Sequence record: MH460460.1
Reading direction: 5' to 3' (one strand)
Length of the DNA: 64,000 nt
Shown here: positions 1 through 64,000 of the stretch, piece by piece
Position numbering within the stretch: the stretch's first letter is position 1
How the letters are laid out: every line of letters starts with the position of its first letter
Position numbers and translations under genes: made by a program
Notes under the pieces: model-generated
Told to the model about the DNA's origin: nothing
Databases searched by the model: none
The model's input: the letters and a program-made list of their open reading frames with translations, nothing else

Positions 1-106
1 GTGGTGTTTCAAATTCATCAAGACACCGAAAGGGAAAGATTTACTGCGTAAGAGCATTATCTCAAAAGGTAAATCTTCTTCTGACGATGACGGTGATGAT
101 GATTAA
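1..106 (+). CDS. 3' end of an upstream gene (partial, ends ...KGKSSSDDDGDDD*)
   Basis: Open frame from the window edge to TAA at 104-106, followed by a GC hairpin. Confidence 0.7.
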   Translation, partial: WCFKFIKTPKGKDLLRKSIISKGKSSSDDDGDDD

Positions 107-112
107 TTCTTT

Positions 113-134
113 GGCGGGGAAACCCGCCTTAGTT
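113..134 (+). terminator. Probable intrinsic terminator
   Basis: GGCGGG-GAAA-CCCGCC stem-loop followed by a T-rich stretch. Confidence 0.6.
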
Positions 135-147
135 TCAGGAGAAAGTA

Positions 148-549
148 ATGTCTGATTTTCTTCCATCCGATATTCGTCCCGGAACGCTGTTTGATAATCC
201 GGTTGAATATGTTCCGGAACTTTCACTTGCTCTTTTCAATCGCCTGTTGGTTGAACTCAAAAAGAATTCGGTATCCAGTAATCGCTTTGCGTTTATGGTT
301 GGCGATGCACTGCGCGAAAGTTTTGATGACTGTCGCCGTGGCGCGAGTGATATGTTGCTGTCGATGTATTTCGATCCGTACATGAAAGAACTTCCAAAAG
401 AATATTTGGGGGTTATTCTCGGTACTCCTATCTTCGCGAACTCTGATTTAAATCCCTATGCGCTTATTGCTGTAAGTTTCGCGCAATCCCGCGACGGCAA
501 ATATGATGCGCAATTTCAGACTGGTATTGATCTCACGCCAAATCTGTAA
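148..549 (+). CDS. Hypothetical protein
   Basis: 133-aa ORF with AGGAG RBS. Confidence 0.85.
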   Translation: MSDFLPSDIRPGTLFDNPVEYVPELSLALFNRLLVELKKNSVSSNRFAFMVGDALRESFDDCRRGASDMLLSMYFDPYMKELPKEYLGVILGTPIFANSDLNPYALIAVSFAQSRDGKYDAQFQTGIDLTPNL

Positions 550-552
550 ATA
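544..552 (+). promoter_or_regulatory. CTGTAAATA motif copy (candidate phage promoter core)
   Basis: The 9-mer recurs at 544, 4743, 52351, 53901, 59731 and 59776, all at gene ends or intergenic. Confidence 0.45.
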
Positions 553-602
553 GGTATTGAAGAATTGCTGTGTGTAGTCTTGCTCTCATAAAGAGCATTT
601 TC

Positions 603-628
603 GGGGCGCTTCGGTGCCCCATTTTTTT
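603..628 (+). terminator. Intrinsic terminator
   Basis: GGGGCGC-TTCG-GTGCCCC followed by a T run. Confidence 0.85.
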
Positions 629-666
629 TAACTCTCGATAGCCCAATGCGGGCAGGAGAAAATCAA

Positions 667-1446
667 ATGTCAAACTTCATTGAAGTGACCGTTATCCGCG
701 ATACTCAGGTATTAGACGGAATCATTCATGGCGCATACCGCCGCAATCGTGACGCAATGAAATCCGTTAAGGAAGCGTCAAAATTTAATAACACGCAAGA
801 AGTCGAATCTCTCAAGATGATGGTAAATCAAAACTTCTTCGCGTATGTCGATGTTACGAAAAAAGCTGCGGAGTCTGCAATCTTCTCTGCGCTCAAACGC
901 GATGACTCAGGTTTCATTACTACCGGTATTCATGTTTGCCAAAATGATTTTCGTGGAAGGTCTGCGCAAAGTCCTTCCATTATTTTCTCTGATAATCTCG
1001 AAGTGATTTCAGATCAGGATTTATCGTCGGCACTGCGCTCGATGTTTATAACGCTTTTCCGAAGCGGTGCGACATTCAAAAAGGCTTTCCGTTTTTATTG
1101 TTCCGGAAACTTTTCAGAAAAATTCTGCCGCTGTTTAGCCGAAGCATATTACAATTTTAAAATCGACGGTGTGGGTCATATCCATCCGTACACCGGAACG
1201 AAGTCGATGCCTATTCCGGCGCAGGATCTTCACTCGCTGTTCATTGAGAATCGTACACCAAATAAAGAACTGGATAGTGCGAAATATATTGTTGTCGGCG
1301 AAGACCACGCAATTTATTATTCAGACCAGTTAATTGATCGTCTGATTCGCTACTGCACTTCTCGCGATATTCCTTTGTACATTCCGGAACAGCGCTATCG
1401 TCAATTCGTGATTGGAACTCAAATTCATTTTGGAGTAATCGCGTGA
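667..1446 (+). CDS. Hypothetical protein
   Basis: ORF; ATG at 667 preferred because of the upstream AGGAG RBS. Confidence 0.8.
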   Translation: MSNFIEVTVIRDTQVLDGIIHGAYRRNRDAMKSVKEASKFNNTQEVESLKMMVNQNFFAYVDVTKKAAESAIFSALKRDDSGFITTGIHVCQNDFRGRSAQSPSIIFSDNLEVISDQDLSSALRSMFITLFRSGATFKKAFRFYCSGNFSEKFCRCLAEAYYNFKIDGVGHIHPYTGTKSMPIPAQDLHSLFIENRTPNKELDSAKYIVVGEDHAIYYSDQLIDRLIRYCTSRDIPLYIPEQRYRQFVIGTQIHFGVIA

Positions 1447-2021
1447 AAATAAATTTTGTGAACGACACGAACCCTAAAGCGTATCGTGTCGGCTTGTCTG
1501 TGTTTAGCGATTCTCCGGAAATGGAAAAACGCATTACGGACAATTTTAACAAGCAGCCAGACACGTTGCATTATTCTCGCCTTACTCAAATCGTTCGTGA
1601 TCGCCTGTGTGAGTTTGGCGTCAATATTCCTTTTGAGTGCGGCGCTGTTTTAAATCCTGTTTATGTGATTGCGTTTCGTAGCAGCTTTCTTGCCGTGCCT
1701 CTTCGCTTAGTTCAATTTATTGCGGAAGCGCATAGAGAAGTCTACGATCAGGCAGAGGCTTTTGCAGGTTGTCCTCGGCAAGAACTTGCGGCCTCTGTTA
1801 CTGCAACGCTTCAAGTTCGCGCCATAGAGCTTGGATATTTGAATCTTGATTTCCGCATTAGCGATTCTATGGATCTGAATATTCTGGCTGGATCGTATTC
1901 GGTGCATGTTGATTTTTCTAATCAGGTTTTGGAAATCACGCACGAAAAAGTTCGGCATGTCGGAACGATTGATTATATTCTGTTGGATTTATTTGGAGAA
2001 CATCATGACTGTAGCCACTGA
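1443..2021 (+). CDS. Hypothetical protein
   Basis: GTG start overlaps the upstream stop (GTGA). Confidence 0.8.
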   Translation: MKINFVNDTNPKAYRVGLSVFSDSPEMEKRITDNFNKQPDTLHYSRLTQIVRDRLCEFGVNIPFECGAVLNPVYVIAFRSSFLAVPLRLVQFIAEAHREVYDQAEAFAGCPRQELAASVTATLQVRAIELGYLNLDFRISDSMDLNILAGSYSVHVDFSNQVLEITHEKVRHVGTIDYILLDLFGEHHDCSH

Positions 2022-2538
2022 AATCGTTCAAAATTTTATTTCGCATATCTCTGAAAAACTTAACGGTACTCCTGATTATAGCAACACCGATCAGGGCGTC
2101 ATGGTTCAAATTGAAATCAAAGCGTCGCAGAATCTATCGGGGAAAATTGATTTGTCTATCGCGAATGAAGACGAAATCAAAAAATCTTATCCCCACGGTT
2201 TTCATATTCTGCGTGTCTTCGATACGCAATCGTTCCTGATCGCTTCCGGTTATGGCCGACCTGAGCATATGTATGTTTTGCAATTTGAAGTTTTGGCAAA
2301 GCAAGAAAATGAAATGTCGGCAGAAGAAAAAGCCGATGAGAAAGAGCGTATTAAAAATCTCAAAGCGCAGCAACAAGTCGAGGCAGATTCTCTGGTTCTT
2401 ACTTCTCTGGAAAATGGAATCGTCGATCTGATTCGTGCTAGTGATGATAAAATTCAGGCGTATGATGAAATGACGGATGCGAAAAAGAAAGTAATCCGCT
2501 CTCATTTGAACACCTTGCTGGCGCTGATGCGTTTGTAA
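2005..2538 (+). CDS. Hypothetical protein with central coiled coil
   Basis: GGAG RBS before ATG 2005; charged helical segment EEKADEKERIKNLKAQQQ. Confidence 0.8.
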   Translation: MTVATEIVQNFISHISEKLNGTPDYSNTDQGVMVQIEIKASQNLSGKIDLSIANEDEIKKSYPHGFHILRVFDTQSFLIASGYGRPEHMYVLQFEVLAKQENEMSAEEKADEKERIKNLKAQQQVEADSLVLTSLENGIVDLIRASDDKIQAYDEMTDAKKKVIRSHLNTLLALMRL

Positions 2539-2618
2539 AAACTTAGCCCACCAACGATTTCCTCCATAATTTATTTTGGTAGCATAGATTTGTTACTACA
2601 ATAATAAGAGGACACGTT

Positions 2619-2867
2619 ATGGCGAATCGCGGTGAAATTAGACTCGCATATAATCAGCGTCGTGATCAGTGGTTCTCTAAGGAGGAAGAAATTTCTTCTG
2701 CGAAAACCGTTGCATTCGTTGACTGCCGTATGTTTGTCCAATGCACATCCGATTGTGTTTCCGAACAATCCACCGATAAGAAAGTAATTTCTTACTACCG
2801 TGAGAATGCGCTTGTTGGTCAAGTCGTGTGGGTCGAAGAGGAAGTTCACTTTCGACTTATGATCTAA
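2619..2867 (+). CDS. Hypothetical protein
   Basis: 82-aa ORF with GAGGA RBS. Confidence 0.8.
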   Translation: MANRGEIRLAYNQRRDQWFSKEEEISSAKTVAFVDCRMFVQCTSDCVSEQSTDKKVISYYRENALVGQVVWVEEEVHFRLMI

Positions 2868-2873
2868 AAAACC

Positions 2874-2915
2874 AAAGGCTACTTTTTCTCTGGGGAAAGT
2901 AGCCTTTTTTATTTT
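2874..2915 (+). terminator. Intrinsic terminator
   Basis: AAAGGCTACTTT...AAAGTAGCCTTT stem followed by a T run. Confidence 0.8.
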
Positions 2916-2930
2916 CCGTGAGGATTCCAT

Positions 2931-4748
2931 ATGTCTACTATTTCTTTGTCGCAGAAGAGTCAAGAGATTGCCTCTCTGTCGGCATCTGTTGCGCAAAAGG
3001 AAGCTGCAAAGTTTCTTTTTGGCAAAAACTATTTGAAGATCCTTGAGACAATCGAGAAACTTGCGAAGTCGAAAGTGGTTGTATCGCCTCAATTGCGTGG
3101 TCTGCTTCTGATGATGCGCGATGCAGAAGACGCAGAGATCATTAAGTTTCAGAAATCCGTGCCGGGTAAAGCAACCATCAAAGCCGCGCAGGATCTGCTT
3201 AAAGCAAAAACTCTGGATGCAAGTTTGAAAGCATTCCGTGGAATAAAGGTTGCGAAGAAATGGACGCAGGAGGCAGGCAAAACAAAAGACGTGACGAAGC
3301 CTGTTCCGAAAGTTAAACCTGCTCGCCAGCCTAAACCTGCGCCGGAAGAAAAACCTGTTCTGAAAGTTGGTGAACAAGTTAAGTCTGCACCGAAAATTGG
3401 AACGCCTCAAATTCCTGATCTCACCAATAAACCAAATCCGGATACCAAATTCGGCAAACTGGTTAATGACACCGTTCGCGTTATCGTGAATGCTGCATAC
3501 CTGATCGATGATTCAATGATCATGCTGACCAAAAACGGCGGCTATCAAATTCGTATCTATCCAAAAGTTACTGACAACCCGCGTGAAGATCTCGCTTATG
3601 GGATCATTGTTCATAAAGACGAAACTTTCAGTTACGGTGTTTATGACAAAAACGGTATCGGTAAAACTGTCGGCAGTGATACCAACATGCGCAAAGCAGT
3701 GTCGCGCATTATTCACGAAATCGAAACCAACAACCCGACCAATGCTAACGCGTTTCAGGTTGCTTTCGGTAGAGGCAAAGCAAAAGACGATCATAAATCT
3801 GAAACCGTTCTGGTTGATGAAATTTCTGATGTGTTGCCGCAAACTCTGGATAAAAAGTTTGAGAACTATACCGATCACGTTAAAGCGATTGGCGATAACC
3901 TCAAACGAAATATTCCCGGCCTGAAAACTAAATTGCTTCCTCGCGGTCTGGAATTGATCATGGGGCAGGATGAATTCGGCACGCTGAAATTCGGTGATGG
4001 GCGTTGGTTACTCACGCCTTATAAACGCGTACACAAGACGGTTGATATCGGGCAGAACTATGACGCAGGCTACGTGATTCAAACACTGAAAGATATGTTT
4101 GAGGCTGATCGTAAACGTGCTGCGCGTAAAGAAAAAACTCACGGCGTAACAGATAACCTGATGTTGAAATACAAACAGGATATGATGAGCGCACTGGCAA
4201 GTAGCGATCTGAAACTGTTCGACGAAGTTCATAACGGAAAAGAAACCAACGACGATAATCTTGTTTGGGATATGTCGTATCGTATGCCTGAAACTGGAAT
4301 CTCGTTGCCTGTTTCTATTCGCTATAATCGCCGTCGTGGTTACAGCTTTGGATTGAATGGCGCACCTTACACGATGATTCAACCGGGCGTAGCTCAGAAC
4401 ATTGGTAAGTTTGTTCGCGCTCTCAAATCCACTATTGCCGCTGTTGTGAAAGGTAGCAGTAAAAAATATGCGCTTGTTGATGGGCGTCCGTTTACTCCGG
4501 GAACTGGCGTGCTGCACGCGAAAGCGAAAGCGGTTGATATTCGCTGCACGCAAACAGCAATTTTCCTTACTGGTAATCCTGCGGCGGTTTCGACTTTGTT
4601 CGACGGAAGTTTCAAACAGCCTCTGCTGGATTCTAAAGGTACGGCAACCGTGAACCGTGCGGCACCGAACAACTATCGCATTCTCTGCAATAATGAGGAA
4701 GTGCGTGATCAAATCCTGATGGGTGCAAACATCATCCGGAAACTGTAA
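2931..4748 (+). CDS. Large basic multi-domain hypothetical protein
   Basis: 605 aa, GAGGA RBS, Lys-rich N-terminal part and a Pro/Lys linker (KPVPKVKPARQPKPAPEEKP). Confidence 0.85.
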   Translation: MSTISLSQKSQEIASLSASVAQKEAAKFLFGKNYLKILETIEKLAKSKVVVSPQLRGLLLMMRDAEDAEIIKFQKSVPGKATIKAAQDLLKAKTLDASLKAFRGIKVAKKWTQEAGKTKDVTKPVPKVKPARQPKPAPEEKPVLKVGEQVKSAPKIGTPQIPDLTNKPNPDTKFGKLVNDTVRVIVNAAYLIDDSMIMLTKNGGYQIRIYPKVTDNPREDLAYGIIVHKDETFSYGVYDKNGIGKTVGSDTNMRKAVSRIIHEIETNNPTNANAFQVAFGRGKAKDDHKSETVLVDEISDVLPQTLDKKFENYTDHVKAIGDNLKRNIPGLKTKLLPRGLELIMGQDEFGTLKFGDGRWLLTPYKRVHKTVDIGQNYDAGYVIQTLKDMFEADRKRAARKEKTHGVTDNLMLKYKQDMMSALASSDLKLFDEVHNGKETNDDNLVWDMSYRMPETGISLPVSIRYNRRRGYSFGLNGAPYTMIQPGVAQNIGKFVRALKSTIAAVVKGSSKKYALVDGRPFTPGTGVLHAKAKAVDIRCTQTAIFLTGNPAAVSTLFDGSFKQPLLDSKGTATVNRAAPNNYRILCNNEEVRDQILMGANIIRKL

Positions 4749-4753
4749 ATATT

Positions 4754-4783
4754 AGGGAGTGGGCGAAAGCTCATTCCCTTTTT
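4754..4783 (+). terminator. Intrinsic terminator, identical 30-bp copy at 14557-14586
   Basis: AGGGAGTGGGC-GAAA-GCTCATTCCCT followed by Ts. Confidence 0.85.
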
Positions 4784-4800
4784 CAATTCTGGAGCCAAAA

Positions 4801-5394
4801 ATGTCCTCTGTTTCATGTCTGGTGATTCGCTGTAATCAAAAACAATTCGAAGCGAAAGAAATCTTTTCGTATCTTCGAATCAAAGCAAAACTTTCTACCG
4901 TCTCTGCTGTTATGCTCGCTGTTGAAGACGCAGGACGCTATTCGTTTTATATCCTGCGCGATCTGTTTTATTTCCGTAACGTGTCGAAAACGAAAACTGA
5001 CAAGCCGTTTACTATCAAGTGGACAGAACATCCGGAACCGGTAACGCAAAACCAATTGCTTGATGGCAACCGCTGGCACCTGACGCAGTTTTTTAATTCC
5101 GACCGTGGTTTGGATTCCGGATATATGGTTTCAGAATTGCAGACCGCAACCAATGTTAGCCTGACGCATTGCCAACGTTTCTTTGTTGATCCGGAAACCA
5201 CTGTTCCGCGCAATCGCGTTAAGCGTGTTGTTGAGCGCAATCCGTTTTTGAAATCTGCTACGGTTGGTGAAATCATTCGCGAAATGAATCGCCGTGGCTA
5301 TGAAATGACTTACGCACCGAAAGAGAACAGCAATGAAAAAGATGGGAACGGTAACGGTTCTGTCGTTGAAGGACAAAGCGCCGAAGAACGTTGA
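4801..5394 (+). CDS. Hypothetical protein
   Basis: ATG 4801 with GGAG RBS; the track's earlier GTG lies inside the terminator. Confidence 0.8.
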   Translation: MSSVSCLVIRCNQKQFEAKEIFSYLRIKAKLSTVSAVMLAVEDAGRYSFYILRDLFYFRNVSKTKTDKPFTIKWTEHPEPVTQNQLLDGNRWHLTQFFNSDRGLDSGYMVSELQTATNVSLTHCQRFFVDPETTVPRNRVKRVVERNPFLKSATVGEIIREMNRRGYEMTYAPKENSNEKDGNGNGSVVEGQSAEER

Positions 5395-5974
5395 TTTGGA
5401 TATCACTCCAGTTTCTACTGATGACGAGTGGAGCGCGTTAAGCCCTTTTAAACTCGGCCCTTGTCGAACGGCAGGCGGTACTTTATTTTTCAATTTCGAA
5501 AATCTCTGGCAGTACAGTAAAGTTTATCCGGAACATCTGGAATCAGATAACGATCTTCTTTGCGGAGAAGTTGCTTCGGAATGGTTTCGCTGGCACATGA
5601 GCGGCGCACGCGAAAGAAGAGGCATTCGCTATCCTATGGGGAAAGGAGCAAAAGCAAAATTCTCCGTTTGGGGAAACCTGCGCCTTTCCTATATCTCAGC
5701 ACGTAAAATGATTTACGTTCCTGAATATTCAAAACTGCTTTTGGCTAACACGAAGTTCCGAAAACTTTTAAGGCAGTACAATAAAGGCGCTAACATTGTC
5801 ATTCGTGATTACGATACTTACGATGCTTTGAAAGCGTATGCGAATAAAAAAGAACATCATCCGTTTCTTTATGCGTTGAATAATCCTGATAAGAAATTCG
5901 GTCATGGTTTCGTTATTGGCATGGCGCTGATGTTGAACCCTGTTCCCGGATGGTACGATCAATGGGTGCTGTAA
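5333..5974 (+). CDS. NADAR-superfamily-like / DUF6939-like protein
   Basis: Motifs FENLWQYSKVY, SARKMIYVPEY and GHGFVI recall NADAR-related phage proteins; recognised from memory only. Confidence 0.45.
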   Translation: MKKMGTVTVLSLKDKAPKNVDLDITPVSTDDEWSALSPFKLGPCRTAGGTLFFNFENLWQYSKVYPEHLESDNDLLCGEVASEWFRWHMSGARERRGIRYPMGKGAKAKFSVWGNLRLSYISARKMIYVPEYSKLLLANTKFRKLLRQYNKGANIVIRDYDTYDALKAYANKKEHHPFLYALNNPDKKFGHGFVIGMALMLNPVPGWYDQWVL

Positions 5975-6663
5975 TGTATAACGTAAACGAACCTCTAAGC
6001 CCAATGTTGAGAGATATAAAAATGCGTTCAATGCCTATGAAAACTTTATTTATCAGCGTCACCGATTCTCAGTTTGGTACTCATGCCGCTCGTATCTCCA
6101 ATGAACTGGCTAAAGTTCTTCTTGCTGATCCGGTTGAGTCCGTTTGTGTTCTGCGCAAAACCAATTCTAATCTGCACGTTTTCGAAATCTATTTCTGCAA
6201 ATCGGCGGAGATTGATTTCAACGGCGCAGAATACCACGTTCGTTTTGTTCCGCTCTCGCGCCCGGTAGCAACTTATCCCGGCACCGGAATGTTCGATCCG
6301 TCGATTCTGAATAGCGCTATTGAAAACGGTTCGCTGCTGAACGATCAGCTTTTCACTTCTGAAATGCAACGTGCTTCCAGACAAACGCTCTCGCCTGTTG
6401 TGATGAATGCCTCTGTTCGTCACCGCATCGGTGATTACTCTGCGCATCTGACTGCGAAAGATAACACGATTAAGGCGCTCAACGACGAACTGAATTTACA
6501 TCGCGCCGTTCTGCGCAAAGACTATTGGATTTGGGAGGACGATTTTAAATCTAATGGTTTGGACTCATTGAACTGCCCAATCTTAATTTCTCCGGAACAG
6601 TTACGCAGTCTGATTCTCGCTGCAACGCGAAGTTCAGAACTTGCTTTGGAGATTAGTGAGTAA
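5974..6663 (+). CDS. Hypothetical protein
   Basis: TAATG overlap with the previous gene. Confidence 0.8.
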   Translation: MYNVNEPLSPMLRDIKMRSMPMKTLFISVTDSQFGTHAARISNELAKVLLADPVESVCVLRKTNSNLHVFEIYFCKSAEIDFNGAEYHVRFVPLSRPVATYPGTGMFDPSILNSAIENGSLLNDQLFTSEMQRASRQTLSPVVMNASVRHRIGDYSAHLTAKDNTIKALNDELNLHRAVLRKDYWIWEDDFKSNGLDSLNCPILISPEQLRSLILAATRSSELALEISE

Positions 6664-6980
6664 TGTTCAGCACAATGATGTTTATTCGTGTCTTCGGATC
6701 TAGTTACATGATCAATCCTACTCTGATTGATGCCGGACGAAAAACTGTCGTAGTAGATCCGAAAGATTTTGTTCCACTGATTCCCGGCTTTGTTGTCGGT
6801 GCGCCTTACGCTATTTGCCCGTTGCCTAAAATCTTGAAAAAGGTTGGGTGTGATTGGCGAGTAAAATCTTTCGAGCGCCTCGAATCGGGCAAATGGCGCT
6901 ACTTGTTTCATTACCTTAATACGGAATGGACAGTAGAAATGATCGTGGGAAAAGATTATGGGAAAGTTATCAAAGGCTGA
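6663..6980 (+). CDS. Hypothetical protein
   Basis: TAATG overlap; 105 aa. Confidence 0.75.
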   Translation: MFSTMMFIRVFGSSYMINPTLIDAGRKTVVVDPKDFVPLIPGFVVGAPYAICPLPKILKKVGCDWRVKSFERLESGKWRYLFHYLNTEWTVEMIVGKDYGKVIKG

Positions 6981-8127
6981 TCAGATTCGTCATGCGCAGG
7001 CGATGGATCTAATCAATAGTGATAAACCTCTCACGTTCGATCAGAAACTTTTTGTGTATGAAAACTATTTCGAAAGCGCTACCAGTAACGTGCGTGAACT
7101 CGGAAGTTTTCATACACCTCTTTCTTACGCGTGGGATTTTGAATTAGATATTCAAGGATATGGATCGCTCGTTGACCTGTGCGCAGGCACGGGCATTTTG
7201 TCGTTCTGCTACAGACACCGCATGAAATACTATCATCCGGATGAAGTGCCTACGATTGTTTGCGTGGAAATAAATAAAGAATACTGCGACATAGGCAAGA
7301 GACTTTTGCCCGAAGCAATTTGGGTAAACGATGATGCGTTGACTCATGATGTTTTGCAGTATCTTGATCCGTGTACGAAATTTAAGAATGCGATAAGCAA
7401 TCCACCATTCGGATATTTGAAAACGTCCGAACATATGGGAAAATATCGCGGGAAAGATTTTGAATTTCGAATCATAGAGCGTGCCTCACAAGTAGCGGAA
7501 TATGGTTCGTTCATTATCCCACAACAAAGCGCCCCGTTCACATATTCTGGAACGAGACACTATCAGGAACGAGATAGCAAAAAATATATCAACTTCCACA
7601 AAGATACCGGCATCGAATTAACAGCGGGTATCGGCGTAGATAGTTCCGTCTACAAAGATGAATGGAAAAATACTTCGATACTCTGCGAAGATGTACAAGC
7701 AGACTTCACGAAGGAGCCAAACAGAATGAAGCAACGATTGAAATTGATGCACGGCGACACGCTGGAAAAAATCAGAACGATTCCTGATACCAGTGTGGAT
7801 CTGATCGTGTTCAGTACCGTTAATAAACGTTGGACTGATCCGATTCAAATGCAGGAACTCTATGAAGAGTTTATGCGCGTGAAAACTGATAACGGAATCA
7901 TCATCGTTACAACCGGGCATCGTTTAGATCCTAAAACATATCATGCGCTGATCAAAAAGCACTGTCCTAAAAATGGAGTGGTGTTAGATCCTTATATGCT
8001 GCGCGGATACACCGGATACATTTGCGCGAAACTCCAACTCAAGTATATAGGCATCGAGCAAGATCCTCTCTTTTACTCGGTTTGTAAAAGTTACATTGTT
8101 GATGCGTATAAAAAGTTCAGTCAATAA
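6958..8127 (+). CDS. DNA N6-adenine methyltransferase (gamma-type motif order) fused to a degenerate MTase-like C-terminal domain
   Basis: SAM-binding VDLCAGTG precedes catalytic NPPF; C-terminal LMHGDTLEKI...SVDLI...VVLDPY...YIGIE lacks a (D/S)PPY motif. Confidence 0.85.
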   Translation: MGKLSKADQIRHAQAMDLINSDKPLTFDQKLFVYENYFESATSNVRELGSFHTPLSYAWDFELDIQGYGSLVDLCAGTGILSFCYRHRMKYYHPDEVPTIVCVEINKEYCDIGKRLLPEAIWVNDDALTHDVLQYLDPCTKFKNAISNPPFGYLKTSEHMGKYRGKDFEFRIIERASQVAEYGSFIIPQQSAPFTYSGTRHYQERDSKKYINFHKDTGIELTAGIGVDSSVYKDEWKNTSILCEDVQADFTKEPNRMKQRLKLMHGDTLEKIRTIPDTSVDLIVFSTVNKRWTDPIQMQELYEEFMRVKTDNGIIIVTTGHRLDPKTYHALIKKHCPKNGVVLDPYMLRGYTGYICAKLQLKYIGIEQDPLFYSVCKSYIVDAYKKFSQ

Positions 8128-8140
8128 TTAGAGGAAACGT

Positions 8141-8329
8141 ATGAGGAAAACTCCAGTAGCCGTTTGCGTAAACTCTGCGTTGATGCGCGGTGCAACTATA
8201 GCTGCCTATTCAGAAGAATATAACTGGCATTACGTTCCAATCTCTGACGAAGAATTTTTGCGTCGCGTAGTAGCAAACGGCAAGTCTGCATTAATAAAGG
8301 ATCGACAATGGGAAAGCTCAAAGTTTTAG
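8141..8329 (+). CDS. Small hypothetical protein
   Basis: GAGGA RBS; fills the gap between the two MTases. Confidence 0.7.
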   Translation: MRKTPVAVCVNSALMRGATIAAYSEEYNWHYVPISDEEFLRRVVANGKSALIKDRQWESSKF

Positions 8330-9531
8330 TTGGCGACTGCAAAAGGAGTTTGAAAAAGATTCCTGACGCCAGTGTTCAAATGTGCGTAACAAGTCCTCCT
8401 TATTACGGTCTGCGTGATTACGGAAACCCTGCGCAGATCGGATTGGAGGAAACGCCGGAACAGTACATTGAATCTTTGGTAGAAGTTTTTCGTGAAGTGA
8501 AGCGCACGCTTAAAGATGATGGCGTGTTGTGGTTGAACATCGGCGATAGCTACTACAATCCTTCGAAAAAGAAACACAAAAATCTTAAAGGAAAAGATTT
8601 GATCGGCATTCCGTGGATGCTCGCTTTCGCATTACGTGAGGACGGTTGGTATTTACGGCAAGATATCATCTGGCAGAAAACATCGCCTATGCCTGAAAGC
8701 GTTCGTGACCGCTGCACCGGAAGCCACGAATACATGTTTCTTCTCGCTAAGTCTCCGAAATATTATTTCGATAACGAGGCGATCAAAACTCCTGTTAAGC
8801 AGGATTGGGGAACACGTAATCGCAAGGATGGGAAGTATCACAACGAAGGAACCGGATTGCAGCCACATTCCGGATTAGAAAAAAGTTATTCCAAAGCGAA
8901 CAAGCGAAGTGTTTGGACGCTCGCGCCTCAGCCGTTCAAAGGCGCACACTTTGCAGTCTATCCACCGGATTTAATTCTGCCTTGTATTCTCGCAGGATCG
9001 AGAAAAGGCGATACCGTTTTAGATCCGTTTGGCGGTTCCGGAACAACGGCGGCAGTAGCGAAATATTTAAATCGCAATGCAATCCTTTGTGAGTTGAATC
9101 CTGAATACGCAAAAATAATGCCGCAGCGTGTCGAGAGTGTTCTCGCAAACTATGCTGCAAAGAAAAAATCCCCACTTACTTTATTACGCGAACCTAAAAA
9201 CTTGCGAAAAGTTAAGAAGGGAAGTGCTGATCTGATAGTTGTTGAAAAATTCGATCTGCCTATCTCTGAAATCTCACGAATCAAATCTGACAATGGTTCT
9301 GCTTTTGTCTTGGATAGAAAACTTTCGGTGAAAGAACTTACTGAACTTATTCTGTCGAACACAACGGAAGGCCAAACAGTTTTCTCACCAAACATCCGGA
9401 AAGGAAGAATCGGTGTTGTGTGCGCTAAACTGAATCGTCGTCTGATAGGAATCGGTCATAAACATTATGACGAGGCCAAAGAGAAGATCGTTAAGAGCTA
9501 TCGCAAGCACTATAAAGAACAATCCGCGTAA
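8308..9531 (+). CDS. Beta-class N4-cytosine/N6-adenine DNA methyltransferase fused to a degenerate MTase-like C-terminal domain
   Basis: Catalytic TSPPY precedes SAM-binding VLDPFGGSGTT; also HFAVYPPDL and ELNPEY. Confidence 0.92.
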   Translation: MGKLKVLVGDCKRSLKKIPDASVQMCVTSPPYYGLRDYGNPAQIGLEETPEQYIESLVEVFREVKRTLKDDGVLWLNIGDSYYNPSKKKHKNLKGKDLIGIPWMLAFALREDGWYLRQDIIWQKTSPMPESVRDRCTGSHEYMFLLAKSPKYYFDNEAIKTPVKQDWGTRNRKDGKYHNEGTGLQPHSGLEKSYSKANKRSVWTLAPQPFKGAHFAVYPPDLILPCILAGSRKGDTVLDPFGGSGTTAAVAKYLNRNAILCELNPEYAKIMPQRVESVLANYAAKKKSPLTLLREPKNLRKVKKGSADLIVVEKFDLPISEISRIKSDNGSAFVLDRKLSVKELTELILSNTTEGQTVFSPNIRKGRIGVVCAKLNRRLIGIGHKHYDEAKEKIVKSYRKHYKEQSA

Positions 9532-9588
9532 GTCTCCCGGCGGGGAAATGGAATGCCCCGCAAAACTCCCTTCTCTTTGTCCTTTGAA

Positions 9589-9645
9589 GTCTACAAATCG
9601 CTGTCCAAAATACCGCTCGAAACTCCCCTATTTTCTTGATATCCT
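9589..9645 (+). promoter_or_regulatory. Bipartite-box promoter, copy 1
   Basis: GTCTACAAA-N4-TGTCCAAAA-N29-TATCCT. Confidence 0.75.
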
Positions 9646-9707
9646 AAACCCTCTAGGGCGCATTGCGTCCACATACTGTCAATAACCCAAATAAAGGATT
9701 CATCTAT

Positions 9708-10043
9708 ATGTCTACTATCTCTGACGTGAAAGGTATTGTTGCTTGTGTACTGGCTAACCCGGTTACGCTTCCTCTTACTGTTGCGTTTGGTAGCGCTCAC
9801 GTCGATCCGGAATACCAACTCGAAATAACCGAGCGCGATATGCAGGATGTAACGCCGCTCGATCTGGAAGAACAGACAGTGCTTCTTAATGCACGCATCG
9901 ACGCTAATAAAAACGTGCGTTACATTTTAATCGGCGAGTGGAATGCGCTCGAATCTTTCATGAAAGAAAATTTCCGCGTCGGTAGTTATCATTCGTACAT
10001 GCAGAAACTTGAAGCCGAAGATAAATACCGCAACAAGATTTAA
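9708..10043 (+). CDS. Hypothetical protein
   Basis: AAGGA RBS, ATG 9708, directly downstream of promoter copy 1. Confidence 0.8.
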   Translation: MSTISDVKGIVACVLANPVTLPLTVAFGSAHVDPEYQLEITERDMQDVTPLDLEEQTVLLNARIDANKNVRYILIGEWNALESFMKENFRVGSYHSYMQKLEAEDKYRNKI

Positions 10044-10105
10044 ATAAAAGCTCATGCGCTCAAACAAGGGCGCATTTCTCTCAAAATCGTTTAAGGATAA
10101 ATTTT

Positions 10106-10585
10106 ATGTACACGTTAAATCAAATCGTTCAGAAGATCATTAACCACGTTCCGGACGTGGCAGAAATCAGTCACATCGAATTCATTCATAAAAGCGGTTG
10201 TGATTATGTTTACTTCCAACTGCACGGCATTACTTATCGTGTTGATGCTGGCTTGTCTGTTGAAGAGAAAGACGGTTCGTTTTTAGTTTCTTCTCAGGCC
10301 GCACGAAATATTCAGGCTGTTCTCCGTGGCGAACGTAAAACGCTTATCAATACAGAAGCGCGTAACAAAGCGGTTGACGATATCGTTAACAACGCATCGC
10401 ACATTGAATTGCAGGAAGTTCTGATCGGTATTGGCGAGCCGGAAGAAGGTTCGTTAGAAGAGTTGCAGAAAGCGGTGCGTGATTGGCTGCACGGCGATAG
10501 CAAAATGCTGATCGAGAAAATGGAAATCATCTGGCTGTTCTTCGGTCATGATAAAGCAACTGCATTCAATGAGGCGTTTCGCTAA
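10106..10585 (+). CDS. Hypothetical protein with HeH/SAP-like C-terminal module
   Basis: SHIELQEVLIGIGEPEEGSLEELQKAVRDWL resembles the SAP/LEM/Rho-N pattern. Confidence 0.75.
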   Translation: MYTLNQIVQKIINHVPDVAEISHIEFIHKSGCDYVYFQLHGITYRVDAGLSVEEKDGSFLVSSQAARNIQAVLRGERKTLINTEARNKAVDDIVNNASHIELQEVLIGIGEPEEGSLEELQKAVRDWLHGDSKMLIEKMEIIWLFFGHDKATAFNEAFR

Positions 10586-11100
10586 TGGACATTCAAACGA
10601 TTTTGAAATACACGCCGGAACAGTACAAAGAAAAAGTAACTGTTGCCCTCAACAACTACGCGCCGATTGTTGAACAATTTCAGGAAGAGATTTTCACGCG
10701 ACTTAGAGAAGTGTCAAACAAGCCATACATCACGGCAGCAAGTGAATATCTCTTTCCGGTGAAAAACATTTCTATTTATATGCGCTACGGCGCTGGTCGT
10801 GCTGGTCGCTACGGTCATGATACATTGTGCATTGCGAACATCGAAGTTCCAAAACGTCTGGAACACAAAGGCTTCTTTACTGCGCTGATCTTTTCTCTGA
10901 TTGCAGAATGCCAGCAACGCAAAATCATTCTTATGGTGGAGAATCCGCTGGAAAGATTCTTTCAGGATTTTCTTTTGCGTATTGGTTTTATCTGTCCGAA
11001 CCGAAATGGTTTAGGGATCGGCACTTTCCATCGTCCGATTGACGAAGGCCAGATTAGCCTTTACCCGTTCTACAATATGGATAAAGAACATGCAGAATAA
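10585..11100 (+). CDS. GNAT-fold acetyltransferase-like protein
   Basis: IANIEVPKRLEHKGFF resembles motif A; FLLRIGF resembles motif B. Confidence 0.55.
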   Translation: MDIQTILKYTPEQYKEKVTVALNNYAPIVEQFQEEIFTRLREVSNKPYITAASEYLFPVKNISIYMRYGAGRAGRYGHDTLCIANIEVPKRLEHKGFFTALIFSLIAECQQRKIILMVENPLERFFQDFLLRIGFICPNRNGLGIGTFHRPIDEGQISLYPFYNMDKEHAE

Positions 11101-11515
11101 TTACGCTGTTAATATGGTCGCTGGTTTCATTCGTGAGATAGCGCGAGCGCCGCATCGAATCTTTAACGAAGTTCCAATTCGTTTTGGTTCCGGCGAAACT
11201 GTTGTGTCAGTAGAAAAAGAATCGCACGCAGTTGTTGCAACGTTAGTTGATTGTCCGATTGAATCGCACGAAGAACTTTTAGCATTCGTTAATGCTACGT
11301 TCAAACAGCTTTCCGGATATCGCGCTACGTTGCGTTTTCTTGGCGGTACGGATCTGAATCAATACGCCGACGATCATTTGCATGAACTCACTGAACACTG
11401 GCAATGCAAATATGATGTTGTGCGAACTGGTTATTATTCTCTGGAAGTGTTTCGTTGTCTTCCATACAAAGAAGGGCGAAAAAGTGAAATTTCGCAAACT
11501 GCTGACCCGCAATAA
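11090..11515 (+). CDS. Hypothetical protein
   Basis: ORF overlapping the upstream stop; start approximate. Confidence 0.7.
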   Translation: MQNNYAVNMVAGFIREIARAPHRIFNEVPIRFGSGETVVSVEKESHAVVATLVDCPIESHEELLAFVNATFKQLSGYRATLRFLGGTDLNQYADDHLHELTEHWQCKYDVVRTGYYSLEVFRCLPYKEGRKSEISQTADPQ

Positions 11516-11759
11516 AAACAGGCGCTCCATTTCCGCAAGCTGTTTTATCGGACGTTTGTTTTTCGAAATTGGCGTAGGGCGTGAGTTATGGTACTTCACG
11601 CGCTTTGGTAAAAATAACGATCATCGCATTTATCATTTGGTTCATGTGGGTGTTACGCGTCTGGTGAATCCTAGCGGCGAAGCGCACACTGATATGTTGG
11701 TGATCTCATTTCTCCTGCTGAATATTAAATTTGGCTGGATGACAATTAAGGATAAGTAA
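11484..11759 (+). CDS. Hypothetical protein
   Basis: Fills the gap; GTG 11484 chosen; TAATG overlap with the next gene. Confidence 0.5.
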   Translation: MKFRKLLTRNKNRRSISASCFIGRLFFEIGVGRELWYFTRFGKNNDHRIYHLVHVGVTRLVNPSGEAHTDMLVISFLLLNIKFGWMTIKDK

Positions 11760-11977
11760 TGGCTGATTACACCAAAGAAGTGCTTGAGCAAATGAACATT
11801 GCTCAACTCACTGACATTGCCGACGAGTTTCGTTTGTATGAGGATATGCACGACGACGATGACGCTCCTGATCAATCGGAAATGATTGAAGATATTCTGG
11901 CAGAACAAGAACGTTTGAGTCGTGCTAACGAATATTCTTTGAACCGTCTGAAAAATTCTATTCTTACGCGAGACTAA
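11759..11977 (+). CDS. Small acidic protein, stand-alone HeH/Rho-N-like module
   Basis: LEQMNIAQLTDIADEFRL...DQSEMIEDIL. Confidence 0.7.
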   Translation: MADYTKEVLEQMNIAQLTDIADEFRLYEDMHDDDDAPDQSEMIEDILAEQERLSRANEYSLNRLKNSILTRD

Positions 11978-11978
11978 A

Positions 11979-12737
11979 ATGCCGAAACCTAAAAAACAAA
12001 CTCTGTTCGATTCGCTGCACGCCAAATTCTTCACAAAGAATCCGTGCGCACAAATGCAAGATATTCTGCGCATCGTTGTGGTGAAGCCTGTTAACTCTCT
12101 TCACTTCAAATTGGTTGTGCGTCCTGCTGCATGGAATCAACACGAAGAAAACTTTCGTGAGATTTCTATTAGACGTGCCGAACTGCATTACGTCGATATA
12201 ATCTGCACGCAGGGAACTTTCGCTGATAGCACTCACGCCGAAACAATGGAACAGGCGATGGATGCAATCTATAAATATCTTTCGGCACGAAGCATAGCCC
12301 GAACAAAACTTTTCGACGCTGCTGCTGTTTACGCGCACACGTTGAGAAATAGCGGTGCCGCTGGCGTTTCAGTTTCTGATTGTATTGACCGGATCATCAT
12401 TCGTGATTTATCTGTAAACTACTCTACAGAACTGCACATAACGCAGAAAAGCAACGGCAGAATTACAATGTCGTTGTATGCGAACGGCGAACTTTCATTT
12501 TGTACCGAACCACAAACGGAACAGCAACTAATAGACAAAGCAACTTACGTTTTGTTTGGCGGTGGTCCGGTTGAGGACGCGCTACCTAAATTGCTTCGCC
12601 ACGAAGTTAAAGCCGTGACTCAAATGTTGGAGAAATACAATGTCAATCTTAACGAGGACACAATCACTTTTAAGAAGGAAGATTTTTTCTCCTTTGTTGG
12701 CGATCTTGTTCAGCACAAAGCGCCGGGCAAGAATTAG
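11979..12737 (+). CDS. Hypothetical protein
   Basis: 252-aa ORF in operon context. Confidence 0.8.
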   Translation: MPKPKKQTLFDSLHAKFFTKNPCAQMQDILRIVVVKPVNSLHFKLVVRPAAWNQHEENFREISIRRAELHYVDIICTQGTFADSTHAETMEQAMDAIYKYLSARSIARTKLFDAAAVYAHTLRNSGAAGVSVSDCIDRIIIRDLSVNYSTELHITQKSNGRITMSLYANGELSFCTEPQTEQQLIDKATYVLFGGGPVEDALPKLLRHEVKAVTQMLEKYNVNLNEDTITFKKEDFFSFVGDLVQHKAPGKN

Positions 12738-12897
12738 TTTAGCCGTAGCGTTTGCCCTGTACATTTGCTTTATCCTGTTTGACGCGTTTGTTTATCACGT
12801 CTCACAACCTGTTCGCATGTTCGTTATTTTCATTGCGAGCGTATTCTTCGGTCACGCTTTGTTTCAGGCGTTTCCGATCAGGAGTCGTCGGTCATGA
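12640..12897 (+). CDS. Small two-TM membrane protein (start uncertain)
   Basis: Hydrophobic segments ISLAVAFALYICFILF and MFVIFIASVFFGHALF. Confidence 0.5.
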   Translation: MSILTRTQSLLRRKIFSPLLAILFSTKRRARISLAVAFALYICFILFDAFVYHVSQPVRMFVIFIASVFFGHALFQAFPIRSRRS

Positions 12898-12989
12898 TTG
12901 AGTACGGCGACATAAAATTCCATATGTCAAACCGTCGATTCTGGTTTTGGATCGCGGTTGCACTATTTCTTATAATCTCTCTTAATTGA
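12894..12989 (+). CDS. 31-aa membrane peptide (below the ORF-track cutoff)
   Basis: GGAG RBS, ATGA overlap, MIEYGDIKFHMSNRRFWFWIAVALFLIISLN. Confidence 0.55.
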   Translation: MIEYGDIKFHMSNRRFWFWIAVALFLIISLN

Positions 12990-13003
12990 GGAAAGGTACT
13001 AAA

Positions 13004-13597
13004 ATGAAAAACTTCTTTGCAAAATTCTTCGACCTTCGCGCTTACGACAATTGGAATCTCGGCGCGTTTTTCATTCTCTTCATTGTCTACGCTGTTATGG
13101 ATGTTTTCATTCCGGACGGTTACGAGACTCTGTATCTGATTCTCGCAATCGGGCTTAACATTGCAGTGCTTGTTTTTGATCAGAATGAATTGCGTAAAGC
13201 CGAAGCCAATGTGCCGTCTGCGTGGTGGATTCTTTTGATGCCTGTTTACGTTTATATGCGTGAGAAAAAGAATGGCAAAAAGAATCTGCGCGTCGCTCAT
13301 GCGTATCTGCTGCTTATGCTTGCCTCAATGCTTTTCGGTTTCAGTGCTGATAACGCTCGCAATCCGGAACGCGTTGCCGCCGATGTGTGTCCTATTGTTG
13401 ACACGATTGATCTGTATCGTAACGCTCGCATTACCTGCACGCGTGCATACAACTTCACCGAACAGTATGACGGTTTCTGGAAAGGCCGTGTCCATCTTTC
13501 GAATAACATGATTGTGTCTGTCACTGCTGATTACAATCAGAAAGATGGTTCTGTTTACGTTCAGACTCAGGGGATCTCGGATGACGCAGGTTACTAA
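13004..13597 (+). CDS. Multi-pass membrane protein with a soluble C-terminal domain
   Basis: Four hydrophobic segments in the N-terminal half; RBS before ATG 13004. Confidence 0.8.
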   Translation: MKNFFAKFFDLRAYDNWNLGAFFILFIVYAVMDVFIPDGYETLYLILAIGLNIAVLVFDQNELRKAEANVPSAWWILLMPVYVYMREKKNGKKNLRVAHAYLLLMLASMLFGFSADNARNPERVAADVCPIVDTIDLYRNARITCTRAYNFTEQYDGFWKGRVHLSNNMIVSVTADYNQKDGSVYVQTQGISDDAGY

Positions 13598-13931
13598 GAA
13601 ACGCTACTGCCCGGAAACGGGAGTTGAGTTGCGCGAGGCGCTTGGAATTCCGCGTGTCGTGATCGTATGCCATATGATCGAACGCGAACGCGGTAGCGGT
13701 AAACGTCCTGATGGTTTCGTTTACTGCGAGAGCAAAGAGAACTTGCAGAAGTTTTCAGAGTTTATCTATCAGCAAAAAGTTTCTTCGCGTGGTGAGTGTT
13801 ACTCTGAAATCCTCAACACTGAATTGGTTCAGGTCAGTGAAGAATATCTCAAAGAACTTTCCAAACATCGTGATGATCTTCATCGTCCGTGGATTTGGGA
13901 AAACTCCAGCAAGCACAATGTTATTGTGTGA
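13581..13931 (+). CDS. Hypothetical protein
   Basis: ATG 13581 with purine-rich RBS. Confidence 0.75.
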   Translation: MTQVTKKRYCPETGVELREALGIPRVVIVCHMIERERGSGKRPDGFVYCESKENLQKFSEFIYQQKVSSRGECYSEILNTELVQVSEEYLKELSKHRDDLHRPWIWENSSKHNVIV

Positions 13932-13939
13932 GGTGAGCT

Positions 13940-14290
13940 ATGAAAATTGACAGCACGGTAATACGAGAACTTGTGTTGAAGCAACACGAATTCCGTTCAG
14001 AGTTGTCTAACGCCGACGCGCTGTTGTGTGTATCGCAATTTGCGGCGCTGGCTGCAACTGGTTTTCCGGTTGTTGCTGGTTTTACTATGGAAGAAGTGCC
14101 GGACGGTCAAAAGGGAATTCAAGTTGTATTCCCTGATTACGGAATTCTTTCTCAAGTCACAAAAGAAGATATGCGTGAAGTTGAAAAGCGTCTCGTCGCA
14201 GATTACGATTGGGGAAGTGCTGCAATTGAACGCGGAAGTTTTTACAGCGGATTTAAAGGCCGTTCGTTCCGTTTGATTCTCCTGTATTAA
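13940..14290 (+). CDS. Hypothetical protein
   Basis: GAGGTG RBS. Confidence 0.8.
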   Translation: MKIDSTVIRELVLKQHEFRSELSNADALLCVSQFAALAATGFPVVAGFTMEEVPDGQKGIQVVFPDYGILSQVTKEDMREVEKRLVADYDWGSAAIERGSFYSGFKGRSFRLILLY

Positions 14291-14301
14291 GGAAACAAAA
14301 A

Positions 14302-14550
14302 ATGCCAATGTCATTTCCAGATTTTGATTCACTGAAACGTCGTGCAACTCAACGCAATTTTCGTCAACCTAATCCTGACGAAACTGAACAGGAATTCCGC
14401 GCCGCTTTTGCTGATTACATGTTGGAAGTTGATCGCGTCGAAAGCGCAGAAATCCGAACGGGAAAAGGTTGGGATGAAATGCAAGATGATCCTGCCGCCA
14501 TGTTGCGAGCGATGGGATTAGGCGACGTTGTGGATTCGATTCGCAACTAA
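14302..14550 (+). CDS. Hypothetical protein
   Basis: AAGGA RBS, followed by a terminator. Confidence 0.8.
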   Translation: MPMSFPDFDSLKRRATQRNFRQPNPDETEQEFRAAFADYMLEVDRVESAEIRTGKGWDEMQDDPAAMLRAMGLGDVVDSIRN

Positions 14551-14556
14551 AATAAA

Positions 14557-14587
14557 AGGGAGTGGGCGAAAGCTCATTCCCTTTTTT
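14557..14587 (+). terminator. Intrinsic terminator, identical to 4754-4783
   Basis: Same GAAA-tetraloop hairpin followed by Ts. Confidence 0.85.
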
Positions 14588-14626
14588 GGCTTCTCCTACC
14601 GGATTCATAGGAAGCGGATAAGGCAA

Positions 14627-14683
14627 ATACACAAATCCTTGTCCAAAATCTAGCTGGTTTTGGCTCCAGTTTTCAGGCATACT
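14627..14683 (+). promoter_or_regulatory. Bipartite-box promoter, copy 2
   Basis: ATACACAAA-N4-TGTCCAAAA-N29-CATACT. Confidence 0.7.
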
Positions 14684-14714
14684 AAAAGGGCACCAACTAC
14701 ACCAATATAAGGAA

Positions 14715-14993
14715 ATGAATATGACCACTTTAACCCCGCTCGACCGCAAGAATGTTCAGACCGTGCTTACTGTTCTTTTCGAGGAAAAAGAATCCGAACG
14801 GAAGAGAAAGAACTTACGTGTAAGCACACGGCAGTTTTTGAAACTGGCGCATATTCCTTCTGTACGAAAAACGGAAGCACTTGATATGATCAAAACGGTT
14901 TCACGTTCTGCCAAATTCAGATCGACGTTTGGCAAATGGATAATGACAATCGATCAGGCAAACAGAGATAGCATTTTATTCATGCAGCCTTAA
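14715..14993 (+). CDS. Small basic hypothetical protein
   Basis: AAGGA RBS, downstream of promoter copy 2. Confidence 0.75.
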   Translation: MNMTTLTPLDRKNVQTVLTVLFEEKESERKRKNLRVSTRQFLKLAHIPSVRKTEALDMIKTVSRSAKFRSTFGKWIMTIDQANRDSILFMQP

Positions 14994-15001
14994 ACATTGT
15001 G

Positions 15002-15026
15002 AAGGGCATTCGAAAGAGTGCTCTTT
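15002..15026 (+). terminator. Probable terminator hairpin
   Basis: AAGGGCATTC-GAAA-GAGTGCTCTT. Confidence 0.6.
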
Positions 15027-15057
15027 GAAATGTTAACAACCCAATAAGGAAATAGTT

Positions 15058-15486
15058 ATGACTCGTCGCATTTACCCACGTCGCAATGAAGTTTATACGC
15101 TGGCTCAAATTCAAAACGAACTGGCATTGCGCGATGGCCCTTCGCTAAACTTTGTTGTGCGTGCGAAAGACGGCTCAAAAATTGAAGCCTGCTTGCAAGA
15201 TTCGCATGTAACGGAAGCGGAACTTTTATCGGTTCCCGGTTTCGCTGATTCGAAATGGCGCTACCACTACGAAACCCACGAATGGATTCCGGTGTTCTAC
15301 TACTCCGATGAAAACGAAAAACCGATTACGGATTTCATCGACTTTGAAGAACATATCGATCCATATCGCAAGGAACCGGATCTGTGGTGTACGCCGAAAG
15401 GTTTTCCACGCGAACAGTATTACTATCGCGATGAGCATGGTGTGATTCGCCGCCGTCATGATGGTAAGCGTCACAACGAATACTAA
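15058..15486 (+). CDS. Hypothetical protein
   Basis: AAGGA RBS. Confidence 0.8.
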   Translation: MTRRIYPRRNEVYTLAQIQNELALRDGPSLNFVVRAKDGSKIEACLQDSHVTEAELLSVPGFADSKWRYHYETHEWIPVFYYSDENEKPITDFIDFEEHIDPYRKEPDLWCTPKGFPREQYYYRDEHGVIRRRHDGKRHNEY

Positions 15487-15546
15487 AAGATGGATGGGGG
15501 ATCATCAAATCCCCCTCCTTTGGTTTAAGAATAGGGAAAAACGGTA

Positions 15547-15894
15547 ATGGCTTTTCAATCCTTAAAATCTGCGCGTGTTGATATTTCCAAATCCAAAGAA
15601 GTTCAAAAAGACTTTGCAAGCCTTTGCTATACCGGGGCGTTGCGTCTAGCTGTCCGTAAAGATATTCGCGATGAAATAGAAGTTGATTTTGAAACCCTAT
15701 CTCTGCGTTTTCCTGTCAAATATTACTGCCCCGGAAGCCCGAAACTGAGTCTATCTATCGGGCAGTCAGTCGCACAACAATTTTTAAAAGATCCGCGATT
15801 AGTTTCTAGTTCAAACCGCACGTTGCGTACCACAAACATAACCCGCGACGGTGCTTACGCTATTCTCCACTTTTTACAGGAAGAAAAATCATGA
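15547..15894 (+). CDS. Hypothetical protein
   Basis: 115-aa ORF. Confidence 0.75.
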   Translation: MAFQSLKSARVDISKSKEVQKDFASLCYTGALRLAVRKDIRDEIEVDFETLSLRFPVKYYCPGSPKLSLSIGQSVAQQFLKDPRLVSSSNRTLRTTNITRDGAYAILHFLQEEKS

Positions 15895-16184
15895 GTGCAA
15901 TATCCGATGATATGAAAAAACACAACGGCTCTTTCACACGCACGGCAAGCAGTACACATTGCTGTTCGTTGTGGCACATTCCGGGAATGTGTGATTATCA
16001 TCTTGCAAAGTCTGTTGTTGTTTTCTTTGACAACAAAGATGATGCAGAAAATTTCTGCCGTCCTAATTCCATGCCTCCGGAAATGTGCGAGGTTTACGAT
16101 TTCTCAAATAAAATTTGGGATGATCATTTCTCAATGGGTAAGTACGGCGAGTACGGAATCTTCACCCACGAAAATCACTGTTAA
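15891..16184 (+). CDS. Hypothetical protein (Cys/His-rich)
   Basis: ATGA overlap, AGGA RBS. Confidence 0.75.
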   Translation: MSAISDDMKKHNGSFTRTASSTHCCSLWHIPGMCDYHLAKSVVVFFDNKDDAENFCRPNSMPPEMCEVYDFSNKIWDDHFSMGKYGEYGIFTHENHC

Positions 16185-16193
16185 GGAATTGCT

Positions 16194-16979
16194 ATGAACA
16201 GCAAACTTGCTCTTATTGCCGCTATTTGTGTTGAAGCATTTACTAAGAACGAAACTGATAACATCGCAACGATTACCGTTCGTGCTCTCCTGCAATCTGC
16301 GAACATCACAATCCAACCAAACAAAATCATTTTTGAAAGCGAAGACTTCGCTGATGATTGCGCTGTCGTTGCCGAACTTACTTGCGCTGGTGAAAACATT
16401 CGCATTGAATCCAAAATGTACGACGATTCTTTTATGGATGCGTCGGATTTTGAGGATGCGCGTACCGTTGTTTTCTCCGAAGCAACTCACTCCCTCCAAT
16501 TTGTCTGCTCTCAATTGGCGAGTCTAACTCTCGATCCGGAATTCTCAATCGTTCCTCTGGAAGACACTCGCGTATGTGGTGTGAAAAATTCTTATGCCGC
16601 AGACAACGAAGACGTGCTGGACGAGTACGACGATTTTGAAGAACGCGATCCTGTTCAGCTTAAAGCAAAACGCATTGCTTTCTTGGACAAGCATTTCGGT
16701 ACTCCTGAATTTATTCGTATGTGCGAAGAGATTGACGTGCCTGCCTTTGAAAACAAAAAGCAAGCTATTTCCTATTTCGAGCATACGGAAGATGATCCAG
16801 AATCGACAATGAATATTGTTGATACGTTTGAAACGTACATGGAACTTGATACTTCCAGTTACGATTGGGATGACCGTTACGATTTGATGGAATCAATCAT
16901 TGAAAAGATTGATAAAGATATCAAATCGAAAAATGATCGTAAGTCTCTTCTGTCAAAAATCCGCGAGTGGATAAAATGA
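16194..16979 (+). CDS. Acidic hypothetical protein
   Basis: AAGGA RBS, 261 aa, D/E-rich. Confidence 0.85.
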   Translation: MNSKLALIAAICVEAFTKNETDNIATITVRALLQSANITIQPNKIIFESEDFADDCAVVAELTCAGENIRIESKMYDDSFMDASDFEDARTVVFSEATHSLQFVCSQLASLTLDPEFSIVPLEDTRVCGVKNSYAADNEDVLDEYDDFEERDPVQLKAKRIAFLDKHFGTPEFIRMCEEIDVPAFENKKQAISYFEHTEDDPESTMNIVDTFETYMELDTSSYDWDDRYDLMESIIEKIDKDIKSKNDRKSLLSKIREWIK

Positions 16980-17584
16980 ATACTTTCAACGATTATCTTG
17001 CTGCATTAACCTGTCTGCTCGCTGCGATTCTTGTTATCAATATTCTCAATCCGGAAGTGCGCTACGGCTTGCTGCGTTTCTTCACTGGAGATTATACAGA
17101 TGCGGTTGAAGAGGCGTTGAGAACGAAAAAGTTCCCGACGCAATTTCAATATAAGACGGTGACTTTTTCTGGCGATCTTGTTAGCGCTGTTTGGCGTGCG
17201 ACACTATCAAAATCTGAACACAAAGATATCGTTGTGATTCGTATTGGCGATGACCGGATCGCAGATTGGATTCATTCAATCTATAAGTTTCCTGCGTGGC
17301 TTGGTTCACGTCGCATTCGTCTTGGCAGATGTTTTTACGAAGTGGTTCGCGTCGAAAGAAAAGATGATGGCTTGTATATGCACATCTTGCACAAAAAATT
17401 GAATCCAATGTTTCGTTTTTACGTGGCAATTCAGATTCTGGCTATTGTTGGAATGTTTGGCATTTTGATCTACGCGGCATTCAAACACCAGAATCCGGAA
17501 TTCTTCGAACCCGTGATCTACGGATCATTTATTCTTATGGCATTATCGTATCTCTCACTTCACATCAAAGGATCAAGTAAATGA
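16967..17584 (+). CDS. Membrane protein (one N-terminal and two C-terminal TM segments)
   Basis: YLAALTCLLAAILVINIL; FYVAIQILAIVGMFGILIYAAF; VIYGSFILMALSYLSL. Confidence 0.8.
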   Translation: MDKMNTFNDYLAALTCLLAAILVINILNPEVRYGLLRFFTGDYTDAVEEALRTKKFPTQFQYKTVTFSGDLVSAVWRATLSKSEHKDIVVIRIGDDRIADWIHSIYKFPAWLGSRRIRLGRCFYEVVRVERKDDGLYMHILHKKLNPMFRFYVAIQILAIVGMFGILIYAAFKHQNPEFFEPVIYGSFILMALSYLSLHIKGSSK

Positions 17585-18300
17585 AATCAATGACTCGCGT
17601 TATCTCAATTCTTGCTGGAACTGATGAACTGTCAGAGGCGTTTATTTCTGTTCTGCATAAAGCAGATGTAGACGTTAACGTAGATATCGACCGCGTTATT
17701 CTGCTCAACGATTATGGCTCTGCGACGTTGGTTCCAAACGATAACGCCGTTGAAATCGAATCATCCAATCTGCACGGCAGTCGCGTTATCATTAATGATC
17801 CTGTTAGCGCGTTGTTGTTTGCGCTGTATCGTTTGAATCTGCGTCTTGACGTTGAAGATGAAGATCAGATTGGTGTTCTGCCTACCGGGTATCCGGTGCT
17901 TCCGGAACCGCGCTGCACGTTTGCCGATCATAGCGCGAAAGCGTACACCAAAGAACAGATGCTTGAATATGCGCGTGATGCTGTTGTGCGTTTCACTGGC
18001 ATGGCACCGTTTGAAATTGAAGCCGATCCTGTTCCATTCGATGACATGTATAAAGAACATGCCGTTGAATGGTGCGATACTTGCGGCGGTCAGATCGGTG
18101 ATGACTGTTCGTGTGAAGATGAAGAGGGAGACGAAGACGAAGAATGGGAAGACGCTGATTGCGAACATTGCGGCTGCACAAATTGCGATTGCGACATTGA
18201 CGAAGATTCTATTTGTTCAAAATGTCATTCCGCGTCTTGCCAGTGTTTGCCGGATTTCGACGGGCAAGAAGATCCTGAACAGGTGAAGGAGGAACGCTAA
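17581..18300 (+). CDS. Hypothetical protein with an acidic Cys-rich C-terminal tail
   Basis: Three CxxC...CxC units within D/E-rich sequence. Confidence 0.8.
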   Translation: MKSMTRVISILAGTDELSEAFISVLHKADVDVNVDIDRVILLNDYGSATLVPNDNAVEIESSNLHGSRVIINDPVSALLFALYRLNLRLDVEDEDQIGVLPTGYPVLPEPRCTFADHSAKAYTKEQMLEYARDAVVRFTGMAPFEIEADPVPFDDMYKEHAVEWCDTCGGQIGDDCSCEDEEGDEDEEWEDADCEHCGCTNCDCDIDEDSICSKCHSASCQCLPDFDGQEDPEQVKEER

Positions 18301-18962
18301 TGCAGCCTCTCGAACATTTTCGCCTTACAAAAAATCTGAACACTTCTTACTTCGCGTTGAGTGGTCATTGTATTGGCGTGCGTTTGTTTTGGATGCCGAT
18401 GATTACCGAAAAGGGCAGTGAGATTAAATTGCCTGTGATTGCAGATGCAAAAACTTTTGGCACTCACGTAAAAGATTACACAAAAATTCCTGTGCTGCGC
18501 GTTGAGCACGTTACAGAAGATATTGTGAATCGCTCTATCGGTATTCTTTCCATTTTCACTACAAACGTTCTGCGAATTATTTCCGATGAGAGTCCGATGG
18601 CTTACGCGGGAATTATTCCAAATGTGCGCTCCGCAAAAGAAGATGATAGGTTTATTGTTCCTATCGCTGTCGATGTTCAGCCTCGGTTTAATCAGGCTCT
18701 CAACCGAAACATCGACGTTTATGTTTTACACATGAAAGCTCAAGTGAAACTTGCATCGTCTTACATTGACGCACTCCAAAAAGAATTTTGGGATCATGCG
18801 TTGAATGTTCCTGCTGGAATGCGTTGGGGTGAACTTTGCGAACAGGTTGCGGAGGGAAGACTTTCTTTCCCGATCAAACTCAATCCTATCTACATTGATA
18901 CGAATCTTGAATCCGTTCCTCAAGAGGTTGTCGATAAGATTAACGAAAGAAAATTTCGATAA
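18300..18962 (+). CDS. Hypothetical protein, paralog of the next gene
   Basis: Shares the blocks AYAGIIPNVR and WGELCEQVAEG with 19033..19704. Confidence 0.8.
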   Translation: MQPLEHFRLTKNLNTSYFALSGHCIGVRLFWMPMITEKGSEIKLPVIADAKTFGTHVKDYTKIPVLRVEHVTEDIVNRSIGILSIFTTNVLRIISDESPMAYAGIIPNVRSAKEDDRFIVPIAVDVQPRFNQALNRNIDVYVLHMKAQVKLASSYIDALQKEFWDHALNVPAGMRWGELCEQVAEGRLSFPIKLNPIYIDTNLESVPQEVVDKINERKFR

Positions 18963-19032
18963 ACAAGATCCGGAACCACTGATTAAAACTGCGCAGGTTT
19001 CGGCCTGCGTAAAACTGAAATGGAGATTTATT

Positions 19033-19704
19033 ATGATTCCTCGTATCAAGACGCCAACAACCGAAGGTAAATTTTTCAACATTGATAATCGTTGGTGTGA
19101 GCGGTACAGATTTTTTCTTCCTGTTAGAGTTTATAAAGAAGGATCTGAACCTAAAAGTATTTTCGTTTTTGTCAAAGCAGACAAAGATACTCCACGCGCA
19201 ATTCATGAATATGTTTTTCCTTGTCTGCACGCGCATTATTCTGATGACGGTATCACGAATGTCGAAGCTGTTCGTTTTGCTGTCCGTACTGATCGCTTTC
19301 TTCCGCTGTCACATCTGACAAGCCATTATGCTTATCTCGGTATGCTTCCTGATGTTCGTGTTGCTCAAGATGGCGAACATTTCCTTGTGCCGTTTCTCTG
19401 CAAAGAAACAGGCGTAATCAATCCTCGACACAATCCCCGTCCGTTGATTGAAGTTTTCGCAGACGTGAATACACGTTTGTATTCTCCAGAAGTTGATCGT
19501 TTCTATTCTGAAACGCTTCCTCTTTGGGAAGATCCTTTTGAGAATTCTTGGAGTGAGATCTGTAAATCTATTTCTGAGGGAAGCCTTGAATTGGATTTTG
19601 CTTGCAATATTCCTTCTGAATTGCTGCGACCAGAAAACGATGTGATTCCTCGTGAACTTCTCGATCACGTTTTTACAGAACGTAGAAATAGGAACACTCG
19701 ATGA
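19033..19704 (+). CDS. Hypothetical protein, paralog of the previous gene
   Basis: GGAG RBS before ATG 19033; AYLGMLPDVR and WSEICKSISEG. Confidence 0.8.
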   Translation: MIPRIKTPTTEGKFFNIDNRWCERYRFFLPVRVYKEGSEPKSIFVFVKADKDTPRAIHEYVFPCLHAHYSDDGITNVEAVRFAVRTDRFLPLSHLTSHYAYLGMLPDVRVAQDGEHFLVPFLCKETGVINPRHNPRPLIEVFADVNTRLYSPEVDRFYSETLPLWEDPFENSWSEICKSISEGSLELDFACNIPSELLRPENDVIPRELLDHVFTERRNRNTR

Positions 19705-19919
19705 ATCCACTACATGCAAGTCAGACCGCTTTCTATGTTCTTGGTTCCATCACGCTTCTCGCACATCTTCTTTCTTTGGTCTACCGTTATATGAAGATTG
19801 TTGAAATGCGTCAGAAGCGACGGGCAAAAATTGCGAAACAGAAAACGCCTCTCGATAAAATTCGTGCCCGTTTGAAACAGGCAAAGCGCGAGGCGATCTA
19901 TCGACCGAAGAAACTCTAA
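19701..19919 (+). CDS. Small single-TM protein with a basic tail
   Basis: FYVLGSITLLAHLLSLVY followed by an R/K-rich tail; ATGA overlap. Confidence 0.75.
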   Translation: MNPLHASQTAFYVLGSITLLAHLLSLVYRYMKIVEMRQKRRAKIAKQKTPLDKIRARLKQAKREAIYRPKKL

Positions 19920-19927
19920 GGATAAAT

Positions 19928-20137
19928 ATGAGAACAAGTTTGACTGTTGCGATCATGGCGCTTGTTGCCAAACAGCATAACATTGAAGTTGTGTGTAGTC
20001 AGAGCATTGAAAATGATGCAACGTGCGGTTGGTTTGAGCGCGAGCGTGAACAAAGATCTGCACCGCATTGGCAGACGCGTGCGCAATACAAGAAACTTGT
20101 TCTTCCTAAGAGGTCACGTAAATCTAAACGGAGATAA
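19928..20137 (+). CDS. Small basic hypothetical protein
   Basis: AAGGA RBS. Confidence 0.7.
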   Translation: MRTSLTVAIMALVAKQHNIEVVCSQSIENDATCGWFEREREQRSAPHWQTRAQYKKLVLPKRSRKSKRR

Positions 20138-20139
20138 CC

Positions 20140-20346
20140 ATGAAACAGTACGGAGATAAAATTCTCGGATTACTTTGGTTTTTCGCTGCTCTTGCTGCTG
20201 GACTATTTTTTATTTTCTGGCTGAAAGAAAATCCCCCTGTTCGCACCGCTCGCTATGTTGCGATCTGTGTAGGCTTTATCGCGCTCTTGGTTATGACAAG
20301 CCAGCGCTCTTATTTCTATTTCAGAAAAGAGAGAAATCGCAGATGA
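20140..20346 (+). CDS. Small two-TM membrane protein
   Basis: GGAG RBS; two hydrophobic segments. Confidence 0.75.
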   Translation: MKQYGDKILGLLWFFAALAAGLFFIFWLKENPPVRTARYVAICVGFIALLVMTSQRSYFYFRKERNRR

Positions 20347-20843
20347 ATACTTTGGCAACTCTGCTTTCAAGCATGGCTGAAATTGTCGCTAATCATGAAA
20401 CCATGAGCGAAGATGAAGCACGCAATTTGTATTTCCGTCGCATTGCAAACGTGCGTGCCAAACTGTCTCGCAATTTAGATAGCACTTGGGATGATGACTC
20501 GCGTTCCTTGTTCGAGAGTTTGGAATCTGCTCGCACTCTTTCTGAGAACATAAAAGATTTTATCGCGTATCGAATCATTTTCTTTTGCGAAAAACGATTC
20601 AAAGATTTTGATTGGTCTTCAATGTCTGTAAGAGATCTACAGGCTTGGGGTTTTGTTCCTGCTGGTTTCACGCAGAACACAAATTTTCCGATGATGCGCA
20701 TTCCGCTTTATCTGGTTCCTGTTTTTCCAAAAGGCGTCGTGGTCATGAAAGAATCTATGGACGTTGGTTATCCGTGGACAGGCAACGAAGACTTCTCTTA
20801 TTCAAACGGCACGATTGATTATCGTCTGGTGCTAAGGAATTAA
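20343..20843 (+). CDS. Hypothetical protein
   Basis: ATGA overlap at 20343. Confidence 0.75.
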   Translation: MNTLATLLSSMAEIVANHETMSEDEARNLYFRRIANVRAKLSRNLDSTWDDDSRSLFESLESARTLSENIKDFIAYRIIFFCEKRFKDFDWSSMSVRDLQAWGFVPAGFTQNTNFPMMRIPLYLVPVFPKGVVVMKESMDVGYPWTGNEDFSYSNGTIDYRLVLRN

Positions 20844-20844
20844 A

Positions 20845-21561
20845 ATGGCTAACATGCTCAAACAGAGTGAACGTAAATTCATTTTCGCAGCCAACGCCGA
20901 ATCTATGTCGGCAATGAGCTATACAATTCACACTGCCGAAAAAGTAGAATCAGGCAACAAAGAAATTTATGTTGGCCTGCATTTTCAGCACGAATCGAAA
21001 GTAACTATTCATAACGAGGCAGCAATTCCTCTGAATGGTTTCGTGCGCAAGCTACAATTGCTGCATACCAAACTGATAGAGATCGTCGATGCTATGCGCG
21101 ACGAGAAGCCTGTTTGTTTTCGCGTGTGGCTCGATCAAGATGTGAAGTATTTCACCTCTTCTATTTGCGCGATGATTGGCGACAACGAATATGGTTTTGT
21201 TGAACTGGCATCCTGCACAAAAACGATTCGTTTTAATCTCGATAATCGTGAAGAAGTGCGCCTCGGTTTTATCAACATGGCAGTGTTCATTGCCGATCTT
21301 ATAGGCGTGCTGCAAACTCGCTACAGCAAATACTTTATCGACGTAGAAAAACTGCGCAAAAGTATTCCGCGATTGAAGCGTGTTTTCGCAGAGCATGTTT
21401 CAACCTACAACATTCAGACGAAAGATGAATTCGACAAAGCATTGGAGAAGTTCATCGCAAAAGAATCACGCGGCGACAACGATGCTACTTCTTTCCTGTA
21501 TGCTGAGTTGGAACAGTACGCCGAAGATCTTCGTCTCGATAACGAACAGTGGGAACTCTAA
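20845..21561 (+). CDS. Hypothetical protein
   Basis: AAGGA RBS, 238 aa. Confidence 0.8.
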   Translation: MANMLKQSERKFIFAANAESMSAMSYTIHTAEKVESGNKEIYVGLHFQHESKVTIHNEAAIPLNGFVRKLQLLHTKLIEIVDAMRDEKPVCFRVWLDQDVKYFTSSICAMIGDNEYGFVELASCTKTIRFNLDNREEVRLGFINMAVFIADLIGVLQTRYSKYFIDVEKLRKSIPRLKRVFAEHVSTYNIQTKDEFDKALEKFIAKESRGDNDATSFLYAELEQYAEDLRLDNEQWEL

Positions 21562-21803
21562 TGGACAGACACTGCCGCGCTTTTGATTTGATAGTTCAGG
21601 AACTCAAGCGAGAACTTCGCAGCGAAGATATTGCGCCTGAGAAATTCGCACGTATTGAAAAAGCACTAACCGATCTGCGCGACCTGCATATCTATCAGGC
21701 GGTAGAATCTGGCCTTGAGCATAAAAATATTGCGCTTGGCTACAGCATGAGTACCGGGCGCGTTACTCAAACGCACAACGCAATGAAAAGGAAGTTCCCG
21801 TGA
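21561..21803 (+). CDS. Small helical hypothetical protein
   Basis: TAATG overlap. Confidence 0.7.
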   Translation: MDRHCRAFDLIVQELKRELRSEDIAPEKFARIEKALTDLRDLHIYQAVESGLEHKNIALGYSMSTGRVTQTHNAMKRKFP

Positions 21804-22261
21804 ACACTTTTCTAATGTTACCTACTGAGCATAATCTGGCTTACGCTTTTGGACACAAACAATTCAATAAGACAGATTCTGATTTAAATTTCTGGCGAGC
21901 GCATTTTAGTTCCCCTCGGCTTATGGATGTTCGCTCTCATAAAAGTTTAGGCGCTCCGCAAGTTGGTTATTCGTTTTTGAGCGAGCATTCTATGCTCTGC
22001 GACAACCGATTTAAAACTGAGGCCATCACATACACAAATATGATGTGGCACAACTCGCTTGATAGTTTTCGCACCGATGATCCGAACTTCCCCTACGCAA
22101 TTCAGATCTGGAGTGTGGAACCTAAAGAAATGTCTGAGCGCTTCTTAGCTGCTGCCGTTATTCTTTCGTTCACGGATTATGATCTCTCCGATCCGCGCAC
22201 TGGAATTGCTGTTAATGAAATGGCGTTGGAGTTTGACCTGCCTTTAAAACCTTTGGAGTGA
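21800..22261 (+). CDS. Hypothetical protein
   Basis: GTGA overlap, AGGA RBS. Confidence 0.75.
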   Translation: MNTFLMLPTEHNLAYAFGHKQFNKTDSDLNFWRAHFSSPRLMDVRSHKSLGAPQVGYSFLSEHSMLCDNRFKTEAITYTNMMWHNSLDSFRTDDPNFPYAIQIWSVEPKEMSERFLAAAVILSFTDYDLSDPRTGIAVNEMALEFDLPLKPLE

Positions 22262-22884
22262 TTATGTCTCACCTGTTCACGCTGGCGCACCGTAAACAAA
22301 AACAGAAACCTTCTGATCACGAACACTACCACGGCGATTTCTGTGAGAAACAATATCTGATGGGTATGCGCCTTTCTGCTCGCGCAAAAGAACTGCGCAA
22401 ATTGATCAAGTTTAAACGCAACTCTATTGAAACGTTGCGTAGGCATCTGTGCAAAAGTGATAACCACGAACTTTACTGGAAAGAAGTGCGCGACACCAAA
22501 AACAATCCTGTAACTCTCGCTGAGTTGCGTGCTGAGTTGGCGCAGACAGAAGCAATGCTCCGCACGGTTAAAGTTAACTATGAACTTGCCTTCATGGTTT
22601 CTCGGTCATTTGATCGCACGCATATTCAGAACAGAATCGTGTGGGAATCTCATCGCCTCGGAAAGAAAGTTTTCGATCCTGAGTTTCAAACAGATTTGAT
22701 AATCGGAATTGCGAGCGCTAAAGATTCAGAATGCGCTGAGGTTCAATCCAAAATTCTGAAAGGTCGTGAAGTTCACTGTTCGAGTGGCGCATTCTTTTCG
22801 CTGCCTCCCGAAAATGAATTCGGAAAGCATTTGCAGTTTCCCGTAACTCACACAATTCGCATGACAGCTAAAGGTGAAAAATGA
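22258..22884 (+). CDS. Hypothetical protein with coiled coil
   Basis: GTGA overlap; alternative ATG at 22264. Confidence 0.75.
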   Translation: MIMSHLFTLAHRKQKQKPSDHEHYHGDFCEKQYLMGMRLSARAKELRKLIKFKRNSIETLRRHLCKSDNHELYWKEVRDTKNNPVTLAELRAELAQTEAMLRTVKVNYELAFMVSRSFDRTHIQNRIVWESHRLGKKVFDPEFQTDLIIGIASAKDSECAEVQSKILKGREVHCSSGAFFSLPPENEFGKHLQFPVTHTIRMTAKGEK

Positions 22885-23423
22885 AAGGCAGAAGTGTTGG
22901 CGTAACTTTAACTTATTTTCTTCGACACAATCCTGCGCAGATCGGATTGGAAATGGATTCGCAGGGTTGGGTTGATGCACGCGATTTGGTGAACAAGTGC
23001 GATAAGCTGGTTGATATGGATCAGCTAATCTCTGTTGTGAAAAATGACGAGAAACGTCGCTTCGAATTTACAGACGATTTTAAAAAGATTCGTTGCGCAC
23101 AAGGTCACTCGCTCGACTTCGTGAAAATTGATTATGAGTCTTTAGTGCCTCCGGATATTCTTTATCACGGAACCAACATCAATAACGTTAACGATATTCT
23201 GATTAACGGCGTGCGCAGTATGAATCGAAATCTGGTTCATCTTTCTCACGATTGGGTAACGGCTGAAAATGTCGGTTCGCGGAAGAAAGCTGTTTGCCGT
23301 GTTCTCTACATTAGTGCGCGTGCGATGCACGATGCTGGCTATAAGCTGTATCGCTCAAACAACGGCGTATGGCTAACGGATTTCGTGCCGCCTGAGTTTA
23401 TCCGGGCAGATAAACCCGCATAA
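22881..23423 (+). CDS. kptA: RNA 2'-phosphotransferase, Tpt1/KptA family
   Basis: LRHNP...LEMDSQGWV, KRRF, IRCAQGHS, LYHGT, VHLS, SNNGVWL. Confidence 0.95.
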   Translation: MKGRSVGVTLTYFLRHNPAQIGLEMDSQGWVDARDLVNKCDKLVDMDQLISVVKNDEKRRFEFTDDFKKIRCAQGHSLDFVKIDYESLVPPDILYHGTNINNVNDILINGVRSMNRNLVHLSHDWVTAENVGSRKKAVCRVLYISARAMHDAGYKLYRSNNGVWLTDFVPPEFIRADKPA

Positions 23424-23480
23424 CTCCGCAAATCCCTGTCCAAAAATCCGCTGTCTTTTCGCAAGCCTTTCCTGTATCCT
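23424..23480 (+). promoter_or_regulatory. Bipartite-box promoter, copy 3
   Basis: CTCCGCAAA-N4-TGTCCAAAA-N29-TATCCT. Confidence 0.8.
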
Positions 23481-23525
23481 AAAGGGGAAGGCTTTTCCGT
23501 TTAAACCCAAACTAAAGGATTATAT

Positions 23526-23918
23526 ATGAAACCGTTAACTACTCCCGTTGAACTTCCTGAATACCTGCGTGCTGCTTACTCGGATATGACTGACGCTCTT
23601 TCCGATCAGTTTGAGAAGCACGGTTTAGACCAGCAAGAAATTGCAACTTATCTTGCGGCGCAATTAGTTTCTTTGCTTCCGGATCTCGGCGTGACAAGTT
23701 TAACTCCGATCCTGCATACAACTCTTCCGGTTCGTGTCGGTCTTTTAGATGCGCATGAAAATTCTGTAGCGCTGATGGAAAAGATCGAACAGTTGGATGA
23801 CGATTCTGTTGATGAATACATTCAACAACTGCGCAAAAGTAATCTCGCGCCTGAGAAGTTTTCTTGCAAAAACATTGCGCGTAAATGGTTACGTCTTTTC
23901 ATGGCAACAAATAAGTAA
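23526..23918 (+). CDS. Hypothetical helical protein
   Basis: AAGGA RBS, downstream of promoter copy 3. Confidence 0.8.
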   Translation: MKPLTTPVELPEYLRAAYSDMTDALSDQFEKHGLDQQEIATYLAAQLVSLLPDLGVTSLTPILHTTLPVRVGLLDAHENSVALMEKIEQLDDDSVDEYIQQLRKSNLAPEKFSCKNIARKWLRLFMATNK

Positions 23919-23927
23919 GGAATAGAA

Positions 23928-24185
23928 ATGGCAGTTGGTTTCACAAAAGATGATGGTGTGCATGACACTATCGAAAGCAACACTCAAAACGAAATTGATT
24001 ATGCTCGCGCACAACTTATGGGCGCTGGAAGCAAACACTGTTTAGAGTGTGGTACGAAAATTCCAGAGGCGCGACGTAAAGTAATGCCTAACGCAAAATA
24101 CTGCGTCGCTCATCAAGCTGAACATGACGGTTCATCTTACACTTACTACAACCGTCGCGGTTCGAAAGACTCTCAACTGAGGTGA
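23928..24185 (+). CDS. ybiI: DksA/TraR-family zinc-finger protein, YbiI-like
   Basis: CLECGTKIPEARR...YCVAHQ and C-terminal YNRRGSKDSQLR, as in enterobacterial YbiI. Confidence 0.9.
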   Translation: MAVGFTKDDGVHDTIESNTQNEIDYARAQLMGAGSKHCLECGTKIPEARRKVMPNAKYCVAHQAEHDGSSYTYYNRRGSKDSQLR

Positions 24186-24496
24186 ATATGGAATGGTTTC
24201 TAGTTGCGTTTGGTCTGCGTTATCCTTCGGCAGAATACGCACTGAATATGTCTAAGGCGTGCGTGCAAATTTCTCCAACGTCCTATGTTGTCAAAAGCAA
24301 AACAGGATTTGCAGACGCAGTAAACAAAGAGACTGCCAGACTCTCTATTACGCACGCGATTCCGGACACGTTGAAAAAACGTGAAGCACATTTAAAACAA
24401 GCGTCGGATATTAGATATCCGTGCATGATTTTCTTTTCCGACGATTCAATGCAGATCGTAAATATTGATTACGATCAATCTGACGCTATGGAGTGA
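24182..24496 (+). CDS. Hypothetical protein
   Basis: GTGA overlap; alternative ATG at 24188. Confidence 0.7.
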   Translation: MNMEWFLVAFGLRYPSAEYALNMSKACVQISPTSYVVKSKTGFADAVNKETARLSITHAIPDTLKKREAHLKQASDIRYPCMIFFSDDSMQIVNIDYDQSDAME

Positions 24497-24498
24497 TT

Positions 24499-24639
24499 AT
24501 GGCCGACAAAGAAGAACAGCCTTATTCTCGCTGCACTGATTGCGGTGAAGATCTTGAAGAAGGCGAAGTGTATGGTGAGTGGGATGATTTATGCGAGTCC
24601 TGCTTTTATCAACGCGAACGTGAAGGAAGGGGATCGTAA
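24499..24639 (+). CDS. 46-aa acidic C4 zinc-finger peptide (below the track cutoff)
   Basis: GGAG RBS; CTDC...CESC; TAATG overlap with the next gene. Confidence 0.7.
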   Translation: MADKEEQPYSRCTDCGEDLEEGEVYGEWDDLCESCFYQREREGRGS

Positions 24640-25073
24640 TGTATCATAGCGCTCTCGATCAGGAGGAACCAATCTCTCCTGTTCAGTTTGAAGAAATAAA
24701 GAAAGACCAAAAGAAACAGCAACGCAATTTTATTCGCAATGCAATCAAGCGCATCAATTTATGCTTGGTTGAAATTGCAGGCGGCGAAACTCCTACGCCG
24801 TTCTACGGACGGCATCGCGGTAGTGGTGGCGATTACATGAAACAGTATCAAGAATACTGCGAATGGCTCGAAGGTGAATACGCCCAAAAAGAATTGGATC
24901 TGGTTCCCGGTTTAATTCATTTGGAATTGTGCCACTGCGATTGTGTAGATCCTCCTGCGCTGTACAAAGAACTTCGTGATCGTCTTATCGCTTCCGGTTG
25001 GGGCGAAAGCACGCGAGTGCATAAACGTGCTGGCCCAGAAAATATGGTTTGGGTTAGTCTGGACGAAATCTAA
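24639..25073 (+). CDS. Hypothetical protein
   Basis: 144-aa ORF in operon context. Confidence 0.75.
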   Translation: MYHSALDQEEPISPVQFEEIKKDQKKQQRNFIRNAIKRINLCLVEIAGGETPTPFYGRHRGSGGDYMKQYQEYCEWLEGEYAQKELDLVPGLIHLELCHCDCVDPPALYKELRDRLIASGWGESTRVHKRAGPENMVWVSLDEI

Positions 25074-25092
25074 AAGCAGAAGAGGAAGAAAA

Positions 25093-25542
25093 ATGATCCC
25101 AAATCATTTTAAACTAAAAACGATTGGCTGTGACACAATCACTCCAATCGTTCTGCGCGAACTCCATTTGCAGATGGAGAAAAATGTTAAAGTCGATCTT
25201 GCTGAGGCGTTCACTCTGCTGATGGAAGCGCAAGCGTTGTACATTGATTTGCGCCAGCAAGAATCGGGTCAGTCTGCTGATTACTATTATGCTGAGATCG
25301 GCAGAGGCATCGAAAACCTTCTCATTAAATATTCGCTTGAGTGGGTACTCGATCCAAACAAACTGGAAGAATACGTTCTGAAATTTATTACTGAACGTAA
25401 CTTCAAAAAAGTAACGGATACCGTTTATGAAAACACTTGTCCGGATGCGCAGTATTCTTTTTATGAGGCGCGTATCTTCTCTGCAATCTTCACTGACAGT
25501 TTTGCAGCAAGTGATTTCGGAAGTATCATTGTAGAGCATTGA
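25093..25542 (+). CDS. Hypothetical protein
   Basis: GAGGA RBS before ATG 25093. Confidence 0.75.
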   Translation: MIPNHFKLKTIGCDTITPIVLRELHLQMEKNVKVDLAEAFTLLMEAQALYIDLRQQESGQSADYYYAEIGRGIENLLIKYSLEWVLDPNKLEEYVLKFITERNFKKVTDTVYENTCPDAQYSFYEARIFSAIFTDSFAASDFGSIIVEH

Positions 25543-25550
25543 GGTAGTAA

Positions 25551-26513
25551 ATGCGCGTAGGGTTCGCTTGTAAATATATGGGGAAAGACGGCAAACAGCC
25601 TTTCCCGTCTCGCACCGTCACGGCTTCTCGTTTATCGCTTTTGCAGCGCGACGAGCAAATAGAAAAACTGATTGAGATCGGCTTACACAATATTCGTTCC
25701 GTTCATGCAATGGCACGTATGTTAGCGATACGATCTGAAATGAAACGCATGATGCGAATCACAAGCGAACTCCTACCGCTTTTTACTCACAAAGATTTCA
25801 GTGCTATTAGTCGCAAGTATGTTTTGCCTGCGGTTGAAAAGCCTTTGCGTGAGTTAGGTGACTTTGCTCGACTGCATCGCATTAGACTTTCATTTCATCC
25901 GGGTCAGTTTACCGTGCTTGCTAGTGATAGGCCGGAAGTCGTAGAAAACTCCATTCGCGATCTTGAGTATCACACTCTGATTGCTTCGCTCATGGGTTAC
26001 GGCAAAAAATTTCAAGATTTCAAAATCAACATTCACCTGAGCGGCAAACTCGGCGCAGACGGATTCAGAAAGAATTTTAAAAGACTTTCTCCTGAGTGCC
26101 GCCGCATGTTGACAGTTGAGAATGACGAGCTTACAAGCCATGTTGAGGACTGCTTACGTCTCTCTGATCTTTGCCCGGTGGTGTTAGACATTCATCACCA
26201 TTGGGTTATGACGAACGAATACATTCAACCAAATGATCCACGCGTGCAACTGGTTATCGAAAGCTGGCGCGGCGTTCGTCCTACTATGCACTATTCTGTT
26301 TCACGTCCTGAATTCGTTCCTTCTGATGTTTTTCCGGATCAGAACAAACTATCTGTTCCAAAAACTAAGTTGCGTGCGCATTCAGATTATTTTCACAATC
26401 AACTTGTAAACGCGTGGGCGCTGTCCTTCGACTCGTTCGATATTATGTGCGAGTCGAAAGCTAAAAACCTAGCGGTAGTTGATTTGTTGCAGAGGCAAAA
26501 AGTATGTCCTTAA
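25551..26513 (+). CDS. uvsE: UV DNA damage endonuclease (UVDE/UvsE family)
   Basis: MMRITSELLP, RLSFHPGQFTVL, INIH, LTVENDE, VVLDIHHH, HYS, RAHSD, DIMCESKAK. Confidence 0.95.
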   Translation: MRVGFACKYMGKDGKQPFPSRTVTASRLSLLQRDEQIEKLIEIGLHNIRSVHAMARMLAIRSEMKRMMRITSELLPLFTHKDFSAISRKYVLPAVEKPLRELGDFARLHRIRLSFHPGQFTVLASDRPEVVENSIRDLEYHTLIASLMGYGKKFQDFKINIHLSGKLGADGFRKNFKRLSPECRRMLTVENDELTSHVEDCLRLSDLCPVVLDIHHHWVMTNEYIQPNDPRVQLVIESWRGVRPTMHYSVSRPEFVPSDVFPDQNKLSVPKTKLRAHSDYFHNQLVNAWALSFDSFDIMCESKAKNLAVVDLLQRQKVCP

Positions 26514-26605
26514 AGAAATTTATTCGTACCGTTCGTTTTCGTTTCAACAACTGGCGTATGCGTCGCCTGCATAAGCAGTGCGATAAGCTAATGACTAAAA
26601 AGTGA
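26504..26605 (+). CDS. 33-aa basic peptide
   Basis: GAGG RBS; MSLKKFIRTVRFRFNNWRMRRLHKQCDKLMTKK fills the gap exactly. Confidence 0.55.
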   Translation: MSLKKFIRTVRFRFNNWRMRRLHKQCDKLMTKK

Positions 26606-27423
26606 GGCTTACCGTGAAAAACTATGCGACTCTTTCTGAGTTAGTATCTGGCGTTCGATTCGCTCTTGTGGTGGAACGTATGAACGTCTCTGAACTTAAT
26701 CCGGACTTTGTGAACGAGCTTGAAAAAGCAGAGGCCAGCGCTCATCCAAAAGAATTGCAGAACTACGCAATCGCTGCTCTGCAAAACTGTAAATTCTCCA
26801 TAACCAAAACTGTTCTGAATCAGGTTAGCAGTATGGCGGCAGAACATCCATTGTTTGATCGTCCGTTTGAAATCATTTCTGACGCCGACATTAAACAGTT
26901 TCTGATTTCTCTCCCTAGTGAGAAATTGGTTACTGCGTGCCGCGCCTGTAACGTTCTTGTAGACCACGGACACCTTCGCGATAGCGCGGAAGAGTTAGCA
27001 CGTCTCTCTTCGATTCGTCTGCTTACCTTCATGCCGTCTGCTGAGTTGTCAGAAGTGGAATCTCTGAACCGTCTGGAACTCTTTGCATTCGCTGTCGAAC
27101 ATTTTGTATGGGTTCGCCACGTTCAGAAGATCGATGACTTTTTGAAAACAGCGCTGAGTGAAAAACAGCGTGATGATCTTATGGCAAGTCTCGGCGTCGA
27201 TATTACCGACGAAGATTATGAAACAGATATCGACGAAAACATATCTGCGGAACTCGTCGCAACCGGACTCGACGTATTGCAAGACGATGCTGATTGGGTC
27301 GATTGGTCAAGCTGGACTCCAGAAGATCCGACGCTCGATGTTTTCGAAGCGCTCAAATACTCGTATGAAAAACTTACGCCCGAAACCGCAAAGTCTGCGC
27401 GTGATGCGTTAAAGGATAACTAA
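26602..27423 (+). CDS. Acidic helical protein with HeH-like modules
   Basis: GTG start; repeated S/T-xx-E/Q-L-xx-L...G pattern. Confidence 0.75.
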   Translation: MRLTVKNYATLSELVSGVRFALVVERMNVSELNPDFVNELEKAEASAHPKELQNYAIAALQNCKFSITKTVLNQVSSMAAEHPLFDRPFEIISDADIKQFLISLPSEKLVTACRACNVLVDHGHLRDSAEELARLSSIRLLTFMPSAELSEVESLNRLELFAFAVEHFVWVRHVQKIDDFLKTALSEKQRDDLMASLGVDITDEDYETDIDENISAELVATGLDVLQDDADWVDWSSWTPEDPTLDVFEALKYSYEKLTPETAKSARDALKDN

Positions 27424-27430
27424 GGCAACT

Positions 27431-28042
27431 ATGATGAAACAGATCACTTCCGAAGCAGTAATTGGTCGTTTGCTTAATGAGGGTGAATGGTGGTACGCGC
27501 TGGCTTTGTTCTCGGACAAAGATCTGATGGCGCTGTTGCAGTCAATGGGAATTGAAAACGTAGCCAATCAACCGCGAACTAAAATAGTTCTGGTGCTTTC
27601 GCAGCGTCTTTCAGAGAGCGGTAAATACATTGATTTGATCCGCGATTACTTCAATCAGAATTTCCTTGTGCCGTTTGAAATCCCTACGCACAAATCTGAA
27701 TTGTGGTTTAACTTCGGCGACTGCGAAGCGATGGTATCTCAACGGCTGATTAACAGCGAATACGATATCAATATCGATCCGCAAATTCACAAAGATTTTG
27801 TTCTCGACGCGCTCACCATTGAGCAACTTCGCGAAGTGTATAACATCAACAACATCGCTGATGAAGACTTCAAAGATAAAGATCGTGAATGGCTGATTGA
27901 ACAAATCAACCAAATTGATTTTGTCGAAGAGTACGATAACTTTTTGCGTGACTCCGGCGAACTGTCTCACATCAAAACTGAACACGGTGCAATCATTGAA
28001 TTCTTGTTCGGTTCCGCAATCGTAGAAGAGGATGAAGAATAA
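27431..28042 (+). CDS. Acidic protein with two HeH/Rho-N-like modules
   Basis: SDKDLMALLQSMGI...PRTKIV; TIEQLREVYNINNI...DREWLIEQI. Confidence 0.8.
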   Translation: MMKQITSEAVIGRLLNEGEWWYALALFSDKDLMALLQSMGIENVANQPRTKIVLVLSQRLSESGKYIDLIRDYFNQNFLVPFEIPTHKSELWFNFGDCEAMVSQRLINSEYDINIDPQIHKDFVLDALTIEQLREVYNINNIADEDFKDKDREWLIEQINQIDFVEEYDNFLRDSGELSHIKTEHGAIIEFLFGSAIVEEDEE

Positions 28043-30019
28043 ATGTTAGACTTCAATTTGCAGCTTCCGAAAACTGGTGCGCAGCGTCAAAACGCAATCA
28101 AACAAATTGCGACGCTGTTCGGTTCCCTGATTTCTTCGGAAACAAGTCTGGTAGAAGATCAGACTCCGGAACAAACCGTTCACGCTTTCATGAAAAAGCA
28201 ATTGCGTGCGCCGGAATACCCGATGTTCTTAGCCGTCATTTTTGATGATGGTGAAATTCCGGAAGAGTTTGCAGAATACAATATCGTAACGCTGCAAAAT
28301 GTTTTGGATGATGCCACTTCCGGACGGATGCTTGAGTTGAATGATCTGTTCGCGTTGGAGAGCGATGAGTCGATGATTAAACTGGCTCGCGCAATCGGCA
28401 TTAAAAATCAGATGAGCGGCGTTACTTTCCGTATGGATATCCTGAAAAGGATTTACGAAAACCTGCAAACCTTCGAAAGATTGTATCCGACTACGGAAGC
28501 GTTATCCGAATTTTTCGGTGCGCGTTATGCGTTTGACCGTCAGGCCGAATCTATTCGCTGGCAGCAACTCACTACACGTTTGGACGCCTCGCGTATTATT
28601 GCAGAGAACCGTTCAATGTACGCGAAACTGAGTGGCATGTTCGGACGCTGGTATAACGAAGCGGTGCAATATTTCGCTACTTCTATTTTGGAAGTGGAAT
28701 CATCAACAAGACCTCATATGCTTTCTTCGCGTGTAGCGCAAATCGGGCCACAAAATATTCTGCGTAAACTTTTCGATCTCGGTCTGCTGTCTCGCGAAAA
28801 ATTCGAAGAGTTTATTAAATTCGAAAACATCGAATTCGATGCCGTGTTGAAAGCAATCGTGCAAGGTTGGTTCGATGCGTTCGACGGCAAAGAACAGGAT
28901 ATCGTTTCCGTTGATAGTATGAGCAATGATGCTCGCACTATCATGGAACAGTTTGTCTCTGAATATCGTTGCGACGATGAAGAAGACGACGAAGACGACG
29001 AAGATGATTACGATGAAGAGGAAGAAGAGGAGGACGACGAAGACGAAGAAGACGACGAAGATGACGCGCCTCCCGTCAAAAAAGTCGCTCGCCGTAAAGT
29101 TCTGAACGAAGAAGACGACGACGAAGACGACGAAGACGACGAAGAGGACGAAGAGGACGAAGAGGATGATGAAGAAGAATCCGGCGCGGCTACGCAAAAA
29201 GAATTACTCGGACTTCTGAGCGAAGATATCGACGTTAACGAGCATAGCCTTTCCTACTGGCTCAATGCGAAGACCGAAGATGTTCGCCGTGCGCTGATCG
29301 ATTCCGGAACTGCTGCGTCTCATATCGTAAAAAGTATGCGCCATTATCAACTGCTGGAAGTTATGTCAGAAGAAGCGGATTTGTGCATGGATGAAGTTTT
29401 CTCGTATTCCGATATAGCGAGCGCTGCATACAAAAACTGGATGGAGAACTGGCGTAGTCGTTTCGAAACTTCCGGCTATAAACTGAAAGTTCTTTCTGCC
29501 GTTGTTCGCGAACTGGTTTCCGGAATGGAACTTGCCGACTACACAACGGAAGAAATGGAGAATCAGATCGAGTCTTACATTGAGTGCATCGAATCTGTTA
29601 GCGGTCTGTATACGTTTGCCGATAAGTTTATCGCTGCGGTAGACAAATACAAAATGCAATCGGGGTTCAATATCGATCCGGTTTCCAACGTACCTTATCC
29701 GGCTCCTGCGTCAGAGCAACACCGCAAACTGATGGTAGATGCGGTCGCCTCCAAAGTTGTCGATCCGTATCGCGCACGTAACATGAGCGAATCTGAACTC
29801 CGCGCTGCAATGGCAGAAGCGGAAGCGATGAAAGAAGAAACTCCGGTTGCGAAAGTAACTAACGAAAACTTTCGTGAAGTGATTCCTACTCTTTCGCGTC
29901 AGAGTCTGATCGCAGAACTGGCGGCGCGTGGCTATAGCGATAACAGCCTGCGTAAACTCGGTGCTCCGCGCCTCGCAGAAATGTTCTTGAATGCTATGGA
30001 ACGTCTCGTTAATAAATAA
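28043..30019 (+). CDS. Large acidic protein with two D/E tracts and HeH-like modules
   Basis: 658 aa; tracts such as DDEEDDEDDEDDYDEEEEEEDDED; C-terminal LSRQSLIAELAARGY...LGAPRLAEMF. Confidence 0.9.
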   Translation: MLDFNLQLPKTGAQRQNAIKQIATLFGSLISSETSLVEDQTPEQTVHAFMKKQLRAPEYPMFLAVIFDDGEIPEEFAEYNIVTLQNVLDDATSGRMLELNDLFALESDESMIKLARAIGIKNQMSGVTFRMDILKRIYENLQTFERLYPTTEALSEFFGARYAFDRQAESIRWQQLTTRLDASRIIAENRSMYAKLSGMFGRWYNEAVQYFATSILEVESSTRPHMLSSRVAQIGPQNILRKLFDLGLLSREKFEEFIKFENIEFDAVLKAIVQGWFDAFDGKEQDIVSVDSMSNDARTIMEQFVSEYRCDDEEDDEDDEDDYDEEEEEEDDEDEEDDEDDAPPVKKVARRKVLNEEDDDEDDEDDEEDEEDEEDDEEESGAATQKELLGLLSEDIDVNEHSLSYWLNAKTEDVRRALIDSGTAASHIVKSMRHYQLLEVMSEEADLCMDEVFSYSDIASAAYKNWMENWRSRFETSGYKLKVLSAVVRELVSGMELADYTTEEMENQIESYIECIESVSGLYTFADKFIAAVDKYKMQSGFNIDPVSNVPYPAPASEQHRKLMVDAVASKVVDPYRARNMSESELRAAMAEAEAMKEETPVAKVTNENFREVIPTLSRQSLIAELAARGYSDNSLRKLGAPRLAEMFLNAMERLVNK

Positions 30020-30028
30020 ATCAAGAGT

Positions 30029-30057
30029 TGGCCTGATCATTCAGGCCACTTTTATTT
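30029..30057 (+). terminator. Intrinsic terminator
   Basis: TGGCCTGA-TCAT-TCAGGCCA followed by Ts. Confidence 0.75.
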
Positions 30058-30071
30058 AAAAGGCAAATTTT

Positions 30072-30731
30072 ATGGAAGCGCAAATTTTAGAACTGGCGTC
30101 ATTCACTGATAGCGAGATTGACGCACTGCATAATGTTCTTAGCGATCAAGAAGCGAAGACTCGCGAAGAGAAGATTAAGTTTCTTCTCTCCTATCAAAAA
30201 TCCTCCCCGACGATTAAATCGTTTCGTCCGTTCCTTGAGAATGGAATCAAACCTGCGAAACCAAAACCTGAAAAGGATTTGCCTGATCCGAAAATAATTC
30301 GAATGTACACGCGCCATAATAATCCAACGCCTTTGATTTTATATCTGGCGAGTTATGGATTGAGCGCAGATTTTATTGCAAGTGCAATCGTCGAACATTT
30401 CGAAGAAGGGCGTTTTGATTTTCCTTCGCAGATTCAAGTTGAGCAAATCATCGCCGCCGGAAAATACGAATTGGAACCTGTTGCATATCATATGCAGTAT
30501 ATTCGAATCTGCGAAGTTGCACGCCGATTCAGATTCAGCGGATACAATCTTTTCTATTCTCCGCTCTATTTCGATGGGTATCATGAATCACAAGGCGGTT
30601 GGGGAATGACGCTTTCAGAGAAGGATTCCCAAAAGTTCGGCTATGCCCTGTTAAGCGGCGATACGGTGCATTGCATTATTGACACCATAACGCATACTGC
30701 CAGATTCGACACTAATAAACTCCGCAAATAA
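30072..30731 (+). CDS. Hypothetical protein
   Basis: 219 aa; N-terminal HeH-like segment TDSEIDAL...TREEKIKFLL. Confidence 0.8.
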   Translation: MEAQILELASFTDSEIDALHNVLSDQEAKTREEKIKFLLSYQKSSPTIKSFRPFLENGIKPAKPKPEKDLPDPKIIRMYTRHNNPTPLILYLASYGLSADFIASAIVEHFEEGRFDFPSQIQVEQIIAAGKYELEPVAYHMQYIRICEVARRFRFSGYNLFYSPLYFDGYHESQGGWGMTLSEKDSQKFGYALLSGDTVHCIIDTITHTARFDTNKLRK

Positions 30732-30776
30732 GTGTCCAAAATTTCGGTAGAAATCTGGCTTAAATTTGGCTAAACT
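30720..30776 (+). promoter_or_regulatory. Bipartite-box promoter, copy 4 (overlaps the upstream stop)
   Basis: CTCCGCAAA-TAAG-TGTCCAAAA-N29-TAAACT. Confidence 0.8.
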
Positions 30777-30866
30777 TTTGAGACGGGCAGGCAATACCGC
30801 TTGTCCGTTGGGAAGCGGCATAGGCGTCTTTCCAAAGTAGGTGGTAACTTTAGAAAGGAGTCTTAC

Positions 30867-31046
30867 ATGACAATCGCGAATCGGGTAGATCCCATTCAGG
30901 CTGTTCGCTATTACGAATCAAATCAGGAAACCGAATCGGCGAAACGTCGCGCCGAATTAAATCATAGTCACGCAAGTTCAGTCTCATGCAAAGTTTCTTT
31001 TTCCGATCTTTATCACAACGCAATTGCTAAATGTAAAGGGGAATAA
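30867..31046 (+). CDS. Small hypothetical protein
   Basis: AAGGAG RBS before ATG 30867. Confidence 0.75.
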   Translation: MTIANRVDPIQAVRYYESNQETESAKRRAELNHSHASSVSCKVSFSDLYHNAIAKCKGE

Positions 31047-31049
31047 GTC

Positions 31050-31298
31050 ATGCCACATTTTTCCGTTGTTAACGCTCACGTAGAATATGTTGGCGTGGGC
31101 TATTCTGGCCCGTTCATGCGTCAGATTGGACGGCCTCACGAAATTGCATCATACCCAACTTGTGAAGAAGCAATTCGAGTCGCGTGTGAATTGAAAACCG
31201 CAAGCGGCGATCAAACGGATTGGAAAGTAGTAAATGAATTTTCAGAACGTGTCATGTACGACACAACCAAACAACCTACGGAAAACTTAACGGAGTAG
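31050..31298 (+). CDS. Hypothetical protein
   Basis: 82-aa ORF with RBS. Confidence 0.75.
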   Translation: MPHFSVVNAHVEYVGVGYSGPFMRQIGRPHEIASYPTCEEAIRVACELKTASGDQTDWKVVNEFSERVMYDTTKQPTENLTE

Positions 31299-31301
31299 TA
31301 A

Positions 31302-31760
31302 ATGAAAATTTCTAGCATTGTGTTATCTGCAATTCTGTTTGCAACGGTACAGCAATCTTATGCTAGTGAGTCTGTTCCCAAAATCTTTACTCAGGATCTG
31401 GCATTGACGAAATCTGTTGATGCTCGCTGTCAGAAAACTTATGCAGGTTTTGAGTTTCTGCAAGGCGCTGATTTAGATTTTGGCGTTAGTTCTTCTCGGT
31501 ATGAAACTCGCCCTATGTGGCCTCTGATTTGCTCGTTGTCTGAAAAGGCAGTCTCGACCAAAATCACTAAAGAGTCATATGGGGTGCGTGTGGTTTACGT
31601 GTTGGAAAACGGAAGCACGAATGAATATGATTTCGTGAACACGATTGAAAACGCTTTTGAAGTTGCTGCATTCAACGGCAACATGATGGACAACTATAAA
31701 TCGCAGAATGCTTTGCTTGACGTAATGACTGTTCTGTATAAAGAAGTGATGGAGAAATAA
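31302..31760 (+). CDS. Putative exported protein
   Basis: Sec-type signal peptide MKISSIVLSAILFATVQQSYA. Confidence 0.75.
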   Translation: MKISSIVLSAILFATVQQSYASESVPKIFTQDLALTKSVDARCQKTYAGFEFLQGADLDFGVSSSRYETRPMWPLICSLSEKAVSTKITKESYGVRVVYVLENGSTNEYDFVNTIENAFEVAAFNGNMMDNYKSQNALLDVMTVLYKEVMEK

Positions 31761-31762
31761 TT

Positions 31763-32059
31763 GTGGCAAAGATGAACCGTAAGAAAGCACTGGATGCAAT
31801 GGTTAAAGCCCACAACGAAGTACAGTCAAATACTCTCGTTCGTTTTCAAGCCGAAGGCATGGAAAGTTCTGCGTTGTTCCCACATCGGGAAGAAATCATA
31901 AATAAGATTATGCGCGGCGTTGATCCTGCTGTTGCGATTGACGATGCGATTGGCGCTGCAATTCGTTTGCACCGCATTAGCCTCACCTCAAATACAAAGG
32001 TTCCTTCCTTCCGCGATTTGATGGATGCCGAAGACCTCGAACTTTTAAAATCCTTATAA
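31763..32059 (+). CDS. Hypothetical protein
   Basis: GTG start after GGAG; operon context. Confidence 0.7.
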   Translation: MAKMNRKKALDAMVKAHNEVQSNTLVRFQAEGMESSALFPHREEIINKIMRGVDPAVAIDDAIGAAIRLHRISLTSNTKVPSFRDLMDAEDLELLKSL

Positions 32060-32071
32060 GGTAAAACGAAA

Positions 32072-32365
32072 ATGAGTTATCAAGCAACTGATACTGCACC
32101 TCGTAAACTGGAACTGAATAAATCCTCACTCCAGTCTTTGACGCTCTATGCCCACGGTCTGATTAGTTTGTCCGATCTTATCCATCTGCTCGGTGGGGAA
32201 AAAATAACTATCTCGCATGTGAGTACAACTTTCACTAGCGACTGTATCACGATCTCGAACGGTATTAAGCAGACTGATCTTTTCTTCCATTTGGCGAGAC
32301 TGTCCGGCGAAGAAGATGAGCGCGGCTTCCCAATCAACGACGAAACTTGTGTCGTCAATCTGTAA
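32072..32365 (+). CDS. Hypothetical protein
   Basis: AAGGT RBS. Confidence 0.7.
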   Translation: MSYQATDTAPRKLELNKSSLQSLTLYAHGLISLSDLIHLLGGEKITISHVSTTFTSDCITISNGIKQTDLFFHLARLSGEEDERGFPINDETCVVNL

Positions 32366-32419
32366 ACAAAATATAGGCGTGGCATAGGCTGCGCCTTTCT
32401 ACGTTATGGGGAATTATTT

Positions 32420-32863
32420 ATGGGCGTTGTTTCTACTGTAGGCTACGACTTCTTTCCGAAACAAAATGAAGAAGCGCTGAACTCTCGCGTTGAGTTTAAA
32501 ATCCAGTTGGCTGATAGCAAAACCGTAACTCTGCGCGGTGTTGTTGTTCGCAGTGATGCAGAAATGCCTTTCCGTGAAATCGTTCGTCTTGATGACGATC
32601 TGTTTGACGATGGCACTACGCACTATTTCGATTCGCGCACCTTCAAAAACTATCCGGGTAATGACAGTTTCATGAAACCTGTTGAATCTGCCTTCTGTTT
32701 TGAAGGTAAAGAAATGGGCGTGTGCTATCGTTACGACACGAAAAATACTGTACGTGGTAAAGTTATTTTCGACCGTGGCCCTTTAACTCTGATTCAGATT
32801 CTCGAAGGCGCAAACGAAAACAAAATCGTTCATGCTGGCGAATGCCAATACACGCAGATTTAA
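32420..32863 (+). CDS. Hypothetical protein, possibly two tandem small beta-barrel domains
   Basis: Internal similarity: SKTVTLRGVVVR vs TKNTVRGKVIF. Confidence 0.75.
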   Translation: MGVVSTVGYDFFPKQNEEALNSRVEFKIQLADSKTVTLRGVVVRSDAEMPFREIVRLDDDLFDDGTTHYFDSRTFKNYPGNDSFMKPVESAFCFEGKEMGVCYRYDTKNTVRGKVIFDRGPLTLIQILEGANENKIVHAGECQYTQI

Positions 32864-32865
32864 TC

Positions 32866-33156
32866 ATGAGAAAAATCCCGGCTAAATCTAAACGGAAGTC
32901 TGTTGAGAAAAATTCTCTTCAACTTTTGAAGGCAGGCAAAACGTTCTATGTGAGTATTTCTTCTGGCGACAAGAGCGAAGAAATCAAGATGACTAACGAT
33001 TACAAATACGTTAAGACTTGCATGGTTGCTGTTGCCCATATCTCCGGCAATCCAGAAGTGCGCCTGCATTTAGGCCGCAACCTTATGGATGACACGCCGG
33101 ATACATACATCTTCGAAATCGAAATTTCGATCAAACGTAAAAAAGGAAAAAATTAA
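32866..33156 (+). CDS. Small basic hypothetical protein
   Basis: ATG 32866 just after the upstream stop; TAATG overlap with dut. Confidence 0.7.
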   Translation: MRKIPAKSKRKSVEKNSLQLLKAGKTFYVSISSGDKSEEIKMTNDYKYVKTCMVAVAHISGNPEVRLHLGRNLMDDTPDTYIFEIEISIKRKKGKN

Positions 33157-33722
33157 TGGAACAAGTATTCACTCCGGCTCTGGCAGAAATTCATTTCAAC
33201 ATTCTGCCTGATGAAAAGTACAAAGCAAATTTCATCCCGCCGTCATATGGCACTCCGTTTAGCGCGGCACTGGATGTTTTTGCGCAGGAAGATTTTCATA
33301 TCACGCATGAAACTCAACTTGTGCCGTTAGGTTTCCGCGCTGAATTCCCTACTGGTACGGCGTGCATTTTACTTCCGCGTTCTGGTTTCGGTGCGAAGTT
33401 CGGCGTTGCTTTGGCAAACACTCTCGGCCTGATCGATCCTGATTATCGTGGCCCGTGGATGGCGGCGGCATGGTTGAACGGAAGTGGTACGCGCGTTAAA
33501 GAAACGCAATTCCCGATCAATGAAGAATTTGAACAGAACGGGCAGAAGTACGCACGCGACACTGGCGAAACTGGTCGCCGTCTTTTGATTCCTCGCGGCG
33601 AAGCATTTGCTCAATTGCTGTTTGTGAAAACCGAAAGACCGCTTCCTATGATTGTCTCAGAATTGTCTGAAACAGTGCGCGGTGAAGGCGGTTTCGGTAG
33701 TACCAATAAGATCGCCAAATAA
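33156..33722 (+). CDS. dut: Trimeric dUTPase with a ~30-aa insertion
   Basis: SAALDV, ILLPRSGFG, GLIDPDYRG, GEAFAQL, RGEGGFGST. Confidence 0.95.
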   Translation: MEQVFTPALAEIHFNILPDEKYKANFIPPSYGTPFSAALDVFAQEDFHITHETQLVPLGFRAEFPTGTACILLPRSGFGAKFGVALANTLGLIDPDYRGPWMAAAWLNGSGTRVKETQFPINEEFEQNGQKYARDTGETGRRLLIPRGEAFAQLLFVKTERPLPMIVSELSETVRGEGGFGSTNKIAK

Positions 33723-33731
33723 TTTTACTGT

Positions 33732-34013
33732 ATGGGTCGCCACATGAGACGAGACACGCCGCTTAAAAACTTGCGTGCTGTTCTATTGTATCTGGCTCGC
33801 AATGAGTACGAGGCGAACGAGAAATTCTTTCGTCTGCATTGTGAAAAAGCATTGCGTAAAATGCGCAGTGAAAGATTCTTTCTAGGGCGCTTATATCTCT
33901 ACAAGATTGGTCGATGGCAAATCCTTTGGATCGATCCATACAACTACGATTGTCTTGTACGTGATAGGAGGGGTATAGCAAAATATAAAAACCTTTACGG
34001 TCTGTTATTATGA
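33732..34013 (+). CDS. Small basic hypothetical protein
   Basis: 93-aa ORF; weak RBS. Confidence 0.6.
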   Translation: MGRHMRRDTPLKNLRAVLLYLARNEYEANEKFFRLHCEKALRKMRSERFFLGRLYLYKIGRWQILWIDPYNYDCLVRDRRGIAKYKNLYGLLL

Positions 34014-34051
34014 CGGCCTAGCGCAAAACAACTAGGAGAAAATAAATTCCA

Positions 34052-34618
34052 ATGAACCTAAAACTTATTGAGGTGATCAAAAGAGGTTCCCTTGCCAGAA
34101 TGTGCGCGGGACTGATCCTATCTCTAGCAATTCCTTTGACTGTAGATGCTTCCGTTTCATCTTCACAGCACATACAAGGAGAAAAACTTTTAAAGACTTC
34201 CGTTCAGAAAAAATCTGCTACGAAACGTCTGCAAAAGTTGTACGCACATTTACCGCAGCCAGAAGATCTCGGTGACGTGTTTGATAGCGCTGCTAAAAAA
34301 CACGGAATTGATACACGACTTTTGGTTTCGTTATGTGTAACTGAATCCCAACTTCGAAAGTCTGTCGTTAATCGCGGTGCAATTGGTATGTGTCAGGTTG
34401 TTCCTCGCTACCATTCCACAACGCGAAAAGAAATGATGAACTATCGCAAGAATGTGGATAAGGCAGCGGAAATCGTAGCCGACTTGAAAGCTACTTGTCG
34501 AAACAATGTTAGGTGCATCGTGCATTCTTACAACGTGGGCAAAACAGCTTACAAGAAAGGCGCTCGTTCTCCGCAGTATTACGCTAAGGTTATGAAGCAG
34601 TACCATCGAGACGTGTAA
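34052..34618 (+). CDS. Lytic transglycosylase (SLT domain) with N-terminal signal/anchor
   Basis: LCVTESQL (catalytic Glu), GAIGMCQV, SYNVG; hydrophobic N-terminus. Confidence 0.85.
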   Translation: MNLKLIEVIKRGSLARMCAGLILSLAIPLTVDASVSSSQHIQGEKLLKTSVQKKSATKRLQKLYAHLPQPEDLGDVFDSAAKKHGIDTRLLVSLCVTESQLRKSVVNRGAIGMCQVVPRYHSTTRKEMMNYRKNVDKAAEIVADLKATCRNNVRCIVHSYNVGKTAYKKGARSPQYYAKVMKQYHRDV

Positions 34619-34623
34619 CACTA

Positions 34624-34663
34624 AGGGAACCTGTAGGAATAACTTATAGGTTCCCTTTCGTTT
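34624..34663 (+). terminator. Intrinsic terminator
   Basis: AGGGAACCTGTAG...TTATAGGTTCCCT followed by Ts. Confidence 0.7.
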
Positions 34664-34665
34664 AT

Positions 34666-34722
34666 CTCTGCAAATTTGTGTCCAAAATAATGCTTGTTTC
34701 TGCCGCTTCGTTAGTTTAAGAT
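34666..34722 (+). promoter_or_regulatory. Bipartite-box promoter, copy 5
   Basis: CTCTGCAAA-N4-TGTCCAAAA-N29-TAAGAT. Confidence 0.8.
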
Positions 34723-34764
34723 AAGGGCAGGGCGCAGTATACACACATTTGCATAGGTAAACTT

Positions 34765-35058
34765 ATGAACAAGCTAAGGACTCAAGCGCAAGCGCGTAAA
34801 CTCTGGTTAGACTTCATCGCGTTTAAACTCGAACTCGACCGCGTTAAAAGACCTAACGCAGCCATTACAGAAATGTCCGACAAGATTTGCGCAATGTATC
34901 GCGCAATCTCGTCAGAGAAATACAAAACTGCTTTAAAACTCGGTGAGGAAGTTTTAGCAGTTAGTATCCAGTACAAAGCGCGTTATGAAAAAGACGCACT
35001 TCAATTTTTAAAACTTTGCAATCTCGCGGGAGAAGTTGTACGCGGTCTTAAAAAATAA
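34765..35058 (+). CDS. Hypothetical helical protein
   Basis: AGGT RBS, downstream of promoter copy 5. Confidence 0.75.
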   Translation: MNKLRTQAQARKLWLDFIAFKLELDRVKRPNAAITEMSDKICAMYRAISSEKYKTALKLGEEVLAVSIQYKARYEKDALQFLKLCNLAGEVVRGLKK

Positions 35059-35073
35059 ATGAGGAATTAGATT

Positions 35074-35586
35074 ATGAACGTAAATGCTTTACTTGATTTC
35101 CAAAACGAACTGTTAAAGCCTTTCGCTCCGTCTCAGGAATTCGCATTGATAACTCTCATCGTTCCACACACGGACGAAGAAACTGTCGTTGATTACTGTA
35201 CTGAAATTCAGTACCGCTTTCCGCATGTTGCTTCGCTGTACGATGCCTATGCAATTAAGCGCCCCGAAAATGCGATTCCTCTCATTGTTCCTGTCGCCGA
35301 CAAAACAAACGTGCGTGAAGAACTGTTTGAATTGAAAGCTGGCTCTGTTGGCTTGAGCGAAGATTTTTATCTTCTCCTTTCCACGTATGTTTCTCGCGTG
35401 CCGGAACACGTAAGCTCTCCTGATGAACTGCACTTAGGTGCAAGTGATCGAATTGCGAGATTAACGCTGGATGATTTATCCGCTGCTATCATGCACGGTT
35501 TTTATTCTGGCGTACCGCCTATTGTTGGCGAAACGAAACGAAAAAGCGCTGGTTTCTGGCGCACACTTTTTCCATCTGCTGCATAA
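35074..35586 (+). CDS. Hypothetical protein, probable paralog of 36492..37016
   Basis: GAGGA RBS; shared blocks described under findings. Confidence 0.8.
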   Translation: MNVNALLDFQNELLKPFAPSQEFALITLIVPHTDEETVVDYCTEIQYRFPHVASLYDAYAIKRPENAIPLIVPVADKTNVREELFELKAGSVGLSEDFYLLLSTYVSRVPEHVSSPDELHLGASDRIARLTLDDLSAAIMHGFYSGVPPIVGETKRKSAGFWRTLFPSAA

Positions 35587-35592
35587 GGAGAA

Positions 35593-35742
35593 ATGATCAT
35601 GTCAGAGCGGGAAGAGTTTGAAATTTGGTTCGCACGAGAAAAAGCGCCGAAGATTGATCCGTCGCAGATATTTCTTATGCGAGAAATAATGTGGGAAGGC
35701 TGGCAAGGGAAAGCCAGCAATCTCGATCCAGATAAAAAGTGA
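35593..35742 (+). CDS. 49-aa peptide (EREEFEIW...MWEGWQ type)
   Basis: AAGGAG RBS; fills the gap. Confidence 0.7.
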   Translation: MIMSEREEFEIWFAREKAPKIDPSQIFLMREIMWEGWQGKASNLDPDKK

Positions 35743-35784
35743 TCGATGGTGAGCAAAATTCTGTCTCGCCGTTAGGAGAATAAA

Positions 35785-36492
35785 ATGGAACTGCTAACCG
35801 GTATTGAGTTTGAAGCTCGTTTAAAAAGTTTAACTGATCAGTACAATCTCGTTGAGTATCACGAATGGATTCAGAAAAACAATTCTGTTCGTGGCACTGC
35901 ATTCTATCATTCGAACCTGCACATGGATGGCGTTGCGATGTTGTGTATGGATCTTCTTCCCGAAGAAGCGCATGATGATCGCGATGCAGTTTTTTGTTTG
36001 CTCGCCGCTGCTTTGATTCACGATATGGATCATACGCTCGGTGAATATAGCGATAACGTTAATATCCAAAATGCAATTGCGGCACTCAGAGATTGGACGT
36101 GGGCTTCTCCTGCCGATTCCGATTTCAAACGTCTGTTACCTGAAATCGAAAAGCTGATTCATATTACGGAATTTCCGTATACGCCGGATCGTGAACCTCA
36201 AACGGTTTATGAAAAAGTTCTGCGTGACTCCGATATCTTGTGGGGAATTTTGCCCGGTCGCGCCGTAACGATTGTGGAAGGGTTACGAACTGAATTGCTG
36301 CATTCGTTCCCGCAATATACAAGCGACGGCTTTCGCTTAGTCAACTTCATTTATGATCGAATCGACTTCCTTCGTTCGCTGAATTGGGCGACGGAAAAAG
36401 GAAAGAAACTTTTTGATCGTTTTATCATTCAACATAAACTGGAAATGTTGGATTACATTAACTCAGTTAAATCATACGAGGACAGAAAATAA
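35785..36492 (+). CDS. HD-domain phosphohydrolase
   Basis: FYHSNLH...AALIHDMDH...VLRDSDI, the H...HD...D metal-binding pattern. Confidence 0.85.
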   Translation: MELLTGIEFEARLKSLTDQYNLVEYHEWIQKNNSVRGTAFYHSNLHMDGVAMLCMDLLPEEAHDDRDAVFCLLAAALIHDMDHTLGEYSDNVNIQNAIAALRDWTWASPADSDFKRLLPEIEKLIHITEFPYTPDREPQTVYEKVLRDSDILWGILPGRAVTIVEGLRTELLHSFPQYTSDGFRLVNFIYDRIDFLRSLNWATEKGKKLFDRFIIQHKLEMLDYINSVKSYEDRK

Positions 36493-37016
36493 TGTTCCCC
36501 ATCACCAATGTAGTTGAGATTGTAGATCTTGCCGCAATTCAAAACAAACTTTGCGATGTAGCAATTCAGCGCGGAATGTTACCGCACCGAAAATCAAAAT
36601 ACAGCGTGTTCTTTATCCCGGTTCATCGTTCCTCAAATGAGAACGAAGTATTGGATGTGTACACTCAGGCGCTGGATCGCTTCTCGCTCAAACTGGTTAC
36701 TTCAATTGCGAAATACAAGAAGCATTTTCTCCCGCTCGTTGTGCCGATTGCATATTCAGAAGATCCGTTCTTCATCCATTTGGACGGAGACGTGGTGAAG
36801 ATTGAAATGCAACCATACTACAGCGAGTTAATTGGTGGTGCGGCTAACAGTAACCTCGTCTCTAAATCCCTTGTTGGTGCAATCGTGGCTAGTCATCACC
36901 GATATGATATTCCTGTCGATGAGTTTGATGGTTACTTGGAAGGAAATTTCCTACACACGATTCGCGCCAGCTTGAACCGAATAAGTTGGCCTAGAGCGGC
37001 TAAGGAGTCCAAATGA
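36492..37016 (+). CDS. Hypothetical protein, probable paralog of 35074..35586
   Basis: TAATG overlap. Confidence 0.8.
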   Translation: MFPITNVVEIVDLAAIQNKLCDVAIQRGMLPHRKSKYSVFFIPVHRSSNENEVLDVYTQALDRFSLKLVTSIAKYKKHFLPLVVPIAYSEDPFFIHLDGDVVKIEMQPYYSELIGGAANSNLVSKSLVGAIVASHHRYDIPVDEFDGYLEGNFLHTIRASLNRISWPRAAKESK

Positions 37017-37468
37017 TTTACGATCCTAAAAACGGATTGTTAAATGTGGGTGACGTTGAAATGCGCACTCGTCCTGTTTTGTTTCAGCACAAACTCTGGC
37101 AGAACATGGAAGAGTATTTCAAGCAGGCTGAACACAATTTTGTTGACCGCTACAACGCGCTGAATGGAACCTCGCGTTCTGTTCTGCCTATCTCTTTCGT
37201 GTACGTTATTTCGAAAGGCGGTCATCGCGTTCGTACTTCAACGCTACTGGAAAAGTTTGGCTACGATGGCGATAAATTTAATCCAGTAGATCCGGATTAC
37301 AAGTTTCTGCTTGGTGAGTTATTTTCTCGCTACACAAAAATTCCGGCTGAACAGTGTTTTGTTCAAAGTTTCAAACTGCCTGAAAGTCGGCTGTTACTTG
37401 AAACAATCAATTTTCTCATCCTGCCTTGCGAAGATTTCTTCGTCGGCATTGTTAGCTTAGAGGGTTAA
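37013..37468 (+). CDS. Hypothetical protein
   Basis: AAGGAG RBS, ATGA overlap. Confidence 0.8.
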   Translation: MIYDPKNGLLNVGDVEMRTRPVLFQHKLWQNMEEYFKQAEHNFVDRYNALNGTSRSVLPISFVYVISKGGHRVRTSTLLEKFGYDGDKFNPVDPDYKFLLGELFSRYTKIPAEQCFVQSFKLPESRLLLETINFLILPCEDFFVGIVSLEG

Positions 37469-37675
37469 ATGGAAACGATCTCTATTCGTGTAAAGCGTGC
37501 GGAAGTTCTTGTTGGGAATGGCGTTGATAAAGTATTGCTGGTTACTGAACTTCCGCTCGGTGTTGCTCCCTTCAACGATGAAGGGCAGACACTTGAATTT
37601 AAAGTTGCTGCTGGCAAGGGCGTTCTTTATGTCCAGAAGCATTTCAATCTGAATCCAAAAGTCACAAGGGTATAA
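37469..37675 (+). CDS. Small hypothetical protein
   Basis: GAGGG RBS. Confidence 0.75.
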   Translation: METISIRVKRAEVLVGNGVDKVLLVTELPLGVAPFNDEGQTLEFKVAAGKGVLYVQKHFNLNPKVTRV

Positions 37676-37681
37676 GCGATC

Positions 37682-38086
37682 ATGAGTAAGAATAAATCAG
37701 TTTATGATGTTCTTCTGCAACGCACACTTTCAAGCCTGTTGAATCTTAGTCAGGCTGACACGGCTACGAAGGTTTCTATCACCGTCGCCGGAAACGCGTA
37801 TAAGTTTTCTCTGCCTTTTGAAAAAGAAAAAGTGCTTCGCGTTGTTGTGCGCGTAAGCGATAAAGGCAATCTGAAAATCAAAGCAACGTTAGACAAACCT
37901 GTTAAACGTTTTATCTCTGGCCTCGTTGCGATTGCTAAAGATAATATGGTTTCTTCTAACGATGGTCTACGCGACTTCACCAAAGTAAAAGACAAACTTT
38001 GGAAAGCGTATGTGAAGAAAGCCGAAGCTGAATTGCGTAGCAAGATTATTCGTTCAGCGCTGGCTTCCTACCAGTGGACAAAATAA
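37682..38086 (+). CDS. Basic hypothetical protein
   Basis: 134 aa, followed by a hairpin and Ts. Confidence 0.75.
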   Translation: MSKNKSVYDVLLQRTLSSLLNLSQADTATKVSITVAGNAYKFSLPFEKEKVLRVVVRVSDKGNLKIKATLDKPVKRFISGLVAIAKDNMVSSNDGLRDFTKVKDKLWKAYVKKAEAELRSKIIRSALASYQWTK

Positions 38087-38134
38087 CGCGCTCCTGTTGG
38101 GGCGCTTTTACTCTCTCTTTAGGAATTGCAAATC

Positions 38135-38758
38135 ATGCGTTACGAACTGAATAAGCCTTATGTTTTCTTTGCAGCACAAACCGTTTTTGAAGATGGTCGC
38201 GTTGTTGAAAAGATGCACGCGTACCAATCAACAAATCCGAACGATGAACTGCGCGATATTAAATTTGTTGTTGCGCAGTGCAAAGAGCACCACAAAGTTC
38301 CGTGGGATCAAGATCCGAAAGGCGAAAAGAAATACGATGGTTTTATTTTCGAACTGCCTGATGGTGAAAAAGCAACGAACCAGTATCCGCACGCCAGCTA
38401 CGGTCAAATGTCTGACACTGCTGATGGTGTTATTTCTCTGCTCTCACATTACTACGAAAAGTTCGACAAAGACTTTGATAAGATTTCCGAAGCCGATGTT
38501 TATATCGAATACTTTTCTTTCCAGCGCCATATGGAAGCATTGGAGTCGGCGATTTATAAGTTTTCGCCGGAAGGAGATCGAAGCGATCCGGAGTATCACG
38601 CCAAACTGGTTGAGCGTCGCAATCTGCTGATTTCAGAACTGGCGAAACAGCTTAATATGACAATCCAATTCTCGCAGTACAGCGTGACAACCAAAGACGG
38701 CAGCGTTATCGCGCCTCCCGGATTATATCGCTCAGAGTTGGCTCCACTCTGCAAATAA
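38135..38758 (+). CDS. Hypothetical protein
   Basis: AGGA RBS before ATG 38135 (TTG 38126 also possible). Confidence 0.8.
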   Translation: MRYELNKPYVFFAAQTVFEDGRVVEKMHAYQSTNPNDELRDIKFVVAQCKEHHKVPWDQDPKGEKKYDGFIFELPDGEKATNQYPHASYGQMSDTADGVISLLSHYYEKFDKDFDKISEADVYIEYFSFQRHMEALESAIYKFSPEGDRSDPEYHAKLVERRNLLISELAKQLNMTIQFSQYSVTTKDGSVIAPPGLYRSELAPLCK

Positions 38759-38803
38759 GTGTCTGAAATACCGCTGGTAACATATACGCCTTTTCTGTAA
38801 ACT
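38747..38803 (+). promoter_or_regulatory. Bipartite-box promoter, copy 6 (variant TGTCTGAAA; overlaps the upstream stop)
   Basis: CTCTGCAAA-TAAG-TGTCTGAAA-N29-TAAACT. Confidence 0.75.
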
Positions 38804-38858
38804 AAGGGAAAGGCGTTTCCTATCTCAAATCACATAATAGACTGCAAGGAGTTCTATA

Positions 38859-39464
38859 ATGTTCGCAATCAAAACCGTAACCGACCTGAACAACCTGATC
38901 GAACTGCAAGACGCTGTACTGTCCGAAGTGTTGGGGAAATCTTCCGATATGCGTTTGAACAAATACCAATGGAATTTGGATTTGTACAAACATAAATGGA
39001 CGATGATTAAAGTTCCGGTTGAGGTTTACGGTTTTCATGATGTTGAAGAAACAAATATGCGTTTGCATTTTGTTCGTCATTATCTGAAAAACTCACATTC
39101 GTTTTTGAAGAGTATTGTTTCGCCTCGCCGTGTTTCATTATCTGGAAAATGGATTCCGTTTTTCATGCCGGGAGGTTTTGATTTTAGCAATGCCGTTCGA
39201 TTGACGAACGACAACGAAAATATTTTGTCGGGCGTTTCCCCTGCGGGTCGTGCATTTCTCGAATGCAGTATCAATCCTCTTTTTCGTACAGAGTGGATGC
39301 TGGAAGATATCGTGAGCGCAATCGTGTGGGCGAAAGTTCAATACAACTTAACGCCTGAAACTTTTAATGTGGATGTGTTTAGCGCATCACATGCAATTCT
39401 TCATTACGTGCGCAAAGTCCTCTGGTCTTTCGCCAATCCAAAGTTTAAAAAGGCACACGCATGA
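38859..39464 (+). CDS. Hypothetical protein
   Basis: AAGGAG RBS. Confidence 0.8.
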   Translation: MFAIKTVTDLNNLIELQDAVLSEVLGKSSDMRLNKYQWNLDLYKHKWTMIKVPVEVYGFHDVEETNMRLHFVRHYLKNSHSFLKSIVSPRRVSLSGKWIPFFMPGGFDFSNAVRLTNDNENILSGVSPAGRAFLECSINPLFRTEWMLEDIVSAIVWAKVQYNLTPETFNVDVFSASHAILHYVRKVLWSFANPKFKKAHA

Positions 39465-39637
39465 GTATCTCGGAAAAACTTGCAGAACTGCAACGCAAAG
39501 GCAAGATTATTTTTCCTACCGGAATTGATTTAGGTGACTTCGAATTTGCTGCACGTATGCGCGGAATTCAATTCACAAAAACAAACGTAGAAACATCCAC
39601 ACGCACCGTCGTTCGATATAAGGTAACTGCACAATGA
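39461..39637 (+). CDS. 58-aa peptide
   Basis: ATGA overlaps at both ends. Confidence 0.7.
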   Translation: MSISEKLAELQRKGKIIFPTGIDLGDFEFAARMRGIQFTKTNVETSTRTVVRYKVTAQ

Positions 39638-40041
39638 AAGTTTTAGATTTAGATAAATTTAAAGGCACGTTGGCGCAATACGCAGCGGCTCGCAAGGTTG
39701 AAGAAATTTTCTCGCAGGTTGATCAACACATGCAGCGCAACGGCGCGATTGCTTTTACTGTTCCGATGGATGAGTTTTTCGCAAACGGTTCGGATGTTGA
39801 AATTGTTTGCGGTCAAGGTGCGATGGTTGATCACCTTTGGGATGAAGCTGAAACAACCGCGTGCATCAATCGCGTACTGGCTTCTCCTGAATTCGCCAAC
39901 TGGTTCGGCGGCTGGCTGGTAGCAGATGGAACGGAGTACATGAAGAAGCACGCTGTACTCAAATCAGAAATGCCGGATCAAAAAATCTTTGTCTTCATTC
40001 CAGAAATTCCGGTTCTTTCGTTGAAACAAATTTTGAGTTGA
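39634..40041 (+). CDS. Hypothetical protein
   Basis: ATGA overlap. Confidence 0.8.
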   Translation: MKVLDLDKFKGTLAQYAAARKVEEIFSQVDQHMQRNGAIAFTVPMDEFFANGSDVEIVCGQGAMVDHLWDEAETTACINRVLASPEFANWFGGWLVADGTEYMKKHAVLKSEMPDQKIFVFIPEIPVLSLKQILS

Positions 40042-40051
40042 GGGAAGTAAA

Positions 40052-40885
40052 ATGTCTGCTGTAACAAGTCAGAACGATTTTGATGCAGTGCGTACTGCGC
40101 TGGAGAGCATTTTAAAAGCTAATGAAGATGCTCGCCGTGGATTGTACGAGAAGGGTGAGTTGTTTAACGACAACTTTTTGAAGTTTTCCGTTTCTGATTT
40201 ACATAAAAGTTTGCAGAATACTCCGCGTAGAAAACTGCCTCAGATTGTTGAGAAAGTTTTAGGCGATTTCAACTTTAGAGCAATTCACGGAGATTGGGCG
40301 CTCGTTAAACACGATGCTCCCGACTTCACTTTAATTGAATTGCCTCACTCTGCAACGAATGTCGTTGGCGTTACTTTTTCAAAAGATTCTTATAAAGGAA
40401 AACTTGTCGAGTTAGGCGATACTGATTTTGCGGAACCTGTCGTTAAGGAGAAAGTAAAACCTCCTGCTAAACAGCGAACGAAAAAAGTTATCGCTAAGAA
40501 GGAAGAAGTAAAAAGTAATTCCGTTGTTCAGGAAGAAGTTGAACCTGAACATGTAGAGAATGCTCCTGCCTCTGTATTGGAAGTTAAAAAGAGAAGGGCG
40601 GCTGTTGAAAAACTTTCACCGGAAGATCGGCGTCAGTCTTCTGGCACTTATCAACAATTAAAATTCGTTTTGCTTTCTATGACAAAAGAAACGCTAGACG
40701 TTTTGGCAGAAACATTGAACATTGGCGAGTTGGAACCTACGGTGCGCGGGGCGGTAGAAGATATTCTCCGCTTCATGGATTTCGAATCTATTCGCGATGC
40801 AGCGGATAATATGGGAATCACACTGAAAGCTCGCAACAACGCAGACGCAGCATTGTTAGAATTTCTAATCGTCCAATCTAAATAA
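40052..40885 (+). CDS. Hypothetical protein, paralog of 42340..43083, with C-terminal HeH-like modules
   Basis: HGDWALVKHDAPDFTLIELPHSATN vs YGSWVFVDWDSPDCLFIQLPKTSTN. Confidence 0.85.
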   Translation: MSAVTSQNDFDAVRTALESILKANEDARRGLYEKGELFNDNFLKFSVSDLHKSLQNTPRRKLPQIVEKVLGDFNFRAIHGDWALVKHDAPDFTLIELPHSATNVVGVTFSKDSYKGKLVELGDTDFAEPVVKEKVKPPAKQRTKKVIAKKEEVKSNSVVQEEVEPEHVENAPASVLEVKKRRAAVEKLSPEDRRQSSGTYQQLKFVLLSMTKETLDVLAETLNIGELEPTVRGAVEDILRFMDFESIRDAADNMGITLKARNNADAALLEFLIVQSK

Positions 40886-40901
40886 ACCCGTGGAGAGAAT
40901 C

Positions 40902-41684
40902 ATGTTAACCATTCAGCGTAAAACCAGTTTCAGCGGCATCACCTTTTCTTTTATGCGCAACGGCAAACTGATTGCCGCGCATGTTTCCGGCCTGCTGCTT
41001 TCTCAGGCAATTGCAAAAATGTATGGCAGCTCAATGACCGTCTGCATTCAGTACAAAGACGGTCGCGAAGTTGAGGATCAAGTAATCATGCGCCGTGTGG
41101 TGCAAGCCGATCCTATGCAGGATTCCGAATCTTTTATTGATATGTGCTTGTGCTTGGATTTGGGTACAGCGTTCGCCGAAGTTCCGTTGATTGCTATGCG
41201 CAGCAAAACGAAACCGGAAGAGAAAGCTGTTAAGCGCGTTATTGTTCGCGATGCGGATCGCATGGAGAAATTTTTAATAGAACAGCGTGACGCGATTGAA
41301 TTGCAGTCACTCTACGAATTCCTCGTTGATAGCGAACTGCGAAACGTTCGCCATGTTGTTCGCTTCCTCGGCCTGACTGTTGAGGGCGGCACCGAAGTTG
41401 AAGATCACGCCGACGAGATTATCGAAGTTCCTCGCGCTGTATGGCATGAGCAATTCCTTGCCAACGAAATGAAGTTAGACGCAGACGCGCCTCTTGTTAC
41501 TCTGGCGCAGGAAGCAATCTTCTTCATGGAAAATAAACATCGCGTTGATGCGTCTCTGTCTTTTGACGATGACGAAGATTTTGACTTCGAAGATGAAACA
41601 GAAATTTTCTCCGAAGAGTTCGACGGCGACAACATCGAAGAAACAATTCTTTCCGACGATAGCAGTCTGGAAGAAGACGCGTAA
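40902..41684 (+). CDS. Hypothetical protein with an acidic C-terminal tail
   Basis: GGAG RBS before ATG 40902; tail FDDDEDFDFEDETE... Confidence 0.8.
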   Translation: MLTIQRKTSFSGITFSFMRNGKLIAAHVSGLLLSQAIAKMYGSSMTVCIQYKDGREVEDQVIMRRVVQADPMQDSESFIDMCLCLDLGTAFAEVPLIAMRSKTKPEEKAVKRVIVRDADRMEKFLIEQRDAIELQSLYEFLVDSELRNVRHVVRFLGLTVEGGTEVEDHADEIIEVPRAVWHEQFLANEMKLDADAPLVTLAQEAIFFMENKHRVDASLSFDDDEDFDFEDETEIFSEEFDGDNIEETILSDDSSLEEDA

Positions 41685-41702
41685 GAATTAGATTGTGCAT
41701 TT

Positions 41703-41808
41703 TAGAGCGAATTGCTCTAGGCTTGAATTTGGATTTCCCCTTACTGCGAAGGAATGCGGTGTTTAAATTCAAGCCAACTTTTTATGTTTCTTTGCGAGGG
41801 AACATAAA
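41703..41808 (+). other. Three consecutive intergenic hairpins (terminator, structured leader or ncRNA)
   Basis: TAGAGC/GCTCTA; GGCTTGAATTT/AAATTCAAGCC (11 bp perfect); TTTATGTTTC/GGAACATAAA. Confidence 0.5.
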
Positions 41809-41838
41809 CGGTTCAACCACACAAAGAGAGGCTACGCT

Positions 41839-42189
41839 GTGAAAACTATCAAATTCCATTTTGGCGCAAGCCAGTTAAACACACTCACGCTTAACCGCAA
41901 TGCGATTCAATCAGAATCGCAGGTTAAACAGATTCTGAATATCCTGATGTGTCCTGCTCGCGTTTGGGAAGCGATTGTCTCTAACGACAACGTAAAGCAG
42001 GTTACGCTTTTTAATAGTGCCTCTGAAATGGCTCCTTACGTTTCGCCGCATAAATCCATTCACCATTTGGACAGAAACAGCGATACCTTTATCGAAGATT
42101 TCCGGGCGCTGCTTTCTTCTCATAACGGCGTCTACCTAAACGGCACCGATATTCAAGTGCTGGCTTTAGGCGAAGATGAGATCGAATAA
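41839..42189 (+). CDS. Hypothetical protein
   Basis: GTG start after GAGG. Confidence 0.75.
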   Translation: MKTIKFHFGASQLNTLTLNRNAIQSESQVKQILNILMCPARVWEAIVSNDNVKQVTLFNSASEMAPYVSPHKSIHHLDRNSDTFIEDFRALLSSHNGVYLNGTDIQVLALGEDEIE

Positions 42190-42246
42190 CTCTGCAAAAC
42201 AGTGTCCAAAATAGCGATGGCATTTCGGCACTGAAATCTGTAAACT
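42190..42246 (+). promoter_or_regulatory. Bipartite-box promoter, copy 7
   Basis: CTCTGCAAA-N4-TGTCCAAAA-N29-TAAACT. Confidence 0.8.
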
Positions 42247-42339
42247 GTAGTCAGAGGCAAATGGCCTCAACAAGCGTGTAAGGATTTACGGGGTTTTCAC
42301 CTTACATGCTTTCAACGTAAATCCCAAAGGAAATAAATC

Positions 42340-43083
42340 ATGCCTAACGAAAAAACTTCTGTTCCTTCTCGCAAAGAATTCGCGGCATCTAGAGCGGCGG
42401 CAAAGAAAGTGAAATCTGCTCCTGCTTCTGTTCGTGCGAAAAATTCAACGAAAGATGTTAGTCGCGAAACTGACGCTGATCGTTTGGATAAATTTGTGAT
42501 TGCGGTTCTGGAAGAATGGCGTGTAGCCAAAGAGAATAATCTCGCTGGCTCCGATCAAAACATCATCAAAGTGAGTATGCGCGAAATCAAGTTGCTCATG
42601 TCTCGAACTTTGAAAAACACGCGTGTATCTCGGCTGCACGATCTGATTAACGATACGTTATCCGGATTGAACATCGCTGAGGTTTACGGTTCGTGGGTGT
42701 TCGTTGATTGGGATTCTCCAGACTGTCTGTTTATCCAACTGCCGAAAACATCGACCAACGCGATTCGTGTTCGCGTTGCCAGTAAAGCGGGAAGCGCTGA
42801 ATTCTCGCTCCAAAAATCCACTGAGCAATTGATTGAAGATCGATTCCGTGTGGAAGAGGACGAGGACGAAAATCAAACCGTTGTCGATGACGGAGACATT
42901 GATCGTGAATATGACGGTCGCCCTGAGAATGTTCGTAAGACAGAGAAGCAATTGCGGTCTTGGACGCTTGAGCAATTACAAAACTTCGTAATTGAAAACA
43001 AGATTGAAGTCTGGGCCGGTGCGGATTATAACTACGAGACACTTCTTGTTGCCGTGTTGGATTTCAAAACTAAACAGGCATAA
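42340..43083 (+). CDS. Hypothetical protein, paralog of 40052..40885, with basic N-terminal arm and C-terminal HeH-like module
   Basis: AAGGA RBS; C-terminal LRSWTLEQLQNFVIENKI...YETLLVAVL. Confidence 0.85.
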   Translation: MPNEKTSVPSRKEFAASRAAAKKVKSAPASVRAKNSTKDVSRETDADRLDKFVIAVLEEWRVAKENNLAGSDQNIIKVSMREIKLLMSRTLKNTRVSRLHDLINDTLSGLNIAEVYGSWVFVDWDSPDCLFIQLPKTSTNAIRVRVASKAGSAEFSLQKSTEQLIEDRFRVEEDEDENQTVVDDGDIDREYDGRPENVRKTEKQLRSWTLEQLQNFVIENKIEVWAGADYNYETLLVAVLDFKTKQA

Positions 43084-43091
43084 TTGATTAC

Positions 43092-43118
43092 GGGTGGCAC
43101 TTCGGTGCTGCCCTTTTT
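43092..43118 (+). terminator. Intrinsic terminator
   Basis: GGGTGGCAC-TTCG-GTGCTGCCC followed by TTTTT. Confidence 0.85.
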
Positions 43119-43138
43119 AAATTTCTGGAGAAATTTTT

Positions 43139-43669
43139 ATGAAATTCCGTAATGCCGAAAACGTTGCTGCTTTGCTTGTGTTGAATCTGAAAACATACAG
43201 CGACGAGAAAGAAAAAGATTTAAAACGCGTTCTTATCGGCGCAAGCAATCTCGCTGAACTGTTTGGCTACACAAACAACTATATTGAACCTGAGAAACTT
43301 AAAGAACTTGAGTTTCATTTGCGCCAGCGCGGTTATCTGTTCTTCGTTTTTGAAAGCGGTATATATGGAATGCTCCGTATCTCTACGCTGGCAAACTGGC
43401 CTCGCATTGCAATGTCACGCATTGAGGCGGCGTTAGATTTGCCGCTGGAAGATATTGAATCGCTAATCAATGCAGATTCAAATGATCAAGGTGTTCCGCT
43501 CGATAAAGAAAATGATCTCTATCCTAATACGTGGAGTTTTGATCGTATCCAACAATACTTTTTCAAACATCTTACTGATTTGGATATTAGCGCGTACACA
43601 ACTCGGCAAGCGGCCTGCTTAGTTCAAAGGCATATGCGCAAACACAATATCGTTCCGGCGAAGGGTTAA
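43139..43669 (+). CDS. Hypothetical protein
   Basis: GGAG RBS. Confidence 0.8.
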   Translation: MKFRNAENVAALLVLNLKTYSDEKEKDLKRVLIGASNLAELFGYTNNYIEPEKLKELEFHLRQRGYLFFVFESGIYGMLRISTLANWPRIAMSRIEAALDLPLEDIESLINADSNDQGVPLDKENDLYPNTWSFDRIQQYFFKHLTDLDISAYTTRQAACLVQRHMRKHNIVPAKG

Positions 43670-43674
43670 AAATC

Positions 43675-44052
43675 ATGGGATACATTGATCAGCTTGTTTC
43701 AAATCACAATCTGTCTGCGCAAGAGCGTCGCCAGAAATACAGCACGTTCGTAGCCAAAACCGCGCCTAAAAAATCCGGCGATGTTGTTCGTATTGATCTG
43801 ATTCGTGCGATGGCTTTTGTTGGTGAAACGAATTTTAGTGAAGAGGCGCAGTTGAAATTCGTTTCTGATTACAACTCGGTGCTTTCGTATGAAGAACATC
43901 CGTGCTTCATGTATCGCACAATCGAAGGTGAATACGCGCACCGCAATTGCAGACACGTCACTTACGTTGTTCGTTTACCGAAACGCGGTGATAAAATTTC
44001 AGAAGCGATGATTGATGACGGTTCGATCATCGTTGGTGGGAGTAAATTCTGA
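43675..44052 (+). CDS. Hypothetical protein
   Basis: 125-aa ORF; TGATG overlap with the next gene. Confidence 0.75.
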   Translation: MGYIDQLVSNHNLSAQERRQKYSTFVAKTAPKKSGDVVRIDLIRAMAFVGETNFSEEAQLKFVSDYNSVLSYEEHPCFMYRTIEGEYAHRNCRHVTYVVRLPKRGDKISEAMIDDGSIIVGGSKF

Positions 44053-44417
44053 TGCCAACAATCGAAGAAGTAAAAAACAGCGCAACCATTTATCAGTTTC
44101 TACACAATCCTTATGGTGTAGTTCGCGCCGGAACCTACAAGCCAAATCTTTTGGATTGTTGGGCGTTGGTTGTCGATACCATTCCGAAATGCTTTATCGC
44201 GCTTTGGGGAAAGATGTGTGAATTAAGCTGGCATATGTCGATTCGCCGTCTGCTTATTTGGTTGCTGTTTATGCCGTTCTGGATTCTGATTGTTGTGCCA
44301 ATGCCGCTCACTTTCTGGATTTGGGGAACGTATGTTTATTTCTACATGCGCGGCGAACCTGAGCGCCATAAGAAAGTTCAGGAACGTCTTAACCGGAAGT
44401 TAGATTCTCTAGTGTAG
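44052..44417 (+). CDS. Membrane protein
   Basis: LLIWLLFMPFWILIVVPMPLTFWIWGTYVYF. Confidence 0.8.
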   Translation: MPTIEEVKNSATIYQFLHNPYGVVRAGTYKPNLLDCWALVVDTIPKCFIALWGKMCELSWHMSIRRLLIWLLFMPFWILIVVPMPLTFWIWGTYVYFYMRGEPERHKKVQERLNRKLDSLV

Positions 44418-44473
44418 TCTGCAAAATAGTGTCCAAAATTTCGGTGGTTTTTGCCGCCTCGTTTTGATACACT
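44417..44473 (+). promoter_or_regulatory. Bipartite-box promoter, copy 8
   Basis: GTCTGCAAA-ATAG-TGTCCAAAA-N29-TACACT. Confidence 0.8.
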
Positions 44474-44479
44474 ATTTGG

Positions 44480-44553
44480 ACAGGGCAGCAATGCCCTACA
44501 AGATTCAACGTGAAGTGGAAACTTTTTGTAGGCAGGGAAGCCTACACTTTTTT
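44480..44553 (+). ncRNA. Putative ~73-nt small RNA
   Basis: Between promoter copy 8 and a terminator; 5' GCAA-tetraloop hairpin; no RBS-bearing ORF. Confidence 0.55.
44527..44553 (+). terminator. Intrinsic terminator
   Basis: TGTAGGC-AGGGAA-GCCTACA-C-TTTTTT. Confidence 0.8.
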
Positions 44554-44578
44554 GCAAAGTCTCCTACTAAGGGGGGAA

Positions 44579-44635
44579 CTCTGCAAAATAGTGTCCAAAA
44601 TTGCGATTGATAATATCGCTACTTTCCATCACTAT
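44579..44635 (+). promoter_or_regulatory. Bipartite-box promoter, copy 9
   Basis: CTCTGCAAA-ATAG-TGTCCAAAA; TTGATA at the -35 position; CACTAT at N29. Confidence 0.75.
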
Positions 44636-44701
44636 TTAATCTCACTCGGCGCAGTGCCGAAACAAACAAGCCTTAACTAATATTTCTTAGGAGAAATAAT
44701 C

Positions 44702-46315
44702 ATGGCAATTGCAACCTCTACCAAACTGATCGGCAAAAACATCGTTCTGCTGGACGGCACCAAAACCAAAATCACTGACGCAATGGCAACTGGTTATAAA
44801 GTTGCTGATCGTACTGTTCGCGTTGCGTCAAAGCAAGTTGCTAAGAAAGGCGCTTGCTATTACGAAATCCCGGTTACGTCTCTGCGTGAACTGATCGATT
44901 CCGGTGAAGGTTATGTTTCTTTCGCTGACAAAGCGATGCAGAAAAAAGTCGGCACTGATGCTTTCCTTGAAAAACCTGCTAAAACTTCTGGCCGCAAACC
45001 GAAAGAAGAGAAAACTTCTGGCCGCAAACCGAAAGAAGAGAAAACTTCTAACGTGCGTCCGAAACGTGGTAGCAAACCTACCAAAGAAGAAGACGAAGCC
45101 GAAGAAAAATCATCACGTCGCGTTAAACGTCGCGGCAATAGCGATGCAGGTTTCGGCGCTCTCGCTGACTTCCTGATCAACGGCGGTAACAGCAAGAAGA
45201 AAGTTTCTCTCTCCACAATCGATCAGGATCTGGCGACTGTTCTTACTGAACGTCTGGTTAGCACGGTTAAAGATACCTCGCTGGCTAAATTCGACCGCAA
45301 CAATGCGCTGATCGAAAACGCATTTGATGTTGGCTACTCAACTGAATTCGATGCGACTGGCGGTGACGTTCGCGTAACGCTCAATATCAAATACGCGCTG
45401 GAACAACCGGAACCGGAAGAAGTAAGCGGCGGTTTCGAAATCTCTCCGGAACTGGCGAAGAAAATCAAAGCGCGTGTTGGTAAAACTGTTGGCAAAAAAC
45501 TGGCTGCGGCAATCGCTGGACACCTCGGCGTTGAAGCAAGCGATATGACAGCGGGAACTCTGCTGGTTCGTGAAGGTGAGGATGGTCAGTTTGTTTTCTG
45601 CGGCGCAAGCAGCGAAGACAATAACAAAGCTGTTCTGTTCAACACTGAAAGCGAAAAATTCCGTACTGTAGGCGGCGCGTCTCTGGCTAACTACTCCATC
45701 GTCGAAGAAGACGAAGAGGAAGAGGAAGACGAAGAAGACGAAGACGAAGAAGAAATTGAAGAGGAAGAGGACGAAGACGAAGACGACGGCGAAGCCGAAG
45801 ACGACGATGCCGAAGACGATTCCGAAGAAGGCGAAGATGACGCGGAAGGTGAAGACGACGATTCCGAAGATGCTTTCGAATACGCTTCCGTAAATAAAAA
45901 GCAACTGGCGAACGTAGACAAAAAGATCACGGCTAAAAATCTGCCGATGCTGTCTAAACTTTGGGGCGTGCCGCAAAGCGCTCTGATTACTGGTCTGAAA
46001 CTGACAGACGGCGATGATACTTTTGTGTTTATCGGTATGGACGAAGACGGCGATCTGCTGGTTGTCGAAGAAGGCGCGAAGGAAGTTGTAGCATTTGACG
46101 CTGACGATATCTCAAGCCTGTCTGGTTACTCTCCGGTTGTTGGTGAAGCCGAAGACGACGCAGAAGAAGATGGCGAAGATTTCGAAGATGACGGCGAAGA
46201 CTACGACGATATGGACATTGACGAACTGCGCGATGTTGTAGTTCAGAAAGGTCTGGCAAAAGTTCGCGCCGCCGAAAACATGACGGAGAAAAAACTCCGC
46301 GCTCTGCTGAAATAA
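44702..46315 (+). CDS. Modular protein: basic N-terminal region, two repeated domains, D/E tracts, C-terminal HeH-like module
   Basis: AGGAG RBS; 537 aa; C-terminal DDMDIDELRDVVVQKGL...MTEKKLRALLK. Confidence 0.9.
   Translation: MAIATSTKLIGKNIVLLDGTKTKITDAMATGYKVADRTVRVASKQVAKKGACYYEIPVTSLRELIDSGEGYVSFADKAMQKKVGTDAFLEKPAKTSGRKPKEEKTSGRKPKEEKTSNVRPKRGSKPTKEEDEAEEKSSRRVKRRGNSDAGFGALADFLINGGNSKKKVSLSTIDQDLATVLTERLVSTVKDTSLAKFDRNNALIENAFDVGYSTEFDATGGDVRVTLNIKYALEQPEPEEVSGGFEISPELAKKIKARVGKTVGKKLAAAIAGHLGVEASDMTAGTLLVREGEDGQFVFCGASSEDNNKAVLFNTESEKFRTVGGASLANYSIVEEDEEEEEDEEDEDEEEIEEEEDEDEDDGEAEDDDAEDDSEEGEDDAEGEDDDSEDAFEYASVNKKQLANVDKKITAKNLPMLSKLWGVPQSALITGLKLTDGDDTFVFIGMDEDGDLLVVEEGAKEVVAFDADDISSLSGYSPVVGEAEDDAEEDGEDFEDDGEDYDDMDIDELRDVVVQKGLAKVRAAENMTEKKLRALLK
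44981..45049 (+). repeat. Perfect 30-bp coding tandem repeat, 2.3 copies (KTSGRKPKEE)
   Basis: AAAACTTCTGGCCGCAAACCGAAAGAAGAG at 44981 and 45011, partial copy at 45041. Confidence 0.95.
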
Positions 46316-46381
46316 AAATTAACGGAATGGCGCGGTAACACTGCCGCGCTTCCTCAACCTATTTAAAAGTTTTAAGGAAAA

Positions 46382-47314
46382 ATGAAAATGGCTATCACTC
46401 CTAACAAAGATTTGGTTAACGTTGTTGTTCGTCTGCTGGATGGCAAAACTTCTCGCATCACTGGCATTACTAAAACTGGTTACACGGTTGAAGGTTCTGA
46501 TAAGCAAATTCCGATGACGGAACTTGTGCGTAAAGGCCGCGTGTTGCAGCAACTCGATCCGGCGAAGCTGAAAGAAATTCCGGCTGAACAAACTTATCTG
46601 ATGAGCGACGGCTATCTGCATATCCATACCCGCGATGCAATGCGCCGCATCAAGAAAGGCGAGACGGTTGATATCCCGCCGTCAAATTCTGAATGGCTGC
46701 GCAAAACCAAAACGGTGAAGGTTGTGAAAGTGAAAGGCGAATCTAAGCCTAAAAAGATTACGCCGAACAAACCTGTTCGCGCTGACGCTTCTAAAGTTAA
46801 GGCTCCGAAGCGTCTTAAAACTGACGCGCAGAAAACTAAAAAGGTTGTGGCAAAAGCTGCGCCTAAATCAACTCCGGTTGATCGTAGCGCCGAAACTGCT
46901 GAGACGTTGTTCCTAGTAATCGAAAACGCTCGCACGAATCGCAAAGCGTTTAAAGAGTTTAAAGCGATTGTCTCGGCTGCGATGGGTGTTACGGCAAAAG
47001 ATCTGCCGGATACTGCAAGCGAGATCATCGAAAAATTCGGCGCTGCGAAAGTACGCAAAGGTCTGGCGGCTCTGTCTGAGCATTTCAATCGCCGCCGTGC
47101 GGAACTGAGTTTGCCTCGTAGCTTGAAAGCGTTTATCTCAAGCGGTCGCTTAACTCTGACTCCTGCGCAATTCCGTCAAGTGCTGGAAGTAATCGCTCCG
47201 ACGATTCCGAAAGAGATTGTTGCTGACGTTGCTAAGTATTATTTCAACGGCGAATTCGTTATCAGCAAAACCCCGGATCGCAACACCACGAAAAAATCTA
47301 ACGGTGGCAATTAA
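46382..47314 (+). CDS. Basic (Lys-rich) protein whose N-terminal domain is homologous to that of 44702..46315
   Basis: RLLDGKTSRITGITKTGYTV vs VLLDGTKTKITDAMATGYKV. Confidence 0.85.
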   Translation: MKMAITPNKDLVNVVVRLLDGKTSRITGITKTGYTVEGSDKQIPMTELVRKGRVLQQLDPAKLKEIPAEQTYLMSDGYLHIHTRDAMRRIKKGETVDIPPSNSEWLRKTKTVKVVKVKGESKPKKITPNKPVRADASKVKAPKRLKTDAQKTKKVVAKAAPKSTPVDRSAETAETLFLVIENARTNRKAFKEFKAIVSAAMGVTAKDLPDTASEIIEKFGAAKVRKGLAALSEHFNRRRAELSLPRSLKAFISSGRLTLTPAQFRQVLEVIAPTIPKEIVADVAKYYFNGEFVISKTPDRNTTKKSNGGN

Positions 47315-47676
47315 TGGAAAAATCTGACGTGATCGTAAATGGAATCTTCGGTCAGGTTTATTCCCGCCTTGTTCTCGCCGCAACGCAACGCGTTCTTGTT
47401 TACTACAATGAATTGTGTCCTGTTGTTTTCGGCATTCAGTTTTCAAAAATGAATAAAGAACAGGCCGATGTGATTTGGGATATTCTGATCGAAACAATGC
47501 GTATGGATGCGAAGGCGGGGCGGCTTCCTCTCGCCGCTCTTTATATCTCGCGCAAGTATGAAAAGAAACCCGGCGCAGGCTTCTGGTCTGCATATCACAC
47601 ATTTTACGGCTCTGAAATCTCGGAAGATGAGTGGTCTGAACTTGTGGAAAAAATCTGGAATTCATATTCCATGTAG
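47314..47676 (+). CDS. Hypothetical protein
   Basis: TAATG overlap. Confidence 0.8.
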   Translation: MEKSDVIVNGIFGQVYSRLVLAATQRVLVYYNELCPVVFGIQFSKMNKEQADVIWDILIETMRMDAKAGRLPLAALYISRKYEKKPGAGFWSAYHTFYGSEISEDEWSELVEKIWNSYSM

Positions 47677-47684
47677 GAACGATC

Positions 47685-48161
47685 ATGAAAAAGAAATTTA
47701 CTCCGAAAATCCCGCGCTCGAAGGTTGTGCCGCCTAGCGAGCGTGCCGAAATGGATCAGCTTGTCGCCTATTATCTTTCATCGGTAGGTAACAGCATGAC
47801 GATGGTAACGCAACTGACGTTCTTCAACGTCACGAACTACTGGCACATGACAGACGTTCACGATCCCGAAGCGTCCACGCAGAAGAATCACAAACTTCTG
47901 CGTGAGATAACGCAAAAGCTGAACAAATACTGTAAAGATAATGGGAAGCCTCTTTCTTTGCTTCCTTTGCCCGATCAGCCCGGCGTTGAATTGAACGGCG
48001 AAACTGTTGTGGTAATTCCGTGGGAATTTTTAAATACCACGGAATCGCGTCAAGCTGTTGATGCGTTATTCGAAATGGTATCTGCGAATGGTAATACAGA
48101 TCTGGTTGCAGATGCTGATCTGAGGGATAAATATGTTTTTAGGGCACCTACTGACGTTTGA
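47685..48161 (+). CDS. Hypothetical protein
   Basis: AGGA RBS. Confidence 0.8.
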   Translation: MKKKFTPKIPRSKVVPPSERAEMDQLVAYYLSSVGNSMTMVTQLTFFNVTNYWHMTDVHDPEASTQKNHKLLREITQKLNKYCKDNGKPLSLLPLPDQPGVELNGETVVVIPWEFLNTTESRQAVDALFEMVSANGNTDLVADADLRDKYVFRAPTDV

Positions 48162-49401
48162 AGATCGTCAAAAGCTGTTAAAACTTTATGGCTGGAAAAT
48201 CATTGATACCTCCCCAAAGTATCTTGAATCTTCCAAAATGGTTTGTGGCGTTCGCCATGTTCGAACTAAGTACGGTGCGCGTGAGCAAGTGTATGATATT
48301 TTGTTCCCGCGCATTCGTGCGAAAACGGTTCTGCGTTTGTTTAAAAACTTGCGCCGTGGTCAACGTGGAATGCTGTTAGAACAAATTTCAATTCTGTTCG
48401 AATTGGGATTGGGTGTTCCGAAGCAAAAACAAATCGCCGACTATATCCTGCATTTAGACAATGTGGACGATCAGGAAGTTGGAATCAAGTACATTGGTAA
48501 ACTGATAAAACAGTACATCGCCAATTACAAGTTTTCGATGGACGATCATGATTACATGTACTGCGCTCAATTCACTGAGCAATTGTTGCTGATGAAGAAA
48601 TTCATCGGGAAGACAAAACAGAACGTGAAAAAATCAGTGCGCGTTCCGGAAGGAAAGCCGTGTGTTATGGTTTATTCGCTGACTGACTTCAACGGTGCGA
48701 AATTCAGTTTGGTAGATGCTTACGCATTTTCATCGAACGGTTTTCCGATACCGATTTCAACATCTGTGATGCGAAAAGAGTTTGGTGCTGTCCCGCGCCA
48801 GTTTAACAGCTACGCGTTGAAGTCGCACGGACAGTATATGTTGGTTTTCGGTATTCTACATTGGAACGAAGACGGCGAAGAAAACTTCCAGCACATGCAA
48901 ACGCTGGACGATGATGAATACGAAGTTCTGGTTGACCATTACGATAAGTATTGTTCGAAAGAACTTCTTGCGATGCGCAAGTTCCGCGATGTTGATCGCG
49001 AAGTGCATAACGCACATCGTCACGCAATTGAAGTTCTGGCAGTTAAAGAAGATGCAACCAAAAAAGAAAGGCGTCTGGTTCGCGAAGCGGAAACATATTT
49101 CGCTGAACGTGAGAAAGCTGTAAAGCAACTATCACGATTAGAACGAAAGGCCGCGAGCAAACTTGCTGAATCTGGCCCGGTTGCTTCTGCTCAATTCTTC
49201 GCTCTCGATATCGGGGCAATTGGAATTAGCCGCAAGCTGCGTACATTGGTTAGCACACCGCCTGAAACTCTCGCGAAAAGTTTAACCGCGTGGGGATTCA
49301 CAACGGCGTTGAATGCGAATCCTAAATGTCTATCTTCTCGAATCTATTACGGCGTAACTTCTACGCGCCGTAGCTGGCAAATTGAAACGGAGAAAAAATA
49401 A
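48133..49401 (+). CDS. Basic hypothetical protein
   Basis: 422 aa; TAATG overlap with the next gene. Confidence 0.8.
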   Translation: MFLGHLLTFEDRQKLLKLYGWKIIDTSPKYLESSKMVCGVRHVRTKYGAREQVYDILFPRIRAKTVLRLFKNLRRGQRGMLLEQISILFELGLGVPKQKQIADYILHLDNVDDQEVGIKYIGKLIKQYIANYKFSMDDHDYMYCAQFTEQLLLMKKFIGKTKQNVKKSVRVPEGKPCVMVYSLTDFNGAKFSLVDAYAFSSNGFPIPISTSVMRKEFGAVPRQFNSYALKSHGQYMLVFGILHWNEDGEENFQHMQTLDDDEYEVLVDHYDKYCSKELLAMRKFRDVDREVHNAHRHAIEVLAVKEDATKKERRLVREAETYFAEREKAVKQLSRLERKAASKLAESGPVASAQFFALDIGAIGISRKLRTLVSTPPETLAKSLTAWGFTTALNANPKCLSSRIYYGVTSTRRSWQIETEKK

Positions 49402-52349
49402 TGAATTCCTCTCAAACTTTCGGAACCGCCGCACATGCGGCAACTGTTACGGAACAGAATCTGAATGCAGGTTCTCCGGCAACTAAAAGCACGGTAATTG
49501 TTGTGCTGTGTCCGACTGTAAACGGCAACCAAATTTTCCGTGCGGAAAATAGCGGCAATGTTTCTCAAACAGTCGCGCAGGGTAAAGCGCTTAATCGTCT
49601 GACTGATCTTCTGGCGATGGCAGGCGATAACGCTGGTCATGAACTGATGAGCGCTGCCGCTTCTATCGACGAGCGCTGCAAGCTGAAAGACAGTGCTGCG
49701 ATGATTCTTCGCTATACTGTAAATGGTAGTGTAGAACGTCTCCAGAAAACTTTGTCTGAGGCGTTGTTTAAGGTCGGCGAAAAAGCTGCAAATGATAATA
49801 CTACGTTAGCGTCGTATGCCAGTCGTTTTGGTGTTCACGCAATCGCGGTATCTGCGGAAAGTAATTCATACGCAATCGTTACAGCGATTCGTGATCAACT
49901 GGAAGCGTTCGACCGCAACGAAAGCAATTTTATCGTTGCGCAGAAAGCAAGTGTTGAGCAAATCAATGCTCCGGTTATCGACTGGTCTGCAACTTCCGCA
50001 AACGTTGTTCTGGAAGGTGCTGCGTTAAGTTTTGTAGTTCGCTCGGAAAAAACCCGCGTGAATTTCCTGATTAATCCTATTAAGGGGAATAATGTTGTGA
50101 GTAACGATCAGAAAGCTCTGTCTGTTTTCAGCCGCGAAAATCAGGCGTCCGTAACTATGGAAGAAAAAGTCGCTGCACTCGAAGCTCTCGGTTACGATCT
50201 CGGCGCTATGCCGGATGAAGAAATTGCGCTGTCCTACGATAGCGAGCGCGTTGATTTTCTGGAAGGCGCTGGCGTTGAAGTAAACTCCGGCGACGAAGGC
50301 GAAACTGACGACGCCGAAGAATCGGAAGAAGATTCCGAAGAAGGCGAAGAGGAAGAGGAAGAAGAGGAAGACGATTTCTCCGCTTCTGAAACTCTGGCAG
50401 AAATTCTGACTAACGCCCAACTGGATCGCGCTCAACTGAAAAAGCTGGTGTTCCTCGCAGGCGGTAAAGTGTTTACCTCCGACACCGAAGAAACTCTGAC
50501 GGTGAAACTGCTGGAACTGGTCGAAGATAAAGACTACAGCGAATTCTTCCAGTTTGCGCTGGACGCTAATGAACGTCTCGGCGGCGTTGAAGGTTTTGCT
50601 GATTTCCTTCACAACGAAAGTGTTCTCGCTACCGACGAAGAAGAATCTGAGGAAGAAGATTCCGAAGATGACGGCGACGAAGGCGACGATGCCGAAGGCG
50701 ACGACGATGATTCCGAAGATGAGGATGATTCGGAAGACGAAGATGGCGAAGATGAAGACGACGAAGACGAAGAAGATCTTTCCTTCAACTCTGTTGTCGA
50801 ATTCATCGAACTGATCGGCGGCGATCTGAATCGCGAAGTTATTCGCGCAATTGCTCGCTCCGAAAACTTCGGCCTGAAAACTTACAAGAACGAAGACGCT
50901 GCTGCAATCTTCGAACGTGTAGTTGAAGTGCTGAACAATAACGAACTTTCTCCGGAAGATTTCGAACAACTGATTCACGATCTCGCGCAGATCGAAGTTG
51001 TTGCCGCTGCCTATCCGGAATGGGCTGAGTACGAAGTCAATCCGACTGACTACACTGAACTGTTTAACTTCGAAGGCGGTTCCCTGTCTCACGAACAGCG
51101 CGTTGCCGCTCTCGAAGCTGCGGGTAACGATCTCGAAGGTATGGGCATGGTTGCCGTGCTGAAACTCTTCGAAGAGTATCGCCGCGAAAATGGTTACGGT
51201 CAGGAAAGCGAAGAAGCTGCTGACGAAACTTACGCGCTGGATTCTGATGCGGAAGACGAAGGCGAAACTGACGAAGGCGACAACGCCGACGAATCTTCCG
51301 ACGAAGAGGAATCCGAAGAGGAAGAATCTGAGGAAGAAACCGAAGAAGAAAACGACGAAGCGTTTGTTTCCGATTCTTCTGAAAGTGATATCGGTACTTT
51401 CCTGCGTGTTCGTCAGGAACAAATGCTGCTGGTCAACTTCACGCTGACTGATCGCAGTACGTTTGAAGATCTCGCCGAAGAACTGCGCGATCAAAACGGT
51501 GTTGATTACCGCGTACCAATCAACATGAACGACGAAGCCGAAGGTTCTATGTACCTGCCGCTGACTGTCGCGAGCGATCTGCTGTCTGGTTCTGCTGCGC
51601 TGCCGTTCATGTCTGATCGCAAAACTTTCAACGTGGAAGACTACGCTGAAAAACTGGCTAACACTATGCGCGGTCAAATTTCTGCGCTGCTGTATGAAGG
51701 CCGTCTGGAAGCTGGACAAGATCCGTACACTAGCGGTCTGGTGCTCGGTGATTTCGTTGAAGACGAAGACGAAGATCTGGATGAAGACGAACTGAGTTCT
51801 GACTATCTGAACGAACTGGTCGGCGATCACATTCCGATGGCGTCTCTGTACAACGCACATGTTGGCGTGCGTCCGGTTGTAGTTGATACCGAAAGCACTG
51901 TTCTGAATACCATCGTGCTTAACATTGCAATGCCTTGCATTTGGGGCATCGGCAAGAAGAAAGTAAAAGATCTGGTAATCAGCACTTACAACCGTGTGCT
52001 TGCGCACATCGGCGAAACCGATATTAAAGTTTATGTTGGTTTCACGCTGAATTCCGGTTCACTGGTTTCTGATGAAAACCTGCAATTGGTTGTTCGTTCT
52101 GTTGGCGAAATGGCAAGCGAAGAAATCGCGGTGCATTCTTTCTCTTCTAACGATGTTCAGCGCATCGAAGAAAGCGAAGATCTGGTTGAAGCCGCGCATT
52201 CTGTCGGCACCGAAAACCTGCCGCTGGCGCTGCTGTCCTCCGGTATCGCTGACGCTGCATTTGCGAACGGCGGTGATCTGATTGTGATTCTGTCTCCGGC
52301 GGGTGATAGCGAAGACTACTCCGACGACGAAGACGAATCCGAAGAGTAA
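49401..52349 (+). CDS. 982-aa very acidic modular protein
   Basis: Several D/E tracts alternate with duplicated helical modules. Confidence 0.9.
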   Translation: MNSSQTFGTAAHAATVTEQNLNAGSPATKSTVIVVLCPTVNGNQIFRAENSGNVSQTVAQGKALNRLTDLLAMAGDNAGHELMSAAASIDERCKLKDSAAMILRYTVNGSVERLQKTLSEALFKVGEKAANDNTTLASYASRFGVHAIAVSAESNSYAIVTAIRDQLEAFDRNESNFIVAQKASVEQINAPVIDWSATSANVVLEGAALSFVVRSEKTRVNFLINPIKGNNVVSNDQKALSVFSRENQASVTMEEKVAALEALGYDLGAMPDEEIALSYDSERVDFLEGAGVEVNSGDEGETDDAEESEEDSEEGEEEEEEEEDDFSASETLAEILTNAQLDRAQLKKLVFLAGGKVFTSDTEETLTVKLLELVEDKDYSEFFQFALDANERLGGVEGFADFLHNESVLATDEEESEEEDSEDDGDEGDDAEGDDDDSEDEDDSEDEDGEDEDDEDEEDLSFNSVVEFIELIGGDLNREVIRAIARSENFGLKTYKNEDAAAIFERVVEVLNNNELSPEDFEQLIHDLAQIEVVAAAYPEWAEYEVNPTDYTELFNFEGGSLSHEQRVAALEAAGNDLEGMGMVAVLKLFEEYRRENGYGQESEEAADETYALDSDAEDEGETDEGDNADESSDEEESEEEESEEETEEENDEAFVSDSSESDIGTFLRVRQEQMLLVNFTLTDRSTFEDLAEELRDQNGVDYRVPINMNDEAEGSMYLPLTVASDLLSGSAALPFMSDRKTFNVEDYAEKLANTMRGQISALLYEGRLEAGQDPYTSGLVLGDFVEDEDEDLDEDELSSDYLNELVGDHIPMASLYNAHVGVRPVVVDTESTVLNTIVLNIAMPCIWGIGKKKVKDLVISTYNRVLAHIGETDIKVYVGFTLNSGSLVSDENLQLVVRSVGEMASEEIAVHSFSSNDVQRIEESEDLVEAAHSVGTENLPLALLSSGIADAAFANGGDLIVILSPAGDSEDYSDDEDESEE

Positions 52350-52358
52350 TCTGTAAAT

Positions 52359-52392
52359 AAATGGTGTGGGGCAAATTGCTCTGCACCATTTT
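52359..52392 (+). terminator. Probable terminator
   Basis: AAATGGTGTGGGGC-AAATT-GCTCTGCACCATTT. Confidence 0.7.
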
Positions 52393-52403
52393 AAGGATTC
52401 CTA

Positions 52404-53156
52404 ATGTCTGATACGCAAATTGAAGTTTTACATCGGACACTGTTTTCAACGCGTCAGTCACTTGATGAAAACATCATGGCACGTCGCGCAACCGAAAAGG
52501 TGTTGGATGAGCGCCTGAGTGAATTAGGCCGCTGTCAGGTTCAATTAAGCATTGCTCAAGAGCGAATTCTGAATCTCCAGACTGAATATAATAATGTTGT
52601 GGAGAAATCGGAAAGCAAAGCGAAGGATATGGAAGAAACTTTCCGTACCTCCGAAGCAAAGCTGAAAGAAGAAATAGTAATTCTGAACGACAAGATTTCG
52701 GAACTGCGTGCGCTCTGCCGTGATATGCCGGAAACTCCTGCGGAACAACTGCTGGAAAACGTACTGCATAAAACGATGGCGTATCTGCATTCGACTGTGG
52801 TGTATTTCGCTGCCCTCACGTTGAATTCCAATCCGCAATCTCTGGCTGGTAAAGAGTTGCTTGCGCTGACGAAAAAGCAAACCCTGAATCCGGGCAAATT
52901 GTTTTCACTATCTGTAAAGGAAAAGCAGATAGTCTTAGAAAACATTCGTTCGTTTGTGCAAGCAGAACTTGATAATTCTGAATACACAAACATCCGGGCG
53001 GTAATTACTGCAATGACCGCTTCGGATAAATCGTGGAAGACGTTTCGCGATAGCCTGAAAAATTCTAAGGTGCTTTTCTCACTCGCATCTGACAAACTGG
53101 AATTTGACTCTGCGGTAAACGCGGTCGTTGAATTCATTCTTGAACAATTGAAGTAA
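52404..53156 (+). CDS. Coiled-coil hypothetical protein
   Basis: AAGGA RBS; long heptad-like N-terminal half. Confidence 0.8.
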   Translation: MSDTQIEVLHRTLFSTRQSLDENIMARRATEKVLDERLSELGRCQVQLSIAQERILNLQTEYNNVVEKSESKAKDMEETFRTSEAKLKEEIVILNDKISELRALCRDMPETPAEQLLENVLHKTMAYLHSTVVYFAALTLNSNPQSLAGKELLALTKKQTLNPGKLFSLSVKEKQIVLENIRSFVQAELDNSEYTNIRAVITAMTASDKSWKTFRDSLKNSKVLFSLASDKLEFDSAVNAVVEFILEQLK

Positions 53157-53178
53157 TGAACGGGAGTTCGAAATAATC

Positions 53179-53757
53179 ATGGCTAAATCAAAGTCCACCT
53201 CACTGGTTCCGAAACGCATTGAGCGTATCACGAAAAAAGCTGGTGCAATCGCGCAGGTCAAATCCAAACAAACCGATCTGGCGCACGATATCGAAATCTC
53301 GACTCGCGGCGCACACGAAGTTTCCGGTTTCGTGATCGAAGTTACCGCTGACGATAGCGTAACGATCCGCCACAAGAAAGGCGCTGGTAGTTCCAAACAG
53401 ATCGTAAGCACGTTTACCAAAAACCAGATCATTAGCTTTATCGGTGAAGCTGGCGGTATGGGGCAACTGCTGGTTGACGCGTACATGGTTGTTCAGGTAA
53501 TTCGCGGTCAAACTGTAAAAGTTAAAGACGATGTGATTATCGCAACTGATATTCAGACTGGCGAAGTCACTCGCATCGCAACCAACATTCCGGGCTACGA
53601 TGTTCGCGCAATTGTTGACGAAGCTGTTGCTTCTAAAAAGTACGGCACTCCGATTGCAGTTGAAAAGAAAAAAGGCGCGGGCAAGGTAGAAAAAATTGCC
53701 AAAGGCGGCAAAGATAAGTCCGGTAAAAAGAAAAAGAAGTCTGACGAAAACTTCTAA
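53179..53757 (+). CDS. Basic beta-rich protein, possibly Sm/SH3-like fold
   Basis: Lys-rich termini; EVSGFVIEVTADDSVTI...KNQIISF recalls Sm-fold spacing (weak). Confidence is for the ORF. Confidence 0.8.
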   Translation: MAKSKSTSLVPKRIERITKKAGAIAQVKSKQTDLAHDIEISTRGAHEVSGFVIEVTADDSVTIRHKKGAGSSKQIVSTFTKNQIISFIGEAGGMGQLLVDAYMVVQVIRGQTVKVKDDVIIATDIQTGEVTRIATNIPGYDVRAIVDEAVASKKYGTPIAVEKKKGAGKVEKIAKGGKDKSGKKKKKSDENF

Positions 53758-53772
53758 TTCGGTTCCGGCCTG

Positions 53773-53853
53773 AATCTGTAAAGTAACGTTGAAGGACAGA
53801 ATCTGTAAATCAATTCTGTCAGACAGAAACTGTAAACAGTTAATGTCAAACGC
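53773..53853 (+). repeat. Degenerate 27-bp tandem repeat x3, each unit starting AAWCTGTAAA
   Basis: CTGTAAA at 53776, 53803 and 53830; GACAG ends units 1 and 2. Confidence 0.75.
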
Positions 53854-53961
53854 CACTGATTAATTTCGGTGGCGTCAGTTAAAAACATTTTTCTCTTAAT
53901 CTGTAAATAGTAATTGAACAAAGCGTTCATTACTGAACTTTCCTAAAGGATAAAATGAATC

Positions 53962-54744
53962 ATGGCTAAAGCAAAGAAAACCTCTAACGTAGCAATGGAA
54001 ACTCTGGCTAAAATGGCTGGCCTGCTTGTAGAAGCGGCTGCCGATGCAGAAGTTGCAGAACTTCTCGCCGAAGCCGGTCTGACCGTTGCCGCTAAAGGTA
54101 AAGGCAAAGCTAAAGCTGCTAAAGCTGAACCGAAAGCAAAAGGCGGCAAGAAAAAGAAAGTAACTGCCGCACAAATCGTTGAAGCCATCGAAGATGGTGA
54201 GTCCATCGAACTCGAAGGCACCGACGAAGAAGTTCTGCGCGAAGCCGTGGTCAAAGCGAAACTGACCAGTAAGAAAAAAGCGGCGAGCCTTGATGAAGAG
54301 GAACTGCTGGAACTGATTCAGGAAGCGTTGGGTTCTTCTGATGACGAAGAAGAAGACGACGAAGACGAAGACGACGAGGATGATTCTGATGAAGATGATT
54401 CCGACGACGAAGACGACGAAGACGAAGACGACGAGGATGATGAAGACTCGGACGACGACGAAGACGACGAAGACGGCGACGACGAAGATGATGAGGACGA
54501 CGAGGACGACGAAGACGAGGACGAAGATGACGAAGATGAAGATCGTGATCTGGAAGACCTCGACGAAGACGAACTCCGCGCGTTAGCCATCGAAGAAGGC
54601 GTGTTCACCAAAGCGCAGGCCAAAAAGAAAGACGAAGATGCACTCCGCGAAGCGCTGGAAGCTCACTTCGCTGGTGACGAAGATGAAGACGAAGACGACG
54701 AAGACTTCGACGACGAAGACGACGAAGACGAAGACGACGAGTAA
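53962..54744 (+). CDS. Bipolar protein: K/A-rich segment, two HeH-like modules, very long D/E tracts
   Basis: ~65-70 nearly pure D/E residues; modules DEEVLREAVVKAKL...DEEELLELI and DEDELRALAIEEGV...DEDALREAL. Confidence 0.9.
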   Translation: MAKAKKTSNVAMETLAKMAGLLVEAAADAEVAELLAEAGLTVAAKGKGKAKAAKAEPKAKGGKKKKVTAAQIVEAIEDGESIELEGTDEEVLREAVVKAKLTSKKKAASLDEEELLELIQEALGSSDDEEEDDEDEDDEDDSDEDDSDDEDDEDEDDEDDEDSDDDEDDEDGDDEDDEDDEDDEDEDEDDEDEDRDLEDLDEDELRALAIEEGVFTKAQAKKKDEDALREALEAHFAGDEDEDEDDEDFDDEDDEDEDDE

Positions 54745-54826
54745 TTAATCTTCAACTGCGGCACGCCCCGCTAAGTTGTATGACGAGCGCGGGGCAAAAA
54801 ATCTTCAAAAAACTTTGAAGAAAATT

Positions 54827-54863
54827 TTGTAGAAGTATGTTGAACATGCTAATGTACTTCTAC
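54827..54863 (+). promoter_or_regulatory. Sigma70-like promoter overlapped by an inverted repeat
   Basis: TTGTAG-N17-TAATGT with TG extension; GTAGAAGTA/TACTTCTAC inverted repeat. Confidence 0.55.
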
Positions 54864-54921
54864 GCAGAAAACGAATTCTGTTTTTACTCCACAACGAACA
54901 AATTGAATTTAAGGATTTATC

Positions 54922-55440
54922 ATGTCTAAGAAAGTAATCTCCGGCCTGAACAAACAAATCAAATCCATCGAAAAATCCGATGCCGCTCTGGTGAAGACCA
55001 TCGAAGGTTTGCAGAAACAGCGCGAAAATCTGGCGTCTACCAAAGACGGTCTGACCGAACAGGTTGCCGCTCTGTCCGGCGAAGCTGCTGCTCCGGCTGC
55101 TAAAGGCAAAGCGAAAGCTGAACCGAAAGCGAAAGCTGCTAAAGCTGATCCGAAAGGCAAAGGCAAAAAAGCCGCCGAAGAAAAACCGGCTAAAGCCAAA
55201 AAAGAAAAAGCTGCTAAAGCTGAGAAGCCTGCTAAGGCTGACAAGAAAGCGGCTAAAGGCGAAGGCAAAAAAGCCAAAGCTGAAAAGCCCGCCAAAGCTG
55301 ATAAAAAAGCTGCGAAAGGCGAAGGCAAAAAAGCCAAAGCTGAAAAGCCTGCTAAGGGCAAAAAAGTGAAAGGCGAAAAAGCCAGCAAGAAAAAAGGTAA
55401 AAACGCCGACGCAGGTTTTGAATTCGAACTGGACGATTAA
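54922..55440 (+). CDS. Histone H1-like (AlgP/Hc2-type composition) K/A/P-rich protein with N-terminal coiled coil
   Basis: AAGGA RBS; KAEKPAKADKKAAKGEGKKA repeats; assigned on composition only. Confidence 0.85.
   Translation: MSKKVISGLNKQIKSIEKSDAALVKTIEGLQKQRENLASTKDGLTEQVAALSGEAAAPAAKGKAKAEPKAKAAKADPKGKGKKAAEEKPAKAKKEKAAKAEKPAKADKKAAKGEGKKAKAEKPAKADKKAAKGEGKKAKAEKPAKGKKVKGEKASKKKGKNADAGFEFELDD
55216..55356 (+). repeat. 60-bp coding tandem repeat, ~2.3 copies, with synonymous divergence
   Basis: 20-aa period KAEKPAKADKKAAKGEGKKA. Confidence 0.85.
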
Positions 55441-55466
55441 TAGTTCCCTGCGCTGATTAAGTTGAT

Positions 55467-55499
55467 ACGGGTTAGGGATTATCTCCCTAGCCCGTTTTT
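55467..55499 (+). terminator. Intrinsic terminator
   Basis: ACGGGTTAGGGA-TTATC-TCCCTAGCCCGT followed by TTTT. Confidence 0.85.
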
Positions 55500-55533
55500 C
55501 GTTTCTGGTCGATTTTTCTCGATAGGTTTCCAA

Positions 55534-55875
55534 ATGGATCTTCACTCACGTTTCAAAAAACTTAACGAAGACTTGCTCGAACTTCAACAAGCTGTTCATC
55601 GCGTCGTTCGTATCTCTCCTTCAAAGTTCGCCGTTTGTTTTTATGATCGTCATGAGCAATCGCTTCGAACCAACGTTATTGATTCTCGTACAGCACACGA
55701 AATAAAACTCATTCAAGAAATGTCTGGCGCTGAGTTGCAATCCTATGGCGCTTTCGTTTCAGCCATTCAAGAATGGTGTGAAGCTGAATCCCCCGGTGAA
55801 TTCCCTATTCCATTAGACAAAGCAGACTCTGATAGCTACCGCACGCTAATTGATGCGATGACGATCCGGGAATAG
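55534..55875 (+). CDS. Hypothetical protein
   Basis: ATG 55534 after AGGT. Confidence 0.7.
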   Translation: MDLHSRFKKLNEDLLELQQAVHRVVRISPSKFAVCFYDRHEQSLRTNVIDSRTAHEIKLIQEMSGAELQSYGAFVSAIQEWCEAESPGEFPIPLDKADSDSYRTLIDAMTIRE

Positions 55876-55878
55876 CAA

Positions 55879-55935
55879 CTCTGCAAATCTGTGTCCAAAA
55901 CGTCGATAGCTTATCTAATACTTTCGTGCTAGAAT
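55879..55935 (+). promoter_or_regulatory. Bipartite-box promoter, copy 10 (drives the topoisomerase operon)
   Basis: CTCTGCAAA-N4-TGTCCAAAA-N29-TAGAAT with TG extension. Confidence 0.8.
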
Positions 55936-55993
55936 AGGCGGCGGGGAAATCCGTACATTAGACGTGTGAGGGAATCACGTTCGGAGAAAAATC

Positions 55994-58054
55994 ATGGCGA
56001 AGAAAGCCGAAGTAAAAGTTCTAAAAAAGAAAGTAGTAGCCAAAGCGGTTGGAAAAGAAATCAAGAGCAAGAAAAATGCTCAAGAGGGATTCACCGCTCT
56101 TTCTGTAATGGAAGGCTTGCGTAAAAACCCCGGTATGTATCTCGGCGAACCGGGCGAAGATATGGCATATCGTTGCGTCAAAGAAGTTACCGACAACGCA
56201 TACGATGAAGCCGTGGCAGGACGAAATAAATTAATCGAAGTGATCTTCAACGAAGACAAAGATATTTATATCGTTGCTGATGGTGCTGGCGGCATTCCGA
56301 CAACTGTTAAAAAGATTTACGATGGATCTTCCGAAGCGATCATGACTTCCGCATTTACGCGTGTTCACGCTGGCGGTAAATTTGATAACGCTGCATACAA
56401 AACTTCTGCTGGTACGCATGGTGTTGGTGTTACTGCTGTTAACGCCGTGTCAGAAAGAATTCGTGTGTGGTCGAACTTCGAAAAGAAAACAAAAGGCATG
56501 GAGTATTCCAAAGGCGAATGCGTAACAGCAATCAAGAATTGGGAAGTCGATGCTGATGTTGTGAAGCTGCTGCAAGATCCGGCGAAAAAATACGGAACGA
56601 TTGTCGCGTGGACTCTCGACCAAACTGTTGTGAGTATCGACTCGCGCCGTGGTAAAAAACTGCCGAAGGATTACACTCACGCAAAACTTAACGTTGAGCG
56701 TACTCGCGAATGGTTGCAGGCAATGTCTGATCTCAATCCGGGATTAGAGATTCGCTTTACGCACATCAAAGATAAAAAAGGTAAGCGCACTGTTTTCTTA
56801 AACAAGAAAACTATGAGCGATGTAGTTAAACGCATTGCAGACGAGCGCGAATTGGTTTTGGACGGCAAGCCGTTCGAACTGAAAACTGATTACGTTTCTA
56901 TCGCGATCAGTTGGGCTGATTATCCGGATACCGATTTGTTGCGCACGTTCGTAAACACGTCTCCTACTCTGGATCATGGCTGGCACGTAACAGGTTTCAG
57001 AAGCGCTCTCGAAGCTGCATTGAAACCGTATCTGCCGAAAGCGAAGAAAGGCGGCAAAACATTTACGGCAAGTGATTTGCTTGTCGGTGTTATTGGCATG
57101 TTCGACTGGCGTATGCACGGCGCACAATATACATCGCAGGTAAAAGATAAACTTGCTAGTCGTGTTGAAAAAGAAGTTCAGGCGATCATTGAAAAACCGT
57201 TGACCGATTTCTTTGCGAAAAATAAATCTCTCGCGAAGAAAATCATCAAACGCGCAGAAGCAATGATGAAAGGCCGTGATGAGTTGAGCGCTGTTATTCG
57301 TTCGATGGCTGACACGAAGAAAAAAGTTGCTGGTAATTCGTTGCCTCCGTTCCTCGAAGCTGCGCCGCGTTGTAAACCGTTTGAGCGTGAATTGGTTGTG
57401 GTGGAAGGTGACTCCGCAGGCGGTACAGGTAAGAACGCTCGCGATCCTTACTATCAAGAGATCATGAAAGCTGGCGGTAAACCTCTTAACGGTTTGAAAG
57501 CGCCGCTGGCAAAAGTGCTTGTGCATAAACAGGTGCAAGGTTTGTTGGTGAGTATTGGCGCGGATTTAAAAACACTCGATCCCAAAGCAGAGAATCCAAC
57601 TCTGAGCACGGAAAAATTACGCATTGGTAATCTGCTGTTCCTCGCAGATGCTGACCCGGATGGCAGTCACATTAACACGCTGTTCCTCGCTGTTATCTAT
57701 CGACTGTTGCCGGATATGATGCGCGAAGGCCGTGTATGGGTTGTCGATGCTCCACTCTATAACGTGATGTACAAAGGCAAACATTATGGCGGCATGACGT
57801 TTGAAGAGTGTCGTGCGATTGCGCCTAGCGCCGTTAAGGATAGCGAAATCGTTCGTGCGAAAGGTTGGGGTGAAGTTAACCCTGATGTTCTGCGTGCGAT
57901 TGCATTCGATCCGGAAACGCGCCGACTCATTCGAATCAATCCGTTTGAGAACGCAGAGCAAGAACGTTTCTTCCGTGGTGTCGTTGCGGAGGACGCGATC
58001 TATCGCCGCCGTTTGTTAGGTCTGGTTGAAGTAAATGCAGGGGATGAAGAATAA
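55994..58054 (+). CDS. gyrB: Type IIA topoisomerase subunit B (GyrB/ParE-like)
   Basis: GHKL ATPase: [41 protein letters not shown]: [20 protein letters not shown]. Confidence 0.95.
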
Positions 58055-59736
58055 TGGCAACCATTAAGCCGAAGAAAAACGCGAAGCCAGAAAAAACGAA
58101 AGTTAAACCTGCTGCGAAATCGAAAGCCGTTGCGAAGAAATCCAAAGGCATTGAAGTTGCCGATATCAAGCCGGGTAAAAAACTCAAAAAGAAAACTGAT
58201 ACTGCAATCACTACCGCAGTAGAAAGTAAGTATCCGCTCAAAGGACAGAAGCCTGAAAACATTCGTGACGAAGGTTTGGCTGCGTTTACTGAGCGTGAGT
58301 TGCGTAAGTATGGATCTTACGTTGTGGAAGATCGCGCCATTCCAGATTTTCGTGATGGTTTGAAACCTGTTCACCGTGCGATCATTTGGGCAATGTCGGA
58401 TCTCAATCTGTTGCCGTCCGGTGGTTTTAAAAAGAGTGCGCGTGTTGTTGGTGATGCTCTCGGTAAATATCATCCTCATGGTGATGGTGCGTGTTATGGC
58501 GCAATGGTTACGGTTGCTAACACCGTGCCCCCTGCTGTAGATGGTCAAGGCAATTGGGGAACGCCAACTGATCCATTTGCTGCGATGCGTTATACCGAAG
58601 CAAAACAAAGCCGCTTCACGCAAATGTTTTTGCTCGATAAAAACTATTTGCAAGTTACGCCGATGGTTAGCAACTTCTCTAACGATATGAAGTTGCCTCT
58701 TCACCTTCCGGCGCTGTTACCGTTCATGTTGTTTGCTGGTACGGTTCCGGCTCCGGCGTATGGTGTGAAGTGCGGAAACCCAACGTTCACTTTCGCCAGC
58801 GTTGCGCGTGTCGTAATTGATATGCTTAACGGCGTTGAATACGATCACAAAAAACTCGCGAAGACATTAGTTATTCAGCATGAGTTTGGTTGTAAGAACA
58901 TTACTTCCAGTAGCGAAATGTTGAACCTGATGCGAACCGGGCGCGGCAAAGTAACTTACGAACCGGAAATGAAAATTGATCTGAAACGCAAAACGATTGT
59001 GATTCAGACGTTCGTTCCTCTCGGATTCGCGTCGGAAGACGGCATTGAAAAAATGCTGACGAAGTTCGCTTCTATTCAGGGCGTATCAACTGCGCATTCT
59101 GTTGGCGGCGAGCGAAATCCGGATGCGGGTACTTATGGTTGTGCTGTTGAAGTTGTGATCGGTCGCGGTGTTGATGAAGATCGTTTCTATGAGATCGCGC
59201 AGGAAGTTCAAAAGCTCGTTACCAAATCCGTTTCGTATATTCTCGGTGTCACTGTTCGTCATGCAGATAAGCCGAATAGCTTTAAGTATCTCGATTATCT
59301 CTCCTACTTCAAAGCGTGGGTGACGTATCGTAAGAAACTCGAAGTGCGTATGTTGGATTGGTTGATTACGCGTGCGCAGAAAGAACTCCACTTGCAGGAA
59401 GTTTATTTATTCGCAGTAGAGAACAAAGACAAGTTGCTTAAAGCGCTGCCTAAAGTTCTGGCTTCGAAGACTCCTGATGAGGCGCTCGCGAAAGCAATCA
59501 AGCTCCCGGTCGAAGATGCAAAAATCATTTTGGATCGTCAGGTGCGTAAACTGGCGACGCTTGAGAAAGCCGATCTGGTTGCGAAAATTAAATCGTTGAA
59601 ATCCGATATCGCTGGCTGGCAGAAAGGCTTGAAGGCTCCGGGCAAGTATGCAGGGAAAGACACGGAAGATCGTGTTGTTCGTTACTTGAAAAATCCGGAT
59701 GAGAACAAGCCTAAACTCGGCTACGGAAAACTGTAA
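58054..59736 (+). CDS. gyrA: Type IIA topoisomerase subunit A (GyrA/ParC-like), lacking the C-terminal pinwheel domain
   Basis: [37 protein letters not shown] (catalytic Tyr); only 560 aa. Confidence 0.95.
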
Positions 59737-59817
59737 ATACTAATTGGGATCTGTAGACTAGGAATATTCCTAATACTGTAAATAATAGTAATTAGGAACT
59801 GTAAACAGATCCCTTTT
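59731..59817 (+). other. Nested inverted repeats with four CTGTA(A/G)A copies
   Basis: Outer GGGATCTGT/ACAGATCCC; inner TTCCTAATAC/GTAATTAGGAA; palindrome TAGGAATATTCCTA. Confidence 0.7.
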
Positions 59818-59889
59818 CCGCATACCAGAATGTTTTGTGGTATGCTTAGAGTCAAAGACGGCTCTCACTCTCGTTACGAGGTTATTTGA

Positions 59890-61080
59890 ATGAACTCTCC
59901 AGTTGTTGCACTACGCAACCGTATTGATGATGTTGTTGAAGCATTAACTCTCATCAAGAATGGCTCCCTGTTGAAGCGCTCCGATGTTGTTGGTGCGTTG
60001 CATGAAGCTGATGTTGAATCGGCAAAGGTTGTCAAAGAGGTGCGTAGTAGTGTCTATAAATCCTATCCTGATGTGCTCGAATGTAAAAGCGGATTCACTG
60101 CCGCGCTTACAACCTGCGTATCGCTGGCGGGAATGCTGAAATCAAAATCAATTTCACGTCCTGCTTTCTTGAAGAAAATTTCTTCGGTACTCGAAAATCT
60201 GCGTGGTATTCGCACTGACGTTGAGCGAGCGTTGACCTATCTGCCAGAAGACGAGAACAGCGATGTAGAAGACCGGGCAATCTCTCGACGTGAAGCGCGT
60301 GAGCGTGCGGCATCGTCAAAAACTTCCCGACTGTTAGAACAAATGCACGCGAAATATTCGCACAAAGTTCCGACCAAACTGAAAGGCGCGATCTATCTGA
60401 CCACGCTTCCTCTTATGGCGCGGTTTGGAACGTTTTCGATGAATCCGGACAATCTCTCAAAGCTCGGCTTTAAAGTTCACAACGCTGGCCTGCATTCCGC
60501 TCCTAGTTCCGATCTCGGAATCGTGCTAGAGGAACAGCTTGTGATGTTTTTCCGCATGAGTGATGCGCTGGAGAATTCAGAGGAGGCGTCAAAGAAATTT
60601 AAAACTGGCGGCGTAAACAAAGAGCGAACCGATCTGCAAAAGCGTCGCAATGCAGAACGTCGCGAGTTACGATTGCTCAATCAAAATTTGGAGGGCGTGA
60701 CAAACATCAATCTCAAGAAAGCGATCAACAAACGAATTGAGAAAACGCAGAAAGCGATTGATGAACTGACAGCAAAAATTGATAACCTGAATGAAAGTGT
60801 GAAACAGCACAATTCAACTGCGCGTGTGGTGCGGCAAATGAATAACACCACGGAGATTAGCATACTCAATTACGCTGCGCCGATTCTGGACAGCCTGAAC
60901 GCTAAGGCAAGCTCCGACTACGGATTGTTTACGACTAAGCCGTTGTCTGGACTCATGGCTGATAGCGATGTGTTTGCGCTCTGGTTAATGCCGAAGCCCA
61001 CGATTAAGATGTTACTCAAACTAACGAACGGGGATACCAAATTGGATACGTGGTTCCTGCCGTGGTCTAATGGCCGCTGA
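59890..61080 (+). CDS. Hypothetical protein with coiled-coil segments
   Basis: GAGGT RBS, 396 aa. Confidence 0.85.
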   Translation: MNSPVVALRNRIDDVVEALTLIKNGSLLKRSDVVGALHEADVESAKVVKEVRSSVYKSYPDVLECKSGFTAALTTCVSLAGMLKSKSISRPAFLKKISSVLENLRGIRTDVERALTYLPEDENSDVEDRAISRREARERAASSKTSRLLEQMHAKYSHKVPTKLKGAIYLTTLPLMARFGTFSMNPDNLSKLGFKVHNAGLHSAPSSDLGIVLEEQLVMFFRMSDALENSEEASKKFKTGGVNKERTDLQKRRNAERRELRLLNQNLEGVTNINLKKAINKRIEKTQKAIDELTAKIDNLNESVKQHNSTARVVRQMNNTTEISILNYAAPILDSLNAKASSDYGLFTTKPLSGLMADSDVFALWLMPKPTIKMLLKLTNGDTKLDTWFLPWSNGR

Positions 61081-61612
61081 AAATAGATTGTATGCGAATG
61101 AACGTAATGGATTAACGCAGTGTTGTATTTGTGGAACGTTCACGAAAGCAATTCACTGGCACCATACGATTCCGCAATCTCTCGGAGGCAAGGACAGTCT
61201 CCAGATTCCGTTGGATGGAAATTGCCACACTGCATTGCACGCTAAAGCGAGCGCGGTTGTGAGCAAGATGCACGGAAAAAGAAAAACTCCCGTTGGTGAA
61301 TTTTGGGATGATCCGAAAGCTGAACAGGCCGCCGAAGTATGGTTAAAAATCCTTGTCGATGCGATGCTTGTACCACCTGTCGATCCATCATCCAAAATGA
61401 TTTTGCTCCCGTCAATTCAGGTTGATGTGGAGACAAGACTCGCACTTGAATTGTTGAAGCGTGATACTCCCGGCATAACATCAATGTCGCAAGTTCTCCG
61501 CTTCTGCATAGAAGTAACACTTAAAATAAAGGGTTTGAGAAACGATGAGCAGCAAGAATTTTCGCACAGTAGATCTGAAAGAAATGGTAAAAAGCACCGT
61601 GACTTGTGGTGA
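61070..61612 (+). CDS. HNH-like zinc-binding domain fused to a ribbon-helix-helix-like domain
   Basis: CCICG...HWHHTIPQSLGG...LDGNCHTALH; C-terminal IQVDVETRLALELL...SMSQVLRFCI. Confidence 0.7.
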   Translation: MAAENRLYANERNGLTQCCICGTFTKAIHWHHTIPQSLGGKDSLQIPLDGNCHTALHAKASAVVSKMHGKRKTPVGEFWDDPKAEQAAEVWLKILVDAMLVPPVDPSSKMILLPSIQVDVETRLALELLKRDTPGITSMSQVLRFCIEVTLKIKGLRNDEQQEFSHSRSERNGKKHRDLW

Positions 61613-62423
61613 TTGCCGTGGTCTGAATCGTGATGTTCTTATTCCTTCTGCTACGAAGCCGTGTGAAAGTCTCGGCAAGTTGGAAGACAGTAAGATGTGC
61701 AAACATTTCCGCACGAACACTTACGATCTGCGTCGGCTGATGGAAGAAGGCGGTGATGGTCTTGTCGCTCTGTTCCAACTGTTCGGGAATATGGAAGAGA
61801 AAGATCTGCGCATCATTTCTATGATGCTGTTGCGTGAAGCAAACACGCGTAAGCATGGCGTGAAGATGGGGCAACCTGTTTTCATTCGTTACCGTGGGCG
61901 TGAGTCTCGCAATTATCTGAACAACTTTATGGCGGCACGTATTCTGGATATCGACGACAAAGAAATTCGTTTGATTTCTGAAACAGGCAATATCGTGCTT
62001 ACTTACCCTAACACCGGATTGGCTGGCCCGTCTGTTTATTCGAAGTCAGAATTTAAAACGCTGGCGAAGAAAATGAAAGCGGAAGGCAAGATTAACGATC
62101 CAGAACGCGAGATCAAAACCGTTAAGAAATATTTGCCAGAAGAAGATGTGAAATTTAAAGTTCCAACTATTCTGGATGGATTCTCTGTTCCCAACATGGA
62201 CGAAGTTGTGAAAGGCAAGGGCGGCAAGAAGAAACGTAAGACGAACACTCTCATTGATATCGTAAGCATGATTGATAGTGGTAGTCTGATGGGCGCTCAC
62301 GCTGATGACGAAGATGGTGCATTGGAGTTAGGCGAAGACCAATACCAAAGCACAACGAAAACTAAGGTCAAGCCTAAGAAGAAAAAACGTAAGGCTGGCC
62401 CGATTGAGTTAAGTGATTATTGA
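61545..62423 (+). CDS. Hypothetical protein with N-terminal Cys cluster and Lys-rich tail
   Basis: CGDC...C...CKHF; KVKPKKKKRK. Confidence 0.8.
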   Translation: MSSKNFRTVDLKEMVKSTVTCGDCRGLNRDVLIPSATKPCESLGKLEDSKMCKHFRTNTYDLRRLMEEGGDGLVALFQLFGNMEEKDLRIISMMLLREANTRKHGVKMGQPVFIRYRGRESRNYLNNFMAARILDIDDKEIRLISETGNIVLTYPNTGLAGPSVYSKSEFKTLAKKMKAEGKINDPEREIKTVKKYLPEEDVKFKVPTILDGFSVPNMDEVVKGKGGKKKRKTNTLIDIVSMIDSGSLMGAHADDEDGALELGEDQYQSTTKTKVKPKKKKRKAGPIELSDY

Positions 62424-62469
62424 TTTGATTCATTTTTGTTTTTAGCAAAATTCGTTAACAAAATCGCTC

Positions 62470-63618
62470 ATGGGGTTATTAGCAGTGAAACAAGATTCTT
62501 TGTCAAAATTTATTGAGACTAAACTTTTAATCAAACGGAATTCTTCTGCGTTTCGCGTTGTGTATGCGGCGACGGTGCGTTACTTAGCCTGCGGGTTTAA
62601 GTCCATCGCTGAGTATCACAGTATTCTGCAAAAGTACGTTGACTTTAATCAGTTTGAGTTCTCCGCTGCCGACTTCCGTATTCAGGTTGGATCGGTATGC
62701 CGTTTTGTCACGAACATTCGTTTTTATGCTCTATCCATTTGTCTTGCGAAGCAGGACAATTTAAAACGCGTTGTGCTTTCGTATAAAAAGTTTGGTGTGC
62801 GTCGCCGTGATGCGCAACTGATCTGGAAGCTGATGCTGGCAGATATTCGCTGCCGTAAAATGCTCTTGAAGACAGCAAAGCAAAAACACAAAACGTTGTG
62901 TGCTGCGCAAGTTAATCATCACGAATTGCAACTGCGAATGAATCAGATAAACGAACTGACAGAGGTTCTAAATAAAAACATCAAGTCGCGGGTGAAGAAG
63001 CAATTGCGTTGGGTAATGACTGCGCACAACATTACGTGGCAAGATATTGTGTGTGACGTTACGTGTAAGCTAATCGTGAGCTACTATAACAGCTTGCCGA
63101 ATGCGTACTCGTTCCAGCACCAACTGAACTATCTGCGCCGCTCGTTGGAAAATATAATTCATAACATGAACCACTATTACGCGGCGGATTGTCGCAAGCG
63201 TATGCAAAAATCTGGTGACGGTTTTGAATTGATCGTTATGTCAGACAATCAACTCAACCGCAATGTGGGTTTGGGTGATTCTGAAAATGAACGAAGCTAT
63301 GAAGATCTTGCGGAACCAACATCGGCTCCTGTAGAACAACTGGAAACTAATATCGCCATTGAACGTCTGCTTGAGAAAAATGCAGGCAAGAAGCGCGGTA
63401 AACTTTACAGTGTTGTTCTCGGACGCGATGAACACGGCTTCTCTGAATATCTGGCGCACAATAACTTATTAGGAAAACGTCTGAGTAACGGAACGGAATG
63501 GCTCGTAGCAAAACCAATCGCAACCGTGCGTAAGGTGTTGGCTAAGTGGCTTAACGTTTCGGTAGAGGCAGTGGAAAGCGGCCTCAATACTCTGAGAACT
63601 GCGTTACAGATTGCATGA
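62470..63618 (+). CDS. Divergent sigma70-like RNA polymerase sigma factor
   Basis: Region-2-like TWQDIVCDVTCKL...SF...YLRRSLENIIHN; region-4-like HTH LAKWLNVSVEAVESGLNTLR. Confidence 0.6.
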   Translation: MGLLAVKQDSLSKFIETKLLIKRNSSAFRVVYAATVRYLACGFKSIAEYHSILQKYVDFNQFEFSAADFRIQVGSVCRFVTNIRFYALSICLAKQDNLKRVVLSYKKFGVRRRDAQLIWKLMLADIRCRKMLLKTAKQKHKTLCAAQVNHHELQLRMNQINELTEVLNKNIKSRVKKQLRWVMTAHNITWQDIVCDVTCKLIVSYYNSLPNAYSFQHQLNYLRRSLENIIHNMNHYYAADCRKRMQKSGDGFELIVMSDNQLNRNVGLGDSENERSYEDLAEPTSAPVEQLETNIAIERLLEKNAGKKRGKLYSVVLGRDEHGFSEYLAHNNLLGKRLSNGTEWLVAKPIATVRKVLAKWLNVSVEAVESGLNTLRTALQIA

Positions 63619-63982
63619 GGTTACAATGTATCGTTGTCTTGATTCCGAACTTGAAAAAGCAGCTTTTACTTTATTCCCGCGCACGCTTGATACTGAATAT
63701 AAACGTGCGTTGTGTTATGTAGTTTTTCATCACGTTAAAAAGTCTAATATTGCGCAGGTGAGTCGCCTCGTTCACGATATCCATTCTAAATATGCGTACA
63801 ATCGCGAGGATATCAAAGCGGCTCTCTCTGTTTTAAAAAGTCCTTATGCGTTTCGTGCGGTTGATATGTTCATGGACAGGGATCAGAAAAATCGTCTCGT
63901 CCGTGTGGCTCGCGATGCTAATATTGCAGAGTGGCTGTCAGAAGTTGAAGAAAAATATCCGCACGTAACTTGCATGATGTAG
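63611..63982 (+). CDS. Hypothetical protein (possible winged helix)
   Basis: ORF overlapping the sigma-like gene; start may be 63626. Confidence 0.75.
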   Translation: MHEVTMYRCLDSELEKAAFTLFPRTLDTEYKRALCYVVFHHVKKSNIAQVSRLVHDIHSKYAYNREDIKAALSVLKSPYAFRAVDMFMDRDQKNRLVRVARDANIAEWLSEVEEKYPHVTCMM

Positions 63983-63989
63983 GGAACAT

Positions 63990-64000
63990 ATGGAACTTTA
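63990..64000 (+). CDS. Start of the next gene (partial)
   Basis: AGGGA RBS, then ATG GAA CTT. Confidence 0.5.

What the first reader, a model, noticed from the sequence alone, without database searches (positions are those of the whole stretch)
44480..44553. Putative phage small RNA with its own promoter and terminator
Seen: promoter copy 8 (-10 at 44468-44473) is followed by a hairpin AGGGCA-GCAA-TGCCCT. Then come ~30 unpaired nt (ACAAGATTCAACGTGAAGTGGAAACTTTT) and a terminator TGTAGGC/GCCTACA with T6. A second copy of the same promoter (44579) then restarts transcription for the next gene, so copy 8 seems dedicated to this short unit. The only ATG (44491) has no RBS. Established: a 5' hairpin, single-stranded seed and intrinsic terminator with U tail is the layout of Hfq-type base-pairing sRNAs. 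Inference: a regulatory or anti-defence sRNA.
Basis: partly seen in the sequence, partly recalled or inferred. Interest (0 to 1): 0.72.

Follow-up and report, generated by a model that had tools for sequence, protein, structure and literature searches.

The report
Orphan promoter-terminator small RNA candidate
A jumbo phage of the potato pathogen Dickeya solani carries a promoter that leads only to a roughly 74-base structured RNA ending at a terminator; relatives keep the same layout, so it is a credible but unproven phage small RNA gene, and its supposed targeting stretch is its least conserved part.

Summary
The window is the last 64 kb of Dickeya phage vB_DsoM_JA13 (Salmondvirus).

Promoter copy 8 is the only one of 10 copies of a phage promoter family with no gene behind it. 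It is followed by:
- a 5' hairpin,
- 29 mostly unpaired bases,
- a U-rich tract,
- a 7-bp terminator hairpin and T6.

Copy 9 then serves gene JA13_306.

The same layout sits directly upstream of the JA13_306 homologue in three diverged uncultivated relatives and, with unrelated sequence, in several Erwinia jumbo phages. Both hairpins keep pairing through compensatory changes. The 39-aa ORF is not conserved.

Points against the simple Hfq-seed reading:
- The unpaired "seed" is the fastest-evolving segment (44-58% identity).
- The U tail has 6 or 5 residues, below the 7 reported as needed for Hfq.
- No target scored above the shuffled-seed null.
- A conserved 15-19-bp hairpin begins at the terminator's T-run and can only form in read-through RNA.

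Best reading (confidence 0.4): an early, independently transcribed small RNA with a conserved protein-binding 3' scaffold and a variable 5' part. Main rival: a cis-acting terminated leader or insulator for JA13_306. No expression data exist.

The parts
44052..44417 (+). Upstream gene JA13_305 (121 aa, PHROG 2638, function unknown). Its stop codon abuts promoter copy 8.
   Evidence: Annotation; PHROG hit. In relatives L029-L031 another gene lies between the JA13_305 homologue and the unit.
44418..44473 (+). Promoter copy 8 (P1): upstream motif 44418-44439, weak -35-like TGGTTT at 44445-44450, 17-nt spacer, -10-like TACACT at 44468-44473.
   Evidence: The family has a -10-like TAnnnT at a fixed 49 nt from the motif start in 9 of 10 copies. 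The generic sigma-70 scan does not flag it because the -35 is poor.
44443..44466 (+). Terminator-like hairpin plus T-rich tail inside the spacer of P1. It is a possible stop for the upstream operon.
   Evidence: Listed. The homologous arrangement occurs in Yoloswag P1. The stem is only partly kept in JA29.
44480..44553 (+). Predicted 74-nt non-coding RNA, from the inferred start to the end of T6.
   Evidence: Fold at -23.6 kcal/mol, z = -3.26. No Rfam family and no tRNA. Homologous units in JA29, L029, L030 and L031.
44482..44497 (+). 5' hairpin: 6 bp with a GCAA loop.
   Evidence: Two of its 6 pairs show changes on both sides that keep pairing, and 93% of cells are paired. Similar start-proximal hairpins follow most copies of the promoter family.
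44498..44526 (+). It holds an invariant UGGAAC (GGA at 44517-44519) and a U-rich tract at 44523-44526.
   Evidence: The 5' part (44498-44515) is 58% and 44% identical to L029 and L031, the lowest of any segment. The consensus fold predicts no pairs here.
44527..44553 (+). Intrinsic terminator: 7-bp stem, 6-nt loop containing GGA (44536-44538), then C and T6 (44548-44553).
   Evidence: One compensatory A-U to G-C pair, and 97% of cells paired. The 3' module 44516-44553 is 92% and 79% identical to L029 and L031.
44545..44593 (+). Long hairpin b (19 bp). Its 5' arm is the T-run plus GCAAAGTCTCC; its 3' arm is the distal motif of promoter copy 9. It can form only in RNA that reads past the T-run.
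   Evidence: It is 15-19 bp with z from -3.9 to -6.1 in all 8 lineages examined. Among 5 Erwinia phages there are 17 consensus pairs, 4 of them compensatory.
44580..44635 (+). Promoter copy 9 (P2): motif 44580-44601, -35-like TTGATA at 44607-44612, 17-nt spacer, CACTAT at 44630-44635.
   Evidence: The CACTAT and the 17-nt spacer after TTGAnA are kept in JA29, L029 and L031.
44636..44701 (+). 5' UTR of JA13_306, with a start-proximal hairpin at 44646-44660 and a Shine-Dalgarno AGGAG.
   Evidence: This is the most conserved segment of the locus, 89-91% identical to L029 and L031.
44702..46315 (+). JA13_306: 537 aa, a conserved N-terminal domain and a long acidic tail (PHROG 33433, function unknown). 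In every relative that has the unit, it lies directly upstream of this gene's own promoter.

Best explanation
Window 44480-44553 is a small non-coding RNA gene of phage JA13.

Proposed mechanism:
1. Host RNA polymerase starts at promoter copy 8. This promoter belongs to a family confined to the region of small genes of unknown function that also holds the topoisomerase genes. That it is early and sigma-70-driven is inferred.
2. The polymerase transcribes a 5' stabilising hairpin and a variable unpaired stretch.
3. It stops at the intrinsic terminator, releasing an RNA of about 70-74 nt.

The conserved, functional part is the 3' scaffold: UGGAAC, a U-rich tract, a hairpin with GGA in its loop, and a U tail. 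That is the layout bound by host RNA chaperones, Hfq above all. The fast-evolving 5' stretch would give each lineage its own pairing specificity. This resembles the prophage anti-sRNAs of E. coli O157, which have variable 5' ends on a conserved 3' region. Alternatively the 5' stretch may be a mere spacer.

Shown here: the sequence elements, their conservation, and the covariation in both hairpins.
Inferred: transcription, the start point, termination efficiency, chaperone binding, and any target.
For: - Copy 8 is the only one of 10 family promoters without a downstream ORF.
- The module P1 / short unit / terminator / P2 / JA13_306 homologue is kept in JA29, L029, L030 and L031. JA13_305 protein identity there falls to 58-75%.
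- In L029-L031 an extra gene separates the JA13_305 homologue from the unit. The unit therefore stays with JA13_306, not with the upstream gene's end.
- Analogous units with a good -10 (TAnnnT) and strong terminators occur in Erwinia phages Y3, pEa_SNUABM_25, pEa_SNUABM_30 and Yoloswag.
- Compensatory changes occur at 3 of 13 pairs, and 95% of cells are paired against 31-43% for slid controls.
- The start codon of the only ORF is lost in relatives.
- A U-rich tract precedes the terminator stem in the Dickeya clade and in Y3, pEa_SNUABM_25, pEa_SNUABM_30 and Yoloswag, though not at pEa_SNUABM_5's main terminator. Only 2 of 13 + strand terminators in the window have one. This is the class I Hfq-module layout (PMC5558911, PMC7367173).
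- The 3' module is 92% and 79% identical to L029 and L031, while the 5' stretch is 58% and 44%. Conserved 3' region plus variable 5' end is the pattern reported for phage anti-sRNAs (PMC4104026).
- Erwinia terminators have 9-12-bp GC-rich stems, so their P1 transcripts should rarely reach the gene.
Against: - There are no expression data for any phage of this group.
- The U tail has 6 residues, or 5 in most Erwinia analogues. Seven or more were reported as necessary for stable Hfq binding (PMC5558911).
- The presumed seed is the least conserved segment.
- No phage RNA pairs with it better than with shuffled seeds: best non-self -27.8 and -25.6 kcal/mol, against null bests of -24.6 to -27.2.
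- There is no consistent pairing with the cognate JA13_306 leader.
- Conservation between JA13 and JA29 is unremarkable: 19% of all 74-nt windows are as conserved.
- The unit is absent from most Alexandravirus phages and from Yersinia phage fHe-Yen9-02.
- Hairpin b is conserved yet can only exist in read-through RNA.
- The host genome was not available for target prediction.
Confidence: 0.4

Rival explanations
1. Cis-acting terminated leader or insulator. Copies 8 and 9 are tandem promoters for JA13_306, separated by a leaky terminator. The short RNA is a by-product. What matters is how much transcription, from copy 8 or from the upstream operon, passes the terminator. Read-through RNA then folds hairpin b, which marks it for processing. 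This would resemble lambda sib, where a double-strand-specific nuclease site forms only in read-through RNA (general knowledge, not tested here).
For: - Hairpin b is 15-19 bp and starts at the T-run in all 8 lineages. It has compensatory changes, and only read-through RNA can fold it.
- The unit is always linked to JA13_306.
- The JA13 terminator is modest: 7 bp, a C spacer, and T6.
- The variable middle stretch behaves like a spacer.
- No trans target was found.
Against: - A second complete promoter lies between the terminator and the gene, so copy 8 is not needed to express it.
- Erwinia analogues end in strong 9-12-bp terminators, and Yoloswag has two in series.
- The one antiterminator pairing I could see (44493-44500 with 44527-44533) is not possible in L029, L031 or pEa_SNUABM_25. 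This is by inspection.
- The conserved U-rich 5' flank has no role in this model.
Confidence: 0.28
2. Protein decoy for the host regulator CsrA/RsmA. The two conserved GGA motifs lie 19 nt apart, one single-stranded (44517-44519) and one in the terminator loop (44536-44538). Together they would bind one RsmA dimer and titrate it.
For: - Both GGA motifs are kept in all five Dickeya-clade sequences, although the loop sequence changes (AGGGAA, AAGGAA, AAUGGAUG).
- The loop resembles the SELEX consensus quoted in PMC7652899.
- That review gives 10-63 nt as the workable distance between two sites.
Against: - There are only two sites, whereas known decoys carry many.
- The stem is 7 bp, while SELEX ligands mostly had 4 or fewer contiguous pairs (PMC7652899).
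- The Y3 and pEa_SNUABM_25 analogues have no GGA in any loop.
- GGA is short and this is a post-hoc observation.
Confidence: 0.08
3. No function of its own. The terminator ends the upstream operon, and copy 8 is a redundant duplicate of copy 9 that happens to lie before it.
For: - The 22-nt motifs of copies 8 and 9 are identical in JA13, as expected after a recent duplication or gene conversion.
- A terminator followed by a promoter is the normal layout at copies 2 and 5.
- The unit is missing in several relatives.
Against: - The tandem layout is shared by phages of different genera whose JA13_306 homologues are only about 33-38% identical over the whole protein.
- In L029 and L031 the two motifs are not identical.
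- P1 keeps a good -10 in every lineage that has the unit.
- Hairpins are maintained by compensatory changes.
- P1 already contains a terminator-like hairpin that could serve the upstream operon.
Confidence: 0.12
4. Small protein: the 39-aa ORF starting at ATG 44491.
For: The ORF exists. The one indel in JA29 and JA33 is 3 nt long.
Against: - There is no Shine-Dalgarno sequence.
- The ATG lies inside the hairpin.
- The ORF runs through the terminator and the next promoter.
- The ATG reads ACG in L029, L030 and L031.
- No ORF is shared with the Erwinia analogues.
Confidence: 0.02
5. Other roles: a replication-origin primer RNA, a CRISPR-repeat mimic, or another anti-defence RNA.
For: Only the general layout, a strong promoter with a short structured transcript.
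Against: - Cumulative GC skew rises steadily across the window with no turn at 44.5 kb.
- Gene orientation switches at about 41 kb and 175 kb of the record, far from the finding.
- The terminator hairpin pattern has 6 single matches in unrelated environmental genomes among 185,579 species. None is in Enterobacterales and none forms an array.
- The unit is single-copy in the genome.
Confidence: 0.04

Closest known systems
Class I Hfq-binding trans-acting sRNAs of Enterobacterales (SgrS and RyhB type; Hfq-binding module as in PMC5558911 and PMC7367173)
   Same: Own promoter, size of 50-100 nt, unpaired region, a U-rich tract directly 5' of a Rho-independent terminator hairpin, and a 3' U run.
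   Different: The U run is 6 or 5 rather than 7 or more. The unpaired region is the least, not the most, conserved part. No target was found. Hfq binding is untested. The RNA is encoded by a lytic jumbo phage.
Prophage-encoded anti-sRNAs AgvB and AsxR of E. coli O157 (PMC4104026)
   Same: Phage-borne, short, with a conserved 3' region and variable 5' end and a terminator with U-U motifs 5' of the stem. They work by pairing with a host sRNA.
   Different: They are 51-60 nt and lie 3' of PR' in lambdoid prophages. No sequence likeness was shown. The GcvB target consensus quoted in that paper (CACAACA) is absent from the JA13, L029 and L031 RNAs.
Short terminated transcripts of phage lambda: oop and the pR'-tR' 6S RNA (from general knowledge), and the newly reported lambda sRNA LPR1/PreS (bioRxiv 10.1101/2024.10.31.621285)
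   Same: A phage promoter followed after tens of bases by an intrinsic terminator. The short RNA can itself be a regulator.
   Different: oop is antisense to a gene, whereas nothing is encoded opposite here. The 6S leader has no second promoter after its terminator and depends on an antiterminator protein. There is no sequence or Rfam likeness.
Read-through-specific nuclease hairpins, such as lambda sib retroregulation and the T7 early intercistronic sites (general knowledge)
   Same: Hairpin b is a long, nearly perfect hairpin between transcription units. It is completed only when the terminator is read through.
   Different: It is 15-19 bp, at the lower limit for such sites. Cleavage is untested. 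Its 5' arm is the terminator's U run rather than the terminator stem.

Membership tests
Hfq-binding class I sRNA | Independent transcription unit (own promoter) or a processed 3' end of an mRNA | tested here: inconclusive
   A complete copy of the phage promoter family lies 7 nt upstream of the inferred start. No transcription data exist.
Hfq-binding class I sRNA | Rho-independent terminator hairpin at the 3' end | tested here: met
   7-bp stem at 44527-44546 plus a T-run. Pairing is kept by a compensatory change in L031.
Hfq-binding class I sRNA | 3' poly(U) of seven or more residues (PMC5558911) | tested here: not met
   T6 in JA13, JA29, L029, L030 and L031. T5 in Y3, pEa_SNUABM_25, pEa_SNUABM_30 and Yoloswag.
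Hfq-binding class I sRNA | U-rich sequence immediately 5' of the terminator hairpin (PMC5558911, PMC7367173) | tested here: met
   CUUUUU at 44522-44527. Present in the Dickeya clade and in Y3, pEa_SNUABM_25, pEa_SNUABM_30 and Yoloswag, but not at pEa_SNUABM_5's main terminator. Only 2 of 13 + strand terminators in the window have it.
Hfq-binding class I sRNA | Conserved single-stranded seed complementary to target mRNAs | tested here: not met
   The 5' part of the unpaired stretch is 58% and 44% identical, the lowest in the locus. No phage target scored above the null. The host genome was not available.
Hfq-binding class I sRNA | Physical binding to Hfq and dependence on it | not testable with these tools
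   This needs RNA co-purification data from infected cells.
Phage anti-sRNA (AgvB/AsxR type, PMC4104026) | Conserved 3' region with a variable 5' end | tested here: met
   The 3' module is 92% and 79% identical, against 58% and 44% for the 5' stretch.
Phage anti-sRNA (AgvB/AsxR type, PMC4104026) | 51-60 nt, located 3' of PR' in lambdoid prophages, and mimicking the target site of a host sRNA (CACAACA for GcvB) | tested here: not met
   Length is 73-83 nt in a lytic jumbo phage. The quoted consensus is absent from the JA13, L029 and L031 units.
Terminated leader with antitermination (lambda pR'-tR' type) or attenuator | Promoter, then a terminator, upstream of the regulated gene with no further promoter between | tested here: not met
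   Promoter copy 9 lies between the terminator and JA13_306 in JA13 and in all relatives with the unit.
Terminated leader with antitermination (lambda pR'-tR' type) or attenuator | Conserved alternative (antiterminator) pairing, or a site for an antiterminator protein | tested here: inconclusive
   The only alternative pairing seen in JA13 is not possible in L029, L031 or pEa_SNUABM_25 (inspection). Protein sites cannot be tested.
CsrA/RsmA-sequestering RNA | Several GGA motifs, preferably in hairpin loops, 10-63 nt apart (PMC7652899) | tested here: inconclusive
   Two GGA motifs, 19 nt apart, one in the terminator loop, conserved in the Dickeya clade. None lies in loops of the Y3 or pEa_SNUABM_25 analogues.
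CRISPR-repeat mimic (RNA anti-CRISPR) | Sequence likeness to CRISPR repeats of the host | tested here: not met
   The terminator hairpin pattern gave 6 single, unrelated matches among genomes of 185,579 species and no arrays. Only this hairpin was tested.
Any curated RNA family (Rfam 15) | Score at or above the family's gathering threshold | tested here: not met
   There were 0 matches in the whole window. With lax settings only two chance-level hits to unrelated families, at E about 3.

The most novel reading that the evidence does not exclude
A modular riboregulator family of lytic jumbo phages (Salmondvirus, Sasquatchvirus, Yoloswagvirus and relatives). It would combine a conserved chaperone-binding 3' scaffold, a hypervariable 5' targeting stretch, and a long hairpin that forms only in read-through RNA. 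The whole is always placed directly before the promoter of one acidic-protein gene. The phage would use it early in infection to take over host post-transcriptional control (Hfq or RsmA networks) in plant-pathogenic Enterobacterales. The read-through hairpin would act as a built-in switch between "small RNA" and "leader" fates of the same transcript.
Probability: 0.2. Interest if true: 0.7.

Novelty: new member of a known kind. Interest (0 to 1): 0.45.

Why it matters
Small RNAs of lytic phages, and of jumbo phages in particular, are barely charted. No transcriptome exists for this group of phages, which infect the crop pathogens Dickeya and Erwinia and are studied for biocontrol.

If the RNA is made, it would be an unannotated early gene product conserved across several genera. 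It would also be a compact case for asking how a virulent phage interferes with host RNA chaperone networks.

The comparative result also gives three concrete things to look for in expression data:
- a primary 5' end near 44480,
- 3' ends at 44548-44553,
- ends inside hairpin b (44545-44593).

If the RNA is not made, the locus is an ordinary tandem promoter with an insulating terminator.

Tried and rejected
1. Conservation against JA29 as evidence of constraint: rejected. 73 of 74 identical is matched by 19% of all 74-nt windows.
2. Phage targets of the unpaired stretch: duplex scan of both strands of the whole genome, locus by locus. The best non-self hits are no better than 12 shuffled seeds give, and the best one lies on the non-coding strand.
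3. Pairing of each unit with its own JA13_306 leader: inconsistent, with null fractions from 0.02 to 0.83.
4. A covariance model of the five Dickeya-clade units: it found no second copy in the JA13 genome and did not recognise the Erwinia units. The next best hit had E = 1.4 and lay antisense inside a gene.
5. More relatives:
   - The first protein-pattern scan of viral contigs failed because of the acidic repeats.
   - The N-terminal alignment then gave 21 loci.
   - The metagenome scan with the post-terminator 20-mer returned only copies identical to L029 plus chance matches.
6. CRISPR-repeat or host-derived origin of the terminator hairpin: no support.
7. Rfam at gathering and at lax thresholds, and tRNA/tmRNA search: nothing.
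8. Replication origin: no GC-skew turn in the window.
9. Function of neighbouring genes: no Pfam family, PHROGs of unknown function only, and no solved relative of the JA13_306 N-terminal domain.
10. The 39-aa ORF: rejected because the start codon is lost in relatives.
11. An antiterminator pairing seen in JA13: not conserved.
12. A GcvB-mimic motif: absent.
13. Literature: the genome paper mentions neither promoters nor terminators, and no transcriptome study of these genera is in the library.

The sigma-70 hexamers used are those printed by the tool, and the CsrA and GcvB motifs are quoted from PMC7652899 and PMC4104026.

Full report
**Identity of the window.** The window is identical to the last 64 kb of Dickeya phage vB_DsoM_JA13 (MH460460.1, 254,061 bp, genus Salmondvirus). 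Window position equals record position minus 190,061. The finding lies in the 284-nt gap between JA13_305 (44052-44417) and JA13_306 (44702-46315), both annotated as hypothetical. The records carry no RNA, promoter or terminator features. The genome paper mentions none. The phage group has no RNA polymerase of its own but does encode sigma factors (PMC7412058).

- The sequence shows the 22-nt upstream motif at 44418-44439 and a -10-like TACACT at 44468-44473.
- The hairpin is at 44482-44497, followed by 29 mostly unpaired bases.
- The 7-bp terminator hairpin is at 44527-44546, with T6 at 44548-44553.
- An identical copy of the motif is at 44580-44601.
- The 74-nt RNA folds as described at -23.6 kcal/mol, z = -3.26.

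**The promoter family.**
- It has 10 copies, all on the + strand and all between record positions 199.6 and 246 kb. There is no convincing copy in the other 190 kb.
- In 9 of 10 copies a TAnnnT hexamer lies 49 nt from the motif start.
- Nine copies lie 31-87 nt upstream of an annotated start codon.
- Copy 8 is the only orphan.
- The 5' hairpin is not special. Most family members are followed by a short GC-rich hairpin next to the inferred start.

**Close relatives say little.** JA33 is identical over the unit, and JA29 differs at one loop base. However, 19% of all 74-nt windows of the JA13-JA29 alignment are at least as conserved. That comparison carries no weight.

**Diverged relatives are informative.** JA13_306 has homologues at the same genomic position in Erwinia, Yersinia and uncultivated jumbo phages.
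- Three uncultivated relatives have a clearly homologous module: promoter, short unit, terminator, second promoter, gene. These are L029 (also recovered as L055 and L058), L030 and L031. Their JA13_305 homologues are 58-75% identical in protein.
- In these relatives an additional gene lies between the JA13_305 homologue and the unit. The unit therefore stays next to JA13_306 rather than with the end of the upstream gene.
- On the five-sequence alignment, 95% of cells pair, against 31-43% when partners are slid. Three of 13 pairs show changes on both sides that keep pairing: two in the 5' hairpin and one in the terminator.
- An independent consensus fold finds the same two hairpins and nothing in between.
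- The ATG at 44491 reads ACG in all three relatives, which disposes of the 39-aa ORF.

**More distant relatives.**
- Erwinia phages Y3, pEa_SNUABM_25, pEa_SNUABM_30 (and L033) and Yoloswag have the same architecture with unrelated sequence.
- Each has a family promoter with a good -10 and a unit of 57-131 nt. A U-rich tract then precedes a 9-12-bp terminator hairpin, C, T5 and the second promoter.
- The spacer of the first promoter in Yoloswag and JA13 shares a hairpin plus a T-rich run, and ends in the same 12 bases. This argues for common descent.
- In pEa_SNUABM_5 the first promoter looks degenerate.
- Most Alexandravirus phages, Dickeya phage AD1 and Yersinia phage fHe-Yen9-02 have a single promoter and a gap of only 160-185 nt. 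The unit is therefore old but dispensable.

**Which part is constrained.** Segment-by-segment identity of JA13 to L029 and L031:

| Segment | vs L029 | vs L031 |
|---|---|---|
| First promoter | 73% | 73% |
| 5' hairpin | 72% | 79% |
| 5' part of the unpaired stretch | 58% | 44% |
| 3' module, from UGGAAC to T6 | 92% | 79% |
| Second promoter | 89% | 78% |
| JA13_306 leader | 89% | 91% |
| Neighbouring coding DNA | 69-81% | 74-77% |

- The presumed seed is the fastest-evolving segment. The conserved part is the 3' scaffold.
- This is the reverse of what a conserved base-pairing seed predicts.
- It is the pattern reported for the prophage anti-sRNAs of E. coli O157, which have a variable 5' end on a conserved 3' region (PMC4104026).
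- It also fits a role that rests on the scaffold alone.

**The Hfq question.**
- Uridines dominate the 5' flank in Hfq ligands, and adenosines in ProQ ligands (PMC7367173).
- Here the U-rich flank is present in nearly all lineages. It is rare among this phage's other terminators, 2 of 13.
- The tail, however, has 6 residues, or 5 in most Erwinia analogues.
- Membership in the Hfq class is therefore not established. One defining feature fails and binding is untestable. The layout still points to that kind of mechanism.

**A second idea.** The scaffold holds two conserved GGA motifs 19 nt apart, one of them in the terminator loop. This fits the geometry of dual-site CsrA/RsmA binding (PMC7652899). 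The Erwinia analogues lack them, so I rate this low.

- A long hairpin starts at the terminator's T-run (44545-44593, 19 bp). Its 3' arm is the distal motif of promoter copy 9.
- The same element, 15-19 bp with z from -3.9 to -6.1, is present in all eight lineages examined.
- Among five Erwinia phages it has 17 consensus pairs, four with compensatory changes.
- In Yoloswag and pEa_SNUABM_5 it lies inside the unit, before a second and stronger terminator.
- Because the T-run is its 5' arm, it can only form in RNA that has passed the first termination point. Read-through RNA must therefore exist and matter.
- This keeps a cis-acting leader or insulator model alive. In that model, read-through RNA might be marked for processing, as at lambda sib. 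That comparison rests on general knowledge and was not tested.

**Negative results.**
- No Rfam family at either threshold, and no tRNA.
- No second copy in the genome by covariance model.
- No phage target above the shuffled-seed null.
- No consistent pairing with the cognate leader.
- No match of the terminator hairpin in bacterial genomes beyond about the roughly 4 chance matches I estimated, and no arrays. There is thus no sign of a CRISPR-repeat mimic.
- No GC-skew turn near the locus.
- The neighbouring proteins have no known function.
- The host genome could not be searched for targets.
- No transcriptome study of these genera is in the library.

**Verdict.**
- Most likely (0.4) this is a real, independently transcribed small RNA gene. 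Its conserved part is a chaperone-type 3' scaffold, and its 5' stretch is lineage-specific.
- A cis-acting terminated leader or insulator for JA13_306 comes next (0.28).
- It would be a new, unannotated member of a known kind, the phage-encoded small RNAs.
- The conserved read-through hairpin is the one truly unexplained element.
- Interest is moderate, because nothing is known about expression.

Noticed in passing
window 9591, 14629, 23426, 30722, 34668, 38749, 42192, 44419, 44581, 55881 (+ strand): A promoter family: a 20-nt upstream motif, 29 nt, then TAnnnT. It is confined to one 46-kb region of the 254-kb genome. It precedes small genes of unknown function, a gene two upstream of the DksA-like gene, and the topoisomerase genes. 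A related motif precedes the JA13_306 homologues of Erwinia phages.
   Followed up: partly
window 44545-44593; L014:2826-2867; L016:2806-2845; L022:1294-1338; L024:1234-1279; L015:2729-2770: A conserved 15-19-bp hairpin whose 5' arm is the terminator's T-run. It forms only in read-through RNA, and in Yoloswag and pEa_SNUABM_5 it lies inside the unit. Its function is unexplained.
   Followed up: partly
window 44482-44497, 44646-44660, and just after the -10 of most other promoter copies: Transcripts of the family would begin with a short GC-rich hairpin. Several loops contain GCAA followed by U or C, also in the Erwinia second promoters. This may be a common 5' stabiliser or a protein site.
   Followed up: no
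window 44443-44466; L024:1186-1209: A terminator-like hairpin with a T-rich tail sits inside the spacer of promoter copy 8, between the -35 and -10 positions. The same arrangement, with a stronger stem, occurs in Yoloswag.
   Followed up: partly
window 44702-46315 and 46382-47314; also about 28.9, 50.3-52.3 and 54.3 kb: JA13_306 and JA13_307 share an N-terminal domain (PHROG 33433) and carry long Asp/Glu-rich tails. Several other genes in the window have similar acidic repeats. There is no Pfam family and no solved relative.
   Followed up: partly
window 43139-43669: JA13_303 is absent from JA29. This is a gene-sized indel 0.8 kb upstream of the finding.
   Followed up: no
window 603-620 (gap 550-666): The only other + strand terminator in the window with a U-rich 5' flank. 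It has a 7-bp GC-rich stem and a run of eight T, after JA13_224. No family promoter lies upstream.
   Followed up: no
L009:22221-23463 (record 172,221-173,463); L007:26168-26859 and 27172-27907: Unannotated gaps of 0.7-1.2 kb in the JA13 record, outside the window.
   Followed up: no
L009:18300-18385: A weak covariance-model hit (E = 1.4) sharing the GGAAAC, U-run and hairpin layout, but antisense inside JA13_195. Probably chance.
   Followed up: no

Follow-up and report, generated by a model that had tools for sequence, protein, structure and literature searches.

A conserved module of oppositely charged, mostly disordered proteins in jumbo phage vB_DsoM_JA13 and its relatives: a candidate system for organising phage DNA

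A block of about 10 genes, JA13_306–JA13_316, in the terminal part of the genome of the Dickeya jumbo phage vB_DsoM_JA13 encodes strongly acidic and strongly basic products in alternation, mostly disordered. The stretch analysed, hereafter the window, comprises the final 64 kb of the genome and matches MH460460.1 with 100% identity. Judged by its recurrence among genomes, the block belongs to the shared core of the PaBG/Lu11-like ("Lupandier") clade of jumbo phages, and because its order is conserved deeply and across lineages, it probably constitutes one functional system acting on DNA. Our best reading, tentatively held at a probability of roughly one in three, is that the products form a polyelectrolyte system that acts jointly on, or organises, intracellular phage DNA in the replication phase.

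Results

Composition of the module

An earlier note on this DNA had named a series of ORFs as a cluster of polyanionic and polycationic proteins. All of them are present on the + strand at the positions it gave, and they correspond to JA13_306 to JA13_318 (Table 1). The long D/E tracts it attributed to the products of JA13_306, JA13_311, and JA13_314 are real, as is the Lys-rich or basic character of JA13_307, JA13_315, and the tails of JA13_313; it had missed one further basic protein, JA13_310. Long antisense ORFs across the D/E tracts were rejected as genes, being artefacts of GAN repeats. For JA13_316, the annotated ATG (55534) is a more probable start than the TTG at 55462, because the ORF from the latter overlaps a terminator hairpin.

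Table 1. Genes and sequence elements of the module and its surroundings (positions in the window; net, net charge)
Feature	Position	Strand	Description
JA13_276	28043..30019	+	658 aa, net -75; D/E tracts aa 307-341 and 356-379
Motif A, CTGCAAA-N3-GTGTCCAAAA (20 bp), two copies	44419-44438 and 44581-44600	+	5' of JA13_306
Terminator-like hairpins	44443-44458 and 44527-44546		flank the motif A copies
JA13_306	44702..46315	+	537 aa, 24% D/E, net -60
JA13_307	46382..47314 (annotated start 46388)	+	310 aa, net +30
JA13_308	47314..47676	+	small, near neutral, conserved within the module
JA13_309	47685..48161	+	small, near neutral, conserved within the module
JA13_310	48133..49401	+	422 aa, net +17, basic, kept within the module
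JA13_311	49401..52349	+	982 aa, net -177; five D/E tracts
Motif B, single site	52350		5' of JA13_312
JA13_312	52404..53156	+	250 aa, near neutral; N-terminal half coiled-coil-like
JA13_313	53179..53757	+	192 aa, net +13
Motif B (TCTGTAAA or ACTGTAAA), four-site array	53775..53907	+	5' of JA13_314
JA13_314	53962..54744	+	260 aa, 47% D/E, net -94
JA13_315	54922..55440	+	172 aa, 29% Lys, 23% Ala, net +26
Strong intrinsic-terminator-like hairpin	55467..55495	+	12-bp stem, then a T run; directly 3' of JA13_315
JA13_316	55534..55875	+	113 aa; final conserved module gene; weak PaBG_122 match (E 0.003)
Motif A	55881..55900	+	5' of topoisomerase subunit B
Topoisomerase II subunit B	55994-58054	+	Lys-rich N-terminal arm aa 3-27
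Topoisomerase II subunit A	58054-59736	+	Lys-rich N-terminal arm aa 5-31, running on to about aa 47

The acidic protein JA13_306 begins with a domain of about 65 residues that it has in common with JA13_307, followed by a basic linker (aa 91–128), D/E tracts at aa 335–390 and 482–503, and a C-terminal helical module of about 40 residues (aa 503–536). It has orthologues in 58 phage records, that of phage NCTB among them, and the architecture is repeated in PaBG_131 and in a 451-aa protein of the metagenomic contig L016. The N-terminal domain of JA13_306 has its paralogue in JA13_307, which continues with a Lys-rich linker (aa 107–162); a profile of the common domain gave no significant match in the PDB or Pfam. 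The AF2 model of JA13_311 (mean pLDDT 73) resembles beads on a string, with alpha/beta domains at about aa 28–225 and 652–966 and, between and after them, helical modules, disordered D/E linkers (aa 295–324, 409–460, and 601–650), and an acidic tail. The proteins that matched it structurally were one of 420 aa, probably NCTB_076, and one of 356 aa from PaBG, alongside an hhalign E-value of 8e-4; viral matches were confined to members of the clade, and each of its 17 homologues lies on a contig of about 250 kb. JA13_314 combines a basic N-terminus and two copies of the 40-residue helical module with a tract of 78 aa that is 91% D/E (aa 127–204) and a D/E tail (aa 239–260) containing one invariant Phe. 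Its counterparts in NCTB (NCTB_078), PaBG (PaBG_125), L014, L016, and L021 contain 44–67% D/E.

The earlier note had described HeH-like modules between the acidic tracts. A helical module of about 40 residues is indeed common to the JA13_306 and JA13_314 families (HMM domain E-values of 1e-13 to 1e-22), but it was undetectable in JA13_311. When 15 copies were compared with the SAP, LEM, and Ish1 families, SAP matched two (best E-value 0.022), LEM one (0.022), and Ish1 one (0.1), all below the curated cut-offs. The module profile retrieved no HeH, SAP, LEM, or Rho-N protein from the PDB sequences, and queries with single modules gave none, so the HeH-like character is putative.

Among the basic proteins, JA13_310 has a weak BLAST match to NCTB_075, and its counterparts PaBG_128 and those in L014, L016, and L021 were recognised by position and size. 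JA13_313 has an all-beta core (about aa 35–147; AF2 block-mean pLDDT 73–91) between disordered Lys-rich tails and ends in an acidic-aromatic C-terminus; its homologues include NCTB_077 and PaBG_126, its family has 59 representatives within 1.84 billion proteins, and in L021 the JA13_313-like protein carries a fused D/E tail. JA13_315 consists of a conserved N-terminal segment of about 52 aa (a probable coiled coil), 100 aa of Lys/Ala/Pro/Glu repeats, and a C-terminal acidic tail in which two Phe are invariant. The same architecture is found in NCTB_079 (BN7874_079, misannotated as a mechanosensitive channel), PaBG_124, L016, and L021, and tails of the acidic-aromatic type recur in NCTB, PaBG, L016, and L021. 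The slot of JA13_308 and JA13_309 is held in PaBG by PaBG_130 and PaBG_129.

None of the module proteins matched a family of known function or a solved fold. Searches of Pfam, PHROGs, and NCBIfam with every one of them returned only PHROGs of unknown function and low-complexity noise, and PDB sequence searches with JA13_310, JA13_311 (N- and C-terminal parts), JA13_313, JA13_314, and JA13_315 gave nothing meaningful, the JA13_314 matches being solely the acidic tails of MCM3 and MAK16. The folded cores of JA13_311 and JA13_313 were modelled with confidence, and Foldseek detected no significant PDB relative of either, its viral matches for both being members of the clade. JA13_306, JA13_311, and JA13_314 had no Pfam or PDB match to the histone chaperones nucleoplasmin, NAP, or prothymosin beyond low-complexity segments. 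The label "H1-like" that the earlier note had given to JA13_315 reflects composition only: no H1 or Hc1 homology was detected in Pfam or PDB sequences at E ≤ 0.1, including the linker-histone winged-helix domain (Pfam Linker_histone) at this threshold and the Hc1 profile PF07432, nor was there an NCBIfam match, and a large-database search with residues 1–60 found no relatives.

Conservation across the clade

The module is present in every one of the 11 contexts compared: JA13, JA29, Y3, AD1, Alexandra, Yoloswag, NCTB, PaBG, and three distant metagenomic contigs (L014, L016, and L021). These span four genera of Enterobacterales phages, phage NCTB, Pseudomonas phage PaBG, and aquatic metagenomes. 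All 11 contain a triad in which a basic-tailed beta-protein is followed by a protein of about 44–67% D/E and then by a coiled-coil protein with a Lys/Ala/Pro-rich region and an acidic-aromatic tail; the triad is preceded by JA13_306-, JA13_310-, and JA13_311-like genes; we defined the module by this arrangement, with at least 44% D/E in the acidic member of the triad. Gene order, tract positions, and net charge are kept although protein identity is 20–50% or undetectable. A tblastn search bridging from NCTB to PaBG made no connection, and the PaBG module was located instead by a Foldseek match and gene length. Between close strains, indels are in frame and mostly inside the tracts, and the net charge is constant.

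Within the window alone, the clustering of D/E-tract genes is marginal, with three of the four falling within 9 of the 100 genes (P about 0.06). The same order of genes, placing of tracts, and net charges return in all 11 related contexts, which chance does not explain, and the oppositely charged proteins that the earlier note had grouped together make up one ordered, conserved module rather than a chance collection.

Upstream motifs and the neighbouring topoisomerase

Motif A occurs nine times in the window against 0.3 expected, always on the + strand and in intergenic sequence, and nowhere else in the genome; it is common to the regions upstream of JA13_306 and the topoisomerase subunit B gene. 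Conservation of this motif does not extend to Y3, AD1, or NCTB. In the motif B array, three sites lie in tandem 27-bp repeats (53775, 53802, and 53829) and the fourth (53900) is 62 bp ahead of the JA13_314 ATG. Elsewhere in the genome, motif B is located 36–67 bp 5' of replication genes, and it precedes those for DNA polymerase I, polymerase III, primase, both SSBs, and a recombination endonuclease. Its presence upstream of JA13_312 and JA13_314 as well as of replication genes suggests a role for the module in DNA organisation. As indicators of timing the motifs are indirect: motif B may be an operator instead of a promoter, and an operon with a putative head-to-tail joining gene may also be driven from one of its sites. 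A scan for sigma-70 promoters gave no enrichment, and no hairpin was detected in Y3 at the position equivalent to that 3' of JA13_315.

The Lys-rich N-terminal arms that the earlier note had reported on both topoisomerase subunits are genuine and are kept in Y3, AD1, NCTB, and PaBG. Its placing of the cluster beside the topoisomerase holds in JA13, where the two adjoin, but not universally: in PaBG they are about 12 kb apart, and in L016 there is no topoisomerase within 10 kb downstream. These arrangements led us to reject the topoisomerase as an integral member of the module.

Discussion

Alternative explanations

The module might instead encode packaged or morphogenetic proteins, with the polycation neutralising capsid DNA, as internal or core proteins do in other large viruses, and the acidic proteins serving as scaffold or spacer or in ejection. 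A conserved core module would suit virion assembly, and a D/E-tract protein encoded outside the window, JA13_130, occupies the head-scaffold position between the protease and the major capsid protein; its strong D/E tract indicates that acidic tracts serve morphogenesis too. The terminase and portal genes share a strand arm with the replication genes, so the position of the module is compatible with a late role, and an 11-mer found upstream of JA13_315 has its sole other copy in front of the major capsid gene (n = 2). However, the head and tail gene blocks are separate from the module, the motif B that goes with replication genes is absent upstream of the capsid, sheath, tube, and protease genes, and the JA13_311 and JA13_313 models show no fold like those of known virion proteins. 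The PaBG counterparts of the module proteins, gp122–131, are also missing from the 14 virion proteins detected in that phage, a list of Coomassie-visible bands identified by MALDI, an approach insensitive here since very acidic or Lys-rich proteins are easily missed. On balance, we consider packaging somewhat unlikely.

It is likewise doubtful that the acidic proteins mimic DNA or serve as decoys to tie up DNA-binding proteins of the host, for instance nucleoid proteins, restriction enzymes, or RNA polymerase, with the polycation condensing or silencing the host's DNA, in the service of takeover or anti-defence. The summed net charge of the module is about -245 at 1:1 stoichiometry, a negative excess that hints at targets beyond the module itself. 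Known DNA mimics are characterised by D/E-rich surfaces, and universal host targets would be compatible with conservation across hosts. Nevertheless, no module protein matched the Ocr or ArdA families in Pfam or NCBIfam, or any other mimic family, and the fixed order and core status of the module across distant hosts, unlike the high variability of anti-defence loci, argue against the DNA-mimic arsenal that the earlier note had offered as its alternative. The motifs, moreover, link the module with replication genes and not with a distinct immediate-early set, and mimicry would fail to account for the folded domains or for the pairing with cationic partners.

A third possibility, very unlikely, is that adjacent genes with unrelated roles make up no joint system and that their charged tracts are tolerated low-complexity linkers made by replication slippage. 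Tract length does shift between close strains, the clustering in the window is marginal, and D/E tracts are found in unrelated genes as well (JA13_276, the fourth such gene of the window, which lies outside the range described in the earlier note and has a weak partial HMM match to the 40-residue helical module; JA13_130, the fifth; and PaBG_151), but net charge, the placing of the tracts, and the order of the genes outlast sequence similarity, the aromatics inside the tracts are invariant, and in L021 an acidic tail is fused to the JA13_313-like protein.

Proposed mechanism and significance

Under our preferred reading, a polyelectrolyte system acting on replicating phage DNA, JA13_315 would oligomerise through its N-terminal coiled coil, and its Lys/Ala/Pro-rich region would coat or bridge DNA. 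The 78-aa D/E tract of JA13_314 and its flanking helical modules may bind this polycation, thereby buffering, delivering, or displacing it, in a manner resembling the action of acidic disordered chaperones on linker histones. JA13_306 and JA13_311 could serve as multivalent acidic scaffolds presenting folded domains on D/E linkers, JA13_307, JA13_310, JA13_313, and the basic arms of the topoisomerase would be additional cationic partners, and the acidic-aromatic C-terminal tails might be docking peptides. A fundamental role in the phage would accord with conservation of the core in phages of Pseudomonas, Enterobacterales, and aquatic hosts.

A more specific form, in which these components make up a shell-less, charge-driven "phage chromatin" or condensate in a clade with no known nucleus shell, with an oligomerised polycation bound to DNA, a polyacidic chaperone, multivalent acidic scaffolds, and enzymes such as topoisomerase II recruited via basic arms, is decidedly unlikely. 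AF2 models and charge computation do reveal its prerequisites, namely long oppositely charged disordered tracts and a multivalent architecture. At the net charge given above, which weighs against our preferred reading too, the anions far exceed the neutralising capacity of the module's own cations, so the module is no simple balanced coacervate pair.

The analysis thus describes a deeply conserved module, recognisable by its charge pattern from phages of Pseudomonas and Enterobacterales to aquatic metagenomes, whose function has not been described before. If our reading is true, it would be a natural case of function preserved as a charge pattern over sequence. Even if the proteins prove internal to the virion, ten linked gene families, all presently annotated as hypothetical, are now defined and at least one misannotation is corrected.

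Comparison with known systems

In the Chimalliviridae, a chimallin protein shell and tubulin organise replicating jumbo-phage DNA, and to our knowledge a protein-shelled nucleus that protects or organises jumbo-phage DNA is known from this one family only. The clade carrying the module is distinct from it, and, as the earlier note had remarked, nothing resembling a shell protein or tubulin lies within the 64-kb window, which is the scope of the chimallin comparison. SPO1 Gp27, a single transcription factor, is a phage protein that organises infection via phase separation (PMC13401047). The module is unrelated to Gp27 in sequence, and pairing of polyacid with polybase is undescribed for Gp27.

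Strongly acidic phage proteins that possibly imitate DNA invite comparison with T7 Ocr, ArdA, SPO1 Gp46, and T4 Arn. Those known mimics are small and folded, with patterned surface charge, and are accessory and variable, whereas the tracts of the module are disordered, its proteins reach 982 aa, and it is core, ordered, and without a family match. In bacterial SSB, T7 gp2.5, and T4 gp32, an acidic C-terminal tail recruits partners and competes with DNA. JA13_315 is similar in its short acidic tail with a conserved aromatic and, by analogy, in its putative DNA binding; it differs in having no OB fold, and the SSBs annotated in this phage (JA13_175 and JA13_222) are separate proteins.

In composition and short Lys/Ala/Pro repeats, the copy number of which varies through in-frame indels, JA13_315 is like the C-terminal domain of linker histone H1, chlamydial Hc1/Hc2, and Lys/Ala/Pro-rich nucleoid proteins. 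Hc1-family (PF07432) proteins have been predicted in aquatic "moraphages" (PMC12619734). JA13_315 matches neither the globular domain nor PF07432 and has instead its own N-terminal coiled coil, an acidic-aromatic tail, and a constant polyacidic neighbour.

Acidic disordered histone chaperones include prothymosin-alpha, which acts with H1, nucleoplasmin, and the H2A–H2B chaperones with their acidic-aromatic anchor motifs. The module differs from them in its phage setting, in having no homology to them, and in tracts flanked by a phage-specific helical module of about 40 residues. It is alike in its long D/E tracts with embedded aromatics, here encoded beside a polycation, and in the proposed logic of binding. 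Provided that it does handle DNA, the module would be the counterpart, in a bacterial virus, of the pairing of linker histones with acidic chaperones.

Charge composition of the module

The window is 100% identical to the record of Dickeya phage vB_DsoM_JA13 (JA13; MH460460.1). Window position 44702 corresponds to position 234763 of the JA13 record, and the window and the record end together. All the ORFs named in the earlier note were present on the plus strand; apart from the two topoisomerase subunits, their annotation is "hypothetical". The D/E tracts and Lys-rich proteins claimed for this cluster were borne out by the compositions of JA13_306, JA13_311, and JA13_314 on the one hand and of JA13_307, JA13_310, JA13_313, and JA13_315 on the other. 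The Lys-rich N-terminal arms claimed for topoisomerase II were likewise found on both subunits, and they are kept in the related jumbo phages Y3, AD1, NCTB, and PaBG. With a D/E tract defined as at least 25 D/E per 30 residues, four ORFs in the window carried one, and three of the four fell inside nine consecutive genes, a clustering that is marginal taken alone (P ≈ 0.06). Long ORFs antisense to the D/E tracts (e.g., 660 aa, Phe-rich) were rejected as genes because GAN codon repeats produce them.

Features of the polyacid/polybase module and related elements (window coordinates unless marked "record"; net charges in the order JA13/Y3/AD1, or JA13 only)
Feature	Position	Strand	Net charge	Description
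JA13_276	28043-30019		−75	658 aa; D/E tract
JA13_306	44702-46315	+	−60/−56/−78	D/E tracts at aa 335–390 and 482–503 (composition)
JA13_307	46382-47314	+	+30/+31/+27	composition
JA13_310	48133-49401		+17	composition
JA13_311	49401-52349	+	−177/−190/−193	five D/E tracts (composition)
Antisense ORFs	50025-52007	−		rejected
JA13_313	53179-53757	+	+13/+15/+14	composition
JA13_314	53962-54744	+	−94/−90/−105	47% D/E; one 78-aa tract, 91% D/E (composition)
JA13_315	54922-55440	+	+26/+30/+28	29% Lys, 23% Ala (composition)
Terminator-like hairpins				two, 5′ of JA13_306
Strong terminator-like hairpin	55467-55495			directly 3′ of JA13_315
JA13_321	61545-62423			about 290 aa
JA13_130	record 98841-100799			outside the window
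Motif A (nine copies)	9591, 23426, 30722, 34668, 38749, 42192, 44419, 44581, 55881	+		intergenic
Motif B	52350, 53775-53907, 59731-59805			tandem arrays 5′ of JA13_314 and JA13_319
Motif B	record 127786, 136001, 149741, 151780, 152419, 166473, 181137, 186280, 187372		
AAAACTTTRAA	54809-54819			5′ of JA13_315
AAAACTTTRAA	record 98041	−		5′ of the major capsid gene

Conservation among related phages

The comparative evidence, rather than the clustering in the window, is decisive against chance. Synteny extends over the whole block in Sasquatchvirus Y3, Alexandravirus (AD1 and Alexandra), and Yoloswagvirus. From JA13 to Y3 and AD1, the net charges of the six module families hardly change. The positions of the D/E tracts match between JA13, Y3, and AD1, and the identity of the six module families outside the D/E columns is 26–63% among these phages, whereas that of the topoisomerase subunits is 59–64%. 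JA29 shares about 91% DNA identity with JA13; the indels that separate the two preserve the reading frame, fall mostly inside low-complexity tracts, and leave net charge as it was. In Phage NCTB, the same gene succession lies 5′ of gyrB/gyrA, with net charges of −118, +29, −85, +11, −100, and +28. Its JA13_314-like protein consists of four units, each a D/E tract plus a helical module, and its BN7874_079 (positions 20646-21230 of the NCTB locus) has the JA13_315 architecture of a coiled coil, Lys/Ala/Pro repeats, and an acidic-aromatic tail; the annotation of this protein as "Large-conductance mechanosensitive channel" is likely a misannotation.

A profile of the JA13_313 family retrieved 59 representatives in a search of 1.84 billion proteins. 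Three distant members lie on metagenomic contigs. In each case 310- and 311-like genes lie upstream, and two proteins follow: a mostly-D/E one (60% and 63% in those computed) and then one that combines a coiled coil with a Lys/Ala/Pro-rich region and an acidic-aromatic tail. On metagenomic contig L021 (4240-5019), a D/E tract of about 95 aa is fused to the C-terminus of the JA13_313-like β-protein, a hint that the β-domain and the polyacid may work together. The module of the Pseudomonas phage PaBG, to which no BLAST route led, was located by gene length and a Foldseek match between the JA13_311 model and a 356-aa PaBG protein; it is complete (88–96 kb), with net charges of −60, +9, −31, +14, −93, and +31.

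The earlier note placed the cluster beside the topoisomerase, which is correct for JA13 and NCTB, but in PaBG about 12 kb separates the module from topoisomerase II, and on metagenomic contig L016 the first 10 kb downstream hold no topoisomerase. The topoisomerase thus often adjoins the module but is not a member of it. In JA13_321 a Lys-rich tail precedes an acidic-aromatic end; among its relatives, which include Y3_331, AD1_328, and PaBG_00113, several are labeled "DNA topoisomerase 4 subunit A", which looks doubtful given that the proteins are far too short.

Protein anatomy

JA13_306 and JA13_307 have an N-terminal domain of about 65 aa in common, with a basic linker after it. A helical module of ~40 aa occurs at the C-terminus of the 306 family and in two to four copies in the 314 family (HMM seeded on the NCTB repeats, domain E-values of 1e−13 to 1e−22), and the same HMM had no match in JA13_311. 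Copies of the module gave only sub-threshold, single-sequence matches to HeH/SAP/LEM, and its profile returned no HeH/SAP/LEM protein from the PDB sequences. Thus, of the proposal that the acidic proteins interleave their tracts with short HeH-like modules, the modules themselves stand in two families, but the likeness to HeH is not established. AF2 modeled JA13_311 (mean pLDDT 73) with folded α/β domains at each end and helical modules, with disordered D/E linkers between, and JA13_313 with an all-β core and basic disordered tails; neither model had a significant fold neighbor in the PDB. JA13_315 begins with a conserved helical segment of about 52 aa, with weak matches to coiled-coil families, and continues with a 100-aa Lys/Ala/Pro/Glu region and a tail with two invariant Phe residues. 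The D/E tail that closes JA13_314 has a single invariant Phe, and acidic-aromatic tails like those of JA13_314 and JA13_315 also occur in NCTB, PaBG, and the metagenomic contigs.

Regulatory signals

Terminator-like hairpins bracket the module. Because a TTG extension (55462-55533) overlaps the downstream hairpin, JA13_316 more likely starts at its annotated ATG (55534). Motif A, a 20-bp element (about 32 bp as ACT-CTGCAAA-N3-GTGTCCAAAAT-N2-CGNT), occurs only between 199 and 246 kb of the record, with two copies 5′ of JA13_306 and one 5′ of topoB; no further copy was found in the rest of the JA13 genome, and it is absent from Y3, AD1, and NCTB. The motif may be a phage-specific promoter or operator, whose regulon would include JA13_306 and topoB. 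Motif B (TCTGTAAA) lies 36–67 bp 5′ of the genes for DNA polymerases I and III, primase, both SSBs, and a recombination endonuclease, and also 5′ of JA13_312 and, in four copies, of JA13_314; none was found upstream of the capsid, sheath, tube, or protease genes. Motif B is likely a middle-class regulatory signal, and the motif distribution provides indirect evidence that the module is expressed together with the replication genes. The 11-mer AAAACTTTRAA had two copies in the 214 kb of JA13 scanned (record positions outside 100-140 kb), at unequal distances from the start codon.

Possible roles of the module

Gene order and charge have outlasted sequence, the aromatic residues of the tracts are invariant, and a β-domain is fused to an acidic tract. 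These observations point to selection for a joint physical property of the module proteins. Because of this, and of the core status of the module across phages of Pseudomonas, Enterobacterales, and aquatic bacteria, we favor, with a probability of about 0.35, a phage DNA-organizing polyelectrolyte system of the kind proposed in the earlier note, each mechanistic step of which we infer. This reading is complicated by the summed charge of the module (about −245 at equal stoichiometry) and by the lack of functional homology for any member.

It is rather unlikely that the proteins are packaged or act as scaffolds. JA13_130, annotated as "putative ATPase", has a strong D/E tract (27/30) and lies at the scaffold site between the prohead protease and major capsid genes; it is probably a head scaffold or core protein, and PaBG_00082 looks like its counterpart. 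A morphogenetic role of acidic tracts therefore stays plausible. In contrast, PaBG gp122–131 are absent from the 14 proteins of the PaBG virion proteome (PMC7412058), which is weak evidence against a virion role because Coomassie bands and tryptic MALDI are ill-suited to such proteins. Acidic tracts are more widely scattered in the clade, since PaBG_00151 (5901-6779 of the PaBG locus), annotated as "AAA family ATPase" and encoded near topoisomerase II, also carries a D/E tract, of about 40 aa. JA13_276, the fourth D/E-tract protein of the window, lies about 15 kb 5′ of the cluster; its match to the helical module is weak and partial, and similar-looking helical segments occur in its neighbors JA13_275 and JA13_277.

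Host takeover or DNA mimicry is equally improbable as a role, and the core status of the module across such different hosts speaks against a variable anti-defense arsenal. The earlier note had offered a DNA-mimic arsenal against host defenses as its alternative. That the proteins have no joint function is quite improbable, given the conservation of order and charge. The rest of the probability is given to none of these readings. No description of the module was found in a literature search. There are precedents both for phage-driven condensates (PMC13401047) and for H1-like genes, the latter from large aquatic phages of another family (PMC12619734).
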